This document shows positions 1 to 64,000 of a DNA stretch of 64,000 nt, piece after piece. Both the position numbers and the translations under genes were made by a program. This stretch comes from Microcoleus sp. (lineage in GTDB: Bacteria > Cyanobacteriota > Cyanobacteriia > Cyanobacteriales > Microcoleaceae): positions 14,669 to 78,668 of the forward strand of contig JAYFMW010000015.1 of the NCBI GenBank assembly GCA_042408215.1. The letters run 5' to 3'. The notes beneath the pieces are model-generated. The model searched no databases. It saw nothing but the letters and a program-made list of their open reading frames with translations, and was not told where the DNA came from. Position 1 is the first letter of the stretch; each line of letters opens with the position of its first letter.

Positions 1-114
1 CGGACGATAAGCCAGCATGAATCCTACTCGCTCGGTATGCGCTGATAGCCTTCCTAAAAGTACCATCGGATCAGGTATGTGAAAACTAAAGGCTGTTAAT
101 AAAGACTCGATTGG

Positions 115-141
115 GAGTTTGTCAGCGCAACTGACAAACTC
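115..141. terminator. Hairpin downstream of the minus-strand biosynthetic operon, possible terminator
   Basis: GAGTTTGTCAG-cgcaa-CTGACAAACTC, a perfect 11 bp stem about 200 bp past the GNAT stop. Confidence 0.4.
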
Positions 142-335
142 CAGATGAGTCTCAAGATTAATTCCGCCCGAACTATTTGCCTGAGATTCATTTTTCTTGG
201 CTAGTTCAAGGGATAATAACCAATGAAATTCTAATTGATTCGACATATTTGATAGCACCTTCAGAAATTAGTTTCACAGGATTTATATAGGTCTAAGAGG
301 ATGTTTGGAAAGTCAAATGTTCTTTTGCTCAACTC

Positions 336-1310
336 TCATAGGGATTTATCGCTCACGTTTTGAGTCTGCCATTCATACACCCAATACTCCAGTTCTTCAG
401 CTCGCTGGTATCCTGCGATATCCAGGGACTCAAAGATGCGATCGCTAATAGGAAACATCCCACCAACCGCCAGATAACCCTTGCAATAAGCAAAGGAGCG
501 TAACTCGCGCAGGAGAGTCGTTAAACCTTCATCCGTGCCATTGGCATAACCAAGCCACAAAGTTTGATGAGCGCCTTTCCACAATGCTTCATTAACTCCT
601 TCAAGGTAATCAATGGTATGGACAGGCATCTGAATAGCTAAAGCGAACATTTCATTGCCACGCTTTAGTCCCCATACTCGTCCTTCGTTGAGGTGATTCT
701 TCAGTTGCTCGCAAGTTAGTTCTTGCCACTTAGTGGGGTCATTAAGGTAAAGATACGACTCTCGTGTAAACAAGTTAGAACTTGTGACTAATGCCCAAGC
801 CGAATCAAAATCATCAATATCTAGATGTAACAGTTGTTTTACAGGAGAGTTTAGAGAGTCAGCTTTATAAGGAAAATAGCGACCGACTTTTTGACGACGT
901 TGCCACTTACTATACTTGTCTATGAAAACATTACTGGAGCAGGTGGAATAGCGTAAAACATTGATGTTTGTTTCTACAAAGAATCGCTCTATATGCTGCT
1001 CCAAAGTCAATAGCAGATGCAAACCTAGACCCTGCTGTCGATAATGAGGAGCTACTCGCAGACCTTGATACCAAGCTTCTCGCTCAGACATCAAGACGAA
1101 TCCTAAAATGCCTATCGGTAAACTATCTACTTCAACTACAAAGACCCGACTGTTGGGGTCAGCTAACCACTTGTTCCAACCCAAGGGGAGAAAGTCTGAT
1201 GAGTGTTGCCATGTCTGTTGGCAAATAGCCAGCACCGCCTCTTTGTCTTCAGCTCGTGCTAGGCGCACTTCTACGTCAGTAATTGTTTCTGTCTTAGCTT
1301 TTAATTCCAT
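336..1310 (-). CDS. GNAT-family N-acetyltransferase (N-terminal GNAT domain plus C-terminal domain)
   Basis: VRLARAEDKEAVLAI start; acetyl-CoA motif A LRVAPHYRQQGLG; overlaps upstream PLP gene by 10 bp. Confidence 0.85.
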   Translation of the reverse strand: MELKAKTETITDVEVRLARAEDKEAVLAICQQTWQHSSDFLPLGWNKWLADPNSRVFVVEVDSLPIGILGFVLMSEREAWYQGLRVAPHYRQQGLGLHLLLTLEQHIERFFVETNINVLRYSTCSSNVFIDKYSKWQRRQKVGRYFPYKADSLNSPVKQLLHLDIDDFDSAWALVTSSNLFTRESYLYLNDPTKWQELTCEQLKNHLNEGRVWGLKRGNEMFALAIQMPVHTIDYLEGVNEALWKGAHQTLWLGYANGTDEGLTTLLRELRSFAYCKGYLAVGGMFPISDRIFESLDIAGYQRAEELEYWVYEWQTQNVSDKSL

Positions 1311-2431
1311 TTTCGCAATGCTTTCTTAAGTAATTCAATTCCCTCAAGGATAGTTTCAGTTGGATAGCCAAGAGGAATTCTGACGTACCCGTCAGGAGAG
1401 GCTCTAAAAGTTCCAGAAGTTACCAGAACCAGCCCAAATTCAGTCAACATAAAGTCGGCAAATTCTTCAATATCTCGAACGGGAAGTTTGACAAAATACT
1501 GAAGTCCCCCTGCGGGATGCTCAAAGGCAATTTCAATCATCTGCGATAAAGCAGCACCAACAATTTCTCTATTCTTAACTACCCGTTCCACTAAGGATGG
1601 ATTGCCTCGTTTCAGAATTTTTAGCGCTTGTTGTTGAGCGGGAGAGCAGATCCCTAGGCTTTCAATCGTTAACAAAGCTGTTAACGATTGAATGTTATCC
1701 GAACTAGAAATAATCCAACCAATTCTAAGCCCAGGAGCGGAAAAATTTTTACTCATCGAGTTGACTACATAAAGATTTTTCCAATTCCCTTGCAGGGATA
1801 GAGGCTGGATGAGCTGATTTTCTTCAAAAACAAACTCATCATAAACTAGGTCTGCAATTAAACTAGCTTGACAGCTTTGGGCTAACTGCAAAAGCTTTCT
1901 AAGGCAATCTTCTGAAAGAATTTCTCCTGTGGGATTGTTCGGGGTGTTGACAAATATGACTCGAAGATTGTCTGTGACTTTTTCTTGTAAGCTAGACCAG
2001 TCTATCTGATTGTTTTCTACCGAGAAGTATTCAACCCTATAACCGCACGTTTGTAATAGTTCTGCAATGCACCAAAATATAGGTGCTTGACACAGTGCTA
2101 CAGCACCGGGACGGTAGAGAGAACGAAAGATGAGAGACAATCCATGTAAAGCACCATTGGTTACTAGCGCTTCCGAAGGTTGTACGTTGAGGTGATACTT
2201 AGAAAATTCCCGGTAACAAATGGCTTCGATGAGTTGGGAACTTCCCTGAGTCAATGGGTAATTTCCTACAAATGATAATTCACAGTTAAAATCATCAAAC
2301 TCCGTTTCTAACCATTGAGACGTGTTGCCAGTTATATTTATGGGATGTTTAATGAAACGATGAGCGTACTGGAGTCTTTGTACGACCAGAGAGGTAGGGG
2401 AATTTAAATCAACAACTCTAGTTTTTACCAT
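1301..2431 (-). CDS. PLP-dependent fold-type I (class I/II aminotransferase-like) enzyme; possibly a GntC/VioD-type cyclodehydratase
   Basis: TNGALHGL, NTPNNPTG, ADLVY, NSMSKNFSAPGLRIGW (PLP lysine), YVRIPLG; divergent N-terminus. Confidence 0.85.
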   Translation of the reverse strand: MVKTRVVDLNSPTSLVVQRLQYAHRFIKHPINITGNTSQWLETEFDDFNCELSFVGNYPLTQGSSQLIEAICYREFSKYHLNVQPSEALVTNGALHGLSLIFRSLYRPGAVALCQAPIFWCIAELLQTCGYRVEYFSVENNQIDWSSLQEKVTDNLRVIFVNTPNNPTGEILSEDCLRKLLQLAQSCQASLIADLVYDEFVFEENQLIQPLSLQGNWKNLYVVNSMSKNFSAPGLRIGWIISSSDNIQSLTALLTIESLGICSPAQQQALKILKRGNPSLVERVVKNREIVGAALSQMIEIAFEHPAGGLQYFVKLPVRDIEEFADFMLTEFGLVLVTSGTFRASPDGYVRIPLGYPTETILEGIELLKKALRKWN

Positions 2432-2465
2432 TTTATGAGCCTTATAATAGTTGCCTCAATCACTT

Positions 2466-2734
2466 TCTTGGCGTAAATACGAGTGCTAGTTGTGGCAATT
2501 CGTCCATTCAACCCCCATCGTGGTTTATCAGTCTTATTTTCCATAGTACACTGTTTTTCCGCCGGATTTAAAAGCTACCCAGAACATCTGATTATTCCAA
2601 CCAGTCGGTAATTGTTCTCTCCAGGTTTCTGGCAACCAACCATGAACAAACTTGAGTTTTGCCAGGATATAAAAGAAAGCCAGTTTAAGAGAAAACCTCC
2701 AATCAAATAAGGAAGAACTTGTTGTTGCTGTCAT
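2466..2734 (-). pseudogene. Internally deleted third copy of the Fe/2OG halogenase gene
   Basis: 2542-2734 is near-identical to the first ~64 codons of 6611..7825; 2466-2541 matches that gene's 3' region (KTDKSRWGLNGRIATTSTRIY) out of frame. Confidence 0.9.
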
Positions 2735-3004
2735 GTGTAAGTATCTTATATTTTATAGCTAGCAGGGCGACGAAAGAGGCTGAAAAGCATCCGTTGTTTT
2801 GGGTTTATATGTTTCGTATGCCTTCGGTCTACCTAAAATTTATAGAAACAACTTTATTCTCTAAGACTTCCCCTTCGGAACCGGGAAAAGGCACCTAAAT
2901 CCTATGTGCCTTTTCCAGAAAGAATTTCAAAATTTTAAAAACCTAAACAATGGACGAAACCTTTGGCCAGTACGCATTAGCAAAAATAAGGTGCGGTTGC
3001 CCTA

Positions 3005-4156
3005 TTAATCCTCGTCAATTGGATTGTCAAATCCGTAGTCTTCAAGTTGGCTATCCCGTCGTATATCGCAGGTGACGCAGTGAAATGAGCCGCCAAAACT
3101 ATAGACATGACGAAAAGCAACCGGAATGACTTCAAATCCTAAATCTTTGAATAATTTATGCATTGGCTCTTCTTGCTTTTCCACGATTACCCGCTTGGGA
3201 TCTAAGATCAAGATATTCATGGACAACCACGGGCCCGAACTATAAAGTGGATAATTATCGGGAATAGTGGGTTGCACGGCTGTCACAACATCCCATCCGG
3301 CTTTCTTAAAAATGTCGATTTGATAACAGGGTCTGTCGGGATTGGTTAAAACTAATCCAGGTCTTAGGGGTACAAATGTAGCATCTATATGGATTGGGTT
3401 TGAATCTCGGAACTTCAGTATATGAACCCGAAAGCGTTCACCCAGATGATTTCTGAGCCAAGTAATGCCTAGTTTATTGGTAACTTGACTGCGCTGAACA
3501 AATAAGTCTCGTCCGCAACGAGTAATATCAGCAGCATCAAAGCAAGGTTCAAACTCAGTTGTTACAAAACGCCCAACTTCTGCTAGTGCGTACCGATCTT
3601 CAACAGTTTCCATAGGATAGTCAAAGTCATACAATTCATCGCTCATTAAAGGTTTGGGAGCTGTCGTCCATTTAGCACCCTGTTTCAAATATTCCTTCAT
3701 TAAAGACCGATAAGCTCGATATTCAAAAAACCTTGATCGCCACGCCATTGGCGCTTCAATAATCTCATTGCCGATAACAGTTAGTATATCTCGCGGCATA
3801 ACGGCATGCAGACCTGTGGCTTCAAAATCTGGAGTTTTATAGCTCTCAGAAAAATCAATAATATCCGGTCGCCTTACAGTTACCCCTTCTCCTTCCAAAA
3901 CCCGGCAAAACTCCTCCAATTCCTTTGATGCTGGTTCTATCATTTCTTGAGGGTATGGACAACCACCATACTTTTGGAAAAACCACCAGTTTTTAGGATT
4001 TGAACTTGCTTTGAGGGGAACATCGAACTGAGGAACACAGGCTCCCTCAACGCGACCCACAATAATTTCTTGCAGCGTATCCCATTCATTGTAGCTATTA
4101 ACTATTGGCAGGGTTTTAGTGGAAGTCAAGCTTTTGGGATGATTGTTTTTCAACAT
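3005..4156 (-). CDS. L-arginine-dependent amidinotransferase (glycine amidinotransferase/AGAT-like)
   Basis: [28 protein letters not shown] (Asp), HIDATF (His), [10 protein letters not shown] (Cys): catalytic triad present. Confidence 0.95.
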
Positions 4157-4247
4157 TATATTGTCCTCGTAATAAAATACATTTGCAAAAACTGGGCTTA
4201 AAAATGCTCATGTCTTACGGAAGCATGAATATTTTCTATTTCTCAAA

Positions 4248-5321
4248 TTAGAGGTTTTTCTTAACATCTAACCTGGCAGTTTTCTTGCCCCTATCTAACT
4301 GATTTACTTGCCGAATTTCTAGCATTTTTGCTAACGCTATAACTTGCCTAAATAAACTAACCCAACCCTTTTCTTTATTTCGAGAGGCGTAAACTTTATC
4401 TTTCAGCAAAATCTGGTGCGCTTGCTTGTACTGCCACGAAGGAATACCAGGAAAAAGATGATGCAATAAGTGATAACCTTCCCAATGCATTCCTAAGAAA
4501 AAATTAGCCACGGGAGAACAAAGCCGATTTCGGGACATAAACAAATCAACCAATTTTAGATTTTCCATCCTGCCTTCAGTTTCCTCCGGAGTTACTTCCA
4601 TTAACGGGTAATGCTCGAACAACTCAATAAACGCTCCAATCCAATTAGCCGTTGTTAGCAGAGGAACCCACCAAAACAGCAGTAACAACCACCCCCAGCC
4701 CAGCCAGATAAACAGTGAATTCAACACAATCATATAGACTAGGCGCACTAGCTTCTCTCGAAATTCCTCCTGCGAATTCAAGATTCTGTTTTTGAGTAAA
4801 TAGCGCAGGTAAATCAGAGTGGTTGCTGGGTGAACAATGTTCCATAAATAGCGGCGCACGTTGTTAGCTTCTAAATTCGCTCCGTACAACCCACTCTCCT
4901 GTAACCCAACGTAATCTGGGTCTAGCTTGGAGTGCCCCAAATGACCGTGATGCTGGAAAACGTGGGAGGAGCGATAACCTGAATAACTTTGCAACACCAG
5001 ATAACCCGAAGGAAACGTCCCCAAGACAAAATTGAGTGCTTTATTCTTTGCCAAGGTTTTGTGCGTTGACTGGTGGAGTAAATCTGCTAAAGCACGCATC
5101 CTGCCACCAATGATCAAAATCGCAACTAAGTAAACCATTTCGCCTACGACTCGTGGCCAGTGCTGCCACGTTAACCAAGAAGCAAGCGTTGCAAGAGCAA
5201 TAATCGCCCAATCTTCAGCGAGTTGCACGAACCCGTGCCAATTATCAAGCTCAAAGCAACAACTTAACTCTCTGAAGATTGCGGCGTCGAAGCGATAACG
5301 CTTAATTTTTATCATTAGCAA
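4248..5321 (-). CDS. Membrane di-iron fatty-acid-desaturase-family enzyme (desaturase or amino-acid hydroxylase; GntB-like is possible)
   Basis: His boxes HQSTH, HVFQHH, EH, HLLHH; several transmembrane segments; probable start ATG at 5315. Confidence 0.85.
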   Translation of the reverse strand: MLMIKIKRYRFDAAIFRELSCCFELDNWHGFVQLAEDWAIIALATLASWLTWQHWPRVVGEMVYLVAILIIGGRMRALADLLHQSTHKTLAKNKALNFVLGTFPSGYLVLQSYSGYRSSHVFQHHGHLGHSKLDPDYVGLQESGLYGANLEANNVRRYLWNIVHPATTLIYLRYLLKNRILNSQEEFREKLVRLVYMIVLNSLFIWLGWGWLLLLFWWVPLLTTANWIGAFIELFEHYPLMEVTPEETEGRMENLKLVDLFMSRNRLCSPVANFFLGMHWEGYHLLHHLFPGIPSWQYKQAHQILLKDKVYASRNKEKGWVSLFRQVIALAKMLEIRQVNQLDRGKKTARLDVKKNL

Positions 5322-5327
5322 CAGTTC

Positions 5328-6527
5328 CTATTTAGTCGAAGCAGAGTCAAGCCTCTTTTCTAATTTTTCTGTGTATCTGTTATATCCAAAACGATCTTCA
5401 CCTCTGAGCAGAACTGCTCTCCACTTGTCCAAATTAATGTTTTTGAGATGTAAGTACTTGTTATGATGCAACCCTCCTAACATTTTCTTGGTGTAAATAC
5501 GAGTGCTAGTTGTGGCAATCCGCCCATTCAATCCCCATCGTGATTTATCAGTCTTATTTTTGAGGGAACCGTGAATCACTCGCTCAGTAAACAGATAAAA
5601 CTGCCCAGCTTTCATTTCGATGTAATGGGGTTGTGGCAACTCGCCTGGGTAATCGATCTGAAGATCCGGCGCACCCTCTAGGTTGGCTGTCTCTACGTTG
5701 ATCGGATAAATTTCATTAGTTCCGGGCAGAATCATCATGCAGCCATTCTCTTTGTTGGCATCGGTTAAAGCAATCCAGCAGGTTAGTTGGTAAAGCTCCT
5801 CATGGTCTTCTGGAGTCACTATCGATTCTTGCTGATTTAGCAAAAACCAAGTGCTGGCTTGATGTAATGTTGTTTCCTGACCGGGCTGAACTTCAAAAAA
5901 TTTAGTTCTCCACAAAAGAAGATTCGGTCCTAAAAGTTGAGCCGCTCGTTCAGTAATCGCAGGATGTTTAAACAGATTTAATAATCGATTGTTATCTAAA
6001 TGACGATCGATTTTATTGATCGTATAGAAAAAATGTTTTTTATATTCTTCTGTCAATTCTAGTTTCCAAGGTGTCACTTCTAAACCACTTCTACCAGTCG
6101 TGTCAAATTCATAATCTCCGGCAGTGAAAGAAAAATGTTGTGATTCAGTTTCCAGCAAGAAATTGACGAGATATTGCTGCAACTCCTCCATTTCATCTGA
6201 AGGTAGTAAATCGAATGGGCCGACATAGCCATTCTCATAGAAACCACGGATCTGTTCCTCAGTCATCTGAAATTCAGGGGCAACCGATGCTTTAGGTTTG
6301 TAAGATTTCGGTTCTTTTAATCGGCAATAGTAATCATAGTATGCTGTTTTCCCGCCGGATTTAAAAGCCACCCAGAACATCTGATTATTCCAACCAGTCG
6401 GTAATTGTTCTCTCATTTTTTCTGGCAACCAACCATGAATAAACTTGAGGTTGGCCAGGATATAAAAAACACCCAGTTTAAGGGAAAACTTCCAATTAAA
6501 TAAGGAAAAATTTGTTGTTGCAGTCAT
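5328..6527 (-). CDS. Fe(II)/2-oxoglutarate enzyme, SyrB2/CmaB/BarB-like putative halogenase, copy 2
   Basis: ENGYVGPFD, WRTKFF, HQAST (H-x-A), WIALTDANKENGC, KAGQFYLF...IHGS...R. Confidence 0.8.
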   Translation of the reverse strand: MTATTNFSLFNWKFSLKLGVFYILANLKFIHGWLPEKMREQLPTGWNNQMFWVAFKSGGKTAYYDYYCRLKEPKSYKPKASVAPEFQMTEEQIRGFYENGYVGPFDLLPSDEMEELQQYLVNFLLETESQHFSFTAGDYEFDTTGRSGLEVTPWKLELTEEYKKHFFYTINKIDRHLDNNRLLNLFKHPAITERAAQLLGPNLLLWRTKFFEVQPGQETTLHQASTWFLLNQQESIVTPEDHEELYQLTCWIALTDANKENGCMMILPGTNEIYPINVETANLEGAPDLQIDYPGELPQPHYIEMKAGQFYLFTERVIHGSLKNKTDKSRWGLNGRIATTSTRIYTKKMLGGLHHNKYLHLKNINLDKWRAVLLRGEDRFGYNRYTEKLEKRLDSASTK

Positions 6528-6610
6528 GTGTCAGTCTCCTATATTTTCTAGTTAATGGGCGATGAAAAGGCTGAAAAGCTTACGAAGTAATCAAGTATCG
6601 ATATCATTTC

Positions 6611-7825
6611 CTACTTAGTCGAAGCAGAGGCAAGCTTTTTCTCCAATTTTTCTGTGTATCTGTTGTATCCCAAACTATCTTCACCTCTTAGCAGAACAAC
6701 TTTCCACTTATCCAAATTAATGTTCTTCACCTTTGAGTACCTGTTGCGATAGAATCCTTCTAACATTTTCTTGGTGTAAATGCGAGTGCTAGTTGTAGCA
6801 ATCCGTCCATTCAATCCCCATCGTGATTTATCAGTCTTATTTTCGACGGAACCGTGAATCACTCGCTCAGTAAACAGATAAAACTGCCCAGCTTTCATTT
6901 CGATGTAATGGGGTTGTGGCAACTCGCCTGGGTAATCGAGCTTGGCATCCCGATTGCCATAAATACCACTCATCCCATCCTGGGTGACTTCCCCTACCTT
7001 GATGGGATAAATCTCCTTATGAGTCCCTGGGAAAATCATCATGCACCCATTCTCTTTGTTGGCATCGGTTACAGCAATCCAGCAGGTTAATTGGTACAGA
7101 TACTCATGGTCTTCTGGATACATTATCGATTCTTGCTGATTGGCAAAAAACGTGCTGGCTTGATGTAATTTTGTTGCCAAACCGGGTTGAATTCCAAAAA
7201 ATTTAGTTCTCCACAAAAGAAGATTCGGTCCTAAAAGTTGAGCCGCTCGTTCAGTAATCGCCGGATGCTTAAACAAATTCATTAATCGATCTTCTTCTAA
7301 ATGACGATCAAACTCATTCATCGCATTGACAATATATTTTTGATAGTCTTCAGTGATTTCTTGATTCCAAGCTGTCAATAAATCATCTTTCTTAGTCGTG
7401 TCAAATTCATAATCTCCTGCCGTGAAAGAAAAACATTTTGATTCAGTTTTCAGCAATGAATTGACGAGATATTCCCGCAAATTATCCATTTCATCTGGAG
7501 GTAGTAAATCGAATGGGCCGACATAGCCATTCTCATAGAAACCACGGATCTGTTTCTCAGTGAGCTGAAATTCGGGGGCTACCGATGCTCTAGGTTTGTA
7601 AGATTTTGGTTCTTTCAACCGACAATAGTACTCATAGTACACTGTTTTCCCGCCGGATTTAAAAGCCACCCAGAACATCTGATTATTCCAACCAGTCGGT
7701 AATTGTTCTCTCCAGGTTTCTGGCAACCAACCATGAATAAACTTGATTTTTGCCAGAATATAAAAGAAAGCCAGTTTTAGAGAAAAATTCCAATCAAAGA
7801 AGGAAGAAGTTGTTGTTGCAGTCAT
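6611..7825 (-). CDS. Fe(II)/2-oxoglutarate enzyme, SyrB2/CmaB/BarB-like putative halogenase, copy 1
   Basis: Paralogue of 5328..6527; HQASTFFAN resembles SyrB2 HQADTFAN; distal His and 2OG-binding Arg retained. Confidence 0.8.
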   Translation of the reverse strand: MTATTTSSFFDWNFSLKLAFFYILAKIKFIHGWLPETWREQLPTGWNNQMFWVAFKSGGKTVYYEYYCRLKEPKSYKPRASVAPEFQLTEKQIRGFYENGYVGPFDLLPPDEMDNLREYLVNSLLKTESKCFSFTAGDYEFDTTKKDDLLTAWNQEITEDYQKYIVNAMNEFDRHLEEDRLMNLFKHPAITERAAQLLGPNLLLWRTKFFGIQPGLATKLHQASTFFANQQESIMYPEDHEYLYQLTCWIAVTDANKENGCMMIFPGTHKEIYPIKVGEVTQDGMSGIYGNRDAKLDYPGELPQPHYIEMKAGQFYLFTERVIHGSVENKTDKSRWGLNGRIATTSTRIYTKKMLEGFYRNRYSKVKNINLDKWKVVLLRGEDSLGYNRYTEKLEKKLASASTK

Positions 7826-7878
7826 GTGTAATTCTCCTAAATTTTATATCTAGCGGGGCAATTTGTTCATGTTGGAAT

Positions 7879-9228
7879 TCATTGAAGAACTTCCTGTTCT
7901 AAAAGATACTGAAGCGCCTCAATGACTCGGTAGGCTGAAAGCTTGCGCGAGGTTTGGGTGAGAAATTCAGAAACCACATCGCTGGCTTTTTTGGAGGCGG
8001 TACACAACTGACAAAGCAATCGCAAATCTTTGGCTGGTAAATACATATTTAACCTTAATTTGCTGGCGATTTGAGGCGATTCTCGAAAACTCAGGAGTTT
8101 TGAGGGTGAAAGTGTAATTTGACCTCTTCTTGGTTGCCAGAAAGGGGAGTTGGGCCAACGGGTTTCTTGGGCATAGTATTTGCACCTATCTTGCAAATAA
8201 ACTTCAAACTGATGCAGAGTTTGAGATTCGTATGCGGCAAGAGCGTCCCGATCGCCGTCAAAATAACGGGCGATCGCAAAGGCAGCCTTAATTCCTGACT
8301 GTAAAGCCTTGTAAATGCCAGCAGAAGAAAGCGGGTCAAGAGTACAAGCCGCATCTCCAACAGCCAGCCAGCCATGACCTGTCATCCGATCTAAGTACTG
8401 GGAAAAGGCGGGCTGAATCAAAAGCCTGGATTGAGAAGAGGCGTGAGAGGTTAACTCCTGAATATACTGCGTTTTCTTTAAATAAGCTGTCCAGGTTTCT
8501 GGCCGGAAGAGCTTATGTTTTCGCAGCAGTTCGCTATCGGTCATTAAGGTGATGATCGCACGGTCATTAGGCAGACGGGCGGCGTACCACCAGCCAAATT
8601 CCGTTGCTTCTACCAAAGTGTGGTAATTTTTTGGAGCCTCTTTTTCCCAGGTAAACACTGAGGCAACAGCGAGCAGGCGATCCATCCTGACTTTGTGTGC
8701 CCCAACCCTGGTGGCTAAAATACTTCGATGTCCGCTCGCATCGACTACGAAGGTCGTTGTCACCTGGAATTGGCAACCGTTTTTGGTTCGCAGTGTCAGT
8801 CTCCATTTGCGATCGGCAAGTTGGTTACAGCCTACCACTGTTGTCTCCCGCATTAAAATCGTACCACATTCCTCTGCTGCATTAGCCAGCGCTTTATTGA
8901 ATCTTGCCCGATTCAGATGCCAACCGTTCCCCCCAGGATAGAAAAAGAAATCCTGAAATCCCAATTGGGTTCCACCCCATGCAGAACTATTTCCCAATGA
9001 GGGGAGGTGACCATCTCGTTCAAAGGAATCAAGCACTCCTAATTGCCCTAAAACAGTTCGTATATTGGGGGGAACTGTTTCACCAATGCGAAAGTCATCC
9101 AGGCGGGATTTTTCTAGGAGGGCAACGCGCTTTTCCCCTTGCTTTTGCAGAGCGATCGCGGTTGCTGCTCCGGCGACACCACCACCGACGATCGCCAGAT
9201 CGATTTCTGGTGGCAGATTGTTATTCAT
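7879..9228 (-). CDS. lodB: LodB/GoxB-type flavoprotein (CTQ maturase)
   Basis: GGGVAG Rossmann motif, RIGETVPP, VVDASG, GWWYAA, AVGDAACTLDPLSSAGI; overlaps the 3' end of the LodA-like gene. Confidence 0.85.
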   Translation of the reverse strand: MNNNLPPEIDLAIVGGGVAGAATAIALQKQGEKRVALLEKSRLDDFRIGETVPPNIRTVLGQLGVLDSFERDGHLPSLGNSSAWGGTQLGFQDFFFYPGGNGWHLNRARFNKALANAAEECGTILMRETTVVGCNQLADRKWRLTLRTKNGCQFQVTTTFVVDASGHRSILATRVGAHKVRMDRLLAVASVFTWEKEAPKNYHTLVEATEFGWWYAARLPNDRAIITLMTDSELLRKHKLFRPETWTAYLKKTQYIQELTSHASSQSRLLIQPAFSQYLDRMTGHGWLAVGDAACTLDPLSSAGIYKALQSGIKAAFAIARYFDGDRDALAAYESQTLHQFEVYLQDRCKYYAQETRWPNSPFWQPRRGQITLSPSKLLSFRESPQIASKLRLNMYLPAKDLRLLCQLCTASKKASDVVSEFLTQTSRKLSAYRVIEALQYLLEQEVLQ

Positions 9229-11128
9229 AAGGCAAATTTCTTTTTAGTTCGGTCAAATCTGAACTGTCCCGACTGCGGTATCCCTGTGGGCTATCGAAGA
9301 CTTCGTTTCCGGCTGTTGGTGTTGGTCGAAGAGGCAAAGTTCTTTCTACTTCTGCGAAATAGGAACCTTCCCAATTGATTGCTTCTAGGGCTTCCTTGTA
9401 TTCTTCTACTGTTGAGATATCAAAAACGAATCCGAGTTGATGCCACTTCTCTACCATCTCTAAATCATCGGCAAATGCAATGTAATCGGGGGCTTGCTGG
9501 TCGTAGTCGGTTCCCAGCCAAGGAACTTGTTCATTTTTGATTTTTTCGGAAGGAGCGTCTCTTAGCTGGGGATTGGGTGGCAAATACACAAACTCCGGTC
9601 GTTGGGCAGGCCACCACCAGACAAAACGGCCATCAATGGGTTGGGAGGAACATTCATTGAAATCTGCCTGCCAAGGCAATGCCATGAACTTGCTGATATC
9701 TCCTGGCTCTAGCCCTTCTTCCAAATTCATGTCTAAACTAAGCCGAGCCATTGGCTTCATTTTTTTATGTTTGATGCGGAAGAGTTCCGAGTATATCTTG
9801 GGGTTGCGTGAAATCCAAGTCATTTCAATACCAGGAGAAAAAGCTCCCCCTACACAGTTTTCCAAAGTGGCACGAGTTAGATGTTCGCCAGGATCTTCTT
9901 CCTGAGAATTAATTTCGTTGTTTGTAAACTTCCCCTTTGCCCACTGTTCAAGCAGAAAATATTGGGTCTGGGTCAAGGTCAGAAATTTGGCTGATTTCTG
10001 GCTTGCCCCGGTCGCATCATCCCCCGCTAAATACGGCATCATAGGATAGCCCGTTGTGGGAGATTTCAAAGTATTGTTCATACTCGGCGGTCGGACTTGG
10101 CTAAAGAAGTATTGCCGCATACTGTTGTAGCGTTTATCGGAATTTCCCAACAAATCGTAGTCAAAGGTGTGAGGTTTGGGCGGCATGGCGGCAACCCAAG
10201 GAAATAGGGAAGCACGTTCTAAGATGGGTCGGATTTCCTGGTTGAAATCTGGGTGATAATCCTGATTCCAAAAACCATTTTTATAAATATAATTATCCCC
10301 ATCCTGACGATATCCCATCTGCCGAACTGCGACATCAAATATGGTGTCGTAAAGCGTAACCAGATTGAGAAGCTGCGGGGCATAGGCAGGGGGGGCAACT
10401 AAGACCCAAGCAGGGACAACTTCAATCGTTTGGCCATTATCGAACATCACTGTTGCTGTAACTGGTCCATCGGAGGTGTCATCCCACCAGCCATCATTAT
10501 TGGCATAATCGGTGATAACAGGATTTTGGTTTGAACCGGAATGACCGAATCCTCCCACTACAATCAGGCGTCCTTGAGAATCGGTATGTATCTTTCCTAG
10601 AGAGTCGATCCCATCGGGTTTTAAACCCTTCGGAGGGAAGGTCATGGGATATTCAGTTTGAGAAGATCGGGAGAAATTGGCAGATTGATTTGGTCCGGTC
10701 AAAATCCTGCCACCCGGATCGATAATAAGTTCGTACCTTTGTGCGGGATCGGAAATACTGCTGTTGCGTAAAGGATGGTTGGAAGCATACCCCTGTTCGC
10801 CGTTTTTGGTCTGGAACTCATACCAGATAGCTTTTTTATTTGCCAAGCGAACAGTCCATATAATTTTGCTTACCTCAAGCTGTCCAATCTTCTCCCCAAC
10901 CACAATTTCTTGCGGTTCACCACCTGACTCAGGGTAGCGATAAATACGAAAACGCGCTCCTTGCCGACGTAGATTTTTGTCGCTATCTCGGAAGTCACTG
11001 GGTTGAAACTCGCAGCCATCGAGCCGAATGGGAAGTCCCCCTGCTTCTTCTGGGGCTAGATAATACTCTTCACTATTTCCAACGCGGGCAACACCAATGG
11101 AAGGAAAAATTTTATAAGTATCTGCCAT
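9221..11128 (-). CDS. lodA: LodA/GoxA-family cysteine-tryptophylquinone amino-acid oxidase
   Basis: IFPSIGVARVGNS, LRRQGARFRIY, LANKKA, NNDGWWDDTSDGPV, GGAFSPGIE, PWQADFNEC (CTQ Cys), WWWPAQRP (CTQ Trp), W..LGF. Confidence 0.95.
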   Translation of the reverse strand: MADTYKIFPSIGVARVGNSEEYYLAPEEAGGLPIRLDGCEFQPSDFRDSDKNLRRQGARFRIYRYPESGGEPQEIVVGEKIGQLEVSKIIWTVRLANKKAIWYEFQTKNGEQGYASNHPLRNSSISDPAQRYELIIDPGGRILTGPNQSANFSRSSQTEYPMTFPPKGLKPDGIDSLGKIHTDSQGRLIVVGGFGHSGSNQNPVITDYANNDGWWDDTSDGPVTATVMFDNGQTIEVVPAWVLVAPPAYAPQLLNLVTLYDTIFDVAVRQMGYRQDGDNYIYKNGFWNQDYHPDFNQEIRPILERASLFPWVAAMPPKPHTFDYDLLGNSDKRYNSMRQYFFSQVRPPSMNNTLKSPTTGYPMMPYLAGDDATGASQKSAKFLTLTQTQYFLLEQWAKGKFTNNEINSQEEDPGEHLTRATLENCVGGAFSPGIEMTWISRNPKIYSELFRIKHKKMKPMARLSLDMNLEEGLEPGDISKFMALPWQADFNECSSQPIDGRFVWWWPAQRPEFVYLPPNPQLRDAPSEKIKNEQVPWLGTDYDQQAPDYIAFADDLEMVEKWHQLGFVFDISTVEEYKEALEAINWEGSYFAEVERTLPLRPTPTAGNEVFDSPQGYRSRDSSDLTELKRNLPYE

Positions 11129-11213
11129 GTCTGCCTCCTTTTCTTATGATTTTTGTCAACAGTTTGCCAATTGCTGTTTCACTCTGATGCAAGCGAGGGC
11201 TTCTTTAAGGATT

Positions 11214-12479
11214 TCACAAACGCTCTCTCAGGGAGCTTCCTTGAGTTTTTTGGTTGATGTCTTGAAGGGTGTTATCAACTGCGCTTACAGTAGCTGCAAT
11301 GGGTCGTAAATCAACATCTAGACTAGCGGCTGAATCTAACTCTTTTTTTAACTGCTCTACTTTGAGGATAAGCTCATCCAAAGAAGTCGAACTGTACTGA
11401 AAACAGGGACCCGCATTCGGACCAAGAGTTCCAGCTTTTTCCTGAATGGGAATTTGCATTAACTGAGTGGCTAGTGTGGTAAAGATGCTTTGCATTATGG
11501 GGACAATCACTGCAAAGTAGGGGTCAGTTTCTATTACTTTGTCTGGACCAAAGGTCTCTTGCAATGCTCTGACTAAAAGACCATAACAGTCGTTGAAGAC
11601 TTCTGCAAGCCTTATAGCCCACTGGTTTTGAAACTTTTCTGGCGAGGGATTGGGCAGCATGGGATAAGTTTCTCCAATAGGAATCGTCCCGTCTGCCAAG
11701 TCTTTGAATTTAAAGAAATGGGACATATCGAAGGGAGTTCCTAGTATCGGACCGTAGGTTTCATCGTTACGAAGACCATAGTAGTTATAGGTTCCCCAAG
11801 GTTGGTCGGGTTGATACTCTCGGTTCGGGGGTACTGCACCCTCTCCCTGTTGCATGATTTGATTAATCGCCTCTTTCGCCGTGTCCAAATTCTCGACAAG
11901 GATGGCTTTTCCACCGCCACTGCCAAAGTATAAGTTGGTTCGCTGCAATTCAGTTTGGTACTTAAAGTCCGGTGGAAGCTTTTCAAACTCCTTTTTAATG
12001 GCTTCATAGAATTGCCCAATTGTCTGAGATTTATCGTCGTCTACTGTTGTGTCCAACGGTGCGGGTCTTTCGATAGTCATAAAGGTTTGTAGCATCAATT
12101 CCGGTGATGCTGCCATAAGTTGGACATAAACACCACCTGCCACTTGATAAGGCATAGAGTTGGGATAGTCCCAAATCTCGCCTACTAACTTGGGAATACC
12201 CCCAACGGAATTCATCAGGTTACAGGCAAGGTTAAGGTGTAGCATTTCTTCCAATACCACACTTCTGAATGTCTGATAAGCCTGAGAAGTTTTATCTTTA
12301 ATAGAATATAGAGCTGTGAGGTAGGGAGGAATGGTAAAAAACTCTATGATTAATGCCTTCTGAAGCATCGTCTTTATCGTCTTTACCGTCTCGTCAGGAG
12401 AATCGCCGGAAGAAGGGTTTACCTTCTCAATTCGCGGTTGGCGTTGAGAAAAAATCGCTTGGCGTTTAGAAGTAGTCAT
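11214..12479 (-). CDS. Ferritin-like domain protein (VioB C-terminal-like family)
   Basis: LQKALIIEFFTIPPYLTALYSI, EEMLHLNLACNLMNSVGG, TIGQFY, QQGEG, SHFFKF. Confidence 0.85.
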   Translation of the reverse strand: MTTSKRQAIFSQRQPRIEKVNPSSGDSPDETVKTIKTMLQKALIIEFFTIPPYLTALYSIKDKTSQAYQTFRSVVLEEMLHLNLACNLMNSVGGIPKLVGEIWDYPNSMPYQVAGGVYVQLMAASPELMLQTFMTIERPAPLDTTVDDDKSQTIGQFYEAIKKEFEKLPPDFKYQTELQRTNLYFGSGGGKAILVENLDTAKEAINQIMQQGEGAVPPNREYQPDQPWGTYNYYGLRNDETYGPILGTPFDMSHFFKFKDLADGTIPIGETYPMLPNPSPEKFQNQWAIRLAEVFNDCYGLLVRALQETFGPDKVIETDPYFAVIVPIMQSIFTTLATQLMQIPIQEKAGTLGPNAGPCFQYSSTSLDELILKVEQLKKELDSAASLDVDLRPIAATVSAVDNTLQDINQKTQGSSLRERL

Positions 12480-12548
12480 TGTATTGTTCCTTTGTGTTGC
12501 AAACAGTCAAGATACTCGTTATTAGGCGGGATAACTTGGCCCCATAAG

Positions 12549-12608
12549 CTAGAGCAACCCCTCCCTAAGAATTGCGCCGTCAAAGCGATAACGCTCAACC
12601 CTTGACAT
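12549..12608 (-). pseudogene. 5' vestige of a desaturase paralogue (MSRVERYRFDGAILREGLL*)
   Basis: Matches the desaturase N-terminus MIKIKRYRFDAAIFRE at protein and DNA level (cgttatcgcttygacgscgcaaty). Confidence 0.6.
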
Positions 12609-14140
12609 TAACCGCACTCTTGGCAACGCTGTCAGCTTTACCATTGATTGATTGGGGGTTAACTTGCGGCACAGAGGAAGGCACGGCTGTTTTGATAAAT
12701 TCGTAATAAATCGACAAGAACACCTCATCTAGCGGCACATCGCGCATCATCTGCTTCGCCTTTTCCCGCAGCTTTTCGTGTGCCGAGTTGTCGAGAACTG
12801 CCATTTCAAACAGCAGGCGAAGATAGGACTCTAGTTCGCGGGTACGGTTGTAAGGCAAAAAGCCACCGGGTTCCCGTACTGTTGCCATCAAATCGCGGGC
12901 ACCCACCTCCAGCAACCGCTGGAACGGATTTTCATTGCGACGACGTTCAATCATCGGCGAGAACACATTCTCCGTGGGGGGTTGTTTGCCAAGTAGCTCT
13001 GCCGTCACAACCTGAGCAACTAACGGAGCCATCAGCATCCCATTCCTGTAGGTTCCCGTCGCCACGAACAACCCTGGAAATGCAGTTTTTCCAACTAAAG
13101 GAATCCCATCAGCGGGAATGGGACGCAATCCATAACGCATTTCTTCGATTCTGGTATTTCGCAGCGCAGTATTGAACTGGCTAGCCCCATCACCAAGAAT
13201 ATAGAGGAGGTCTTGAGGTTGAACTCCCAAACTCATTTGGGCAGTCAAGCTCAAAGAATTGGTTGCCCCCCACGTATAAGCGTCCCTCACTGCGAGGAAC
13301 AACGTGCAATCCGCACGCAAAGGAACGATTGGGGGTGCGAAGCGTGTGGGGAAAATGGGGAGCATCTGCCAGAATACAACTGGTGCCTTTGCCAAATAAC
13401 ACCGCAGGCAGCTTCAGCTTGGAAAACAGCGTCTCACCGATAACTTCTGGGACTTTCGCTCCCGCACATACCACCACATGAGGCGTGGAAATGCAACCGT
13501 GGTTTTCGGTTTGGATGTTCCATGTGCCTTCAGTGTCCCCAAAATTGATCGAAACAACTTTATCATCTAAGACTTCCCCTTTGGGGTGTAGTGCGATCGC
13601 CACCTCAAGGGCTGATAGTAAGTTGTGAGAATCAACTGACCCTTCACCAGGGATAAACAACGCTTGGTAAGCCGGACAGGAATTGTTGGCATCTAAACCG
13701 GGAACGTCGTCTGGATCGACCCACTCATGGGGTTCATTATAGGTTTCTAGTTGGGCTTTCATGCGCTTGAGATTGGCCCGATCGCGATCGCCTGCACTGT
13801 TGCCAATAATAAATGTTCCTTGTGTGGTAAATATCTCTTGCCCCGATGCCTCCCTCACGCTAGAGAGCCAATCTGGGTAAATCTTCTGCGCTTTGATCCG
13901 AAACTCCAGTTCAAGGCGTTCTTCAAGAGTCTCCTGGTCGGCAGTAATCTCGCCGTATGCGCCCAACATAGCACCACTAGCCAGCGAGGCTCCATCACTA
14001 TTCTGCTGCTGGGGATAGATCAGCACAACCTTCAAACCGGAACGGGCTAGTTCAAAGGCGATGGATTTACCAATAATTCCACCACCAACAACTACGGCAT
14101 CATATGAATGATGGCTGGTGACGTTGTTCTGTAAAGTCAT
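12595..14140 (-). pseudogene. FAD-dependent amino-acid oxidase (ThiO/DadA/DAO-like) split by a +1 frameshift (real lesion or sequencing error)
   Basis: VVVGGGIIG, GASLASGAML in 13190..14140; GLRP, ATGTYRNGMLMAP in 12595..13395; removing one C from the C6 run at 13266-13271 restores GRLYVGATNS. Confidence 0.85.
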
Positions 14141-14255
14141 TTCTTTTCTGCCAATTCTGTGAAACCTTTCTAGTTACTTAAAATAAAACACTGTTCAATC
14201 TTACGGGATTGTTGAAGGCATTTGTCAAAAATACTAATCCTTATTTTCCAATAAA

Positions 14256-14924
14256 TCAAGTAGGAAAAGTAGGAAGATTTATCAGGAGAGCTATAAAACC
14301 CATTTGACATCTTTTAGCGATCGCCCACAACGGTCGAGCGGTCATAACAGTCGATCGGTCATAACGGTCGATCGCCCGCACAAGCTGTTTTTTGAGGTCA
14401 TTATTATCTGTAGAAGTTTGGCACTCCTGCGGCGCTCTCTCTAGCTGCGAACTATCTTCATTTACCAGAAAGCCGCGATCGCAAATCAGTGATAATTGCT
14501 CGCTATCCCCTGAGTAGGAAGCCTCCACAAAATCAGTGGCAACAGGTAACTGATTAGTGGTAGGCGTTAGTGGTGTGTCTATTACTTCTACTAATTCTAA
14601 GGTAACAGATAACTGGTCACTAGCCACTGTTTCACCTGTCCGGGAGAACAGATATTGCTTGAGCACTAAAAACAGATTTTTTTTCCTCACTCTCTCCCCT
14701 AATGCTTTTGAAAAAGCCTGCCACAACTGGGAGCCAATTTCTTTGATGTGAGCGATACTATAGGCACTATCGGCTGCCATCTCGCTATAACCGCGTCCGA
14801 GCCATGAGTGACACAGGATTAAGCGCTCAAGAGAACTCAGTTGCTTAGAGAGCAGACTTTGTTCTACAGTGTCCAGAACTTCGTCAACATTCATGTAGTG
14901 ACTCCATTTGAGTAGTATGCACAC
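14256..14924 (-). pseudogene. Cyanobacterial HTH-type N-terminal domain protein (as on HTH-AAA proteins), truncated by an IS end
   Basis: LSSLERLIL..SW.G.GYSEMA..SAYS..HIKEIGSQLWQAFSKALGERVRKKNL is homologous to the N-terminus of 24250..25599; the last ~40 codons run through IS-end DNA. Confidence 0.65.
14292..14384. mobile_element. Solo terminal end of an IS5-family element
   Basis: TATAAAACCCATTTGACATCTTTTAGCGATCGCCC...GATCGCCCGCACAAG matches the reverse complement of the IS end at about 58676-58717. Confidence 0.8.
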
Positions 14925-15224
14925 AGCAAGGAACGCTCTAGATTCTTAGACCCCAAAACAGGCAGTTAATAAAAGAAGGCTTTTATGCAGATAGCAGAGG
15001 GGAGAAGGACAAGGGCTCAATTACTGTCAGCGGACATTCACCAAACAACTTCACTATTAATTATTCAGTTGTTTAGCTCAACGAGAAATAGATAAAGTTG
15101 GTATGTTTGTGTAAAGTTATATTGCTGCGATCCTCTTACTGCACAAGTAGTTGATTTTGTCAATATACTAAATTGGTCAATTAATTGCCCAACTAGAGCT
15201 AAAGATTGGTTCCAAGAGGCGCGA

Positions 15225-15430
15225 CTATTGACAAAGTTGTCGATCGCCCTCTTCCACCTCTGCATTAGTCCGCAGATAATCTCGCACCCAATTACAGCCA
15301 TATTCCAGCAGGTCAAGTTTGAGTATGCGCGCTAAATCCCAGACAACGAGAGTATTATCTTCACCTACAGAAGCTAAAAAACTGCCATCAGGCGCGATCG
15401 CCACATTCCAAACTGAAGTCCTATGTTTTT
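15225..15430 (-). pseudogene. Duplicated 3' fragment of a WD40 gene paralogue
   Basis: HRTSVWNVAIAPDGSFLASVGEDNTLVVWDL...[24 protein letters not shown] versus upstream gene end [24 protein letters not shown]. Confidence 0.8.
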
Positions 15431-15438
15431 CGAGAGGT

Positions 15439-18400
15439 CTATTGGGGAGATCGATCGCACAAATGTCGATCGCCCTCCACCACCTCCGCATTAGTCCGCA
15501 GATAATCTCGCACCCAATCGCAGCCCGCCGCTACCACCCGATCTAGCTCTACAGACTGCTCTAAATTCCACAAAATTACCGTTTTGTCCTCAGAAGCCGA
15601 AGCCAGAGTTTTGCCATCAGGAGCGAAAGCTAATCCCTTAACCCCAGCACTATGTCCAATCAGATTTGCCAGGAATGTGCCGTCAGACTTCCAGAGTTTA
15701 ATTATTCCATCATTACTCCCTGTAGCGATCGTCTGACTGTCAGGGCTAAACGCTACACTCCAAATCCCAGAATCATGTCCCTTAAGAGTATGCAGTAACT
15801 TTCCATCACGACTCCAAAGTTTAGCCGTCTTGTCTTCACTTACCGAAGCAATCAATTCGCCATTAGGACTGAAAGCTGCGTTCATAACTGTACTATTATG
15901 AGCTTGAATAGTCTTGAATAAGCTATCCTCACTTTTGACTTTTGATCGAGAATCTAACTTGCGCTTTTGATTCAAAACTGAAGCCAAACGCCAAAACTTT
16001 AGTGTCTTGTCGCCACTGCTCGATACAAGTGTCGAACCATCGGGACTAAAAGCCAGTCCCCAAGTCCCCGCCTTGTGTCCTCTAAAAGTAGCGATTTCGG
16101 TGCCATCGACGCGCCAAAGTCTGACTGTGCGATCGCTACTCGAAGATGCAACCATATTACTGTCAGGGCTAAAAGCGACTTTCCTAATATCACCCTGATG
16201 TCCTTTGAGACTATGAAGCAATGTACCGTTTGGACTCCAAAGCTTGATTGATTGGTCAGCACTAACAGTAGCAATTGTTTTACCATCTGCACTAATAGCA
16301 ACTGAGCTAAACTGAGGATTTTGCCCTTGTAAGCGCCGATTGCTAATCCCGTCCTTGCCCCAGAGGATAACCTCCTTTGGACTCGATGAAGCCACTAACC
16401 GTCCGTCATTGCTCAAAGCCACTCCCCAAACTCCAGCCGTATGTCCCCGCAGAATTGTCAGCAACCGATTGCGTAATTTCCAGGCTTTGATAGTGCCATC
16501 CCAAGAAGCAGAATATAGTGTGTCGCCCTTGGAACTAAATGCAATATCTTTAATGGCACTGTCATGGCCTTTAATAGCATTCAAAGAAGTACCATCGAGA
16601 CTCCAGAATTTTAGCATCTTGTCGTCAGAGCCAGAGACGATTATTTGCCCATTCCGGCTGAAAGCTAGTGCATTAATTGCAGCATCGTGTGCGGTAAAAG
16701 TCCTTAACAAAGTGCCGTCACGCTGCCACAGTTGCAGCTTGCCGTCTCCATTGCCGGTTGCCAGGATTTTGCTATCAGGAGTAAAGGCAAGTGAGAAAAC
16801 AGGAGATTGAATATCTGAAAGTGTTTTCAGCAATCTGCCATCCCGCTGCCAGAGTTTTACAGTGCCGTTATCAGAAGCCGAAGCAATCAACTCTCCATCT
16901 GGGCTAAAAACTACTTGCGTAACGATCGCCCCATGCCCTATCAATGTCTTTAGCAATGTGCCATCGACGCGCCAGAGTTGGAGCGTACTGTCCGCACCGG
17001 ATGCAACAATCAGTTCTCCGTCAGGACTAAACTTGACTTTGCTAGCTGAAGCTGTAAACCCTTTCAAAGTTTTCAACAAAGTGCCGTCACGTCGCCAGAG
17101 TTTGACGGTTGTGTCTCCGCTTCCTGAAGCAATAAGCTGACCGTTGGGGCTGATGTCTACTCCTAGAACTGGACCTTGATGTCCTTTGAGGGTGCCCAGC
17201 AATCTGCCATCGCGGTGCCAAATTTGGATGCCATCTTGCAAGGTTGCCACAGCAATCATCTCGCCATCAGAACTGACATCTAAGGCGTTATTGGCGGAAT
17301 CATAACCGGAAAAGCGGTTAAATTCAACAGCTCCATAAATTGACCGCCGCAAAGCTAATTCCACCATTGCTTCTGTCTGCGGATCGGTTAAGGCCAAGTG
17401 TTTGAGTTCTTTTCTTGCCCTCAGCGCTTCAATTAAAGCATCTAACCTTTTATCTAAGGCAAAGAGGGCTGACGAATATCTAGCCATGCCTTGAATTTTT
17501 TGTATTTCCTCATTGCGTTGGCTAACGATCGCTTTTTGGTACTGGAAGAAAGCGAATATTCCCGCTGCGATCGCGATTGCTAAAGCGATCGAAAGTCCCG
17601 CAATCAAATAAGTTTGGCGTTGGGCGCTTTTTTTCTTGAGTGCCAGCCTAGCTTCTATTTCTTTAAGACGTTCTGCTTCTAAAAATAACTGCAATTCTTG
17701 TCTGTCTACTTCTTGGCTAGCGGCTAAAAATAAATAATCTAAATCGCTCAAACTTTTACCTTGCGCCCACATTTGAGCGTCTTTTAAGGCTTGTCCGCGC
17801 AAGAGACGGGAATTATCCTGTTGCCCTGAAGCTACCCAAGCATCAAACACCTGCGAGTAAGGCCGCAGGTTCCCTAATTTTTTTTCAACCCATTGCAGAT
17901 TAAATACTTGTTGATAGATGGGATTTTTGACCTTTAATATTCCCTCGTGTCTGACGACTAAGCCACTCAGTAACAATTCAATCTGTTCTTGACTATCATC
18001 ACTTTTTATTTCAATTCCTTGCAAAACTTTTTGATAAATGCCGAGAATTCTACCAGCCCGTTGACCGTTACGTTCAATGCGATCGCGTATAGTTCTCAGG
18101 TGTTCCGGTTCATCCTGGGATTCCCAACGTTCAATAATGCGAGTTTTAACTAAATTCTCAATCCAGAACGATTCCGTACCAGGTGGAATACTCATCTTGC
18201 CACCATTTCCCATTGTCTGCTGACTCAATTGCACGACTAAATGACACAACTTCTGAGTCAAAAACGGTTGTCCAGCCGTCCAGTCTATAATCGCCCTCAC
18301 AACCGATGCAGGCTGTTCCACCGTCTTTTCTAACCCTTGAATTAAGGGAGTCACTTCCGACCACTCAAACCCTTTTAGTGCGATCGCTTGCCCAATATTA

Positions 18401-19098
18401 AACGGTGTTTTCGTTCTATCTCGAATTAAATCCGAGGGAGTTGCTACCCCAAAAATCGCAAAGGTAATGCGTTGATATTCTGGGTTGATTGCCCGTTGGT
18501 TATAGCAGAAGCGAATGAAAGCAAAGAAGTCATCAATAGAAAAGTTAAGACCTAGCAAACTATCGATTTCATCGACAAAAATAAACAACCGTTCTTGGGG
18601 AAACTGCACCAGTAACAATTCCTCAATAAACCACCGCAAACGTTGCAATAAACCGAGATCGTTGCGTTCTTGCCACCAAGTTTTCAGGTTCAAGGTTTCC
18701 AGTAACCCCAACTGTCGCCATAAGTCACCTACAAATCCCTTGTACCATTGCAGTGGAGTAATTTGTTCGCTCCCCACCACACTCAAATCCACCGCAGCGC
18801 AGTGAAAGCCATCTTGCTGGAGGCGATGCTTGGTTCGCACCAGCAGCGAGGATTTGCCCATTTGTCGGGAGTTGAGGACATAGCAGAACTCTCCTCGCTT
18901 CAGGGCTTCATACAGTTGCGAGTCGGCTTGTCGCTGTACGTAACTAGGTGCATCAATAGTTAAACTGCCGCCGAGTTGATAGTTATATGGGGGCATAAAA
19001 AGTTGATTATTCAAATCAATTATCTTAGAGGATGTAGATTTTTCGTTTCGCTTTGTTCCACTCATTAATGACAAATCATACCTTCTTGGACTTTTCAA
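15439..19098 (-). CDS. AAA-like (AAA_35) NTPase + TM helix + ~14 WD40 repeats
   Basis: [17 protein letters not shown]alker A, IFVDEID Walker [21 protein letters not shown]...FSPDG...W repeats; real start probably ATG at 18996. Confidence 0.92.
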
Positions 19099-19210
19099 AC
19101 ATCCTCTGAGAGTGATGAAAGAGTGTTAATCATTTATTGAATGACCAGTAAGTAAGCATATTTTACCACAAAACGCAATATATAAAGTTGGTATCTATCA
19201 AGTATGGAAT

Positions 19211-19321
19211 CTTACAGCAGATTCCACACTTATCAAGTACGGTAGGGACACGGCAATGCCTTGTCCCTAGGAGGGTTGAGCGATAAGTTTGTGTACCTCA
19301 TAACAGCGGAAACCGCTGTAA
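19211..19321. repeat. Small MITE/REP-like element
   Basis: Imperfect inverted ends TTACAGCAGATTCC / GGAAACCGCTGTAA enclosing the GTAG-led hairpin GTAGGGACACGGCAATGCCTTGTCCCTAG. Confidence 0.5.
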
Positions 19322-19488
19322 ATATTTGTCAATCCAATCTAGCCAACTTTATTATATTGACAAACCTAAACTTCTCGGATTTAATTGTGGTATGGCTAGA
19401 TAGTTAAGCTGTTCATCGAATAAAGTTGTCTGCCTCACTGCCTAACTACAATCTTTGATGTTAAATATTGCTGAGGATTATATAATTT

Positions 19489-20640
19489 ATGAAAGCTTTA
19501 CTGGCTGAGGCTAAATGGGAGCCTAAAATGCAAGGTTTAGATAAAAATCAAGCTATTCCCGGGACACTTGCTTGGAAAGATCCTATATTCCATATTGTTG
19601 ATAAAAATATACCTGAGCCTAAACCCGATGAACTTTTAATCAGAGTGAAATATTGTGGTATCTGTGGCTCAGATATTCATGTTTATGAAAAAAATGCAGC
19701 CGGTTATATTCTATTTTCTGGTCCGACAAAGTTACCCTGTGTGTTAGGACATGAGTTTTCAGGTGAAGTGGTTGAAGTTGGGAAAGAAGTTAAAGATTTT
19801 TGCCAGGGTGATCTTGTCACAGCAGAAAGCGTTTTGTGGTGTGGGCACTGCATACCTTGCCGCATGGGAATGTTGAATCAGTGTAAAAATGTGGAATTGT
19901 TGGGATTAACAACAGATGGTGCTTTTGCTGAGCATATTGCTATCAAAGCAAAATATTGTTGGAAACTTAATCACTTGAAGGAAACGTTTCCCATTGAAGA
20001 TATTTATAAGATAAGTACCTTAATAGAACCTATTGGTTGTGCTTATAACGGTATCTTTATATCAGGAGGCGGTTTTTTACCCGGTGCGTCGGCTATAGTT
20101 TATGGTGCAGGGCCAATTGGACTAGGTGCTGTAATGTTACTTAAATCAGCAGGTGCAGCAACAATAATAGCAGTTGATACTATGGAAGAAAGACTCACAA
20201 TTGCCAAATCAGTTGGGGCTGATTATGTTTACAACATAAGGAATACAAAAGATTTTCCTGAAATAGTTCAAGAAATTACTGGTGGTTGGGGAGCTGACAT
20301 ACAAGTTGAAGCCGCTGGAAGCCCTAACCATACTGTTCCAATGATGCAAAAGAACATTGCTACAAGGGGGAAAATTATTTATCTAGGCCGAGGCGAATTA
20401 AATACATCCATAGACTTAAATAGTATCGTCAGTGGTGCTTGTACAATAGTAGGGGCGCGTGGACACTCCGGATATGGGATATTTAATAACATCATCACTA
20501 TGATTCAGAGAGGCAAACTTCTTGGGATTGAAAATATCATAACTTCAGTTTTCTCTTTTAGAGACATTTTGGATGCTTTTGAGTCTTCGCGTTCCAGAAA
20601 AGATGCAAAAATACTTATTGACATACATGGGTTAAAATGA
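19489..20640 (+). CDS. Zn-dependent MDR dehydrogenase, scyllo-inosose 3-dehydrogenase (IolM)-like
   Basis: CGICGSDIH, GHEFSG, CGHCIPC...C, GAGPIGL; AKWEP start, GYIL..G and GHSG motifs recall Thermotoga IolM. Confidence 0.8.
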   Translation: MKALLAEAKWEPKMQGLDKNQAIPGTLAWKDPIFHIVDKNIPEPKPDELLIRVKYCGICGSDIHVYEKNAAGYILFSGPTKLPCVLGHEFSGEVVEVGKEVKDFCQGDLVTAESVLWCGHCIPCRMGMLNQCKNVELLGLTTDGAFAEHIAIKAKYCWKLNHLKETFPIEDIYKISTLIEPIGCAYNGIFISGGGFLPGASAIVYGAGPIGLGAVMLLKSAGAATIIAVDTMEERLTIAKSVGADYVYNIRNTKDFPEIVQEITGGWGADIQVEAAGSPNHTVPMMQKNIATRGKIIYLGRGELNTSIDLNSIVSGACTIVGARGHSGYGIFNNIITMIQRGKLLGIENIITSVFSFRDILDAFESSRSRKDAKILIDIHGLK

Positions 20641-20681
20641 TACTCTTAAGAAGAGTTTTGTAATTTATTTGGTAAACACAA

Positions 20682-21173
20682 ATGTCTAGTGATGTTAGCT
20701 CAATCATTGCCAAATGGGCCTATAAATACTTTCGGGACTTCGATGGAGTACCTCCAGATAGTGACAAGCTGACCTATGCAAAAGCACTTCTAATTTGTGC
20801 GAAGGGAGATGGGGAATTAACAGCAAAAGAAAGAGACTGGGTGATTGGTTTTACTGCGCTCAAAGGAGTCCCAGCTTCCGTTATTGAAGAACTGAAAAAT
20901 TACCCGGCTACAGAGAATTTGCAAGAAGTTCTGGCTACTAGCCAGTCGATTTTCCAGACATCAACACATAACCTGATTTATGATGCAATACAAGCTTCTG
21001 CTGCTGATGGTGAATATGCTGAAGGAGAAAAAGAAGCGATTCGTGAAGCAGCATCTATCCTAGGAATTTCTGAGGATGCAGTTAAGCAGCTTGAGGAACT
21101 ATACGAAGAGGAACAGAAATTGTTTGCCAAGAAAATTCAGTTGTTTTTTCCCAAAGGGAAGCCTCAGTATTGA
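20682..21173 (+). CDS. TerB-like (tellurite resistance fold) protein
   Basis: Two A.GDGE/AADGE-x-x-x-x-E motifs and AASILGIS. Confidence 0.65.
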   Translation: MSSDVSSIIAKWAYKYFRDFDGVPPDSDKLTYAKALLICAKGDGELTAKERDWVIGFTALKGVPASVIEELKNYPATENLQEVLATSQSIFQTSTHNLIYDAIQASAADGEYAEGEKEAIREAASILGISEDAVKQLEELYEEEQKLFAKKIQLFFPKGKPQY

Positions 21174-21225
21174 CAGATGGATTCCTCATGCCATTTTCAA
21201 TCGCAAATGTATCTTCCGTAACCCT

Positions 21226-21394
21226 AATACCCATTTTTTGTGAGGCTGCATAGAATTTGATCCCCCCTAACCCCCCTTAGTAAGGGTGGGACAAGAGCGC
21301 GATCTTTCGTCAACCCCTACTCACACCCTACTCCCTTATTAAGGGGGATGCGAGGGGGATCAGAATATGTGCAACTTCACATTAAATTGGTATA
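21226..21394. repeat. Cyanobacterial MITE-like element
   Basis: Imperfect ~27 bp inverted ends (ATACCCATTTTTTGTGAGGCTGCA / TGCAACTTCACATTAAATTGGTAT) around CCCCCTAACCCCCCTTA...TAAGGGGGATGCGAGGGGGATC. Confidence 0.5.
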
Positions 21395-21520
21395 ATCCTT
21401 AGTTTTTTCTAGAGCTACTGCCTCCTTAAGCGGAACTTCCCTGGCGAGGGAACTTCCGCTTGAACATATTACCCGCTGTGACTTTCCAGAATTCTGGAAA
21501 ATCTGTTACCAAGCGATTGG

Positions 21521-22869
21521 GTCTAAAGCCCCGTCCTTCTAGGACGGCTTTAATTTATGTAATTTGTAAATAATTGTTAAACAAATAGAGCTTGTGGGTA
21601 AAAGTTTTAGTAAAAATGATAAACTAATCCCATGATAGTTTTAGAGTTCAAGTTGAAAGGCAAAGCGGAGCAATATCGGATCATCGACGACATGATCAGG
21701 ACAGCTCAGTTTGTCCGAAACAAAACTCTTAGACATTGGATAGACAATCAAGGAATTAAGCTGGTTGACCTGTACAAACAATGCGCCATTATGGCAAAAG
21801 AGTTTGAATGGGCAGGCAAACTTAATTCGATGGCACGTCAAGCTTCCGCTGAACGTGCCATTTTTGCTATCCAACGTTTCTTTGCTAATTGCAAAGCAAA
21901 GAAGCCAGGAAAAAAGGGGTATCCACAGTTCAAGAAGCATACCCGATCGGTTGAATATAAAACTTCGGGTTGGTCACTTTCTACTGACAAAAGATGCTTG
22001 ACGCTTCAAGACGGCTTTGCTGCTGGCAAGTTCAAGTTGATCGGTAGTCGAGACTTGCATTTCTATGCACCGGGTGAGATAAAACGAATCAGAATTGTGC
22101 GTCGTGCCGACGGCTACTATGCACAATTTTGTATCAACGTGGAGCGAAAAGAGGAGCCTATTCTCAATGGCAAGACTATTGGGATAGACGTTGGGTTAAA
22201 CCATTTCTATACTGATAGCGATGGCGAAACAGTTCCGAATCCTCGGCATCTCCGCAAAAGCGAAAAAGCTTTGAAGAGATTGCAAAAGCGAGTTTCCCGG
22301 AAGAAGAAAGGTTCTAAAAACCGAAAGAAAGCGATAAACAAGTTAGGAAGAAAGCACTTAAAAGTCAGTCGGCAGCGTAAAAACTTCGCCATAAAGACGG
22401 CGTTGTGCGCGGTAAAATCTAACGATTTTGTAGCCTACGAAGACCTTCAAGTGCGGAACATGGTTAAGAATCACAAGCTTGCTAAATCAATTGGCGATGC
22501 AGCGTGGGCACAGTTTGCTCAATGGTTAGAATATTTTGGAGAAGTGTACGGCAAAACAGTTATTGCTGTTGCTCCTCAGTACACCTCGCAAAATTGTTCA
22601 AACTGCGGCAATCTGGTTAAGAAAACTCTGTCAAATCGAACCCATATTTGCGGTTGTGGAGCGATATTAGATCGCGATCACAACGCCGCGAAAAACATTT
22701 TAACGAAAGGGTTGAAGGAAGCAGGAATTAATTTCAATTTAAATACGGTGGGACACACCGAAATTCACGCTTGGGGACAGACCGATCTCTACTCTTTGAT
22801 GGCAGCATCAACGAGCAAATCGACTGTATGATCCAAGAATCCCTGCGCCTTCAGGCCAGGGAGTGTCAA
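21521..22869 (+). mobile_element. IS200/IS605-family (IS1341-type, tnpB only) element
   Basis: Left hairpin CCGTCCT-tct-AGGACGG; right end CAAGAATCCC...GGGAGTGTCAA; no tnpA. Confidence 0.8.
21632..22831 (+). CDS. tnpB: RNA-guided endonuclease TnpB
   Basis: RuvC motifs IGIDVG, AYEDL, DRDHNAAKNI; zinc ribbon CSNC...CGCG. Confidence 0.95.
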   Translation: MIVLEFKLKGKAEQYRIIDDMIRTAQFVRNKTLRHWIDNQGIKLVDLYKQCAIMAKEFEWAGKLNSMARQASAERAIFAIQRFFANCKAKKPGKKGYPQFKKHTRSVEYKTSGWSLSTDKRCLTLQDGFAAGKFKLIGSRDLHFYAPGEIKRIRIVRRADGYYAQFCINVERKEEPILNGKTIGIDVGLNHFYTDSDGETVPNPRHLRKSEKALKRLQKRVSRKKKGSKNRKKAINKLGRKHLKVSRQRKNFAIKTALCAVKSNDFVAYEDLQVRNMVKNHKLAKSIGDAAWAQFAQWLEYFGEVYGKTVIAVAPQYTSQNCSNCGNLVKKTLSNRTHICGCGAILDRDHNAAKNILTKGLKEAGINFNLNTVGHTEIHAWGQTDLYSLMAASTSKSTV

Positions 22870-22889
22870 AAGTTTAAAGAATTCCTTGT

Positions 22890-24092
22890 ATGCCAATCAA
22901 ACCTAACTCTCTGAGCTTCACGGTGCTTCTTGGCATACTTGCTGCACTGCCACCTTTATCAATAGATATGGCACTACCAGCATTTCCCACTATTGCCACT
23001 TCACTAGATACCTCCCCTGCTGCTGTGGGACTAACACTTAGTCTGTTCATGGTTGGCTATGCTACGTCACAGCTTGCCTTTGGTCCGTTCTCCGATCGCT
23101 ATGGACGTAAACCAGCCTTGCTAATAGGATGCGGACTCTTTGCGCTTGCGGGTGCTGGTTGCGCTATGGCACCATCAATTAATGCACTTTTGGCTTGGCG
23201 CTTCTTTCAGGGCGCAGGTGCAGGTGCAGGTATGACGTTGATGCTAGCGATAGTCCGCGATCTGTTTGAGAATGCTGCCGCCCGTGCCCAGCTCTCCTAC
23301 GTTAACCTGGTGATGACCGTAGCGCCAATGATTGCACCCACAATTGGCGGGGGATTACTGGCGATCGCGGGTTGGCGTGTAATCTATGGATTATTGGCTG
23401 TGGGAGGGCTGGTACTCCTGCTGACTGTTGCACTCGGACTGAGCGAGTCTATTAAAAGCAGAGATCTAAATGCCATTAAACCACGTCGGTTTATCAAGAA
23501 TTATGTCAGCGTTCTTAGTAATCGGATTTGCCTTAGCTATGCTCTAGTCAATGCTCTGAGTTTTGGGTGCATGTTCGCCTACGTTGCGGGTTCACCACTT
23601 GTGATGCTGAAGGTCTTAGGTCTCTCGACCACAACCTATGGTTTGCTCTTCGCATTGACTGCTTTCGGTATCATGGCAGGCTCCTTCCTCAACGGACAGT
23701 TGAACACTCGCGGTATATCATCGGCAGGCTTGCTCAGCTTTGGGTTAGTGCTTGCTGCTACCTCAGCGGTTGCACTTGTAATAGTGTCGGGGAGTGGTGT
23801 GGCACAGGTGATGACACTGATGCCGCTACTCATACTTAATACTTTTGGTTATGGGCTGATTGCACCCAACGCTATCCATCATGCACTGGAGCCAGTGCCA
23901 GAAATTACTGGAGTTGCTGCTGCATTAGTGGGATTTCTGCGAATGCTAGCTGGTGCCATAGCAAGTGCGCTGATTGGCTTTCTCTTTGACGGACACACTG
24001 CCTTTGCCATGTCTGCTGTGATGGCACTGTTTGCGATCGCCTCGCTCGCTACCTATGCCAGACTTCGTTTTCTGAACTCGATTAAGCTGTAA
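22890..24092 (+). CDS. MFS multidrug efflux transporter, Bcr/CflA family
   Basis: PLSIDMALPAFP, GPFSDRYGRKP, RFFQG, APMIAPTIGG, GWRVIY; about 12 TM helices. Confidence 0.93.
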   Translation: MPIKPNSLSFTVLLGILAALPPLSIDMALPAFPTIATSLDTSPAAVGLTLSLFMVGYATSQLAFGPFSDRYGRKPALLIGCGLFALAGAGCAMAPSINALLAWRFFQGAGAGAGMTLMLAIVRDLFENAAARAQLSYVNLVMTVAPMIAPTIGGGLLAIAGWRVIYGLLAVGGLVLLLTVALGLSESIKSRDLNAIKPRRFIKNYVSVLSNRICLSYALVNALSFGCMFAYVAGSPLVMLKVLGLSTTTYGLLFALTAFGIMAGSFLNGQLNTRGISSAGLLSFGLVLAATSAVALVIVSGSGVAQVMTLMPLLILNTFGYGLIAPNAIHHALEPVPEITGVAAALVGFLRMLAGAIASALIGFLFDGHTAFAMSAVMALFAIASLATYARLRFLNSIKL

Positions 24093-24249
24093 AAAATCAT
24101 CGTCAACAGTGAAATGAGTTACGGTTCACTAATCACAGTAAAAGCGGATTAAAATCGTCGCTTGGAAACTAAAGATCTACGCAGAAACCCGCTTTCTAGG
24201 CTCGTAGTGCGTAAGTCCTGAGACATATTGCAATACTGTTTGACGACAA

Positions 24250-25599
24250 TTAAGAAAAATAATTGCGGAAGTAATCTCGATATAGTTCACAGCTAACAGT
24301 CGATTTATCGTCTGTAAGATGCGCCAATCCTAAACTTTTTAACTTAAACGCCACCTCTTTCTCTAAGGAAGTTGGAACCCTTAAAACCAGTTCAAAAGCA
24401 TCAGCTAATTTAGGATATTGCTGAAGGTTCCATAACTGAGACTGAAGATGTTGTTGATAGATTCCACTATTTTTCGTAGCATCTTGCATTAAGGTTTGCA
24501 CGGGAACTTTCCAGCGGGCACTTTGATACAATGTCAGTCGGATCAAATACGGAAAGCCACCAGTAAGCTCCATTAACTGCTCGATTTCAGGCTTCGCGAG
24601 TTGAAGCCCGTGACGTTTGGCTAAATCCTGTACCTGTTCAGGGCTAAATGTCGGCAGTTCGATCGCCAATCCCACATTAAACGGAGAGCGATGGGTGGGT
24701 AATGGAATGTAAACTTCAACTGCATAAGCTATGACAACTCGTAACTTCTGCCAAACTGAAATGTCTTTTGTTTCCTCATACCAGGAACGCAACAAAACGA
24801 AAAAATCGCTAGCGATTTCTGGGTACTCAAATAATTGGTCGATGCCATCTAATGCTAGAACGATCGGGTTAGATATTTCCTTGAGGAGATAGCCCTGAAA
24901 ATAAATCGTGGTGTTAATCAAGGCTCCCATATCCTCGTCCCAGTAGTCATTTATTTTAGATGCTAAACCCAACTGCTGAGTGACATTTGTACAGAACCAG
25001 CGTAAAAAGCGATCGCTCGAAGCAAATACCTGTGTGCCGGCGCGATGCAAGCTGAGTCTTACTGTGTGGTAATTCTGACTGCTTGCATAATCCAGAATTC
25101 GGGCGATTAGGGAAGTCTTCCCCATCTTCCGAGGTGCAAAGATGCGAATGAATGCACGGGGTTGGAGAATTTCTTGATAGCAGATTTGTTCGATATTCTG
25201 GCGCTCAACGTACAGACAGGAAGAGAGGGGAACCTGTCCTTCTGGAGATTCTAAAACGTAGCGTTCTCCAGTCAAGCCTACCCCAAGCATCGCTGTTATT
25301 GTTTGAGTCTGCTGAGGATTTTTCCGATAGATAAACTGCTGTTCTAGCAGCGCTGGAAGATTTGTTTTATTAACTTTTTCGCCGATCGCCTGTGAAAGCA
25401 ACTGCCATAATTTAGGCGCAACTGTGAACTTAATATAGCTTTCAGAATAGTTATTTTCTTCAGCAATTTGAGCGTAAGTTTTTTTGTCTTCTAGTAGAGA
25501 TTCTCGCAAGATTACCTTTTGAATATAGTTAAGCGAAACCCCTGTTTCTGTAGCCACTAAAAGGAGCGCAAGTTCAACAAGTTTTTCAATATTTTTCAT
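24250..25599 (-). CDS. HTH domain + AAA-like (AAA_35) protein
   Basis: N-terminal TYAQIAEENNYSESYIK...LWQLLSQAIGEKVNK; PEGQVPL, APRKMGKTSL, SPFNVG, TGGFPYL. Confidence 0.88.
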   Translation of the reverse strand: MKNIEKLVELALLLVATETGVSLNYIQKVILRESLLEDKKTYAQIAEENNYSESYIKFTVAPKLWQLLSQAIGEKVNKTNLPALLEQQFIYRKNPQQTQTITAMLGVGLTGERYVLESPEGQVPLSSCLYVERQNIEQICYQEILQPRAFIRIFAPRKMGKTSLIARILDYASSQNYHTVRLSLHRAGTQVFASSDRFLRWFCTNVTQQLGLASKINDYWDEDMGALINTTIYFQGYLLKEISNPIVLALDGIDQLFEYPEIASDFFVLLRSWYEETKDISVWQKLRVVIAYAVEVYIPLPTHRSPFNVGLAIELPTFSPEQVQDLAKRHGLQLAKPEIEQLMELTGGFPYLIRLTLYQSARWKVPVQTLMQDATKNSGIYQQHLQSQLWNLQQYPKLADAFELVLRVPTSLEKEVAFKLKSLGLAHLTDDKSTVSCELYRDYFRNYFS

Positions 25600-25614
25600 T
25601 CAAATAGCAAGTTG

Positions 25615-26637
25615 CTAGATTGGGATATTCAATGCTCCATTAGCTCTGAGCCAATGCTTCTGTTGGCAAGTTAACCCTTGAGCGTCTGTAAAGCAGGCTT
25701 TTTTGACGCGACAACCAGAGAAATCAGCACCCATTAGCTGAGTATCTTTCAAGTTGGCGTGTCTCAGATCGGCCTCAACCAGATTGGTATCTCGCAAGAC
25801 TGATCCCTCTAGATCGGCTTGAAATAGAGAAGCTCGCTTTAGATTAGCACGGCTTAAGTCAGCGCCAACTAAGTTGGCTAATTCTAGAGCAACTCGGCAC
25901 AAAATTGCTTCTGTCAAATCAGCATATCTCAGGTCTGCCCCAACCAAATCCGCCTCGGTCAAATCAGCTCTCCTGAGAATTGTCTCATTAAGCTGGCTCT
26001 CTTCGAGATCGACTCGCTGCAACGAGGCTTGGCTTAAGATGGCACCTTCCCAATTTGTCTGACGCAGATTTGCTTCATCGAGGTTGGCTGCCGTAAAATC
26101 CGCCCCTTTCAAGTTTGCTTTCAATAAATTGGCTTCACTCAGAGTTGCTTGAAGCAAACAAGCACCTTCTAAAGACGCTTCAGTTAAATTAGCACCCTTT
26201 AAACAGGCAGAAGTTAGATTTGCATGATTTAGGAGAGCATGACTCAGGTTGGCGTTAACTAATGTGACTTCCTTTAAATCCGCCCAAAAAAGGCTGCTGT
26301 GGAGCAGAGAGGCTTGACTTAAGTTTGCCTGTCTTAAGTTCGCTCGATTCAAATCTGTCCAAATCAGATTTGTGCCGCTTAAGTTGGTGAAACTCAGATC
26401 GGCACTATTGAGGTTGGCATGACTAAAATCAATTCCATTTAGGTCAGCGCCCTTCAGGTAAATTCGACTAAGGTTAAGATTTTGAAAATTTCGTTCCTCC
26501 TCGGCATACCGCTTCAGAATGTCACTGGCATTAATTATTTTCATGAGCATTAACGAGGCATTGCTCGACTTAACGATTGTTTTTGAGCCGGCTCGGTTGT
26601 GATGCGCTGTATTCATGTTTTTGCCATCTCTACCCAT
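25615..26637 (-). CDS. Pentapeptide-repeat protein
   Basis: Continuous A(D/N)Lxx repeats after ILKRYAEEERNF. Confidence 0.93.
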   Translation of the reverse strand: MGRDGKNMNTAHHNRAGSKTIVKSSNASLMLMKIINASDILKRYAEEERNFQNLNLSRIYLKGADLNGIDFSHANLNSADLSFTNLSGTNLIWTDLNRANLRQANLSQASLLHSSLFWADLKEVTLVNANLSHALLNHANLTSACLKGANLTEASLEGACLLQATLSEANLLKANLKGADFTAANLDEANLRQTNWEGAILSQASLQRVDLEESQLNETILRRADLTEADLVGADLRYADLTEAILCRVALELANLVGADLSRANLKRASLFQADLEGSVLRDTNLVEADLRHANLKDTQLMGADFSGCRVKKACFTDAQGLTCQQKHWLRANGALNIPI

Positions 26638-26704
26638 CCTCCATTTTCGCTAATCCTTATCTATCTTAATAAAATATTCTAAGTGGCAAGCTGTAATTTG
26701 TAAA

Positions 26705-26770
26705 TTTCCCTACTTTCCCTACTTTCCCTACTTTTCCTACTTTTCCTACTTTTCCTACTTTTCCTACTTT
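26705..26770. repeat. 7 x 9 bp tandem repeat TTT(C/T)CCTAC in a divergent promoter
   Basis: 3 x TTTCCCTAC then 4 x TTTTCCTAC, read directly. Confidence 0.9.
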
Positions 26771-26871
26771 AAATTCACGGATGATAATTGAGCTGCAAAA
26801 AACTTGTAAAACTGCTTGACTTAAACAGCTTAATCTGATATATATATATAGTAACCAATATAAATTCCATA

Positions 26872-28617
26872 ATGAAAAAATTAAGGAATCCTAAAAATAG
26901 TAGATATATTGGCTTATTGGTATCTACAGCACTATGTCTGGTTAGTGGACAGGGAAAAGCTGCTGAACGGGTTTCTCAAGACTTTTACGCTTTTAATAAA
27001 ACTACTCAGGAAGTCGCTCAATTAACCCAGCGATCGCCAACCATAGTTCTTAATGGCAATAATCTAACGCCCTCTGATGTTATAAAAGTGGCGAGAATCG
27101 GTGTCAAAGTGAGCATTAGTGATGCTGCTTTAAAACGGCTTAAAACTGCCCATGAATTGCTGCTTCTTGCTGCTAAAAATGGTCGAGCAATTTATGGTCT
27201 GACTCAAGGCGTAGGCTTAAATAAAGATCGGACTTTGGTTGATGCAAAGGGAAATTTGAGTCAAGAGGTAATCCGACGCTCTCAAGAATTTAACCGAGGC
27301 CTAATTTACGCTCACAGTGCAGGTGCTAGTCCCCAAATGAGCAAAGATGTGGTGCGAGCCATCATGGCGGTTCGCCTCAACTCTATTTTGTTTGGTTCAA
27401 CAGGAGTTCAGCCGAAAGTTGCCGAATTGTACCGCGATTTCTTAAACAACGACATTGTTCCGATAATTCCCTCTAGAGGCTCTGTGGGACAAGCTGATAT
27501 TACCCTGATTACCCATATTGGTCTGGCGATGATTGGCGAGGGAGAAGTGTATTACCAAGATAAAAAGATGCCTGCCAGTCAAGCCTTGAAAATGGCTGGG
27601 CTTGAGCCTTTAGTTCCCTTTGGTAAAGATGCGCTGTCAATTCTCAGTTCCAATGCCTACTCAGCAGCCTTGGGTGCATTAGCAGTAGCCGAGCTTGAAC
27701 ACGCATTAAAGATGTCGAAACTAATCTTTGCTATAAGTCTTGAAGCATTGGACGGTAATATTGAACCTTTCTTAGAAGATGCTAACAAAATTCGACCTTT
27801 CCCAGAGGCGAATCAGGTATCGAGAGACATCCGAGAAATGCTCAGTGGTAGCTATCTCTGGGAAAAGTCAGAAGAGAGAGCACTTCAAGATCCTTTAAGT
27901 TATCGCACAGGTGCTTATATACTAGGCGCGGGCGAACATTCTTTAAAGCAACTACAGGAACAACTCAAGATTCAACTCAATTCCTCGGATGATAATCCGG
28001 CAGTTGTACTCGATGTTGTGCCACCATCAAATCGATCTGAGGAAGCATCTCACTATGTTAATGAGGGAGGAATTCGAGGCGCAGTTATGCCAACTGCTAA
28101 CTTTTCGCCCTTACCTTGGGTGATTTCGTTTCAAGAAGCGGCGATCGCTTTGAGCTACCTTTCAAGCGCATCTGCCCAACGAACAATTAAGCTTGGCGAC
28201 CCGCATTTTACCCACTTGTCCCGATTTTTAGGAACAGAAAATACCGTTCATGCCTATGGTGCAATTCAGAAAACTTTCGTGGCTTTAGCCGTAGAAAATC
28301 AGGAACTAGCAGCACCAGTAATGGATAATTTTGCCATTGCTGGCAATATTGAAGATGTGTCAACAAATGCTCCAAGAACTGTGCAGCGTGTTATGACACA
28401 GACTGACACTCTCTATTACATCTTAGGAATCGAAATGATGCACGCCGCACAAGCTATTGACTTAAGATTACAAAAAAATCCTAATTTGAAATTATCGAGA
28501 GTCACCAAAGAATTCTTTGAACAGTACAGACAGGTTGTTCCTTTTCTGAAAAGCGATCGGGTGTTAACCTATGACATTGAAAAGTCGTATTCATTCTTGA
28601 AAGCCTACCCCAAATAG
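26872..28617 (+). CDS. Aromatic amino-acid lyase superfamily (HAL/PAL fold) protein lacking the MIO triad, with signal peptide
   Basis: IYGLTQGVG, RGSVGQADI in place of GSVGASGDL, KDALSILSSN, LQDPLSYR, NSSDDNP, NF, NIED; N-terminal basic-hydrophobic-AxA leader. Confidence 0.85.
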   Translation: MKKLRNPKNSRYIGLLVSTALCLVSGQGKAAERVSQDFYAFNKTTQEVAQLTQRSPTIVLNGNNLTPSDVIKVARIGVKVSISDAALKRLKTAHELLLLAAKNGRAIYGLTQGVGLNKDRTLVDAKGNLSQEVIRRSQEFNRGLIYAHSAGASPQMSKDVVRAIMAVRLNSILFGSTGVQPKVAELYRDFLNNDIVPIIPSRGSVGQADITLITHIGLAMIGEGEVYYQDKKMPASQALKMAGLEPLVPFGKDALSILSSNAYSAALGALAVAELEHALKMSKLIFAISLEALDGNIEPFLEDANKIRPFPEANQVSRDIREMLSGSYLWEKSEERALQDPLSYRTGAYILGAGEHSLKQLQEQLKIQLNSSDDNPAVVLDVVPPSNRSEEASHYVNEGGIRGAVMPTANFSPLPWVISFQEAAIALSYLSSASAQRTIKLGDPHFTHLSRFLGTENTVHAYGAIQKTFVALAVENQELAAPVMDNFAIAGNIEDVSTNAPRTVQRVMTQTDTLYYILGIEMMHAAQAIDLRLQKNPNLKLSRVTKEFFEQYRQVVPFLKSDRVLTYDIEKSYSFLKAYPK

Positions 28618-28672
28618 GTTAATCAAGTTTAAAACAGGAAATCAAATTCCTCGTTCAAGATTAATAAAAAAG

Positions 28673-31255
28673 ATGTTAAATCCCCTAAATCGTTTACGTA
28701 ATTTCCGTAATGGCTCCCTAAGTAATCTCAAACTGGGCCACTGGACAATTCAATCCAAGCTGCAAGCGTTGCTCCTAGGAGTTAGCCTCGGTTCTGTAGT
28801 GGTAGTTAGTGGAATTGGTTGGTATCAAACACAAGCCACCCTCAGAAGCAAAATCGCCGAACAACTTGCAGGTATAAGCAGTACCAAAGCCGAGCAGTTT
28901 GAGTCCTACTTTGAAAATTTGAACAATCAAGTGGGGATGCTGGCATCAGACAGCAACGTTGTGAAAGCGATGGTGGATTTCAATGGAAGTTTCCGCAACC
29001 TCGATCGCAACTTTATTCCCGCCGAATGGGATACAGCTTTGGATACTTACTACACCGAGCAATTTTTCCCTCGGTTGCAAAAGAATCTATCCCCACAAGA
29101 ACTGAACCCCAGTGTCTATCGTCCCACCGGACAAGCGACTCGCTATCTCCAGTATCACTACATTGCTGCTAATCCCAATCCAATCGGCAAAAAAGACAAG
29201 CTACTTGATGCTGGTGATGGCAGCGATTACAGCAAAGCTCATGCCAAATATCAAAAATTCTTTGCAGGAATTGTCCAAAAATTTGGTTATTACGATTTAT
29301 TTTTGATTAACCCTAAAACTGGGGATATCATCTATTCCTATTTTAAAGAGACAGATTTTGCCACTAATCGACTACAGGGTTTTTACGCCCAGAGTTCACT
29401 GACGGACTTGCTGCAGAAAGTCCAGGCAAATCCAACACAAGGTAGCATTCAGGTTGCTGATTTCCAACCTTACCGACCCTCTTATAACGCTCCCGCCGCT
29501 TTCGTAGCAACACCCATTTATAGCGGTTCTAACATGATTGGCATCTTGGCAGTGCAAATTCCCATTGACAAGATAGACGAGGCTATTAACCGGAGTAATA
29601 ATTGGGAAGGTAGTGGTTTGCAGAAAACGGGAGAAGCTTATTTAGTCGGGCCAGATTTCTTAATGCGTTCGACATCCCGTTTTTGGGTTGAAGACCCCAA
29701 AAAATATCAAAATGTTGTTCGTTACACGGGGACTGACCAAAGAACTCTGGAACTGATGGAGAACTTCAACACTACCATTGGCTTACAGAAAATCAACAGT
29801 CCAGCCGCCTTAGCCGCCTTAGCAGGGAAACAAGGCATGATGGTAGACCGCAACTATCGGGGGGCAGAGGTATTGAGTTCTTACGCTCCTTTGAAGTTGA
29901 ACGGCTTAAATTGGGCGATTCTGGCAGAGATGGAGGTGGGGGAAGCTTATCGTCCGCTTTACACGTTGCAGGTAATTCTGTTGATTGCGGCGGTGCTTTT
30001 CCTACTAGGAACAGCGTTTTTAGCGGCAATTGCTGCCAGGATTTTTACCTCTCCCCTAAGTCGTTTGACTGAAAACGCCCGGAAACTTGTGGCCGGGGAA
30101 CTAGATGTGGAAGTTGAGGTAACGTCGCAAGACGAGTTTGGAGAATTAGCCACAGAGTTCAAAGAGGTGGCGAACAAATTACGCCAAAGTCAGGAAGAAC
30201 TGGAAACCAAGAAACAGGAGAACGATATTCTGTTACAGAATATCTTACCCAAGGCGATCGCCGATCGTCGGAAACAAGGAGAAGTATCCATTGCTGACAA
30301 CTTCAAACAAGTAACCATCCTCAATGCTCATCTGGCTGGTCTTTCTCAGTTGAACAAACGGCTTTCACCGCAAGAGATGAGAAAATTGCTCACCGAGCTA
30401 TTTGATGAATTTGACGACTCTGCAGAACGCTACGGGTTGGAACGACAGAACTCCGCGACTACAAGCTATATGGCGGTGTGCGGACTCAGCGAAGTTAGAT
30501 TTGACCACAGCAAGCGAACTGTTGATTTTGCCCTAGTCATGTTAGAGATTATCCAGCGTCTGAATGTTAAGTATAATTCTGCCTTAGCTTTACGCATCAG
30601 CATTCATGCAGGTTCTGTGACAGCAGGGGTAGTAGGAACAGAGAGATTTGGCTACAGGATTTGGGGAGAAACAGCCTATATAGCAAGTAGTCTCCAGAAC
30701 CAAGCTGATTTGAACTATATTTTACTGACTCAAAGTGTCTACGAACGGATCGCAGATAGCTACACTTTCATCCAAAACCCGCCAGTGAAAATTCAAGGAC
30801 TGGGAGAAGTAGAAACCTGGACGTTGGTAAGCACCAGGAAATTAGTTCTGAGTCAGGTGGAGTTGGTTCAGTCATCCTTTGAAAAAGTGAAGCCCATAGC
30901 CGATAAGACTGCCGAAGTTTTCTACCAACGACTGTTTGAATTAAGCCCTTCCCTGCGTCCTCTGTTTAAAGGGGAGATGAAACAACAGGAGGGTAAGCTA
31001 ATGGCTACGCTTGCTCTCGCAGTCGATGGTTTGCGTCAGCCAGAGAAGATTATCCCAGCCATTCAAAATTTGGGTCGTCGTCATGTGGGCTATGGTATCA
31101 AGGCTGAATACTACGATATTGTCGGCGAAGCTTTGCTGTGGGCCTTGGCGCAAGGACTGGGTGTAGAGTTTACTACGCCAGTCCGCAAAGCATGGGAAGA
31201 AGCTTACACGTTCCTGAGCGAAATTATGAAAGAAGCAGGAGAACTTGAGTTGTAA
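28673..31255 (+). CDS. Cache-HAMP-class III cyclase (degenerate)-globin fusion membrane protein
   Basis: Two TM helices around a Cache region (YYDLFLI, PAAFVATPI); HAMP DEFGELA; LLQNILP; RISIHAGSVTAGVVG; C-terminal globin FYQRLF...RPLF...LGRRHVGYG. Confidence 0.9.
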   Translation: MLNPLNRLRNFRNGSLSNLKLGHWTIQSKLQALLLGVSLGSVVVVSGIGWYQTQATLRSKIAEQLAGISSTKAEQFESYFENLNNQVGMLASDSNVVKAMVDFNGSFRNLDRNFIPAEWDTALDTYYTEQFFPRLQKNLSPQELNPSVYRPTGQATRYLQYHYIAANPNPIGKKDKLLDAGDGSDYSKAHAKYQKFFAGIVQKFGYYDLFLINPKTGDIIYSYFKETDFATNRLQGFYAQSSLTDLLQKVQANPTQGSIQVADFQPYRPSYNAPAAFVATPIYSGSNMIGILAVQIPIDKIDEAINRSNNWEGSGLQKTGEAYLVGPDFLMRSTSRFWVEDPKKYQNVVRYTGTDQRTLELMENFNTTIGLQKINSPAALAALAGKQGMMVDRNYRGAEVLSSYAPLKLNGLNWAILAEMEVGEAYRPLYTLQVILLIAAVLFLLGTAFLAAIAARIFTSPLSRLTENARKLVAGELDVEVEVTSQDEFGELATEFKEVANKLRQSQEELETKKQENDILLQNILPKAIADRRKQGEVSIADNFKQVTILNAHLAGLSQLNKRLSPQEMRKLLTELFDEFDDSAERYGLERQNSATTSYMAVCGLSEVRFDHSKRTVDFALVMLEIIQRLNVKYNSALALRISIHAGSVTAGVVGTERFGYRIWGETAYIASSLQNQADLNYILLTQSVYERIADSYTFIQNPPVKIQGLGEVETWTLVSTRKLVLSQVELVQSSFEKVKPIADKTAEVFYQRLFELSPSLRPLFKGEMKQQEGKLMATLALAVDGLRQPEKIIPAIQNLGRRHVGYGIKAEYYDIVGEALLWALAQGLGVEFTTPVRKAWEEAYTFLSEIMKEAGELEL

Positions 31256-31317
31256 AATATCGGTGTATAAGGCAATTTTCTGTTTTGAAAATAGGGGGTA
31301 GGCGGTAGGGTGTGGGG

Positions 31318-31703
31318 ATTGGTGTCAACTTAAGGTCAAAGGTAGTTACAGACTGCTGTCTGACGATTAAAAATTCGATCCCCCCTAGCCCCCCTTAAGA
31401 AGGGGGGGATTGGAACTAACTTAAAGTTCCCTTTTACAAGGCGGGGATTGGAAGTAATTTAAAGTTCCCTTTTACAAGGCGGGGATTGGAAGTAATTTAA
31501 AGTTCCCCTTTACAAGGCGGGGATTGGAAGTAATTTAAAGTTCCCCTTTACAAGGCGGGGACTGAAAGTAACTTAAAGTTCCCTTTTACAAGGCGGGGAC
31601 TGAAAGTAACTCAAAGTCCCCCGACCTAAGGGGGATTTAGGGGTATCTAAATTCTGAAACAAGCAAGATTTATCAATGATTTCAGTCTTACGTTGACACC
31701 AAT
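31318..31703. mobile_element. 386 bp MITE with 17 bp TIRs, 11 bp target-site duplication and internal tandem array
   Basis: ATTGGTGTCAACTTAAG / CTTACGTTGACACCAAT (16/17 match); AGGGTGTGGGG at 31307-31317 and 31704-31714. Confidence 0.85.
31405..31620. repeat. About 5.7 copies of a 38 bp tandem repeat
   Basis: Unit GGGGATTGGAAGTAATTTAAAGTTCCCTTTTACAAGGC with 1-4 substitutions per copy; no spacers. Confidence 0.9.
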
Positions 31704-31962
31704 AGGGTGTGGGGTGTGGGAAAAATCCTAGCACTTTCGTCATTAGATTTTAGGAGATTGAGACCAGCCGAGGGAATATTACCCCCTAATATGATTAGCT
31801 CTCAACCGCCAGATAGCTGGGATCAATTTTCCCTACACCCGACCCCCTACACCCCACACCCAGCCTCCTTTTTTAGTCCCTTGTCACCCCGTCAAGCACG
31901 GGCATCTAACTAATCGAATTGGCTGACAAATACTTACTACGTTTATTCGTTAAAAAACAGTC

Positions 31963-33450
31963 ATGGATAAATCACTTCTGGGATGGTTATTGCTTTTAGG
32001 GCTGGGATTTCCCTTGTTTGGTATATTGCTTGGTGAAGCCGCCTCAAGATTGGAACGCGAGCAACACCCCTTAGCAATTGGTCTGCGTCAAGTGCGCGAG
32101 TATCTGTTACCGCCGTTAGCGGTGCTATTGATAATGCGGCAGCTTTTGAGCGTCGCTGGCAAAGATTCCTGGGCGCGTTTTGCAGAAACGCTAACTTGGG
32201 TTGCCGTTATTGTAGCGGGACTTTCTTTGATCAACGCCCTGTTGACCACAAAAAAGCAACCAATTAAATGGCAAATTCACGTACCTAACCTGTTTTTTCA
32301 GGTAGCTAGGGCGTTAGTAATCTTAGGCATTGGCTATCACATTCTTAATGGAGTTTGGGATATAAGTTTTAGTGGTTTGGGCAGCAGTGTAGGGATAGCT
32401 TCAGCGGTAATTGCCCTCGCGCTGCAAGATACCCTCAGCAACTTGGTATCAGGATTGCTGCTGCTATTTGCTAAACCGTTCAGAACGGGTGACTGGATTG
32501 AGGTAGACGGAAAGCAGGGGCGGGTACTAGAGCAAAACTGGTGGTCGGTCACCATAGGAACTCCTGCCTGGAAGTTAAACGTTCCCAATGGGGTATTGTC
32601 GAAGGCAAGGATTATCAATTACGGTCAGGGAGCAATTTGGAAAAATATTTCTGCCAGCTTTTCTTACGACGACTCTCCTAATCAGGTGATTCCAGCATTA
32701 AGTAGCTTGTTGGAGGGTATAGATATGATCGAAGGTAAAGGTTTTGCTGAAGTTAGTTCCTATGGAGACTCCAGTATCACCTACGACCTTTGGTATAAGG
32801 TGCTGCCTGAAAAATCTATTCTCGTTGCTCCGGAACTCAAATCCCGACTTTACTATCTGACCAAACGTTATGGTTTTACCGCCCCCTATCCGATTCAAAT
32901 GCATTACAACGTCGATGCGAAACAAGGAATACCGAGCCAAATTCCCCAAGCATTAGAAAACCGCCAACAGGAATTGGTAACTTATTTGCGATCGCTCCCA
33001 TATTTCCTAACGCTCAATGATAATCAGATTGAAACATTGGCTGAAAAGGCGAGATTTAAAAGCTACGGCCAAGGTGAGCTAATTATTCAGGAAGGTAAAG
33101 AAGACGAGGGACTTTATCTTATGTTCAAGGGTAGGGGACAGGCTTACCTAAAAGATGAAAAAGGCGATCGCAAGGTAGTGGACGAGCTGGAACTTAACGA
33201 AGCCTTTGGTGAAATGGCTATCTTTCCCGGAGAGTTAAGTCCAGTTACAGCCATCGCCAAGGAAGATGTTGAAGTTGTCGTCATTCCAGCCGCACAGATT
33301 GTCGAAGCAATTGAATCTAACAACAAATTTGCATCAGAACTTCTAGAATATATCGAAGAACGCAAAAAAATGGTTCTACTTGCCAAAGGAATTAAGGAGG
33401 ATGTGAAGCCGCCGAGCAACAACGGTAGCCGAGTGCAAGTGAGAAAATAG
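31963..33450 (+). CDS. MscS-family mechanosensitive channel with C-terminal cNMP-binding domain
   Basis: ALALQDTLSNLVSG, KPFRTGDWI, VPNG; IIQEG...GLYL...FGEMA. Confidence 0.92.
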   Translation: MDKSLLGWLLLLGLGFPLFGILLGEAASRLEREQHPLAIGLRQVREYLLPPLAVLLIMRQLLSVAGKDSWARFAETLTWVAVIVAGLSLINALLTTKKQPIKWQIHVPNLFFQVARALVILGIGYHILNGVWDISFSGLGSSVGIASAVIALALQDTLSNLVSGLLLLFAKPFRTGDWIEVDGKQGRVLEQNWWSVTIGTPAWKLNVPNGVLSKARIINYGQGAIWKNISASFSYDDSPNQVIPALSSLLEGIDMIEGKGFAEVSSYGDSSITYDLWYKVLPEKSILVAPELKSRLYYLTKRYGFTAPYPIQMHYNVDAKQGIPSQIPQALENRQQELVTYLRSLPYFLTLNDNQIETLAEKARFKSYGQGELIIQEGKEDEGLYLMFKGRGQAYLKDEKGDRKVVDELELNEAFGEMAIFPGELSPVTAIAKEDVEVVVIPAAQIVEAIESNNKFASELLEYIEERKKMVLLAKGIKEDVKPPSNNGSRVQVRK

Positions 33451-33742
33451 TTGAGCAACCGCCAAGAGCGTTCCCTCCGCTACGCTTCGCCCAACGAGCC
33501 TCCCGGTAATGGTCATAAAATTCCTTAAATTATGGGTAGAAAGAGTGAGATTTTTTGTATTTTTAGGCTTGACTTATCAGGGGAATTAGTGTATATTTTT
33601 TCTAGGGTAAATCGTAAATTTTACCTCAACTAAATACGCTAAATTCAGGTAAGTCAAACACTACATTTTCCAGTAAAATAGACTAAAATATTTCCTCGTT
33701 GTTTTTCAATTTCAGTCCCAACCACCTTGGCGGTTCCCATAT

Positions 33743-34834
33743 ATGTCATCAATCAGCATGAGGATAAGCAGAGCAAAAAAATACATAAATTACTTATTTT
33801 TGCTCAACCTAGTTTTACTGTTAACAGCCTGCGCTGGTCAATCAAAAACCTCACAAGCAAATATTGACAATAAAGCTAGTGCAGACAAATCTTCAAAAGA
33901 AAACTTGGGTATTCAGAAAGTCGAGGGGAAATTAGTTAAATCACCCTCAACTCAAAACTCAGCTAAACAGGGTATTGTGTTACCCGAAGTAAACCCCCTG
34001 GAACTGGAGGGAACACTGGCGATATCGGGAAGCCAGGTAGTTTTGCCGATTAGTCAGGCTATTGCTCAACGCTTTATCCAAGACGGCTATCCCAGCAAGA
34101 TTAATCTCGCTGGTATTGATACTCAGGTTGGCTTCAAGCTATTTTGCGAGGATAAAAAGGTAGATATTGTCAATGCGGTTCGCCCGATTACCAGTCAGGA
34201 GTTAGCAGCCTGTGCGAAGTCAGGTGTTGAGCCGATAGACTTTCAAATAGCCACCGATGCTGTCACCATTGTAGTCAGTTCTCAGAATACTTTCCTCCCA
34301 AACAGTCTGACCCGCGATGAACTAGCAAAGGTATTTACTGTTCAAAAGTGGTCAGATGTCAATCCCAAATGGCCAAAAGAGCTGATTAAACGCATTATCC
34401 CAGCGGGGGCTACTACTGGCGGCTCTGTTGACCTGCTTTCCCAAGCTATTTTCCAAGGGAACGTTAGCCAACTTACTAATGCTCCCAATACGACATTTTA
34501 TGACTTTGTAGAGCAGTTGCACTCAGAGGCTTTAATTAATCCCTACATGGTTGGCTTTTTAGAGTATGCTTCCTATAAACAAAACAGCGACAAAGTGAGG
34601 GCGATCGCGATTGATAAAGTAGAGCCTTTCCTATCAACATATCCGATCACTCGTCCGCTGTATATTTATGCGGATGCCAAAGCGATGCGGCAACGACCGG
34701 AAGTAGAAGGATTTGTTAACTATTACTTGACCTATGTGAACGAAGAAATTTCTGGTTTGGGCTACTTCCCAGTTAAACCAACCGTATTGGATGAGTCAAA
34801 AACTAAGTTTTTACAAGTGAAGGGTAATAAATAG
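33743..34834 (+). CDS. PstS-like substrate-binding lipoprotein (divergent)
   Basis: Lipobox LLLTAC; GFKLFC, DIVNA, DAVTIVVS, WSDVNPKWP, YPITRPLYIY. Confidence 0.8.
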   Translation: MSSISMRISRAKKYINYLFLLNLVLLLTACAGQSKTSQANIDNKASADKSSKENLGIQKVEGKLVKSPSTQNSAKQGIVLPEVNPLELEGTLAISGSQVVLPISQAIAQRFIQDGYPSKINLAGIDTQVGFKLFCEDKKVDIVNAVRPITSQELAACAKSGVEPIDFQIATDAVTIVVSSQNTFLPNSLTRDELAKVFTVQKWSDVNPKWPKELIKRIIPAGATTGGSVDLLSQAIFQGNVSQLTNAPNTTFYDFVEQLHSEALINPYMVGFLEYASYKQNSDKVRAIAIDKVEPFLSTYPITRPLYIYADAKAMRQRPEVEGFVNYYLTYVNEEISGLGYFPVKPTVLDESKTKFLQVKGNK

Positions 34835-34893
34835 TTGTTGAAGTAAGCAAGTCGGAAAAATTAGTCGATCGGAAAATTATCAACATTTAAATC

Positions 34894-35728
34894 ATGAAAG
34901 AAAACAGAAATTCAGGCGAGTCTGACAAGCAAGTACCAAATTATTACGACCAAATTGATACTGATAACTTCTATCAAAAGGTCAGTGGTGGCGAACACGT
35001 TCATATAGGTTTATTTAAACACCCCAATGAAGACTTGGAATCTGCTAAGAAGCGTACCACAGAATATATGGCTTCTCTACTCAATATAGATGATAACTGT
35101 CGGATTCTAGACCTCGGTGCAGGGATATGGAGGTGCAGCCAGATACCTAGCCAAAACCTATTCTTGTCGAGTCTCTTGCTTAAATATTAGCCAAACGCAA
35201 AATGCCATTAACATTCAGCGCAATCAAGACCAAGGATTAACAGATTTAATCGAGGTTGAAGAGGGAAGTTTTGAGCAATTACCCTACTCAAATTCTAGTT
35301 TTGATGTGATTTGGTCGCAAGATGCTATCTTCCACAGCAATACGCCCGAAAAGGTTTTTCAGGAGTGTATTAGGGTATTAGGCGATGAAGGTGAGTTCAT
35401 CTTCAGTGCTGTCATGCTTGACGATAGCATTTCTCAGGAAGAGCAGCAGAAGTTAACTAAATATTACTCGCTGAACCTGCAATATTTACAGACCTATCGC
35501 CATCTGGCTAATCAGATGGGTTTATGCGAACTAAAAATAATTGATTTGTCTGAGAACATTCAAATCAACTATTCAAGATTGCTGGAAAGAATGGAAGTTT
35601 TACAAGCAGAAAACGATCGACTTTGGAGTTTTGAGTTCTACACAAACATGAAACGGAGGTTACTTGACTGGGTTGATGCTGGAGAGAAGGGACTGATTAG
35701 CTGGAAAATTTTGCACTTTCAAAAATAA
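34894..35728 (+). pseudogene. SAM-dependent N-methyltransferase (sarcosine/dimethylglycine methyltransferase-like), +1 frameshift
   Basis: YYD...DNFYQKV.GGEHVHIGLF, ILDLGAG|YGGAARYLA, FDVIWSQDAIFH; extra G at 35122-35124. Confidence 0.85.
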
Positions 35729-36303
35729 TGAACAACCAACAAAAAGGTAAAAAACTGATGATTTTCTACACAAATACTTGGCGGAAAATTTTAACAATTA
35801 CAGGAATAGCAGTCCTCACCTCCTCTGTTTATTTGGGTGATGCTCTGGCTCAATCTTTCACTGACAGTGGAAGTTTATTAATCTCCCAAAATCTAGGGGG
35901 AATAGTCCGAAAAATACCCCTGGAAGAAGTAGCAATTCCAGCAATGTCTTCAGCAAAGACGGCGACTAATGCTGCATTTAACCAAGCCAGAATTGAACTG
36001 AAGTCAGATGGTTCGTTAATATACATACTCAGAGGTAAAAACCAACAAGGCTTTGAAGTTGAAGTACAAGTTACTCCCAGTGGCACTCTTATCCAAGTTG
36101 ACGAGCAAATAGAACTCAGTGGAGTTCCTGAAGTTGCTGTAAAATCTTTCAAAAAATGGGCACCAAATGACCCACTTATCAGCACTTGGCGGAGTACCCG
36201 TCTTGGCGAATTTTTCTATCAATTTGTCATTCGGGATTTTTGGTTAGAAATTGCTGCTGATGGTAATAAAGTCGTCATTTACCGCAAAAAAATTAATATT
36301 TAG
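35728..36303 (+). CDS. Secreted hypothetical protein (PepSY-like repeats possible)
   Basis: Signal peptide ending ALA; two L..VP..A segments and EVEVQVTPSG. Confidence 0.6.
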   Translation: MNNQQKGKKLMIFYTNTWRKILTITGIAVLTSSVYLGDALAQSFTDSGSLLISQNLGGIVRKIPLEEVAIPAMSSAKTATNAAFNQARIELKSDGSLIYILRGKNQQGFEVEVQVTPSGTLIQVDEQIELSGVPEVAVKSFKKWAPNDPLISTWRSTRLGEFFYQFVIRDFWLEIAADGNKVVIYRKKINI

Positions 36304-36344
36304 CAAATCAACAGTCAAAATATGCAATTCGGCGGCACAGAGCT

Positions 36345-37361
36345 ATGAAAACATTTACGATCGGTAATTGGCAGAGAATTGTCGCGGCCACACTAACTGC
36401 AACAACAATTGCTTTCACTACTAATGCTGCTTTTGCTCAATTACTTAAGGGTAGTGGTGCTTCTTTTTCCGAACCTCTTTATCAGCGCTATAGCGCAGAA
36501 TACGAACGGGAAACAGGCGTCAAGTTCCAATACACTGCCATTGGCAGTGGTGGTGGCATTCGGCTGTTCATGAATAAAACTGTGGACTTCGGAGGTACTA
36601 CTTTAATTCCTACCCCAATTGAGAAAAATCAAATGAAAGATGGGTTGCTGATGGTGCCGACAGGAGGAGGGGCAATAGCCATTGTTTACAACCTTGAAGA
36701 TGCGACTGCCGATGTCAAGTTATCTCGCGAGCAACTGGCACAAATATTTACAGGTAAAATTTCTAATTGGAACCAGGTTGATTCCCGTTTTCCTAACAAA
36801 AAGATTCAAGTTGTAGTTCAATCCGATAGTAGCGGTGCTACCTTGACTCTCACTAAATACTTGCGAAAAATTACGGGTGGAAAGATAGAAGCAGCGCGGG
36901 AACCTAATTGGGGATTTCAGGTTTTCGCTGCCCTTCCCCAAGATAGTGCAGTGGCGGGAGAAGTACGAAGAATTGATGGTGCGATCGGCTATGTTCAAAC
37001 AAGCTTTGCTCGTAAGAACAATCTGGCTACAGCTAGGATTGAAAATCGGACTGGTCGTTACGTGGAACCGACTTTGGCAGAGACTGAAAAAGCCCTAGCC
37101 AATATCAAGTTTAACGATGACTTCACGACGGGCGATATTGATGACCCAGAAGATGGCTACCCCTTGGTTAGTTTGAGTTGGCTACTGTTCTATGAAAAGT
37201 ATCCCAACGAAACTCTTGTCCAAGCTAATAAGAACTTGTTGACATGGATTTTAACTAAGGGTCAAGCATTTAATCGAGAGCTAGGATACACGAAAATTCC
37301 CGAAGATGTAGCTAATAAAGTGATTGAAACTGCCAATAATGAATTGAGGGTTCGTCCCTAA
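36345..37361 (+). CDS. pstS: PstS-like phosphate-binding protein
   Basis: GSGASF.EPLY, YTAIGSGGGI, VDFGG, IAIVYNL, GAIGYV, YPLVSLSW. Confidence 0.85.
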   Translation: MKTFTIGNWQRIVAATLTATTIAFTTNAAFAQLLKGSGASFSEPLYQRYSAEYERETGVKFQYTAIGSGGGIRLFMNKTVDFGGTTLIPTPIEKNQMKDGLLMVPTGGGAIAIVYNLEDATADVKLSREQLAQIFTGKISNWNQVDSRFPNKKIQVVVQSDSSGATLTLTKYLRKITGGKIEAAREPNWGFQVFAALPQDSAVAGEVRRIDGAIGYVQTSFARKNNLATARIENRTGRYVEPTLAETEKALANIKFNDDFTTGDIDDPEDGYPLVSLSWLLFYEKYPNETLVQANKNLLTWILTKGQAFNRELGYTKIPEDVANKVIETANNELRVRP

Positions 37362-37407
37362 TAAAAAGGCTTGTTATCCATTGTCTGTCTGAGAAAAAGG
37401 AAAAATT

Positions 37408-39477
37408 GTGATAAAATTGAGTCTGTCTTTGCCGCTAACCTCATTAATATTGGGTTGTAATTTGTTAATATTAGCTCCGGTCTTGGGGCAAGCAAATATT
37501 GCCGAGCCTCCAGAACCCGAATTTCAAACAACTATAAATGCAAACTTGCCAGAGAAGAATGAGGCTACTGAGCAAGTTATTAGATTGGCAGAAACTCCAG
37601 GTGTTGCGGTTGCATCAACTGATGAAATTAACACGACTAACGAAACTCTGCGTCCATCACCTGTAACAACTTTCAACTCCAATGATTTTGGGGAAGAATC
37701 CCAAGACTTGTCGGTTAGTAATATTGAATCCGCGAATATCCCCCCAACCTCTATTGAAAAGGATGAGGGCTATGTTCCCTCCTTTTTAAGCCCGATTGAA
37801 GGTGAGAAAGTTAGGGGCGATCGAGTCTTGTCCGAGAAGTATTGGGAAGAATTATTGAGTAATTCAAATGCGATTTCTCGCACCTTGGAAAACCCAGTAG
37901 CTTCTGGTAATAGCTTGACCTCAGTCAACTCTAATGATGAACCTCAAGTCCAAGAAATTCCTGCTAATCAATTACAGTCGCCCCAACTATATAGCCAACC
38001 ACCAGATGTTATGGAGGAAGTTACCAGTGTCACAGATTTGCGAGATGTTAGTCCTGGGGATTGGGCTTATGAAGCGCTGCGAAGCTTGGTAGAAAAATAT
38101 CGTTGCATTGCTGGTTCTGGCCAAGGTAATTTCGAGGGTAATCGTGCTATAAACCGTTATGAATTTGCTGCTGCATTGAATAGTTGCTTGATAAAGATTG
38201 GGCGTACAATTTATAGCTTGAGCAATACATTCCCGGATCGAGAAGAGTTGGCAGTTGTACAAAGGCTACAAGCAGAGTTTGCTACAGAACTGAAAACCCT
38301 CACCGCTCAAATAGATAATTTAGAACAGCGAGTAACCTCTCTAAACGACAATCAGTTTAGCACTACTACAGTGCTCCGGGGAACAGTAGATTTTAATTTA
38401 ATTAGTGCTTTTGGAGACCAGAAAGCTGTTTCTTCTGGGGAAAAGCCAAGGGACGATTTGAATGAAAATCTCACCTTATCAACGCGGATAAATCTCAACT
38501 TTGATACCAGTTTTACAGGTCGAGACAGATTACGCACTAGCATTCGGGCGGGAAATGTCAGCAATTTTGGTAGTAGTATTACTGGAACAGATATGACTCG
38601 CCTGATTGGTGCCGTTGACACTACCAATAATGTTAGGCTAGGCTCGTTGTTTTATGAGTTTCCTATAGGTAAACGTGGTAAAGTAGCGATCGCACCTCTT
38701 GCAGACTTTCCTACTCGCATTTTCCCTGCACTTAATCCTGTTTCTTCTATTTCTAATTTTGGTGCTGAAAGTCCTATCTATTCGTTTGCTTTTGGTACTG
38801 GTGCTGTAGTTTATTATAATTTTACTGATAAAATTGCCGCTGGTGTCAGTTATTTAACTACGAGTGGTAGCAATCCAGTTGAGGGACTATTTGGCGGTCA
38901 ATATACTGCTTTAACTCAGTTAACTTATACTCCATCTAATCGGTTAGCGATCGCTTTTACCTACGGTCATTACTACGCTTTGGGTTCAAGTGTTAATGTA
39001 ACTGGGGGTAAGGGCAGTAGATTTGCTCAGTTGCCTTTTGGAGGAAGTACGGCGACTTCTTCTAATGCTTATGGCTTACAATCTACTTATAAGTTGAGCA
39101 ATAAGTTGATTTTAGGCGCTTGGGTTAGCTATTTTAATGCTAGGGCTGAGTCTTCGCCTCGCGTTAATGGTTTAGATGGTTCACAGGGATCTAGTGCGGA
39201 CATCTGGAGTTGGGCCGTTACTGCGGTAGTGCCAGATTTGGGTAAGTTGGGGAGTCAGTTAAATTTTGTCTTTGGTATGCCTCCGAAGGTTACAAGTAAT
39301 GATGTTTCTTCTCGCTTAGACCGCGATAGTTCGCTGCATTTTGAGCTATCTTATCGTTATCCACTTACTAACAACATATTTCTTACTCCGGGAGTTTTGT
39401 TGATTACTAATCCCGATCATAATGCTGCTAATGATAGTATTTGGATTGGCTTATTCCGAACTACTTTTACGTTTTAA
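37408..39477 (+). CDS. Cyanobacterial outer-membrane porin (SLH + OprB-like barrel) with long acidic N-terminal linker
   Basis: VTSVTDLRDVSPGDWAYEAL, RYEFAAALN, QFSTTT, FDTSFTGRDRL, C-terminal RTTFTF. Confidence 0.93.
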   Translation: MIKLSLSLPLTSLILGCNLLILAPVLGQANIAEPPEPEFQTTINANLPEKNEATEQVIRLAETPGVAVASTDEINTTNETLRPSPVTTFNSNDFGEESQDLSVSNIESANIPPTSIEKDEGYVPSFLSPIEGEKVRGDRVLSEKYWEELLSNSNAISRTLENPVASGNSLTSVNSNDEPQVQEIPANQLQSPQLYSQPPDVMEEVTSVTDLRDVSPGDWAYEALRSLVEKYRCIAGSGQGNFEGNRAINRYEFAAALNSCLIKIGRTIYSLSNTFPDREELAVVQRLQAEFATELKTLTAQIDNLEQRVTSLNDNQFSTTTVLRGTVDFNLISAFGDQKAVSSGEKPRDDLNENLTLSTRINLNFDTSFTGRDRLRTSIRAGNVSNFGSSITGTDMTRLIGAVDTTNNVRLGSLFYEFPIGKRGKVAIAPLADFPTRIFPALNPVSSISNFGAESPIYSFAFGTGAVVYYNFTDKIAAGVSYLTTSGSNPVEGLFGGQYTALTQLTYTPSNRLAIAFTYGHYYALGSSVNVTGGKGSRFAQLPFGGSTATSSNAYGLQSTYKLSNKLILGAWVSYFNARAESSPRVNGLDGSQGSSADIWSWAVTAVVPDLGKLGSQLNFVFGMPPKVTSNDVSSRLDRDSSLHFELSYRYPLTNNIFLTPGVLLITNPDHNAANDSIWIGLFRTTFTF

Positions 39478-39479
39478 TT

Positions 39480-39677
39480 TCAACCAAAGCGTTGCAAATG
39501 CTGAATTTCGATAGTCGCTACAGCGGCGAGTTCTCCTGCTACTCGTTCATGGGTTCCTGTTGGTTGCATTTGGACAGCTACTCTATCACGTAATTCAAAG
39601 CGGTCGTAACCGTCTGGATACCAGTCCATAAAATCTTCTAAGGTAATTGTCATTAATTTTGGTAGGGCTTAAATCAT
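39480..39677 (-). pseudogene. Uma2-family endonuclease 5' fragment
   Basis: MI*ALPKLMTITLEDFMDWYPDGYDRFELRD...MQPTGTHERVAGEL, then a stop. Confidence 0.65.
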
Positions 39678-39794
39678 CTGTCATTCCTTCGAGCGTTGAT
39701 GTCTTTTATTTTACCGACTGGGAGGGCGGCTCAAATGTTTAGCGCGCCCTGAGAGAGGTTGAACAATCAACATTGTACCTATACGCTCGGATGA

Positions 39795-39944
39795 AACTTG
39801 ACTATTAATTCAATTCAGATGCCACAACTTGACTATTAAATCAATCCAGTCTTTGTTAAAAACGCTAAAAAATCACTAATTTTTGTGGAGCGCTAAAGTC
39901 AGGCAAGTGCCGTATAAAGTCAGGTATTTGCAGTATAAAATCAG
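39795..39944. repeat. Two sets of direct repeats (iteron/operator-like)
   Basis: AACTTGACTATTAAWTCAATYCAG at 39795 and 39826; TAAARTCAG at 39894, 39915 and 39936 (21 bp period). Confidence 0.6.
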
Positions 39945-40469
39945 TGAGATTACAGGCATTTGCAGGGGCTGCACTCTACCTGTATTTACCCGAAAATATC
40001 CTGCTTTCCGTCTGAATTTTTCTGTCAAATTGCTGCTTTTTTGTGCTGTTCGTGCCTTTGCTTGTTGAGGCTGCTTTTGGCTGTTCTCTCTCGGTAGCAA
40101 GCAATGTTTTTGCGATCGCAAACCCTGACTAATGCGTGCCGACAAAAAATAATACACCCTCATGAATGGGGAATCCTAGGTGTCAAGTAGCTTGATTTTT
40201 ACCCGATATCCAACTGTGCCGATTGCTCGCATTGCTCCTGCTGTTGTGGCGGCTTTTGTGGCAGCACAGGCATCAATTGCCACAACTTTCCCATCGCGCC
40301 TGGGTAGCGATCGCTCGCATTGTTCGCTCTCTTGTTAACCAGCCCTCGCCGTCAGACGTTTAATCGTCCTTCCACTGCGATCGCCTCCCAAGCCAGAATT
40401 TATACAAACAAATTAAATTAAGTTAGAGTTGGGTAGGGGTCAGTCTCACTTTGATAAACCCTCTAATAG

Positions 40470-40545
40470 CCCTCTCCAATTGGAGGGGATAAAATCACCT
40501 GATTAGCGGTTTTTAATTACAGTTGTTAACTTGTATCTTGGCAAG
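40470..40545. other. Candidate oriT
   Basis: Hairpin CCCTCTCCAATTGGAGGGG followed by TATCTTG (resembles MOBP nic YATCCTG) 27 bp upstream of mobC. Confidence 0.4.
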
Positions 40546-40567
40546 AGGTTTTTACTGATTAAAAACT

Positions 40568-40969
40568 ATGAAAACTTTATCGGAAGTCAAACCTAGAGAG
40601 CTGCTATCCAACCATATTCACATTCGCCTCACTGACTCTGACTACAATCAAATTAAAGCCAGAGCAGAGCAAGTAAATTTAAGCATGAGCGACTTCATGC
40701 GCCGTGCAGCATTGAAGAGAGCCATGCCGCGCCCTCTAGCTGCATTTGAATTAAAAGCCTATCAAGTTTTGTGCAAGATTGATGCCCAATTTAGAATTGC
40801 AGGAAACAACCTCAATCAGATTGCTAAAGCTTGCAATAGTGCTGTAATATTGGGAGAACCAGTTGTTGTCAATACAGGACTCTTAGAAAGCGTACAGCGA
40901 CTCATTCGAGAAAACGGGAAGGCAATTAAAACAATAGTTGCAAACCTCGCCAAATCTACAGTACGCTAA
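40568..40969 (+). CDS. mobC: Relaxosome accessory protein MobC
   Basis: RHH-like IRLTDSDY...LSMSDFMRRAAL; IAGNNLNQIAK. Confidence 0.9.
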   Translation: MKTLSEVKPRELLSNHIHIRLTDSDYNQIKARAEQVNLSMSDFMRRAALKRAMPRPLAAFELKAYQVLCKIDAQFRIAGNNLNQIAKACNSAVILGEPVVVNTGLLESVQRLIRENGKAIKTIVANLAKSTVR

Positions 40970-41034
40970 TTATTAACAAGCCTGGGCTTTACCGCCTGAG
41001 CAATCGATTCTGTGCAACTGACGGCTTTTCGGTT

Positions 41035-41886
41035 ATGATCGGCAAACAAATCAAAGGTACAGGCTTTAGGGGCTGTTTGAACTACGTGCTGGGCAAAAAA
41101 GACGCTTATCTGATTGGCGGCACTATGTGCGGACAGACTCCTGAAGAACTTGCTGCTGAATTTGCGATCGCCCGACAACTAAGACCTAACCTGAAAGTAG
41201 CAGTTTTTCACGCCACTTTATCTGTCGATCGCACCGAGAGACTGGAAGATTCTGAAGAGAATGACCAGCGCTGGCTGGCGATCGCAGCCAACTACATGAA
41301 AGCGATGGAATTTGACAACAACCAGTACGCAGTTGTCAAGCACAGCGATACAGAACACGACCACATTCACATCGTCGCCAGTCGCATTCGCCTAGATGGA
41401 AGTGTCGTTGACGATAGCTGGGATTATTACACAAGCCAAGAAACTATTCGCCAGCTCGAACAGGACTATAATCTAGAAATTGTCGCGCCGAGTTGGGAAA
41501 CAGACAAGCGAGCTCCGACTACAGGAGAACACAGGCACTTACAAAGCAAGGGAAACAAGAGCGTCAGGGTGCAATTACAAGACCTAATTGATGAAGTTAC
41601 CCAAGATAACTCAACTATGCCAGAATTCGTTGAGCGGTTGCAGCAACAAGGCGTAGAGGTGCAAGTCAGACTGACTCGAACTGGGTTCAGTAAAGGGATT
41701 TCTTACAACTTAAATGGAGTCGCTTTCAGCGGCACTCAGTTGGGTAAAGCTTACACTTTTTATGGATTGCAGAAGCATCGAGGCGTTAGCTATGACAAAG
41801 GGCGAGATAACGCCTTAATTGAGGCTTTAATGCAGCCACAAATTTTAGCTATTGCCCCCAGCGAGGGTTACGTTTTCTCGTACTAA
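41035..41886 (+). CDS. MOBP-type relaxase (probably C-terminally truncated)
   Basis: GFRGCLNYV (catalytic Tyr), VFHATLS, KHSDTEHDHIHIVASR (3H motif). Confidence 0.9.
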   Translation: MIGKQIKGTGFRGCLNYVLGKKDAYLIGGTMCGQTPEELAAEFAIARQLRPNLKVAVFHATLSVDRTERLEDSEENDQRWLAIAANYMKAMEFDNNQYAVVKHSDTEHDHIHIVASRIRLDGSVVDDSWDYYTSQETIRQLEQDYNLEIVAPSWETDKRAPTTGEHRHLQSKGNKSVRVQLQDLIDEVTQDNSTMPEFVERLQQQGVEVQVRLTRTGFSKGISYNLNGVAFSGTQLGKAYTFYGLQKHRGVSYDKGRDNALIEALMQPQILAIAPSEGYVFSY

Positions 41887-42028
41887 ATTTCACGAAAAAA
41901 ACAAATTTATGAGCGCTGTCGCGCCCAAAAATAAAGCATCGGACAAAAAAATAGAACTATCACAAACCTACACCTATTACTTCAATATTTTAACCTGCGT
42001 CCACCAAACATAAAACGAACTGTACATC

Positions 42029-42265
42029 ATGGGCATAAAAACAACACTTGTACTAAATTTTCAACAAACAAGCTATCAAACGCTCGACCAAATAATCCAC
42101 GCTCTACGACTTGTGAGAGACCAAAAAGTCCAAGAGAGAAAGTCAATTATCGAGCAAGAACTGCTGGGATTAAACTTCCAAATTCCTCACGAAAGCAGCA
42201 ACCGTAGCAACAACGACAGCAGCAACGGCAGCAACAAAAACTGCGAGCTAAAAATCGACTGGTAA
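42029..42265 (+). CDS. Hypothetical protein
   Basis: 78 aa ORF co-oriented with the mob genes; low-complexity AGCAAC repeats. Confidence 0.4.
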   Translation: MGIKTTLVLNFQQTSYQTLDQIIHALRLVRDQKVQERKSIIEQELLGLNFQIPHESSNRSNNDSSNGSNKNCELKIDW

Positions 42266-42332
42266 TTCAATTATGCCGGAGAGACAAGTTTGTTTCTCCG
42301 GCAGCCGCAAACATCTTTCACCACATTCAAAA

Positions 42333-42609
42333 ATGGCAAACAAAATGGCAGGATACCTGTATCTTCTGCACTTTGAAAAGCCGATATGTTCAACTCATCC
42401 AGCCCAACACTACGTCGGCTGGACAATCATATTTGGACGAAAGGCTTTGGAAACATAAAAAAGGCAGAGGTGCTAAATTTTGCGCCGCTGCCCGAGAACG
42501 CGGAATAAACTTTGTCTTGGCAGAATGCTGGGTTGCAGACAAAAGTTTTGAGAGGAGAATCAAAAGGCAAAAAAACCACAAACGTTTTTGCCCTCTTTGC
42601 AAAAACTGA
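42333..42609 (+). pseudogene. Small GIY-YIG-like nuclease, frameshifted
   Basis: YLYLLHF...QHYVGWT in one frame joins LDERLWKHKKGRGAKF...ERRIK...CPLC in another; shift near 42425. Confidence 0.65.
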
Positions 42610-42775
42610 ACTGAAAGGAAAAATCAGCTTTTTTGTAGGAAATGCAATCCCACTAGGACGAAACATAACAGTTTTCAAACATTGTGAGATACAGTTGACC
42701 GATTACCTTTTTCCCCATTACCAAGAAGCCAATTTTCCGATCTACACCGCTTTCATTAGCTTGCATAAATAGTTG

Positions 42776-42818
42776 CAACTGGGTGTTAAGTTTCGTACTT
42801 AAACTCAACACCCAGTTG
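42776..42818. terminator. Long hairpin between convergent genes
   Basis: CAACTGGGTGTTAAGTTT-cgtactt-AAACTCAACACCCAGTTG. Confidence 0.5.
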
Positions 42819-42911
42819 TTTGTGCGTAATTCCTGTATCTATTAGACATCTCCCATAAGGATTGTGGAACAGGCCCAACGGCCTGTTCTGAACTGTCTTT
42901 TTGGGAGATAT

Positions 42912-43958
42912 CTATTGCTTTCGCCAATGCGCCTCCACCCCTCGTCCCCGACATTGCAAATGCCCAGCATCTCTTTCCCGGCGCAATAGACGGCGAATCA
43001 AATCAATTCCCACTGTTGGACACCGTTCCTGCAATTCCCTAATCGAGAATTCTTGAGGCAAATTGTTAATCGCATCCAATACGATCGCCGTTTTAGTTCC
43101 TTTTGCAGAAGTAACATATCCCACCCGCTGCTCAAACTCCCGATAAGCTGATAGCAGCATGACTCCCAAGAAATACTCCCACCAAGGTAATAAGTTATGC
43201 TGCCCTTCATGCCATCCTTGGGAAGATTGGTAAAGCGTATCATAATAGCTTTCCTTAGTTCTCTCCACAATCCGTTCCAAACTAATAAATTGCCCTACCT
43301 CATAACCAGCTTTGTATAGCAGCAACAAAGTCAGCAACCTTGCCATTCGCCCGTTTCCATCTAAAAAGGGATGAATGCATAAGAAATCCAAAATATAAGT
43401 TGGAATCAGCAATAAAGGTTCTATTTCGCCCGATTCCCAGAGGCGATTAAACCGTTCTTGCAGGCGTTCCATTGCCGCAGGAGTAGCATAAGCGGGAGTA
43501 GGTTGAAACCTCACCACTTTAGTCCCGTCAGGATAAGTAGCGCTAATTTCATTATCCACTGTTTTCCAGCGCCCGCCTGTATTAACAGCAAATTGGTAAA
43601 GGTCGCGGTGCAGTTGTAAAATCACCCCTGTACTAAAAGGAATGTGGGTATAACTGGTGTGAATTGTAGTTAGCACGTCCCGATAACCCGCAATTTCTTG
43701 TTCTGAACGATCGCGCGGCGTTGTTTTTTCTGTTACTAATTTCTTAATCCGTTCTAGTGGCACTGTAATGCCTTCAATGCGGTTAGAAGATTCGGTGCTC
43801 TGAATAACCGCAGCTTGGCGCAAAGTGCCTAAAACTTGGGGGGCTTGTTGTTTGAATAACTCTTGCTTTCCCTTGTACTCTCCAAGCAAACGAATTGTTT
43901 GCAGAAGTCTTTGGTTGAGCTGTTGACTTTCAATGAACCCCTTTTCAAATGACAGCAT
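42912..43958 (-). CDS. Fic-domain protein
   Basis: Canonical HPFLDGNGRMAR; STESSNRIEG inhibitory-helix motif. Confidence 0.95.
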   Translation of the reverse strand: MLSFEKGFIESQQLNQRLLQTIRLLGEYKGKQELFKQQAPQVLGTLRQAAVIQSTESSNRIEGITVPLERIKKLVTEKTTPRDRSEQEIAGYRDVLTTIHTSYTHIPFSTGVILQLHRDLYQFAVNTGGRWKTVDNEISATYPDGTKVVRFQPTPAYATPAAMERLQERFNRLWESGEIEPLLLIPTYILDFLCIHPFLDGNGRMARLLTLLLLYKAGYEVGQFISLERIVERTKESYYDTLYQSSQGWHEGQHNLLPWWEYFLGVMLLSAYREFEQRVGYVTSAKGTKTAIVLDAINNLPQEFSIRELQERCPTVGIDLIRRLLRRERDAGHLQCRGRGVEAHWRKQ

Positions 43959-44105
43959 ATCTATTTTTTATCCTTTGTATTAATTATAAACATTTATCGC
44001 AGTCAATAACTCGGATATTGCGTGCGCTCGCATCAAAACTTTGAAAGCCGATCGCAAGCAGAACCGACGCCAAATCCAGATAAATAAGTAAGGCGATAGT
44101 TGCTT

Positions 44106-44999
44106 TTAGCCATAGCCTTCTACCGCCAGTAATTCTTTAGCTTCTTGATGCTTCCCTATTTCTAGGAGAAGATTCGCTTCTGTTGCTGTGGCTACAGCCC
44201 AACCTTGAATAGAAACATCAGCATTGAGCATGATTGCAGCATCTAATTCTGGGGTAGCTTGCATTGCTTGATTACTGAGAAATAGTCGCACTCTGGAAGC
44301 TGTTTTAATCGCAGCTCTCGGTGATTTATCAGGAAAACGAGAACGATCGTCAAGTTCAGCTTTTAAAGCAGCAATTTCTTTAATTAGCATTGCTTGATGA
44401 AGATGAGAAATAGCTTTGGCGAGGCTTCGTTGCTTTTGGCGGCTATCTTCTACCAATAAGTACAGATATGCTAATTGTCCAGAGATAATCTCTAAGCGAT
44501 TATCAACACGATTTAAACCAGCTTCAACCAAATTAAAGCCTGTTATTAAGCTATTATCAATACGATTTAAGCCAGCTTCAACTCGGTTAAAGCCTTCTTC
44601 CATTGACTGTTGAAGATGACCTAAACTTTTTTGTATTTGGTGCAGTTTATAGCCCATATAAGCAAAGCCAGCAATACTGACACCAAGGTTTAAAACACTT
44701 GCACCCGCTGCAATTTGAGTTATTCCCATTACTGAGGATAAGGTTTGTTCGATACCTATTAATTTATGATAGGTAAGCCCATGACCAATAATGTCAATTC
44801 CTCCCAAAATGGGGGAAAAGGGAATACCCATCAGTTTGTTAGTCAGTCCGGGAGTTTCAGCTAAATGGCGGACAATTTGACCAGCATTTTCTGTACCCGC
44901 AGCCCATCTAATAACGCTTCCGTAGCGTTGCATTGAGCCATTTAACAAACCTTGGATGATTTCGGGATTGTCAACTAAAAGAGTGGTATTAATTAACAT
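44106..44999 (-). CDS. Hypothetical membrane/coiled-coil protein in the dynamin operon (possibly truncated)
   Basis: Hydrophobic segment AAGASVLNLGVSIAGFAYMG followed by duplicated GFNxVEAGLNRxDN heptads. Confidence 0.65.
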   Translation of the reverse strand: MLINTTLLVDNPEIIQGLLNGSMQRYGSVIRWAAGTENAGQIVRHLAETPGLTNKLMGIPFSPILGGIDIIGHGLTYHKLIGIEQTLSSVMGITQIAAGASVLNLGVSIAGFAYMGYKLHQIQKSLGHLQQSMEEGFNRVEAGLNRIDNSLITGFNLVEAGLNRVDNRLEIISGQLAYLYLLVEDSRQKQRSLAKAISHLHQAMLIKEIAALKAELDDRSRFPDKSPRAAIKTASRVRLFLSNQAMQATPELDAAIMLNADVSIQGWAVATATEANLLLEIGKHQEAKELLAVEGYG

Positions 45000-45013
45000 T
45001 TGAATTACTATGT

Positions 45014-45736
45014 TTAGCGATTATAAACGTCAAAGTTTCCGTAGGCTTCCATTTGCAATCTAGGCGATATTTTCAACTTATTTACTAAATCAGCTAAGTT
45101 ACGAAAAGCGTCATATCTATCGAGTTGATTTACATTTGGATTAAATCCTTCATCAGCTTGATTTAGTTCAATATAGACTAAGTAAATTTCATATTCTGAT
45201 TCTTCTCCTTTTGATACTGAATACTGATTGATACTAGCTCTTCTTTGATTTAAATCAGTTTTAGAACCTAGCCATAAATATTTCGTGATTTCGTAAAGTG
45301 CTTCTCCATCACTAAAATCAATTCGTCTTTTTGTTTGGAGTGATTCAAGTAAATCTGCTTGTGACGCAGAAACTACTAAAACTAAATATTGTTTAGTAAT
45401 TCTTTGAGTTGGAGGAGCTTGAACTGTGGAAGATTGAGGATGAGGATAAGACTGTCTAGGTTCTTCTCTAGGAGTTGTCTGTGTCTGTTGTTGTCTTTGA
45501 ACTGTGCGCTCTTGAACTGTAGAAGATGGATGAAGATCGGGGTTATATTCTATAGATTCTTCCCTACGATTCGTCAGTAGTAATTGTTCCTCTTGTTGCT
45601 TTTTGAGATAATGTACTCCTGCCCCTGCTGCTCCTGCTCCTGCTAATAACCCTCCTACTGATCCTGCTACTGCTGTTCCTACTGCTACTGCTGTTCCTAC
45701 TACTACTGCTACTTCTAACAATTCCCTAGGCTCCAT
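45014..45736 (-). CDS. Hypothetical protein with Gly/Ala-rich N-terminal TM segment
   Basis: AGGAG RBS; VAVGTA repeats; Q/P-rich linker. Confidence 0.65.
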   Translation of the reverse strand: MEPRELLEVAVVVGTAVAVGTAVAGSVGGLLAGAGAAGAGVHYLKKQQEEQLLLTNRREESIEYNPDLHPSSTVQERTVQRQQQTQTTPREEPRQSYPHPQSSTVQAPPTQRITKQYLVLVVSASQADLLESLQTKRRIDFSDGEALYEITKYLWLGSKTDLNQRRASINQYSVSKGEESEYEIYLVYIELNQADEGFNPNVNQLDRYDAFRNLADLVNKLKISPRLQMEAYGNFDVYNR

Positions 45737-45774
45737 TTTTTAACTCCTGAATTTTACTATGTTTAAAACCTACT

Positions 45775-48282
45775 TTACTGACGACAATCTTCTGCTAACT
45801 TTTGACAAATTGCTGTTGCATTATCTTTTTGCACTTCAAAATCGCGCCAAAACTGTTTTTCCTGTTCAAAGTTATCCTCAATAAAACTTAATTGTTGTTG
45901 CAAAGCACGTTCAGCTAGATTGGTAATCTCATCAACGGATTCTTCAAAGATACTGCTAACATAATCTAATCGTTTGAAAATCCAGCCACATAAAATATCC
46001 CATAAACTTGCTTTGTTTTTCGCAATTCCACTTGACCATTGTTTTGCCATTAAGTCTGGAGAAGGAAGAAAAAGTTCAACATACTCGATATCTTCGTAAA
46101 TATTCCTAGTTACAGCTTCTTCGTAATTACGGGTTACGGGTCGTGTTTTTGTTCTCGTTTTCGTGCTAAAGAAACAAGAACCATCTTTATAAGATTCTGT
46201 ATAACTTTGATCTTCAGTTTTTGTGCGAGTTTCATATTCTGTTTTCGTACCAACTACTTCTCTTTGTTGGGAGCGATTTTGCTTAATAGCGTCTGGAAGC
46301 TCAAAAAACTTCTCCGGTAAAGTTGGCAAGTTTTGAGCTAACTTTTTGCGTAAATTACTGATGGCTGCTTTTTCAATATTAATCGCAGAAAAATTTGAGG
46401 CGGACAAACAAACTTTTAAGCTATTAACTTGTACATCAACTAATGATTCTAAAGCTTGTTCAAACTGTTGAGCTTTTCCTTGTAAAACAAACTCTGCTCT
46501 TTTGGTGATAGCTTCTCTCATATTGTAATACAGGATACGAACATAACGCTCATCATGTTCAAGTTCTTTTGTCCCTTTATCATCATCAGCTCTTACACGC
46601 TTAACTAAATATTCTGACTGTTGAGAAAATTTGCTGAGTCTTCGACTAACATTATCATAAGCTTTTGAAATATTATCCGCTAATGAAGGTAATGTGACTT
46701 CCCGTAGTTTATCTCTCAGTTCAAAAGCTCCTTGGTTCTTCTTAAGAGAATCGCGAACTGGAACAATTAGAACTTTGGTTAAGTCTCCTTCCACCTCAGC
46801 GACAGCATCAAAAATTATAGAAAACCCCTTACGTCCTTTTTTGTCAGCATCTTGTTTAATCTTAATCCGACTTTTAGGATCGTCGTTTTTCAATCCTTCT
46901 ATTAATTGCTCAATCTCGGTCTTAAATTCTTTCCCAAGTTTTTTGATGTTTTTTTGCAAGTCTTGACGAATTTGAGCAATCTTTTCTCTTTCTTGTTCAA
47001 CCTGTTCTTGATTATTAATCTTTCGTGTTTTAATCAGAATATCTAGATTATCTGACAAAGACTCATAGTTATTGAATACTTCCAACAACGCAGGAAGTAT
47101 TACCAGTTCAGCAAATGATTTTTGAACCCGTCTACGGAAGCAATCCCAAAGTTCTTTACCGCCACTCCATTCTAAAGAATAGTGGAGAATTTTTCGCAGG
47201 GTTTCATCATCAATAGCCTCATTGTCTTCAACTCGATCTTCAATATCACGAAACCAATTCTTTAAATCTCGGTTCTCTTTAGTATTTAACTTAATAACTC
47301 CTGCACAATCTTGAAACATAGCTTTAAGAAGTTTTAAGCGTAGTTCCTGATTTATCAGTGATGGTTCGTTAAAAGATCCTGAACCCCAAGCACACTGGGC
47401 ATAATATAAAATACGAGCATTAAAAGGGAGAACATCAGGAAGTTCTGGAAGTGATAAAACGTCTTTAATTTCTTCTCTTAATTTATCAACACGTACTGAC
47501 AAAGGTAAATCATCTGCTCCTCGGTTATCTACTCGATTTAAGATAAAAATCATCGAATCTGTGCGTCCCTGTAGGTATTCGACAATTTTCTTTAATTCTT
47601 CCAATAGGCGTTTTCTGTGGACATCATCTACCTGCATATAGTCCAAAGCTACTAAACTAAAAGCTTTATTAACTTGCTTTTGAATAGTTGCTAAGTTAGT
47701 CCGGTCTTGAACTGATTTCAATCCAGGTAAATCAATCAATTCAACTCCTATATTGTTTGGTAAACCCAGTAAAGAAGCATCACAAGCAGGTAAAATAGGA
47801 ACATAAGCTGTTAGTTGTGGCGCAACATATTCCCGTTTTTTCCGCGCATCGTGATAGGAGTGCATCACGGTGCGAATTCGCTGATATAAATCCTCATCAC
47901 TTAAGTTCGTCCATTCTCCAGTATCCCAAGCCGCATCCTCTGTTTCTGCAATTATTAATTTCTGTTCTTGGGAATGTTTGATGGTTAATACACCCCCACT
48001 CATTTCCCCTGCTTCAATAGGCGCAATTTTCCGACCAATAAGCGCATTAACAATCGTTGACTTTCCCGAGGAAGTTGTTCCCAGAGTAGCAATCCGAAAA
48101 CTAGGATTTTCTAGCCGTTGGACAGCTTCTTGATAAACAGTTAAAAAATCCTGTAGGGAAGATTGAATCCCTGAATCAGCAAAAACATCAGGGGACGAGT
48201 TGACTAAGCTAGAGACTGAAGTCCCTAATTATTGTAAGAGGTTGCGGGTGTTGTTTAACTTAGATTCAATATTTAGTTCCAC
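45775..48282 (-). pseudogene. Bacterial dynamin-like GTPase with an in-frame TAA at codon 18
   Basis: GTG at 48282 in frame with 45775..48003; TAA at 48229-48231; G1 GTTSSGKST lies upstream of the track's ATG; G3 DLPG, G4 NRVD; long coiled coils. Confidence 0.85.
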
Positions 48283-48621
48283 TGGAAGCCTCTGTAATTA
48301 ATACTTTGGGTTAATTCCACTAATTTATTAAAAAATCAACGGTTTGCTTTCCAGCAAATCCTCCCCGCGCTAGCGAAGTATGCTGCTGTTGCTTATCGTG
48401 TTTACTATTTCTTGGTTAAGCGCGATCGCTCTTTGAACAATCAACAGCATATCACTTTTACTATATTACTGCATTAACAAGTTATAACACCTTAACAAAT
48501 TCCCCTACCGTGGAACAAGTAAACTCCCCAGGGCAAAAGGCATTTTCAACCGCACGCCCAAAACGGACTCAACCTCTCAAACAGCTCAGGTTCCCCTTGA
48601 CACCACGGCAATTGGCTGATT

Positions 48622-50388
48622 GTGGCAGTTGTACCCGAAACCGACTTCACGGGCAAAGTTCAGGCCAATACTCGCAACACTATTTTGCTCGTGCTGCTGG
48701 CTTTGGTTCTTTCTATCTGCCTTTTGCTGTCTATTTCCCTAAGAATAGAACAGCGGCTGCTGCGGTTAATTTCGGCAACAGAGGCGATAGCTGGTGGCGA
48801 CTTCGACTCAACAGTTTCAGGTAGCGGCGTTGCCGAACTCGAAGCCCTAGCCTGTGCTTTCGAGCGCATGAATTGCCAGTTAAAAGCATCTCGCCAGCGG
48901 TTAAAAGAATATTCAGGCGATTTAAAGCGGCAAGTTGCACAGAAAACGAAGGAACTAAAGCAAGCTAAAATTGCAGCCGAAAGTGCCAATCGCGCTAAAA
49001 GTACCTTTCTGGCCAATATGAGCCACGAATTGAGAACGCCTCTGAATGCGATTATCGGCTTTGCTCACCTCCTTGTGCACTCTAAAAAAACTGCACCGGA
49101 ACAGCAGTCGAGTTTAGATATTATCAATCGCAGTGGCGAGCATTTGTTGAAACTAATCAACGATATTTTGTCGCTGTCTAAGATTGAAGCCGGTCAAATT
49201 ACCCTCGAATCAAATGCTTTTGATTTGTACGGTTTGCTCTCGGACATCGAAGGGATGTTCCAACTCAAAACTCAATCTAAAGGGTTGCAACTTGTTTTTG
49301 AACGCAGTTCAGATGTACCGCAATACGTCCGAACTGATGAAAGCAAGCTGCGTCAAGTTTTGATTAATCTGTTGGATAATGCTGTTAAATTTGCTGAGAC
49401 GGGTAGGGTGAAGCTGACTGTAAAATGCCGACCGTTGCTGGCCAAAAAACCGCTATCCAAATTCTTTCTCCAGTTCTCAGTGAAGGATACAGGCCCAGGT
49501 ATTGCCCCTGAAGAGGTTAGCCGTTTGTTCAAGCCGTTCGTGCAAACTGAAACTGGCAGGAAATCGCAAACGGGAACGGGTTTGGGATTGCCAATCAGTA
49601 GCTCTTTTGTGAAGCTGATGGGTGGCGAGATTAAGGTCAAAAGTTCTGTGGGGAAAGGAACGGTTTTTAGTTTTTACATTAAAGTCAGTCATGCAACTGA
49701 AAGCGAAATTTATGACAGACTGCCACAAAAACGAGTGAAGGGGTTGGCATCCAACCAACAAATATATCGCATTTTGGTAGCGGACGATGAGTCGGAAAAT
49801 CGGTTGCTACTAACTCAGATATTGAAGTCGGCTGGCTTTCTTGTGTGGTTCGCAAATAACGGAATTGAGGCTGTTAAATTGTGGCGAAAGTACAAGCCGG
49901 ATTTAATTTGGATGGATTTGAGGATGCCTGTTCTGGACGGCTTTCAAGCCGATCGAAAAAATCGAGCTCGGCCTGACGGTTCTAATACTAAGATTATTGC
50001 TTTGAGCGCTAATGCTTTTGTTAAAACCCAGGAACTCGCCATGTCGAAAGGCTTCGATGACTTTGTTGCCAAACCGTTCCGAGAGGCAGTAATTTTTGAG
50101 AAGATGGCGCGACCTTTGGGTGTTCGCTATATCTATGAAGAGGAGTCGCCGAGGAAGTCCGAACAGGATGAGCCTTTTATGCAACTGACTCCTGAGTCGC
50201 TGTCTGTGTTGCCGAGGGAGTCGATTGAGAAGCTTTATAAAGCAGCCGCTTGTGGAGACGAGCAAGCGGTAAGGCTGTTGATTGAGCGAATTCCGCTGTC
50301 GCAGAAGCAAATTGCTGCGGCTCTGACTAAATTAGTTGACAATATGAGCTTAGATATTATCAGCGATTTGACTCAACACTACCTTTGA
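48622..50388 (+). CDS. Hybrid histidine kinase (HAMP-HisKA-HATPase-REC), N-terminal sensor lost
   Basis: [48 protein letters not shown]; begins at the tail of a Cache domain ([13 protein letters not shown]). Confidence 0.88.
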
Positions 50389-50440
50389 ACGAACCCCACC
50401 CCAATCCAAGATTATGAGTATGGACTGCGCTGAACATCTC

Positions 50441-50549
50441 TAGTTCAATGATAACTGCGATAGTTCAATGATAACTGCGATAGTTCAATGATAACTGCGA
50501 TAGTTCAATGATAACTGCGATAGTTCAATGATAACTGCGATCGCAGTTA
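50441..50549. repeat. 5 perfect 20 bp direct repeats plus an 18 bp palindrome upstream of parA
   Basis: TAGTTCAATGATAACTGCGA x5 (50441-50540); TAACTGCGATCGCAGTTA at 50532-50549. Confidence 0.92.
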
Positions 50550-50652
50550 GAAAAGGCGGTTCTCAAAGTTATTTCAAAGATTAGCCTAGAATAAGCCGCA
50601 GTCCACTAATATTGTTGTTGAAGCAACACGTTTATTGCGTGCTTAAAAATAG

Positions 50653-51126
50653 ATGAGCAAAATTATTGCGCTGTTCAACCAGTCAGGTGGCGTCTCCAAA
50701 ACCAGTTTGACAATGAATTTAGGCTACCATTTAGCCAAGCGGAAGCAAAAAGTCTTGTTAGTAGATATGGACCCACAAGCCTCACTTACCACCTTCATGG
50801 GCTTGGAGCCATCTGAGTTGCAGGAGACTGTCTACGAGTCCATTATGAACGGTTCTGACGCGGCGCTCCGCAAAAACCTTCACAACATGGACTTGCTCCC
50901 TTCTAATATTAATTTGAGCGGAGCAGAGCTGGAACTGGTAGTGGCTGACATGAGAGATAGCCGGCTCAAAGAAGTCATTGACCCCCTTAGCTCGCACTAT
51001 GATTTCATATTGATAGACTGCCCTCCCTCGCTAGGCATCCTATCCTATATCAGCCTAGTTGCCTCCACTCACGTCTTAATTCCGATTCAGACTGAATATA
51101 AAGCTCTCAAGGGACAGGAAGCATGA
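50653..51126 (+). pseudogene. parA: ParA partition ATPase, 3'-truncated
   Basis: NQSGGVSKTS, LLVDMDPQASLT, FILIDCPPSLG; ends at 157 aa (family members are about 250 aa). Confidence 0.85.
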
Positions 51127-51569
51127 ATCCCGAATTAAAAATTTGTGTACTCCAGCACAGCTTAAACGAAATCCAAGCCACCATAAACTTGCTGCAAGCC
51201 AGAAGCCAAACAAAGCAAATATCCAACCCTTCAGGGTGGGTCGTTGATTGTTTGCGCGGTCGCTGGTGGGAAAAAACTAACGGTTTTCCAAACTAGAACC
51301 CAACAAATGTTGTTTCGTCTCCAGCTTCAACAGGCTCTTCTCCAACTCCAAAAAATTCTCCTTCTGCACAGACAACAAGAATAAATGAGGATTATATTGA
51401 CCCTCAGTATATGCCATTAAAAACTCACCGAAAGTTATGCGAACAGTTCCAGGAACTAGGCGAAGAAGCTTTCGCAGCGCTAGGTATTCAGCAGCAAATT
51501 TACTTGCAGTGGATGCAGCGATTTCCTCAGCACGTAAAACAAATTTTCAACAAATTATCTACTACTTAA
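51123..51569 (+). pseudogene. Probable 3' remnant of a replication-associated gene, internal TAG
   Basis: Frame open 51123-51569 except TAG at 51294-51296; NPSGWVVDCLRGRWW motif; directly upstream of dnaB. Confidence 0.4.
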
Positions 51570-51685
51570 TTATTTAGCTTAGCTGTGAAAACAGTGATGA
51601 TTTAACTCATGTAGACAGCTTCTAACCCTTTAGACAACTTTGAAAACAGTTCAAGTAACAACAATCTCAAAGGAGAATACCAGAT

Positions 51686-53041
51686 ATGGCAGTCAGTTTT
51701 TTTGACAAAATTATGCCGAGCAACATTGATGCAGAGGAAGCAATTTTATGCGGAATTTTGATCGATCCAATCGCCATTAACCGAGTCGCAAATATTCTGC
51801 GTCCCGAAGCGTTAGCAATTACAGTCCACCAACACATTTATCGGGCCGCTTTAGCGTTGCACTCTAAAGAGCAGCCCACAGACTTGATGAACGTCACCAC
51901 TTTTCTCGACGACCACAACCTGCTGGAAGTAGTAGGGGGTCAAACCAAACTGGTAATGCTGGTAGACCGAACTGTTTCAGCCGTCAACATCGACCAATAT
52001 GCCTTGCTAGTCGTGGACAAGTTTGTCCGGCGCGAACTCATCAAAATTGGTAATGACCTGGTGCAGCTTGGCTACGAAACTTCCACCGAATTGGATGCCA
52101 TACTAAATGAAGCCGAGCAAAAGATTTTTGTCCTCAATAAGTACAAAGAAGAGCGACAGAAAGCTATTCGGCCTCTTTCGGAATACTGCCACGAGCTTTG
52201 GCGATATCCAGATGAAATTGAGGAACAGCGCTTGGAGACTGCTAACTACTGTCCTGGAATCAGCACGGGGTTTTACGACCTCGACGACCTCTTGGGAGGG
52301 GGATTTTACCGAGGTGAATTGATTGTCATAGGAGGTCGCCCCGGCAGCGGCAAAACAGCTTTGGCTTGCGCGCTTGGGTACAACATTGCTTCCCTTCCCA
52401 CGAACGGTCGAGTTTTGATGTTTTCGATGGAAATGCCAGGTCGGGACTTGGCAGCGCGACTAATGGCACTTGAGAGTGGGGTGTCGGTGAAAGATATCAG
52501 GAAAGTTAACCTAGCTGGTAAGTACGAAGTCCTAGCTTCGGCTTTAGGGAAAGTTAGCGATGCTGATTTTTGGATAGACGAAAGTTTGGAACCGTCTCCC
52601 TTGGAGATTCGTTCCAGAGTTAGGGAGTTTGTTTGTGAGCGCTGCCCATTGGGTTTGGTAATTGTTGATTACTTGCAATTGATGGTGAATTCTGCGGATG
52701 AAAATGTTGTCAATAAAATTAGCGAAATTACGCGACAGATGAAGATTTTGGCTCGCGAGGTTGACGCGCCGGTTGTGCTACTTTCTCAGCTCAATCGGGG
52801 GGTAGAGACTCGCACGAACAAGCGTCCAAGTTTATCGGATTTGCGTGGTTCTGGTGGAATTGAACCGGATGCGGATGTTGTGCTTGGAGTTTACAGGGAC
52901 GACTATTACAATCCTGATTCTCCCGATCGGGGAATCGCTGAAATTATTGGATTGAAAGGGCGCAATAGCGGAACGGGAACGGTTAAGCTGCTGTTTGATG
53001 CTGAATGCTGTCGGTTTCGGAATATCTATAAACTGCCGTAA
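51686..53041 (+). CDS. dnaB: Replicative DNA helicase DnaB (mobile-element copy)
   Basis: PSNIDAEEAIL, STGFYDLD, GGRPGSGKT, FSMEM, IVDYLQLM, LSQLNR, SDLRGSG. Confidence 0.95.
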   Translation: MAVSFFDKIMPSNIDAEEAILCGILIDPIAINRVANILRPEALAITVHQHIYRAALALHSKEQPTDLMNVTTFLDDHNLLEVVGGQTKLVMLVDRTVSAVNIDQYALLVVDKFVRRELIKIGNDLVQLGYETSTELDAILNEAEQKIFVLNKYKEERQKAIRPLSEYCHELWRYPDEIEEQRLETANYCPGISTGFYDLDDLLGGGFYRGELIVIGGRPGSGKTALACALGYNIASLPTNGRVLMFSMEMPGRDLAARLMALESGVSVKDIRKVNLAGKYEVLASALGKVSDADFWIDESLEPSPLEIRSRVREFVCERCPLGLVIVDYLQLMVNSADENVVNKISEITRQMKILAREVDAPVVLLSQLNRGVETRTNKRPSLSDLRGSGGIEPDADVVLGVYRDDYYNPDSPDRGIAEIIGLKGRNSGTGTVKLLFDAECCRFRNIYKLP

Positions 53042-53076
53042 TATTAAAGGACAGGAAAATATTGAGCTCTGTCGCC

Positions 53077-53589
53077 TTACTTCAGAATCCCGAGTGCCTT
53101 GACAAGCTGTTCCGGCTGTACCTCCAAATAGCGCTGGAGACTCGACAAATTTTTGTGTCCCGAAATCTCCATAATCACCCGGAGCGGCACCCCCGCATTG
53201 CTCAAATTAGTCAGCGCCGTCCGCCGCATCGAATGTGTTGAAGCCCCCTTAATTCTTACCCGCTTGCAAGCTTCTTTAAAAATCACATCCGATGCGGCGC
53301 GAGTCAAAGGCTTCGTATTGTCTCGCCCCGGAAACAAAAAACCCACATCTGGATTGTAAGCCTTTAAATACTTAGCCAGTATAGGATGGAGCGGCAGCGT
53401 TCGCGTTGCTGACTTCCCCTTTGTCGTCGCTTTCCGCAACGTGACTGACCCCCCAACAATGTCGTGAGTTGTTAAAGCTAACGCCTCTGAAATGCGGCAG
53501 GCGCAGTAAAAAGTTACAGCAAACAAAAGCCTGTCCCTTGCTGTAATAAAACCCCGGTCAAACAGTCGGTCAATTTCTGCTTTCGTCAA
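53077..53589 (-). CDS. Small tyrosine recombinase/integrase (catalytic domain only)
   Basis: CRISEAL (R), TKGK (K), THSMRRT (HxxR), SGH, LQRYL (Y). Confidence 0.9.
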   Translation of the reverse strand: MTKAEIDRLFDRGFITARDRLLFAVTFYCACRISEALALTTHDIVGGSVTLRKATTKGKSATRTLPLHPILAKYLKAYNPDVGFLFPGRDNTKPLTRAASDVIFKEACKRVRIKGASTHSMRRTALTNLSNAGVPLRVIMEISGHKNLSSLQRYLEVQPEQLVKALGILK

Positions 53590-54202
53590 GTCTGCCGAAA
53601 AGCTTTTATCGCTTGATGGGACACTTGCGGGGCGCTGCGCCGAGGATGCCTCCGCCCGCGCCCTTTATTGCAGTTAGATTGGCTTTTATTGCTACTCAAC
53701 TGACTTAAATTCTCAGGCAAATTGATAATTGGCAAGGTGGCGATCGCGTCTATGAGTTCTCGGAAGGTAACAGGTTCAAGGACTGCCATAACGGCACGAG
53801 CAAATAAAACTGGCGCTTATATAATTTGATTATACTATTTTTTGATTCAACTTGCAATTTTTTGTGATATTTTCGTTCCTCCTTAATAAAAAGTTATGAA
53901 TGTTTGGGAAAAGAGCTTCCCTCACTTATGCAAAAAAAAATGCCATTGCAGTCGGCGAGCAAAAGCATTGTTATAAGTTTTGGAGGGTAAACAAGCGCGC
54001 TGGTTAATTGGTTGGCGATCGAAACTTTTGGTTCACCGTCTTGACGCCGAACGCGCACCTTTACCTCTGTCAGAAGTAGCGAAGGCCCTCCTTGTCTGCA
54101 ATAACCGCTTTGGGAGCAAGCTTGAGGATGAGAAGCATCACAAATTCTGGAGAATCTTCCAGCCTATTTTTGATTTGAGCCTGCAACCATTCAACTGAGG
54201 AA

Positions 54203-54634
54203 TCAGAACCATTGACATGAATGCGAGCAAGCCCAGGGACGGTGCAGCAGCTTTAATGGCGCTGGCAATGAATGCGAGCAAGCTAAGAGTGAAATCAGCG
54301 AAGTATTAACGGCAGGAATTGAGGTCGTGCTTGCGCCTGAATGTGCGGCAAAATCAATAGGTTTTGCAGGTTCGTTCGGTGTTTGTTTGCCTGTACACCG
54401 ATGGCGAAAGCGATGGGTGCTGGCTGGGTTCTCAATTTCAATTGTTGCTCCATTTACCTCGCTGCCGGCACCGTCGGATTGCGCTGCGGCTGTTGACATA
54501 TTTACTTGGGTTCGATTGTCTGTGAGTTCTTCTTGGGCTGCTTCAGGTTTGTGCAGGAATACTGAGGCTAAGCAAAAGAGAGTGGTAAAAAGGAAAGGGG
54601 GAAATAGTACATCGTTGATAGTTTGGATAGTCAT
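54203..54634 (-). CDS. Hypothetical protein with N-terminal hydrophobic helix (possibly degenerate)
   Basis: MTIQTINDVLFPPFLFTTLFCLASVFL within the track ORF 54203..54721. Confidence 0.35.
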   Translation of the reverse strand: MTIQTINDVLFPPFLFTTLFCLASVFLHKPEAAQEELTDNRTQVNMSTAAAQSDGAGSEVNGATIEIENPASTHRFRHRCTGKQTPNEPAKPIDFAAHSGASTTSIPAVNTSLISLLACSHSLPAPLKLLHRPWACSHSCQWF

Positions 54635-54954
54635 CTGAACAAAAAACTCCCAATCAAATTTTTCGCGGTAAGCATTGCTAACCTTTTTTAGATTGCAACA
54701 GTTGACAACATGGTGCAGCATGGCTACACGGGCTGAAGAACCGGAGAATTAACTTCATCCTTTTGGATGATTAACTGAGGAGAAATCCACCTAATCTGAT
54801 AATTTATTCAAAGGCTCCGACCTGCTGTACGAGGATCTAAGCGGTTTCAGGAAAGCGAAAAGTTGTGTTTTCTTTCTTTGCTCACGCCTCGCGCGTGACG
54901 GGCGCCAATGCGAACGGGACATTGGCGGATGAGCATTCAGTCGTCACAATTAAT

Positions 54955-56271
54955 GTCGCAAGGAGGCTCCCCCCTACTCGTTAGAGAGGCGGTGAGAGGA
55001 ATTGCGACCAATAAATAAACGCGCGGTAGCGCAACCATACTAATTAAGCTATAATCATAAGAGTGAGTTTTTAGATGAGATGGAACAAGTCCTGACCTTA
55101 GTTGTAAAGCTTCAAGCTAGTACCGAACAGCAACAATTGTTGTCCGAGACGGCTGATGCTTTTGCGTCAGCTTGTAACTGGATAGATCGAAATATTAATC
55201 CTAACCTGACTAACAAAAACTCAATCCAAGCCCTTTGCTATAAATACGTAAAAGACCATTTTGGATTAACAGCTAATCATGTTGTTAGAGCTTGTGCAAG
55301 AGTAGGAGCTAACCGATTAACGGCAAAGCAGAAAAGTACAAAGGTTAAAAACTTCAAGCCAACAAGCTTTGACTGTGACGCAAGGACTTTTCGGTTGATT
55401 GAAGCAGATTGGACTATTAGCATTTCCACAACAGGTAAACGGTTAGTTGTTCCTATTCGAGCGAGCAATTACCATCGGGGCAAATTAACGGGGCAAAATC
55501 CTACTTCGGCTCAAGTTTGTTTGCATAAAGACGGTTGCTGGTACGTCCATATACAGCTCAAGTCGGAAACTCCTAAAACTAGCAAGACTGATAACGTTAT
55601 CGGCGTTGATTTTGGAAGACGCGACATCGCTGTTACAAGTACAAGTCAATCCTGGTCAGGAAAGGAGATACAGAAAACTAGAGACAAATATAGTCGTGTG
55701 CGGGCTTCTTTGCAAAAAAAGGCATCCCAAGGCACAAGGTCATCTAGACGTAGAGCTAGAAAGATTTTGAAACGGTTATCGGGACGCGAAAGAAGATACC
55801 AAACATGGCTAAACCATAACATTTCAAAAGCTATTATTTCTGAGGCAAAACAGACTCAATCCTTTGTTTCTATCGAAGATTTAACGGGTATTCGGGAACG
55901 GACTAACCAAAAACATAGAAATAAAACTGAAAGAAGGCGGTCAAATTCGTGGGCTTTTTATCAGTTAAGAACATTTCTCGAATACAAAGGAATCTCCGAA
56001 GGGGTTGAGGTAATCACTGTTAATCCAGCATATACTAGCCAAAGTTGTCATTGCTGCTTGCATATTGGCGTAAGAACTGAAAAACGCTTCAAGTGCAGTA
56101 ATAAAGTTTGTGGCTGGATTGGTGATGCCGATGAAAATGGTTCAAAAATGATTGCTCTATTGGGGCTGAGTGTAAACCAGCCTAGAGGTTCTGAGTTGTT
56201 GTCTTGTTCAATAATTCAAGGGCTACCAAAAGCCGACACGCTTAGCGTCAACAAGCGTGTGGGTAGTTTAC
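54955..56271 (+). mobile_element. tnpB-only IS200/IS605-superfamily element
   Basis: Left stem GTCGCAA...TTGCGAC (54955-55008); right hairpin ACACGCTT...AAGCGTGT followed by GGGTAGTTTAC. Confidence 0.7.
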
Positions 56272-56309
56272 AATTAGCACTCTCTGCGGAGAGTGGTTTC
56301 AGTAGCTGA
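55080..56309 (+). CDS. tnpB: RNA-guided endonuclease TnpB (different subfamily from 21632)
   Basis: IGVDFG, SIEDLTGIR, WAFYQL, NPAYTSQSCHCC, DADENG. Confidence 0.93.
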   Translation: MEQVLTLVVKLQASTEQQQLLSETADAFASACNWIDRNINPNLTNKNSIQALCYKYVKDHFGLTANHVVRACARVGANRLTAKQKSTKVKNFKPTSFDCDARTFRLIEADWTISISTTGKRLVVPIRASNYHRGKLTGQNPTSAQVCLHKDGCWYVHIQLKSETPKTSKTDNVIGVDFGRRDIAVTSTSQSWSGKEIQKTRDKYSRVRASLQKKASQGTRSSRRRARKILKRLSGRERRYQTWLNHNISKAIISEAKQTQSFVSIEDLTGIRERTNQKHRNKTERRRSNSWAFYQLRTFLEYKGISEGVEVITVNPAYTSQSCHCCLHIGVRTEKRFKCSNKVCGWIGDADENGSKMIALLGLSVNQPRGSELLSCSIIQGLPKADTLSVNKRVGSLQLALSAESGFSS

Positions 56310-56442
56310 CTTTTTTAGCCGCTCAAAGGGCGGTAGGCGCGGAGGTTAATCAAAAATTAATCGGACATTACCGAACTGCCACTTCACCCATATCTTGGCA
56401 CGCTAGTACAGCTCGGCGTAAGTAGACAGACTATATTTGGGG

Positions 56443-57625
56443 CAGGGCTATTTCATTCTAAATAATTCCTTGAGTGTGTTAAGACCAAAGCCAGCCAGTC
56501 GTTGAGCTTGAGCCATATTCTGAAATCCATACTCTCGATATAAATTGAGTGCAAAATTACGCGCCGTTGCCCAGATTTGCACGCTTTGGGGTAGTTCTAA
56601 TGCGTGAAGCATCTTCTACGCCGGGTCACATCCCGTACATAATGCACTTTATTCTCTACTCCCCAATAACCACGGATTCTTTGTCCAAAAGCTTCTGCTG
56701 TATCAACAAATGAAGCTATATAATAGCGGGTTTCTGTGGCATACTCGATGATATTGGCACGATATACTTGTCGTTCTGATTCAACTATAATCAAGGTCTT
56801 GAGTCCCGGAAATTTGGGAATGTCTGTCAAATCCTGTGTAATACTCACTGTCCTTTTTTCAATAGGACCATGACCTTTGTTGATTTTTTGAGCGCTCTGT
56901 TGTGATTTAAAACAGCCTTTGACTGCTGTTAGTAATCCAGATTGGTTGCCCTTGAGCGCACCCACGTAATCATTCTTACTGTCAACGATCACCTGAAGTG
57001 TTTTTTTTGGGTGCTAATGGCATCAAAGGCAAAAACCACGCCCTTGACTGCCATCTGTTCGATAAATGCAGGAATTGCTGTGATTTCGTTTGTTTTTGAA
57101 TCCACCTCATAAGGTTCCAGAATCAAGCCCCGCTCAACAATGTAGGCGCTAACCAGCATAATAGCTGGATGTGAATCCACATGCGGGATCATCGCTGATT
57201 GCCTCATATGAACCTCTTACTACTTTACCGTCCATAGCGATTGTTTCTCTTGGCAATGGTTGAACACCAAAAAAACGGGATAAGCAGGCTGAATAACTCT
57301 GATACTCTGTCCGCATTCTTGGTGCGTCGAATCGTACTATAAGAAGGAATTCGTCCCTTTGGTGGTTGAAAAAGTTTTACTAATTCGGCTTTGTGCGCTC
57401 CCTCGCCAATCCCCAATTGCGAGAAAACCTTTGTTCCCGGCAGCAACTGCAACGCCGTGAACATAGCAAGACAGAGTGCCTGCTGATGGCGCGATCCTGT
57501 GTCGCAACGAGTATCAATCAAGTCAGAGAAGGCTTCAACAATTGCAAGTTGCGTCATTACTCAAAACAATTTGAAGGAATATAGCTTCAGCTTATCACCC
57601 TTCTCTCAAGAATGAAATAGCCCTG
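56443..57625 (-). mobile_element. ISAs1-family IS with multiply frameshifted transposase
   Basis: Perfect TIR CAGGGCTATTTCATTCT / AGAATGAAATAGCCCTG; fragments PSYSTIRR, KTNEITAIP, DAISTQK, ALKGNQ, RGYWGVENKVHYVRDVT. Confidence 0.9.
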
Positions 57626-57662
57626 CCTGCACGCTGTTGATTAATAATGAGCATTTTTGTTA

Positions 57663-58715
57663 TAGAACCCATTTGACATCTTTTAGACCGCAAGCCTCTT
57701 AATCATCAACCTAATAAAACAAAGATTTACCTTGGCAGTTGCATTAGCTAAAGTTCTCTCGAAGTTCTTAACGAGTATTTTGCATCTTTCCATCCAACTA
57801 TTTGACCGTTCAATCACCCACCTTGCCCTAACCGGAACAAATCCCGATTTTCCCTCGGCTTCTTTTTGTGGTTTTGAAGGTTTTTCTGAAAGTTCAAACT
57901 TAATTTTGGTCAGAATTTGTGGGGAAACTTTCTTTAACTCAGCAGTCAAATGCTCGGGGTGATAACCGTCGCCCGTGCAAAATAGTGATTTGGGGAATAT
58001 TAACAGGTTTAGACTTGAAATAATCGATGTTTTTACTCAACATTTCAATCAAACCCGCATCATCTGATACATTGGCTTTTGTACAATGAGTAAAGAAGGG
58101 AAAACCAAGCGTGTCAACAGCTAGATGCCTTTTAATACCATTGGTAGATTTATAAAAACAATACCCTTTCGATGCAATACTGGCATTACACGTATTTTTC
58201 ACGGCTTGTGAGTCAATAATGATTAACGTAGTCCACTTCGGTTTTTTTTAACCTGCGATCGTACTTGACAATGTAAGACTTCCATCAATTTTTCAATCCC
58301 TCCTTGCGAGCGCCACTTTTTGTAATACCAGTATACAGTTGAGTAGGGAGGTAAATCTTTTGGTAGATCGGCCCAATTGCAACCATTCTTGAGTTGGTAG
58401 AAGATACCATTTAAAATTTCCCTTGGAGTCCAGTTAGGTGGGCGAGTTCTCTTTTTTTGGGGCAATATTTGATAGAGTAAGGGTGACAAAAATTCCCATT
58501 CGGCATCTGTGAGATTAGTAGAATAAGGCATCATCTGAATCTGAGTATTTTGATGGTAATTTTACCTCAATTCTGCTGGGGGGGAACCTACAACCCGAGA
58601 GCCCGGTGTGATTCGATCGCCTGCTGCGACTCGATCGCCCGCCTCTGGCTCGATCGCCCACACCGACTCGATCTCCTTGTGCGGGCGATCGTTAAAAGAT
58701 GTCAAATGGGTTCTA
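57663..58715 (-). mobile_element. IS5-family IS with fragmented transposase (57683-58534)
   Basis: Perfect TIR TAGAACCCATTTGACATCTTTTA / TAAAAGATGTCAAATGGGTTCTA; YSTNLTDAEW, LPPYSTVY, GIKRHLAVDTLG, RWVIERSNSW. Confidence 0.9.
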
Positions 58716-59820
58716 TAAAATATTTATAAAGAACAGGATTGTTGGGAGAAAGCGTTACTAAATTATCCGCTGCATACCGCCTCAACGCAGCATCAGTTGC
58801 AGAAACAATCAGCCTTTCCTCTCTTAAGCGATCGCCAGCGAATGACCCGGAGGAATTTTTCTTAAACTATAAGTCGCCGGCCGGCAAATTGCCGAGGGAA
58901 TCAGTTGATTCTAAAATGCCTGCAACTGTACCAACAGCAACGGTATTTCCCGGCTCGATTTTCTCCAAACTCTCAGCAATTGATAATCGTAAAGTTTTAC
59001 GCTACAGTTTTTTCAAGCCTATCAAAATAGCGATTAGCGTGCGGGATTCAAGGTATCGCTATCGTTTTACGCGTGTATGCTGCATTCTTCGCGAGCGGGC
59101 TCTCCACAAACCGAGGATGCCTCTTTTTGAGCGATCGCTCCCGGGTCGAAAATTCGCTCTAGTTGAGAGTCAGGTTGCTGACACCGCCGCCACTGCTGGA
59201 TTTGCCCGAAGTGGGTAGGGTGTCCGAGCAGTGAATGACTTTCCAAGCGGTGCTGCCGAGCAAGAGGAAACGGGCGCTTAGGAAGCTTGGAGTGGATTCG
59301 TTAATTTAAGTATTTTCCTGCCTGATTTAAGTATTTTCCCGCATGAAAACCGTTACTTTTATAAAGACTTAACATAAGTCAAACAACTCTCAGTAAATAT
59401 ACAGAAATTTCTTCTGAGTTGCAGCAGCAAAAACTATAAAGTTCAGTATTGTAACTAATATATTTATAATCTAGTCTAGCCGATAATAAGGATGAGCAAC
59501 AAGTTAAGCGCAGTCGTAGGAGTAAGCGTAAGTAAAGATTCCTCGAATTTGCTCAACGCCAAATCAATCAATTAAAAATCAAGGGTGCAGCCATGACTTT
59601 AACAAAGCCATTTCGATTGCGTTTTCCCCAAAAAAGTAGCAAAAGCACAAATTTTGCAACCCCTACCTTGACTGTTAATCCTACAACAGACAGTTTGAGA
59701 GCTCGAACATCAAGCAAAACAATCAATAATAATAGTCCTGGACGCATAGACTCTACTTGTATGATGCGCCGCTCCCCGCCTTACCACTACAGATAGTGTC
59801 AAAATTGACCCGTTGAATCG

Positions 59821-59877
59821 AGGACTGAATAAATTGAGCCGAGGACTGAATAAATTGAGTCTAGGACTCAATAAATA
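59821..59877. repeat. Three 21 bp direct repeats upstream of the giant surface-protein gene
   Basis: AGGACTSAATAAAT at 59821, 59842 and 59863. Confidence 0.7.
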
Positions 59878-60071
59878 GCGAAAGCGAGTAACAATAGCTT
59901 CGCGGGCTACAGTCGTTTAAGGAGTACGGAAGAGCCTTATAACTCCATTCAAACAGGCGACTCGACCAAAGCGGGTAACATAATTGCAACTCGCATCTCC
60001 TCAAAAAGATAAGTGACGCATCCAAGCTTACCAAAACTATTATTTAACCCTCAAATCAGGAGTGCAAGCGA

Positions 60072-63000
60072 GTGCCTTTAACAGACCCGATTGGAGAACC
60101 TTTAATAGAAAAACAGGAATCCTTAATTCCCGGACTTGCCCCGACAAAGCCCCCTCTGCTGCCGGGAATTCAAACCTCAAAACCTTTATTATATCAAGCT
60201 TCGGCAGAATCATCCGAATCCGAACAACTTAACTTAAACTTAATAGAACCAGCAAGCGAACCCGCATCCGAATTCAGTCGAACAGAAACTGATGCTTTTA
60301 TTATTAATAAAGCCTCCGATCTGAACAGCATATCTTCTGCCAACACCAGCCCTCTGATAACTAACAGCACTCTCAGGGATACCACAAATTCTGAAGTTGA
60401 CCCCCTAATTGGTAAACTCGACTCCGACTTAGCAGACCCCCTAACCAACCCAAATCGAATTGCCTCAAATAACGATACTTCTGATTTTAATAAACCCGCT
60501 CTAAACGCACCTGCAATCGACTCCTCAATCAGCTACTCAGAATTCAATAAAACCACAGCAACTACAACCGCTGCGAGGGATGAATTACCTGCTGAAAACT
60601 CAACACAATTACCCGCAGCCGCAGTTGCCAAATCCGACCAAGAAAACAGCCCAAAATTACCGGATGTAACTGCCTACACAACGAGCGAAAAAGCTTCGGA
60701 CAAAACGCCATTACCCGCTACCGCTGAAACGACTTCAAAACCCGAAGAACACCAAACGCCCTTATCATCAGGGACTACACTCTTCTTCGAGTCATCACCA
60801 AACAAAATATCACCTGCAACTGCATCAACGTCTGACAATTCAGGAGCAAATACAACATCACCCGCAACTGCGTCAGCCGCTGAAAACCCTGAACTAGATC
60901 GAACATCACCCGTAACTACATCAACGACCGATCGATCAGAACCAGATCGAACATCACCCGTAACTACATCAACGACTGATAAATCAGAACCAGATCGAAC
61001 ATCACCTCCAACTGCATCAGCCGCTGAAAACTCAGAACCAGATCGAACATCACCTGCAACTGTATCAACGATTGACAAATCAGAACCAAATCAAACATCA
61101 CCTGCAACTGTATCAACGACTGATAAATCAGAATCCAACAAAACCTCAGTTGCGACTGCATCAACTCCTGACAAATCAGAACCCAACAAAACCTCACCTA
61201 CCGAAATCTCCACCACCAAAAACTTAGATACAGCCACTAATCTAGAACCCAATAAAACCTCAACCCCAGAACCAGATCGAACCTCAACTCCCCCAACCAA
61301 CATCAACTTTGACTCAAACGCATTCACTGTCGATGAAAAAGGAATAATCGGCATACAATTCACATCCGACGGCGGCTGGTATAGCGGACAACTAGCCATC
61401 GTCAGCCTACTCGGAATGGAAAAATTCGTTCCCGGTTCCCTTGCCTTCATCTTTGAAGCAGCAAGTCGAGCTTTAAGCAACTCGACAAAGGGCTACATCG
61501 CAATTTCTGACGATTTAGAAGGAGCATATTACACCGCTCCTAACTGCTCAGAAAACCTCAATTCCGGGCAATACCTCGGCACAAAAACATTTGCCATGAC
61601 GCCTGGGGACAAATTCTTCTTCATGCTAGTACCCAACGACACCGTACAACAAGTATACGACAACCCCGCAATCGGCGGCGACAAAAAACCCCTATTTTCA
61701 ATAGCTACAGACAATCCCAGCGACAGCTTCAGTATCGGTCAAATTGCCGACATTACAGGAGAAGGCAAACTCTTTGTCATGGAAGACATGGGGCTGATTC
61801 AAGGAAGCGATATCGATTACGATGATATCACATTCCGTGTCACGGGCGCTACATCCAAAATCGTTCCCCTCAGTCAATTAGTTGACCCCTTCTCAGCATC
61901 AATTCACTCCCAGTTAGTTCAAAAACTGAAGGGTGAATCGGATAAATCCGAGCCGAAGTTTACCGCAGAATCAACTGTTACCAATTCCGGCGATCGATCG
62001 CAGGGAGAAACACCATCGATAACTGCTGATAACGACCAACAAAAACCTCAGCCAACAGCAGCAACAGTTGCTAACTCAGACAGCCAAGAATCGCCACCAA
62101 CAGCAGCAACAGTTGCTAACTCAGACAGCCAAGAATCGCCACCAACAGCAGCAACAGTTGCTAACTCAGACAGCCAAGAATCGCCACCAACAGAAACATC
62201 AACATTTGGCAAATCCGATACTGAAGAATCGCAACCAACAGAAACATCAACATTTGGCAAATCTGATACTGAAGAAGCGCAACCAACAGCAACATCAACA
62301 GTTGGAAAATCAGACAGCCAAGAATCACCACCAACAGAAACATCAACAGTTGGCAAATCAGATAGTCAAGAATCGCAACAAATAGAACAAACAGCCTCTC
62401 CCCTAGAGACACCAAGTGTTAGCCCTAATGAATTAAATTCGGAAATAGAACGGCCAGTATCAGCAGAATCAATTGTCAGCGAGTCAGCAGATGCTGAATT
62501 AATTAAAACCGACACAACTGCAACTAATCGCATTCCTAAATTGCCGGCTGAAGCCGACTATGCTGTAAATAATGCTGCTTCCCCACCAACCGCTGAAACT
62601 CTGCTAATTCCCACTCCCATCGCGTCACAGCCTCCTGCAAAAACATCTGAGATTGCCGATAATTTTGGCGAAGAATTGCCAAGAGAAACCGATGACAATC
62701 TTTCTAATGCTGCGTCACAATTGCCGACAAAAATTTCTGAGGTTATTCCCGCAGAAAAGGCTGTTGGCACCCAGGAAAATGACCGAGATGTTACCGAAGC
62801 CGCAGCCGAATTTGAAACTGAACAATTTCCCACAACAACCGCTGAGATTATTGCTACAGAAAACGTTGCCGATTTAATTGAATATGACACCACCTTCCCT
62901 GAAATAACAGCCGAATTTGAAACCAAACAATTGGTGACAAAAACCGAGTCAATTGTTGCCACACCCGAAGCGGATGATACGGTTGAACGCGAACTCCCTG

Positions 63001-64000
63001 TTGCTGAAATAACAGACGAATTTGCCAGCCAACAATTGCTACCAAAAACAGACGATTTCGCTCTTGCAGAATTCACTGCGGATACAATTGCTACGGACAT
63101 CGCTGTCACCTTCACAGCAGCAGAATTAGAGACTGAAAACTCCCCGGCAATTGTCGTTAATTCTCTCGAACCCGACCCGCTAATTTCCAACTCAAACTCT
63201 AGCGTACAAACCGATTTTTCTATACAGACACTTTTCTCAACTCCATCAGAAACAGCAGCAGGTACGGCACTGATAGCCTCAGTCGAAACCAGCGTTTCAC
63301 CCTCAACTCTTAAATCCCCACCCTCACCAAATTCAAACACTTATAATAGCAATTCAACTCCCACAGAAACTACCGTCGCCCAGCCCACATATTCTGCTAC
63401 CGAAATTGCGCCAAAACCCGCAGATGTATCGAGCGGTTGGCAGCCGTTAGAGGTAGAAGAACCTGCTCAATTTTCGGACGATATTGCAAACAGTCAATCT
63501 TATTCAACACAGGGTGCAGGCAACTTCCAAAGCAATATCAATCCCCCAAGAAATTTATCAATAACAACAACAGCCAATTTACCAATCCCCGGTACTTTCC
63601 TTGTAGATAACCAAGGAAAAGTCAGATTTGACTATGTATTTGACGGCGGCTCCTTTGAAGGCGAACTCGGAATTTTCAGCCTAGCCGGAATGGAAGCATT
63701 TACACCAGGAACTCCAGAATTCATTGCCGAAGCATTCCGTAGAGTTTTAAGCAATTCCACCGACGGACACATTGTAATTAGCGACTCTACAGAATCCGCA
63801 AAATTCACCGGTGCGATGCCCTTCGATGGGGACTGGGACAGCGGCGAATATCAGGGTATAAAAACTTTCAATATGACCCCAGGCGACACCTTTGCCGTCA
63901 TGTTAGTCCCCAATGCTACAGTACAGTCATCCCTCCAATCCTCATATTCGGGAAATTGGTTCCCCGAAAACCGCCCCTTATTCAGTATCTCCACAGCCAA
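60072..64000 (+). CDS. Giant surface/secreted protein, 5' part (DUF4114-type domains separated by S/T/P/E-rich repeat linkers); runs off the window
   Basis: AGGAG RBS at 60058, GTG at 60072; same frame at 61320 and 63960; two copies of FxVD..G...F..DGG...G.L.I.SL.GME.F.PG; EDMG...SDIDYDD; missing from the ORF track, consistent with no stop before the window end. Confidence 0.85.
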   Translation, partial: MPLTDPIGEPLIEKQESLIPGLAPTKPPLLPGIQTSKPLLYQASAESSESEQLNLNLIEPASEPASEFSRTETDAFIINKASDLNSISSANTSPLITNSTLRDTTNSEVDPLIGKLDSDLADPLTNPNRIASNNDTSDFNKPALNAPAIDSSISYSEFNKTTATTTAARDELPAENSTQLPAAAVAKSDQENSPKLPDVTAYTTSEKASDKTPLPATAETTSKPEEHQTPLSSGTTLFFESSPNKISPATASTSDNSGANTTSPATASAAENPELDRTSPVTTSTTDRSEPDRTSPVTTSTTDKSEPDRTSPPTASAAENSEPDRTSPATVSTIDKSEPNQTSPATVSTTDKSESNKTSVATASTPDKSEPNKTSPTEISTTKNLDTATNLEPNKTSTPEPDRTSTPPTNINFDSNAFTVDEKGIIGIQFTSDGGWYSGQLAIVSLLGMEKFVPGSLAFIFEAASRALSNSTKGYIAISDDLEGAYYTAPNCSENLNSGQYLGTKTFAMTPGDKFFFMLVPNDTVQQVYDNPAIGGDKKPLFSIATDNPSDSFSIGQIADITGEGKLFVMEDMGLIQGSDIDYDDITFRVTGATSKIVPLSQLVDPFSASIHSQLVQKLKGESDKSEPKFTAESTVTNSGDRSQGETPSITADNDQQKPQPTAATVANSDSQESPPTAATVANSDSQESPPTAATVANSDSQESPPTETSTFGKSDTEESQPTETSTFGKSDTEEAQPTATSTVGKSDSQESPPTETSTVGKSDSQESQQIEQTASPLETPSVSPNELNSEIERPVSAESIVSESADAELIKTDTTATNRIPKLPAEADYAVNNAASPPTAETLLIPTPIASQPPAKTSEIADNFGEELPRETDDNLSNAASQLPTKISEVIPAEKAVGTQENDRDVTEAAAEFETEQFPTTTAEIIATENVADLIEYDTTFPEITAEFETKQLVTKTESIVATPEADDTVERELPVAEITDEFASQQLLPKTDDFALAEFTADTIATDIAVTFTAAELETENSPAIVVNSLEPDPLISNSNSSVQTDFSIQTLFSTPSETAAGTALIASVETSVSPSTLKSPPSPNSNTYNSNSTPTETTVAQPTYSATEIAPKPADVSSGWQPLEVEEPAQFSDDIANSQSYSTQGAGNFQSNINPPRNLSITTTANLPIPGTFLVDNQGKVRFDYVFDGGSFEGELGIFSLAGMEAFTPGTPEFIAEAFRRVLSNSTDGHIVISDSTESAKFTGAMPFDGDWDSGEYQGIKTFNMTPGDTFAVMLVPNATVQSSLQSSYSGNWFPENRPLFSISTA

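Follow-up and report, generated by a model that had tools for sequence, protein, structure and literature searches.

What would a filamentous cyanobacterium make from a row of genes that combines predicted radical halogenases with arginine-type enzymes and is not accompanied by peptide-synthetase machinery? This question is raised by a locus in the window analysed here, which is a stretch of 64,000 nucleotides from a Microcoleus sp. contig. We argue that the locus probably encodes the production of a chlorinated guanidino compound, and that only part of the gene row belongs to the functional unit.

Gene content and conservation

The open reading frame listing and the Pfam and NCBIfam scans confirm the ten co-oriented, closely spaced genes and the remnants given in the preliminary description. 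All lie on the minus strand between window positions 336 and 14140, together with fragments of a third halogenase gene (Table 1). Spacing ranges from a 10-nt overlap (GNAT and aminotransferase genes) to a 115-nt gap, with the LodB and LodA genes overlapping by 8 nt and LodB separated from Hal1 by 53 nt. The sole exception is the 573 nt between the amidinotransferase and aminotransferase genes, which hold pieces of the third halogenase (an N-terminal 64 aa and a C-terminal 33 aa) and a fragment of an oxidase gene. Beyond the window start, the row extends into the gene for a luciferase-like monooxygenase (window 1-258 plus L034 13817-14668), whose product scores 157 bits on the NCBIfam alkanesulfonate monooxygenase model (cut-off 510). 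For the GNAT, a PDB sequence search gave no match, and its Atlas structure neighbours are GNATs of about 290-320 aa. Its top Atlas feature match is a cluster with Hisat_C in 96% of members, which we treat as a lead only.

Table 1. Features of the gene row, in window coordinates
Feature	Position	Strand	Basis
ThiO-like FAD-dependent amino-acid oxidase, ~130-aa C-terminal extension, two frames	12595..14140 (frames 13190-14140, 12595-13395)	-	Pfam DAO and NCBIfam ThiO match both halves
Ferritin-like protein, PF12902 ('iminophenyl-pyruvate dimer synthase domain' family)	11214..12479	-	Pfam 152.6 bits
LodA-like quinoprotein amino-acid oxidase	9221..11128	-	Pfam LodA_N and LodA_C
LodB-like flavoprotein (maturase of LodA cofactor)	7879..9228	-	NCBIfam LodB 311.3 < 400, GoxB 252.9
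Hal1, SyrB2-like Fe(II)/2-oxoglutarate halogenase (predicted), ~85-aa N-terminal extension	6611..7825	-	Pfam PhyH, H-Q-A motif
Hal2, Hal1 paralogue (78% identical), same H-Q-A motif	5328..6527	-	Pfam PhyH
GntB-like integral-membrane di-iron hydroxylase, FA_desaturase family	4248..5321	-	Pfam FA_desaturase 116.9; NCBIfam GntB 261
AGAT-family L-arginine:X amidinotransferase	3005..4156	-	537 bits vs human AGAT 1jdw
Remnants: oxidase-gene fragment 2782-2878; halogenase upstream region and first 64 codons 2542-2788; halogenase C-terminal piece 2461-2541	2461..2878	-	
MrsB/ArgM-type PLP aminotransferase (arginine / 5-guanidino-2-oxopentanoate type), class I/II	1301..2431	-	TIGR04544 367.8 > 350
Two-domain GNAT acyltransferase, 324 aa	336..1310	-	Pfam Acetyltransf_1, residues 32-109 only
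5' part of luciferase-like (SsuD-type) flavin monooxygenase gene, runs past window start	1..258	-	Pfam Bac_luciferase

None of the genome's seven PP-binding (PF00550) matches and none of its seven matches to an amino-acid adenylation protein falls on the 78.7-kb contig (C15), and the claim that the block contains no adenylation, carrier, NRPS or PKS gene therefore stands. Literature searches likewise returned no paper describing this gene set, in keeping with its earlier description as new.

The block from Hal1 to the monooxygenase is syntenic in genome G388 (99.9% nucleotide identity over window 1-7862) and in Phormidium sp. R1S1 (97.4-97.6%), and the 86 monooxygenase residues encoded in the window are 100% identical in both. 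The core was recovered in full only from the window genome, G388/L024 and L025, which are very closely related. A Hal1 query gave it in 2 of the 401 cyanobacterial genomes sampled, the window's own counted, and a species-representative scan in 2 of 10 GntB-like loci. The genes thus co-occur in other genomes, in full among close relatives and as partial sets in diverged metagenome variants. One variant (L048) has a halogenase (75%) next to an amidinotransferase (70%), and another (L047) has an adjacent oxidase (93%), halogenase (80%) and GNAT (66%). Between the window genome (G000) and R1S1, dN/dS is 0.15-0.53 in five of six genes, and 1.59 in the aminotransferase, a value based on only 16 differences. 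Segment 2424-2933 is absent from R1S1.

The block lies within a hypervariable island found in Microcoleus-type cyanobacteria. Between orf222 and an OpuA-type transporter, other Microcoleus records carry wholly different content, including a genuine GntB, a PLP enzyme of the Cys/Met type and an NRPS. Both the identity to G388 and dS form a mosaic across the locus, which also shows decay in the form of an oxidase frameshift, the halogenase remnants and deletions. The different island content and the mosaic would fit a patchwork of separately acting genes that share no pathway and were collected at a recombination hot spot. We consider this very unlikely, as the same gene order, with overlaps or gaps below 100 nt, is fully kept in three genomes, the pairings of halogenase with amidinotransferase and of halogenase with GNAT recur at 66-80% identity, and an arginine theme is common to three enzymes.

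Enzymes pointing to arginine or guanidino substrates

Those three separate enzymes are the AGAT-family amidinotransferase, the TIGR04544 aminotransferase and the GntB-matching hydroxylase, and their family assignments point to arginine or guanidino substrates. The first was correctly recognized in the preliminary description. It is a full-length AGAT-family enzyme whose closest known counterparts are AGAT, CyrA and SxtG, with 537 bits to human AGAT (1jdw) over residues 16-374 and 353 bits to SxtG (6u1r), and its catalytic Cys, His and Asp align with human AGAT. They lie in the FHCVTCD and N-P-I-H-I-D segments, whose Cys and whose His and Asp (of HID) we take to be the AGAT catalytic residues. 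The loop aligned with Asn300/Met302 of human AGAT has Asn/Ile. In the cylindrospermopsin and saxitoxin clusters a PKS/NRPS follows the amidinotransferase, whereas none does here.

The PLP enzyme, whose translation shows an S-M-S-K lysine motif, was previously proposed to be a GntC-type cyclase. This identity is ruled against by a GntC score of 193.9 bits (cut-off 415) and by a score of 367.8 on TIGR04544, the model for the beta-methylarginine bifunctional aminotransferase (cut-off 350). We therefore regard it as a putative transaminase of arginine-type substrates and not as a demonstrated cyclase. It shares 26-28% identity with the GntC-like proteins encoded beside true GntB genes and 35-46% with homologues named 'beta-methylarginine biosynthesis bifunctional aminotransferase'. 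MrsB/ArgM is normally clustered with a partner SAM methyltransferase, MrsA/ArgN. Despite the resemblance to this system, a Pfam scan of all ORFs found no methyltransferase partner in the gene row, and the gene context is wholly different.

For the desaturase-family protein, in whose translation three His boxes are visible, the earlier comparison with GntB holds in part. GntB is its best NCBIfam match, with the next best family at 33 bits, but its 261 bits fall below the equivalog cut-off of 380 (NF041365), and five other GntB-like proteins reach 395-408 on the same model. The Symplocastrum homologue, its closest outside relative (52%), scores 245 and adjoins an APS kinase and a sulfotransferase rather than arginine enzymes. 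As in guanitoxin biosynthesis, a membrane desaturase-family hydroxylase and a fold-type I PLP enzyme occur in one gene row. However, the hydroxylase is below its cut-off, the PLP enzyme does not resemble GntC (194 < 415) and the other gnt genes are absent, whereas the true GntB/GntC-like pairs of the comparison loci score 395-408 and 349-411 bits.

Halogenases and carrier dependence

Hal1 and Hal2 match Pfam PhyH with 90.9 and 90.4 bits and lie below the NCBIfam 'chlorinating enzyme' cut-off (TIGR01762; 155.2 and 147.1 vs 226.3). Residues H221-Q222-A223 and H324 of Hal1 align to the SyrB2 iron site ('HQA'), and Hal2 shares the motif. In an alignment of 42 family members H324 is invariant (42/42), and position 223 is A in 26, T in 6, S in 4, G in 3, N in 2 and E in 1. 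An AF2 model of Hal1 has a pLDDT of 89.6, rising to about 95 in the N-terminal extension, and a Foldseek search with it returned SyrB2 at the top (TM 0.75-0.78 by target length) as well as CytC3. The extension begins with modelled helices that have an amphipathic look in the family alignment. By fold and iron site, both proteins are SyrB2-type Fe/2OG halogenases with predicted halogenating activity, and the assignment of the two PhyH proteins as radical halogenases is upheld.

Enzymes of the SyrB2, CytC3 and BarB type are about 310 aa long and act on carrier-tethered amino acids. They share with Hal1 and Hal2 the fold and a two-His iron site in which Ala replaces the carboxylate, and they are the best sequence and structure matches, but Hal1 and Hal2 carry an extra ~85-aa N-terminal part, score below the TIGR01762 cut-off and are encoded on a contig that has no carrier gene. 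The BesD-, WelO5- and AdeV-type radical halogenases, which act on free substrates, probably belong to other sequence families. They would share with Hal1 and Hal2 the mode proposed here, in which a free small molecule is halogenated without a carrier.

The family to which Hal1 and Hal2 belong is large and unnamed, and the extension of about 85 residues is conserved within it. Carrier proteins rarely adjoin its extension-bearing members. Among loci with flanks of at least 3 kb, 28 of 31 gave no adenylation-, NRPS- or PKS-like match in tblastn, a proxy that is poorly sensitive to isolated carrier proteins, and four of the 31 had matches, one of them merely a KR-like match to an SDR. The nearest relatives of Hal1 outside Microcoleus (76% and 61% identity, both in genome G002) neighbour an aminotransferase, a KamA-family aminomutase and a TPP enzyme. 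Among NCBIfam models, the second-best match of this TPP enzyme is to 5-guanidino-2-oxopentanoate decarboxylase, at 381 bits against a cut-off of 500.

In variant L047, at the same island, the GNAT gene is directly followed by one for an amino-acid adenylation protein that stands alone (364.6 bits on TIGR01733, cut-off 317.4) and one for a PP-binding protein. The term 'NRPS-free' thus applies to this locus but not to the sister island variant, and carrier-dependent halogenation is conceivable in this clade. If Hal1 and Hal2 depended on a carrier as SyrB2 does, the loss of such a pair here would leave either a non-producing relic or a pathway whose carrier is encoded elsewhere. Consistent with this are the tethered substrates of SyrB2 and CytC3, the signs of decay at the locus and the presence of PP-binding domains in the genome outside the contig. 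We nevertheless judge it unlikely, given the scarcity of adenylation, NRPS and PKS matches across the family, the family-wide conservation of the confidently modelled extension, and the seven intact genes that are 97-100% conserved among three genomes. Moreover, what this genome offers as the best match to the L047 adenylation domain is a stretch of 33% identity within an NRPS encoded on a different contig.

The neighbourhoods of the family also bear on the nature of the substrate. Members of the near clade (43-80% identity) adjoin genes of the aminotransferase, amine oxidase and amino-acid dehydrogenase type, and distant members (32-46%) adjoin SDR genes (six loci), PLD/phosphatase genes, a KASIII, desaturase and sulfotransferase set, and type III PKS or PKS genes. 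These lipid-like contexts, the membership of the hydroxylase in the membrane fatty-acid desaturase family and the apparently amphipathic helices could suggest that both kinds of enzyme work at the membrane, with an acyl or other hydrophobic chain as their substrate, and that a guanidino head group is added to this chain later. Such a route seems quite improbable in view of the amino-acid-type neighbours of the near clade, a GntB score of 261 bits as against 31-33 bits for true lipid or carotenoid enzymes, and a block that holds no acyl-activating or lipid gene.

Accessory oxidases and the proposed pathway

A single additional base in a C6/G6 homopolymer run at window 13271 shifts the frame of the ThiO-like oxidase gene in this genome; in G388 and R1S1 the gene is intact as a 514-aa ORF (ThiO 168 bits, below the cut-off of 250.8). 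For the ferritin-like protein, the only PDB match is 3hl1 (residues 32-101), all Atlas neighbours are PF12902 proteins, and a search of 400 other cyanobacterial genomes gave no close homologue. The LodA-like protein matches LodA_N (231 bits) and LodA_C (159 bits), and its alignment to 2ymw conserves PWQADFxxC (PWQADFNEC) and WWP (WWWPAQ), in which we take the Cys and Trp to be the quinone-cofactor residues. It thus shares with LodA/LodB and GoxA/GoxB both Pfam domains, the cofactor residues and an overlapping downstream flavoprotein gene, but it scores below the equivalog cut-offs for LodA (392.7 < 600) and GoxA (249.5 < 750), which makes lysine no more than a possible substrate, and it differs further in being preceded by a ferritin-like gene. 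In three other cyanobacteria, the LodA/LodB pair has neither a PF12902 gene nor any other gene of this locus nearby.

The ferritin-like, LodA and LodB genes are absent from G388 and cleanly deleted from R1S1, which spares only the 3' end of LodB. This end is kept right upstream of Hal1, which indicates that the oxidase module and the block were once contiguous. On these comparisons, the four upstream genes are a dispensable accessory module that is broken or deleted in all three block-carrying genomes. LodA and LodB are therefore real, as first described, but separable from the unit.

The preliminary description had united all ten genes in one obligatory operon, in which lysine would be converted to homoarginine, hydroxylated, cyclised by the PLP enzyme according to GntB/GntC logic, halogenated and oxidatively deaminated to a chlorinated cyclic guanidine or aminoimidazole. 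Co-orientation, the short LodB-Hal1 gap and the LodB end retained in R1S1 favour a single operon, as does, weakly, an RNA-library contig that spans the oxidase/ferritin-like junction. In two further genomes, an AlaDh_PNT/saccharopine-dehydrogenase-family pair (Pfam names) precedes a member of the halogenase family, and we read this pair as lysine-type chemistry. The full scheme is nevertheless doubtful, because the halogenase block is intact where the ferritin-like, LodA and LodB genes are lost, LodA/LodB pairs occur elsewhere on their own, and the model scores oppose cyclisation by the PLP enzyme and leave lysine as no more than a possible substrate of the LodA-like protein.

The explanation we prefer, to which we would give roughly an even chance, is that arginine, or another guanidino or basic amino acid, undergoes chlorination, hydroxylation and acylation in a pathway that needs no carrier. 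The functional unit of this pathway would comprise seven genes, for Hal1, Hal2, the GntB-like hydroxylase, the amidinotransferase, the MrsB/ArgM-type aminotransferase, the two-domain GNAT and the luciferase-like monooxygenase, with the ThiO-like oxidase, ferritin-like protein and LodA/LodB as a formerly contiguous upstream accessory. The amidinotransferase may guanidinylate an amine from arginine, or arginine may enter directly; the aminotransferase would interconvert the guanidino amino acid and its 2-oxo acid, and the membrane di-iron enzyme would hydroxylate a side-chain carbon. Hal1 and Hal2 could then chlorinate unactivated carbons of a free rather than carrier-bound substrate, with their conserved N-terminal extension replacing carrier-protein recognition. 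N-acylation by the GNAT and oxidation of the product by the flavin monooxygenase might follow, and the chlorine would either be kept or be lost on ring closure onto the guanidine. Given two chlorinating iron enzymes and three arginine or guanidine enzymes with no peptide-synthetase machinery, the cluster probably makes a chlorinated guanidino compound that was not previously known.

Composition of the gene row

The genes in the table below form a row (336-14140) in which two gene pairs overlap and the intergenic gaps do not exceed 115 nt, with the single exception of a gap of 573 nt between the amidinotransferase and aminotransferase genes. This gap holds pieces of a third halogenase gene (its first 64 codons and a later 33 codons) together with an oxidase-gene fragment of about 97 nt. 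Beyond the luciferase-like monooxygenase lies a convergent OpuA-type ABC transporter, and about 6-8 kb beyond the transporter, in the stretch of the same contig that precedes the window (L034, 6263-8507), are phage-integrase-family and phytochelatin-synthase-like genes.

Features of the gene row as they would be transcribed, first to last, with dN/dS estimates relative to Phormidium sp. R1S1 that rest on small counts
Feature	Window positions	Strand	Source	dN/dS
ThiO-like FAD oxidase, two frames	13190-14140 and 12595-13395	minus	ORF listing, family scans	
Ferritin-like PF12902 protein	11214-12479	minus	ORF listing, family scans	
LodA-like quinoprotein oxidase	9221-11128	minus	ORF listing, family scans	
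LodB-like flavoprotein	7879-9228	minus	ORF listing, family scans	
Hal1, PhyH/SyrB2-like	6611-7825	minus	ORF listing, family scans	0.15
Hal2, PhyH/SyrB2-like, 78% identical to Hal1	5328-6527	minus	ORF listing, family scans	0.53
Desaturase-family hydroxylase, GntB the sole strong family match	4248-5321	minus	ORF listing, family scans	0.28
Amidinotransferase	3005-4156	minus	ORF listing, family scans	0.28
Class I/II aminotransferase	1301-2431	minus	ORF listing, family scans	1.59 (16 differences)
GNAT, 324 aa	336-1310	minus	ORF listing, family scans	0.41
Luciferase-like (SsuD-type) monooxygenase	starts at 258, continues past window start	same row	family scans	

The preliminary description reported ten co-oriented genes without a carrier or adenylation domain, and the gene listing together with two genome searches confirms this observation. 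Searching the genome in six frames for PP-binding domains gave seven matches, as did using an amino-acid adenylation protein as the query; none of either set lies on the contig that carries the row, of which the window covers 14669-78668. The promoter scan, which found 18 promoter-like sites where 24.1 are expected, and the terminator scan, in which minus-strand terminator-like sites fall within genes, are uninformative on operon structure. Our search for riboswitches and other RNA families in window positions 1-20000 found none beyond two sub-threshold snoRNA-like chance matches. GC content is 0.40-0.44 in the halogenase block, 0.44-0.51 in the Lod and oxidase part and 0.434 in the window as a whole, differences that are modest and not decisive for a foreign origin.

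One of the main competing readings is that all ten genes serve a single pathway, as was originally proposed. The closest relatives fetched for the window, which are Microcoleus and Phormidium records, instead split the row in two. In the related genome G388 the order is oxidase, Hal1, Hal2, hydroxylase, amidinotransferase, remnants, aminotransferase, GNAT and monooxygenase; the row there lacks the ferritin-like, LodA and LodB genes, and window positions 7863-12547 have no counterpart. In Phormidium sp. R1S1, positions 8101-12571 have been cleanly deleted such that 237 nt of the 3' end of LodB lie directly upstream of Hal1; the remnant segment 2424-2933 is also absent there. It follows that the Lod module (the ferritin-like, LodA and LodB genes) once adjoined the halogenase block directly, yet is dispensable for retention of that block. 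The upstream oxidase is an intact 514-aa open reading frame in both relatives. Here one extra base in a homopolymer run of six at 13271 breaks it, through either a true mutation or a mistake in the assembly.

The LodA-like protein keeps the Cys and Trp from which the quinone cofactor forms, and scores below the cut-offs for both LodA and GoxA. It has matches in four of 401 cyanobacterial genomes, and the three LodA loci that were fetched include LodB and lack the ferritin-like gene and all other genes of the cluster. A conserved cassette of ferritin-like, LodA and LodB genes was considered and rejected, given these three loci and the results with the ferritin-like protein as probe: no relative in the metagenome scan, only weak N-terminal matches (40-44% identity) in four of the 401 cyanobacterial genomes, and no close relative among the 400 genomes other than that of the window.

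Halogenases with a conserved N-terminal extension

Alignment with SyrB2 places H-Q-A of both Hal1 and Hal2 at the ‘HQA’ of the SyrB2 iron site, and the distal His is kept. The two His residues and the Gln do not vary across an alignment of 42 proteins of the family, and the third motif position is Ala in 26, Ser or Thr in ten, Gly in three, Asn in two and Glu in one. Residues 1 to about 85 have no SyrB2 counterpart and are kept family-wide, with L42, P43, W46 and M50 invariant in the alignment. An AlphaFold2 model of Hal1 has a mean pLDDT of 89.6 (about 95 in the N-terminal extension), and SyrB2 and CytC3 occupy the top ranks in a Foldseek search. The family comprises at least 287 proteins at E <= 1e-20, mostly cyanobacterial with a few labelled Tenacibaculum, Chitinophagales or Polyangiaceae, and its annotations are generic only.

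SyrB2 depends on a carrier, and few carrier-independent radical halogenases, which are wanted for selective C-H chlorination, are known (the BesD, WelO5 and AdeV types). The two intact HxA halogenases and the lack of any carrier suggest that the substrate is free when it undergoes radical chlorination. A competing reading is that the system was carrier dependent and has lost its adenylation-carrier pair. In the metagenome scan with the halogenase alignment, two of the 72 loci are diverged variants of the same genomic island. One variant, L047, carries orf222, an oxidase (93% identical), a halogenase (80%) and a GNAT (66%), followed by a stand-alone adenylation protein (TIGR01733, 364.6 against a cut-off of 317.4), a 126-aa PP-binding protein and the OpuA transporter. 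The other, L048, has a halogenase (75%) and an amidinotransferase (70%) convergent with orf222, an oxidase fragment and a halogenase (70%). More broadly, we used tblastn with adenylation, NRPS and PKS queries, a proxy that would miss many isolated carrier proteins, on 31 loci that have an extension-bearing halogenase with at least 3 kb of flank and that include G388 (as L022) and R1S1. Matches occurred in four of the 31. One of these is only a KR-like match to an SDR; the other three are L047, L076 and L085.

Another competing reading holds that the substrate is a lipid. Distant relatives of the halogenase (32-46% identity) adjoin SDR genes (six loci), PLD/phosphatase genes, a type III PKS with a P450 (L054) or a PKS (L085), and near relatives (43-80% identity) adjoin amino-acid-type genes. 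The latter include AlaDh_PNT- and saccharopine-dehydrogenase-family genes in two genomes (G002 and G394), amine oxidases at two further loci (G244 and L068) and a branched-chain aminotransferase in G394. An aminotransferase and a KamA-family aminomutase are further neighbours in G002, along with a TPP enzyme for which 5-guanidino-2-oxopentanoate decarboxylase ranks second among the NCBIfam matches (381 against a cut-off of 500).

Two of these neighbourhoods merit separate description. The G002 locus (L017/L119, contig C26, about 36-50 kb) is a second carrier-free cluster, in which two members of the Hal1 family, with 76% and 61% identity to Hal1, accompany the AlaDH-like, saccharopine-dehydrogenase-family, cupin, SDR, aminotransferase and KamA-family radical SAM aminomutase genes and the TPP enzyme resembling 5-guanidino-2-oxopentanoate decarboxylase. 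Among the distant relatives, on a metagenome contig (L056, 3817-9197), KASIII-like, fatty-acid desaturase, SDR, sulfotransferase and extension-bearing halogenase genes stand in a row, a set that would suit a chlorinated, sulfated lipid.

Candidate guanidino chemistry

The amidinotransferase scores 537 bits to human AGAT and 353 bits to SxtG, and its catalytic Cys segment aligns. Several homologues from Microcoleus and Oscillatoria (P0182, P0206, P0210 and P0224), at 60-68% identity, bear the name ‘NarL family transcriptional regulator’ in the records they come from, apparently through an annotation error. The PLP enzyme had been proposed as a GntC-type cyclase; it fails the GntC model (193.9 against 415) and passes that for the beta-methylarginine bifunctional aminotransferase (TIGR04544, 367.8 against a curated cut-off of 350). 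It has only 46 matches at E <= 1e-30, including one that is 60% identical on a 6.7-kb contig (P0123), and all named ones bear the beta-methylarginine enzyme's name. We label it MrsB/ArgM-type, after the aminotransferases of the beta-methylarginine systems MrsA/MrsB and ArgN/ArgM.

GntB is the only strong family match of the hydroxylase, at a score (261 bits) below the cut-off of 380. Five other GntB-like proteins that were fetched score 395-408 bits, and three of these have PLP neighbours that score 349-411 for GntC. A Symplocastrum protein that is 52% identical to the window hydroxylase scores 245 bits, and the window hydroxylase therefore belongs to a side branch in common with it. The gene for this closest outside relative follows APS kinase, sulfotransferase and two chromate-transporter-family genes (L026, 6688-10939).

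As judged from sequence, three independent enzymes, the AGAT-family amidinotransferase, MrsB/ArgM-type aminotransferase and GntB-like hydroxylase, point to arginine or another guanidino or basic amino acid as the probable substrate, and the GNAT and flavin monooxygenase would act late, as tailoring enzymes. We infer the sequence of the reactions, which amine is the acceptor, where chlorination occurs and whether chlorine would be kept or displaced in ring closure. The chemistry first envisaged is plausible in outline and wrong or unproven in several particulars. Tentatively, and with the odds against it, we propose that Hal1 and Hal2 represent a large unnamed SyrB2-derived class of radical halogenases whose conserved N-terminal domain enables work on free small molecules, and that they here chlorinate a free guanidino amino acid such as arginine or homoarginine.

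Possible exchange between lineages, distribution and significance

At E <= 1e-20, Hal1 finds matches in eight of 401 sampled cyanobacterial genomes, among which only the window genome and G388 have the same cluster. With the hydroxylase as query, the species-representative scan gave ten loci, two of which have the cluster (R1S1 and L024, the latter counted once with G388). Window positions 1-7862 are 99.9% identical to G388, and high identity runs on to about position 13084 of L034. This block of about 9.4 kb (window 1-7862 plus L034 13084-14668) is 99.4-99.9% identical to G388 (L022/L023) between flanks of 92-93% identity, a pattern that would be expected if lineages had lately exchanged the halogenase block by recombination or transfer.

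In other Microcoleus records the site next to orf222 is occupied by a bona fide GntB (404 bits), together with a PLP enzyme of Cys/Met type and an NRPS that includes a sulfotransferase domain, and this is therefore a hypervariable biosynthetic island. A further competing reading, that the row is a patchwork without a common product, would fit such a site, and is to be weighed against a seven-gene halogenase block that recurs in G388 and R1S1. The island lies between a conserved WD40/AAA protein with orf222 on one side and the OpuA-type transporter on the other (window 14256-19098, L027, L028, L031, L047, L048 and L049), and L049 has a lone halogenase between two transposases.

The stretch, whole or in part, occurs in 19 public runs from ten studies. 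In 11 of these runs, from six studies, one of which may be the source, 50% or more of the words sampled from positions 1301-11300 are present. Four RNA-library runs (three studies) yield contigs with pieces of the Hal1, LodB, LodA, ferritin-like, oxidase and aminotransferase genes, including contigs that bridge the oxidase/ferritin-like junction (12397-12648) and the aminotransferase start (2362-2521). Such contigs may be DNA, reveal neither the strand nor whether one transcript spans the genes, and are no proof of transcription, and the uncovered parts carry no meaning. The deepest contigs in all four runs fall on about 340 nt within LodB (8507-8843; depth up to 39.6, in run X15); in three runs these contigs differ from the window at several positions.

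The cluster is real, mostly intact and apparently uncharacterised, and combines known enzyme families in a new way. The literature searches turned up no paper that describes this combination of genes. The accessible part of a 2026 preprint on halogenases and amidinotransferases in cyanobacterial clusters, which queried only Trp-halogenase and CylC-type halogenases, does not describe it (10.64898/2026.09.06.749771). Lysine-specific amidinotransferases of sponges are the subject of PMC12833800. Term counts in a review from 2025 on cyanobacterial guanidine natural products (PMC12371840) gave no occurrence of ‘halogen’ or ‘chlorin’, and on this ground a guanidino metabolite that bears chlorine would add a compound class to those of the phylum. 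Labels of the 11 runs include freshwater, aquatic and freshwater-sediment metagenomes, which means that an unknown bioactive product could matter in the environment. If our proposal is true, cyanobacteria would have their first halogenated-guanidine pathway, and with it the first radical halogenase of arginine type would be at hand. A family of at least 287 members, mostly without nearby carrier genes, would enlarge the toolbox for selective C-H chlorination.

Follow-up and report, generated by a model that had tools for sequence, protein, structure and literature searches.

Tandem SyrB2-like iron enzymes, candidate halogenases of free substrates, in a Microcoleus gene cluster without a carrier protein

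SyrB2 serves as the model for the choice between chlorination and hydroxylation by iron enzymes, and the tethering of its substrate hinders both substrate-bound structures and use as a catalyst. An enzyme with the SyrB2 fold that accepts a free acid would ease structural work and catalysis, because tethering hampers both. A stretch of 64,000 nucleotides from a Microcoleus sp. (hereafter the window) raises the question of whether such enzymes exist. Two adjacent genes in it, Hal1 and Hal2, encode proteins with an iron site like that of SyrB2, and the original prediction had described them as tandem halogenases with no carrier protein in sight. Do they halogenate, and what would their substrate be? 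The window sits on a contig of 78.7 kb in a host genome that is 99.98% complete. The closest named relative is Microcoleus sp. S13_C3 (L001), in which Hal1 is 99% identical.

Iron site, fold and family position

Hal1 (6611..7825, minus strand) encodes an Fe(II)/2OG enzyme of 404 aa, composed of an extension (residues 1–80) and a SyrB2-like core (82–393). Its paralogue Hal2 (5328..6527, minus strand; 399 aa) is 78% identical and has the same iron site. PhyH is the Pfam family of both proteins and the sole domain above cut-off. Both reading frames lie where they had been predicted, on the same strand, and the motif WRTKFF...HQAST is present in both. In a phmmer alignment to SyrB2, whose residue numbers were counted along the alignment as chain numbering minus 3, H221, Q222 and A223 of Hal1 align with His116, Gln117 and Ala118, and H324, R335 and R341 align with His235, Arg248 and Arg254. 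The HQA motif, the distal His and the Arg of the original prediction are thus all confirmed, the last in the form of two arginines. T247 occupies the position of SyrB2 Thr143, and the Thr143 and Trp145 positions are also common to the Hal proteins. Two further key residues, K208 and E320, had been overlooked, as had the extension of 80 aa and a third, broken Hal copy. The His-Gln pair at the iron site is found in 119 of the 120 homologues listed (of 287 found) and is not due to chance. Hal1 and Hal2 are a real feature.

The closest solved relatives are SyrB2 (E 1.8e-31) and CytC3 (5e-25), with 7 solved relatives at E ≤ 0.01. Superposition of a predicted structure on SyrB2 had been proposed as a check, and the Hal1 model, built from a 105-row alignment (pLDDT 91, pTM 0.90), does superpose. 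SyrB2 is its top match both in Foldseek (E 5e-26) and in structural alignment (Z 29.9, rmsd 2.5, 270 residues aligned over model range 82–393). A single-sequence model of Hal2 was unusable (pLDDT 30). BesD and WelO5 are not among the solved-structure matches listed for Hal1 by sequence search, Foldseek or structural alignment, and neither are AspX and BtnX.

The likeness to SyrB2, CytC3 and CmaB has its limits. Identity is about 30%, and at 155.2 and 147.1 bits the two proteins score below the curated cut-off of 226.3 for TIGR01762, the model of SyrB2-type chlorinating enzymes. They share with that type the 2-His site with Ala, the 2OG-binding Arg and the SyrB2 fold; they lack, apart from the score, the Glu at the position of SyrB2 Glu102, membership in the SyrB2/CmaB clade and an adjacent cognate carrier. 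In a quick tree of the catalytic core (117 rows, L106, P0170 and P0176 dropped beforehand, no bootstrap), where annotated CmaB and look-alikes stood in for SyrB2 and HctB themselves, Hal1 and Hal2 fall among 48 rows of extended proteins that form one clade (SH-aLRT 99). Separate from it are a CmaB clade (16 rows, SH-aLRT 99) and an HctB-like clade (5 rows, SH-aLRT 100), while another 26 rows of extended proteins (SH-aLRT 89) group beside the Hal clade without a firm placement. The assignment as SyrB2-type halogenases therefore stands as far as iron site and fold are concerned, but "SyrB2 subfamily" is too narrow for a separate clade, and Hal1 and Hal2 are, strictly speaking, not SyrB2 family members.

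A carboxylate that compensates for the missing iron ligand would speak against halogenation, and a candidate exists. Glu320 aligns with SyrB2 Ser231, lies near the iron as judged by the alignment, and is present in 107 of 117 homologues (those with both His among the 120 listed of 287 found; this set also underlies the following counts at positions 223, 247 and 320). It is conceivable, if rather unlikely, that Glu320, water or the substrate completes the iron site and that the enzymes carry out hydroxylation, desaturation or cyclization of a free guanidino substrate. The high frequency of Glu320 would suit this alternative, as would the Ser, Thr or Asn found at position 223 in 29 of the 117. 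A compensation model would also predict the Gly that replaces Glu320 in four of the nine forms with Asp or Glu at 223; these four belong to one clade, whose Ala member has Gly as well. In addition, the words "halogen" and "chlorin" do not occur in the available text of a review on cyanobacterial guanidine products (PMC12371840). However, HctB halogenates with the same Glu: in the accessible part of a computational study based on a homology model, HctB Glu223 precedes His227 by four residues, the spacing of E320 and H324, and lies in the second sphere (PMC6218459); HctB is a proven halogenase. The Glu also occurs in 11 of the 13 relatives with His-Gln-Asp, and it coexists with Asp or Glu at 223 in five of the nine forms mentioned. 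Moreover, the homologue P0014, 66% identical to Hal1 and with the same Glu320, passed a published filter that keeps models without a nearby Asp or Glu; its locus tag is listed in supplementary file 8 of a halogenase atlas (PMC13489965, available in part). Because HctB shares the Glu, the His-Gln-Asp relatives keep it and P0014 passed the filter, we judge Glu320, largely by analogy to HctB, to be more probably a second-sphere residue than an iron ligand.

Position 223 itself is variable. Ala (71) and Gly (8) together account for 79 of the 117 homologues, and Asp or Glu for nine. The Ser, Thr and Asn forms match no known halogenase motif, nor any motif in the available portion of the atlas paper (PMC13489965). 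In a 121-row FastTree, the Asp/Glu label requires at least 7 changes, all of them forced by starred branches. Two loci with shared gene order illustrate this: L038 (Ala223) and L078 (Glu223) encode proteins that are 95.5% alike, with 17 differences. Of the 71 Ala forms, 64 retain T247, as against 3 of the 9 Asp/Glu forms. Since Asp/Glu has arisen at least seven times, once within a 95.5%-alike pair, the exchange between Ala and Asp/Glu appears to behave like a halogenase/hydroxylase switch within the clade. This recurrence would fit a usable third ligand site that is left open in the Ala forms, and the Hal enzymes most probably work like radical halogenases. The L038/L078 pair makes the question of chemoselectivity directly testable.

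The surrounding gene cluster

The neighbors of Hal1 and Hal2 are enzymes of free amino acids (coordinates on the minus strand throughout). In the order of transcription, a regulator is followed by a ThiO/DAO-like FAD amino acid oxidase (12595..14140), a ferritin-like protein (11214..12479, PF12902), a LodA-like quinone-cofactor amino acid oxidase (9221..11128) and a LodB-like flavoprotein, its putative maturase (7879..9228), the last two below their model cut-offs. After Hal1 and Hal2 come a GntB-like hydroxylase of the desaturase fold (4248..5321; 261 bits, below the cut-off of 380 of the arginine gamma-hydroxylase model), an amidinotransferase (3005..4156) whose nearest solved relative is L-arginine:glycine amidinotransferase (E 2e-160), a remnant (2452..2879), a PLP aminotransferase (1301..2431) above the cut-off of the beta-methylarginine biosynthesis model TIGR04544 (367.8 versus 350 bits), a GNAT acyltransferase (336..1310) and the start of a luciferase-like flavin monooxygenase (1..258; 369 aa, extending past the window edge). 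A ProVWX-type ABC transporter lies beyond the window, convergent with the flavin monooxygenase gene. Enzymes of arginine and lysine also occur near the closest homologues, namely an amidinotransferase (L029), GntB/GntC-like genes (L006, L007) and saccharopine dehydrogenase-like, guanidino-oxopentanoate decarboxylase-like and KamA-like genes (L003, L004).

The remnant consists of a piece of the FAD oxidase gene (2757–2879) and a third Hal copy (2452–2734), of which only residues 1–64 and about 326–357 are left. Together with a one-base frameshift that splits the FAD oxidase gene in this assembly, this deletion could mean that the cluster is decaying or reshuffling, has lost a carrier module and retains the Hal genes as left-overs, which we consider very improbable. 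Partial Hal genes in L006, L007 and L008, split ones in L153, L155 and L156, and a dN/dS of 0.53 for Hal2 versus L002 agree with such decay. However, the frames and all catalytic residues of both Hal proteins are intact in the window, in L001 and in L002, and the dN/dS of Hal1 is 0.15 versus L002 and 0.31–0.35 versus L026. L001 and L002 encode an unbroken oxidase of 514 aa, and contigs from the runs X1, X2 and X5, which stem from three studies, span all 30 bins of the cluster and lack the extra base; compared with these, the frameshift is confined to this assembly. L001 and L002 carry the same cluster core without the Lod module. A residue of 237 bases of lodB persists in L002, so the module must have been lost there. 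Transcript data are scarce and favor neither side: coverage in the RNA run X16 is limited to fragments of the Lod and oxidase genes, with none of Hal, and the shares in five RNA runs are small.

Carrier proteins and the nature of the substrate

The genome contains seven Pfam PP-binding and six AMP-binding (adenylation) matches, all on other contigs, so the absence of a carrier noted originally extends to the entire 78.7 kb Hal contig. A carrier-type serine motif is present in 0 of 60 small frames between positions 1 and 15500 of the window. The same Pfam PP-binding scan of five genomes gave no match on the Hal contig in G388, G002, G244 and G394; in G038, the nearest match is ~400 kb from Hal. 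G394, with its three Hal genes, shows just two carrier matches, both on other contigs.

An order-wide search yielded 39 of 401 genomes with any Hal match, from which 23 further extended-type cyanobacterial loci were taken (about two of them duplicate loci already in the homologue set). Five are PKS-I/PKS-III clusters with carriers and one borders a PKS. That homologues always adjoin a carrier, which would have counted against the original prediction, is not what we found: at 17 of the 23 loci a home-made profile detected none within ~7 kb, although the sequence of five of these loci stops within ~2 kb on one side, and in three the Hal gene is split. The first version of this profile missed the PKS ACP of L034 and barely caught the ACP of L026, both of which were included in the second version; "none found" at these loci is therefore weaker than in the Pfam scan. 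Plasmid genes with the annotation "chlorinating enzyme" served as controls, and all of them (7 of 7) adjoin a carrier or adenylation gene; an eighth region, outside these controls, holds a distant PhyH protein without a carrier.

Short cyanobacterial relatives have a carrier or adenylation gene nearby in five of nine cases and none in four. Since these four do without carriers too, the N-terminal extension is no marker of carrier independence. The first ~80 residues of Hal1 and Hal2 have no counterpart in SyrB2 and are modeled as four confident helices; a search of a protein atlas with residues 1–85 returned a best score of 0.86 and no named family. A role of the first helix as an amphipathic membrane anchor is unsupported, because it is hydrophobic (mean 0.39–0.50) with a low moment (0.07–0.22). 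It may instead be a buried helix or part of an interface.

Not all members of the clade are free of carriers. L026, 81% identical, has the same order of regulator, oxidase, Hal, GNAT and transporter, but its operon includes an adenylation enzyme and a free 89-aa ACP after the GNAT gene. Carriers are also found near L053, L054 and L056, other family members reside in PKS and KS III clusters, and P0158, from a more distant group, is a fusion of adenylation, ACP and Hal domains. Hal1 and Hal2 might accordingly be halogenases of a substrate tethered in trans, provided by the ACP of fatty acid synthesis, as a CoA thioester or by a distant NRPS/PKS carrier. We regard this as improbable, although the characterized relatives of SyrB2 and HctB all use tethered substrates, as far as the accessible text of PMC8407142 goes, the genome has its seven carrier domains elsewhere, and the GNAT of the cluster itself uses an acyl donor. 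Neither G000 (best E 0.26) nor G476 yielded a good match to the L026-type ACP, and its homologue in G388 belongs to another cluster, which contains flavin enzymes but lacks Hal; this ACP may therefore serve the acyltransferase. The scarcity of carriers in G394 argues in the same direction. Because carrier-linked members such as L026 and P0158 exist, the clade is mixed in carrier linkage, and the claim of a free substrate covers the amino-acid clusters, not all members.

SyrB2 Glu102 binds the amino group of the carrier-bound amino acid, and the loss of this position is a further point against a carrier. The classical enzymes next to a carrier all have Glu at this position (8 of 8), but 0 of the 117 listed homologues with both His do. 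The Hal proteins have Lys208 instead; the extended metagenome locus L039, with Glu at 208, is the exception. Where SyrB2 has Glu102, K208 may hold the carboxylate of a free substrate. The original proposal of free substrates thus gains from the gene context and from this loss, and is weakened by the adenylation enzyme and ACP in the operon of L026.

Being halogenase-like iron enzymes without the carrier of their relatives, Hal1 and Hal2 probably chlorinate a free small molecule of a guanidine pathway. With about even confidence, we take both to be radical chlorinases whose substrate is a free acid derived from arginine or lysine. They would represent a branch of their own in the SyrB2/HctB family, distinguished by the N-terminal extension. 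Iron would be held by H221 and H324 as Fe(II) and 2OG by R335, while A223 would leave the third site for chloride. By the mechanism established for the family, the ferryl would abstract a hydrogen and chlorine would then be transferred to a methylene or methyl group. Candidate substrates within the surrounding guanidino pathway are arginine, homoarginine and guanidinoacetate-type acids or 2-oxo, hydroxy or N-acyl derivatives of these; a lysine-derived acid is also conceivable. The two paralogues may act on different positions or intermediates. More tentatively, we propose a third SyrB2/HctB branch with an 80-residue extension that is carrier-free, chlorinates free guanidino or lysine-derived acids and has flipped between halogenase and hydroxylase at position 223 at least seven times. 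If so, freshwater mat cyanobacteria would make a chlorinated guanidine, and near-identical Ala/Glu pairs would isolate the further needs of halogenation. A likeness to the chlorinated aminoimidazole girolline is conceivable; none of the papers listed by a literature search contains this name.

Known systems and the two paralogues

The Hal proteins have in common with HctB a Glu at the distal His minus 4 and a subsequent Asn-x-Arg (Glu223, His227, Asn243 and Arg245 in the part of PMC6218459 that was available). The Glu102 position is likewise without Glu in HctB-like proteins. The Hal proteins contain PhyH only, whereas HctB carries fused acyl-CoA-binding and ACP domains (compare P0191); look-alikes stood in here for HctB's own sequence.

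BtnX and AspX, found via their gene context, are halogenases of free substrates off the carrier-dependent lineage. In the accessible parts of the atlas (PMC13489965), they belong to the CurA-related cluster X, whereas relatives of Hal1 are in cluster 1, which joins SyrB2 and P0014 at 30% identity; a separate treatment of P0014-type proteins was not found in these parts. There is thus a precedent: free-substrate offshoots were known in 2026, and P0014 is already catalogued in the atlas of that year. What stands out beside this precedent is that the clade is distinct, that the guanidino pathway is an orphan and that Ala/Glu switch pairs occur in nature. Members of the clade also lead to several orphan cluster types, namely guanidino, lysine, sulfated lipid and alkylresorcinol clusters. 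A literature search, whose scope left out most subscription papers, gave no description of the Hal subfamily or its cluster. One homologue is labeled "halogenase" in a record of a lichen Nostoc, for which the search returned no paper.

The guanitoxin and beta-methylarginine pathways share with the Hal cluster a GntB-like hydroxylase and an arginine-type PLP enzyme. However, the scores fall short of those expected for guanitoxin (GntB 261 of 380 bits, GntC 194 of 415), and the operon has no kinase or methyltransferase. Conversely, the accessible text on these two pathways does not mention a halogenase.

BarB1 and BarB2 are likewise two adjacent SyrB2-like paralogues of a cyanobacterium. Their substrate is leucine bound to the carrier BarA, which they trichlorinate (PMC8407142, available in part), and the Hal cluster has no such carrier. 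A sequential polyhalogenation of this kind, which had been considered for Hal1 and Hal2, is unsupported: many loci have a single copy, and the paralogues diverge mainly in two substrate-side segments. Of the 93 columns that differ between them, 23 fall in 145–182 and 18 in 276–296. The two divergent loops had been predicted correctly, but the divergence just after HQAST was overstated, with only 5 of the 93 columns in 226–236. Alignment columns 145–185 show a dN of 0.37 and a dN/dS of 1.8 between Hal1 and Hal2. In the quick tree, each pairs with other proteins and not with the other. The two loops and this separate grouping suggest that Hal1 and Hal2 differ in the position that they attack or in the intermediate that they accept. 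The loop at 276–296 is 7 residues shorter in Hal2, which lacks the residues aligned with SyrB2 Phe195 and Phe196; it measures 34 residues, versus 41–43 in the nine other proteins shown of its closest group.

Iron-site variation and gene neighbourhoods of Hal relatives

The third iron-ligand site, which is Ala in the putative Fe(II)/2OG halogenases Hal1 and Hal2, differs among homologous Hal-type loci in other genomes (L-numbers). For example, two enzymes that are 95.5% alike and lie in a common gene order carry Ala (L038:8730-9860) versus Glu (L078:12303-13433) at this site, and their position 247 also changes from Thr to Ser. Three-domain proteins resembling the hectochlorin halogenase HctB (L159, L160, L161) have His-Gln-Val, matching the Val113 given in the HctB paper (PMC6218459). 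Val, besides Ala and Gly, may also leave the halide site open. The members of L148 and L155 have His-Gln-Asn, and their flanking genes encode two gamma-butyrobetaine-hydroxylase-like enzymes together with a double methyltransferase; asparagine synthase-like and aspartate decarboxylase genes are additionally present in L148.

Short HctB-clade proteins (L036:10619-11521, L017, L162:9194-10093) have His-Gln-Ala, and no carrier was found near their genes; those of L036 and L162 adjoin lysine-decarboxylase-like, DUF3326 and CmcI-like genes. Nor did we find a carrier in a repeated cluster of KS III, desaturase, SDR, sulfotransferase and Hal (L040, L145, L147, L153, L154, L156), for which a chlorinated sulfated lipid is a candidate product. 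Another repeated cluster combines PKS-I, type III PKS, Hal, an ICMT-like methyltransferase, sulfotransferases and a beta-propeller (SBBP) (L034, L138, L141, L142, L146, L151). It is reminiscent of alkylresorcinol pathways with cryptic chlorination, and there may be a likeness to CylK.

Other genes of the Hal cluster

The cyanobacterial amidinotransferase (window 3005-4156) scores 537 bits against the human arginine:glycine enzyme and 353 bits against SxtG, which places it far nearer to the former. A degraded duplicate of an oxidase-Hal unit lies at 2452-2879, where an internal deletion fuses Hal residues 1-64 to about 326-357. L001 (Microcoleus sp. S13_C3) has this remnant too, and L002 lacks it. 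Incomplete Hal genes are seen again in L006, L007 and L008.

In this assembly a single additional base breaks the FAD oxidase gene (12595-14140) in two. Its frame is unshifted in three runs from three studies, so the break may stem from an error in assembly or reflect a loss particular to this strain. The LodA/LodB/ferritin-like module within the cluster (7879-12479) is missing from L001, and 237 bases of it are left in L002. The biosynthetic operon includes a LodA-like oxidase; the LodA-like and LodB-like scores both fall below family cut-offs.

Remainder of the window

An inositol-type dehydrogenase scoring above the IolM cut-off, a TerB-like protein, an IS200/605-type element and an MFS exporter (19489-24092) lie on the strand opposite to the Hal cluster and are unconnected with it. 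The contig may be a plasmid or an integrated element, to judge by the ORFs at 41035-53589, whose translations we take to be relaxase-like, Fic, ParA-like, DnaB-like and integrase-like.
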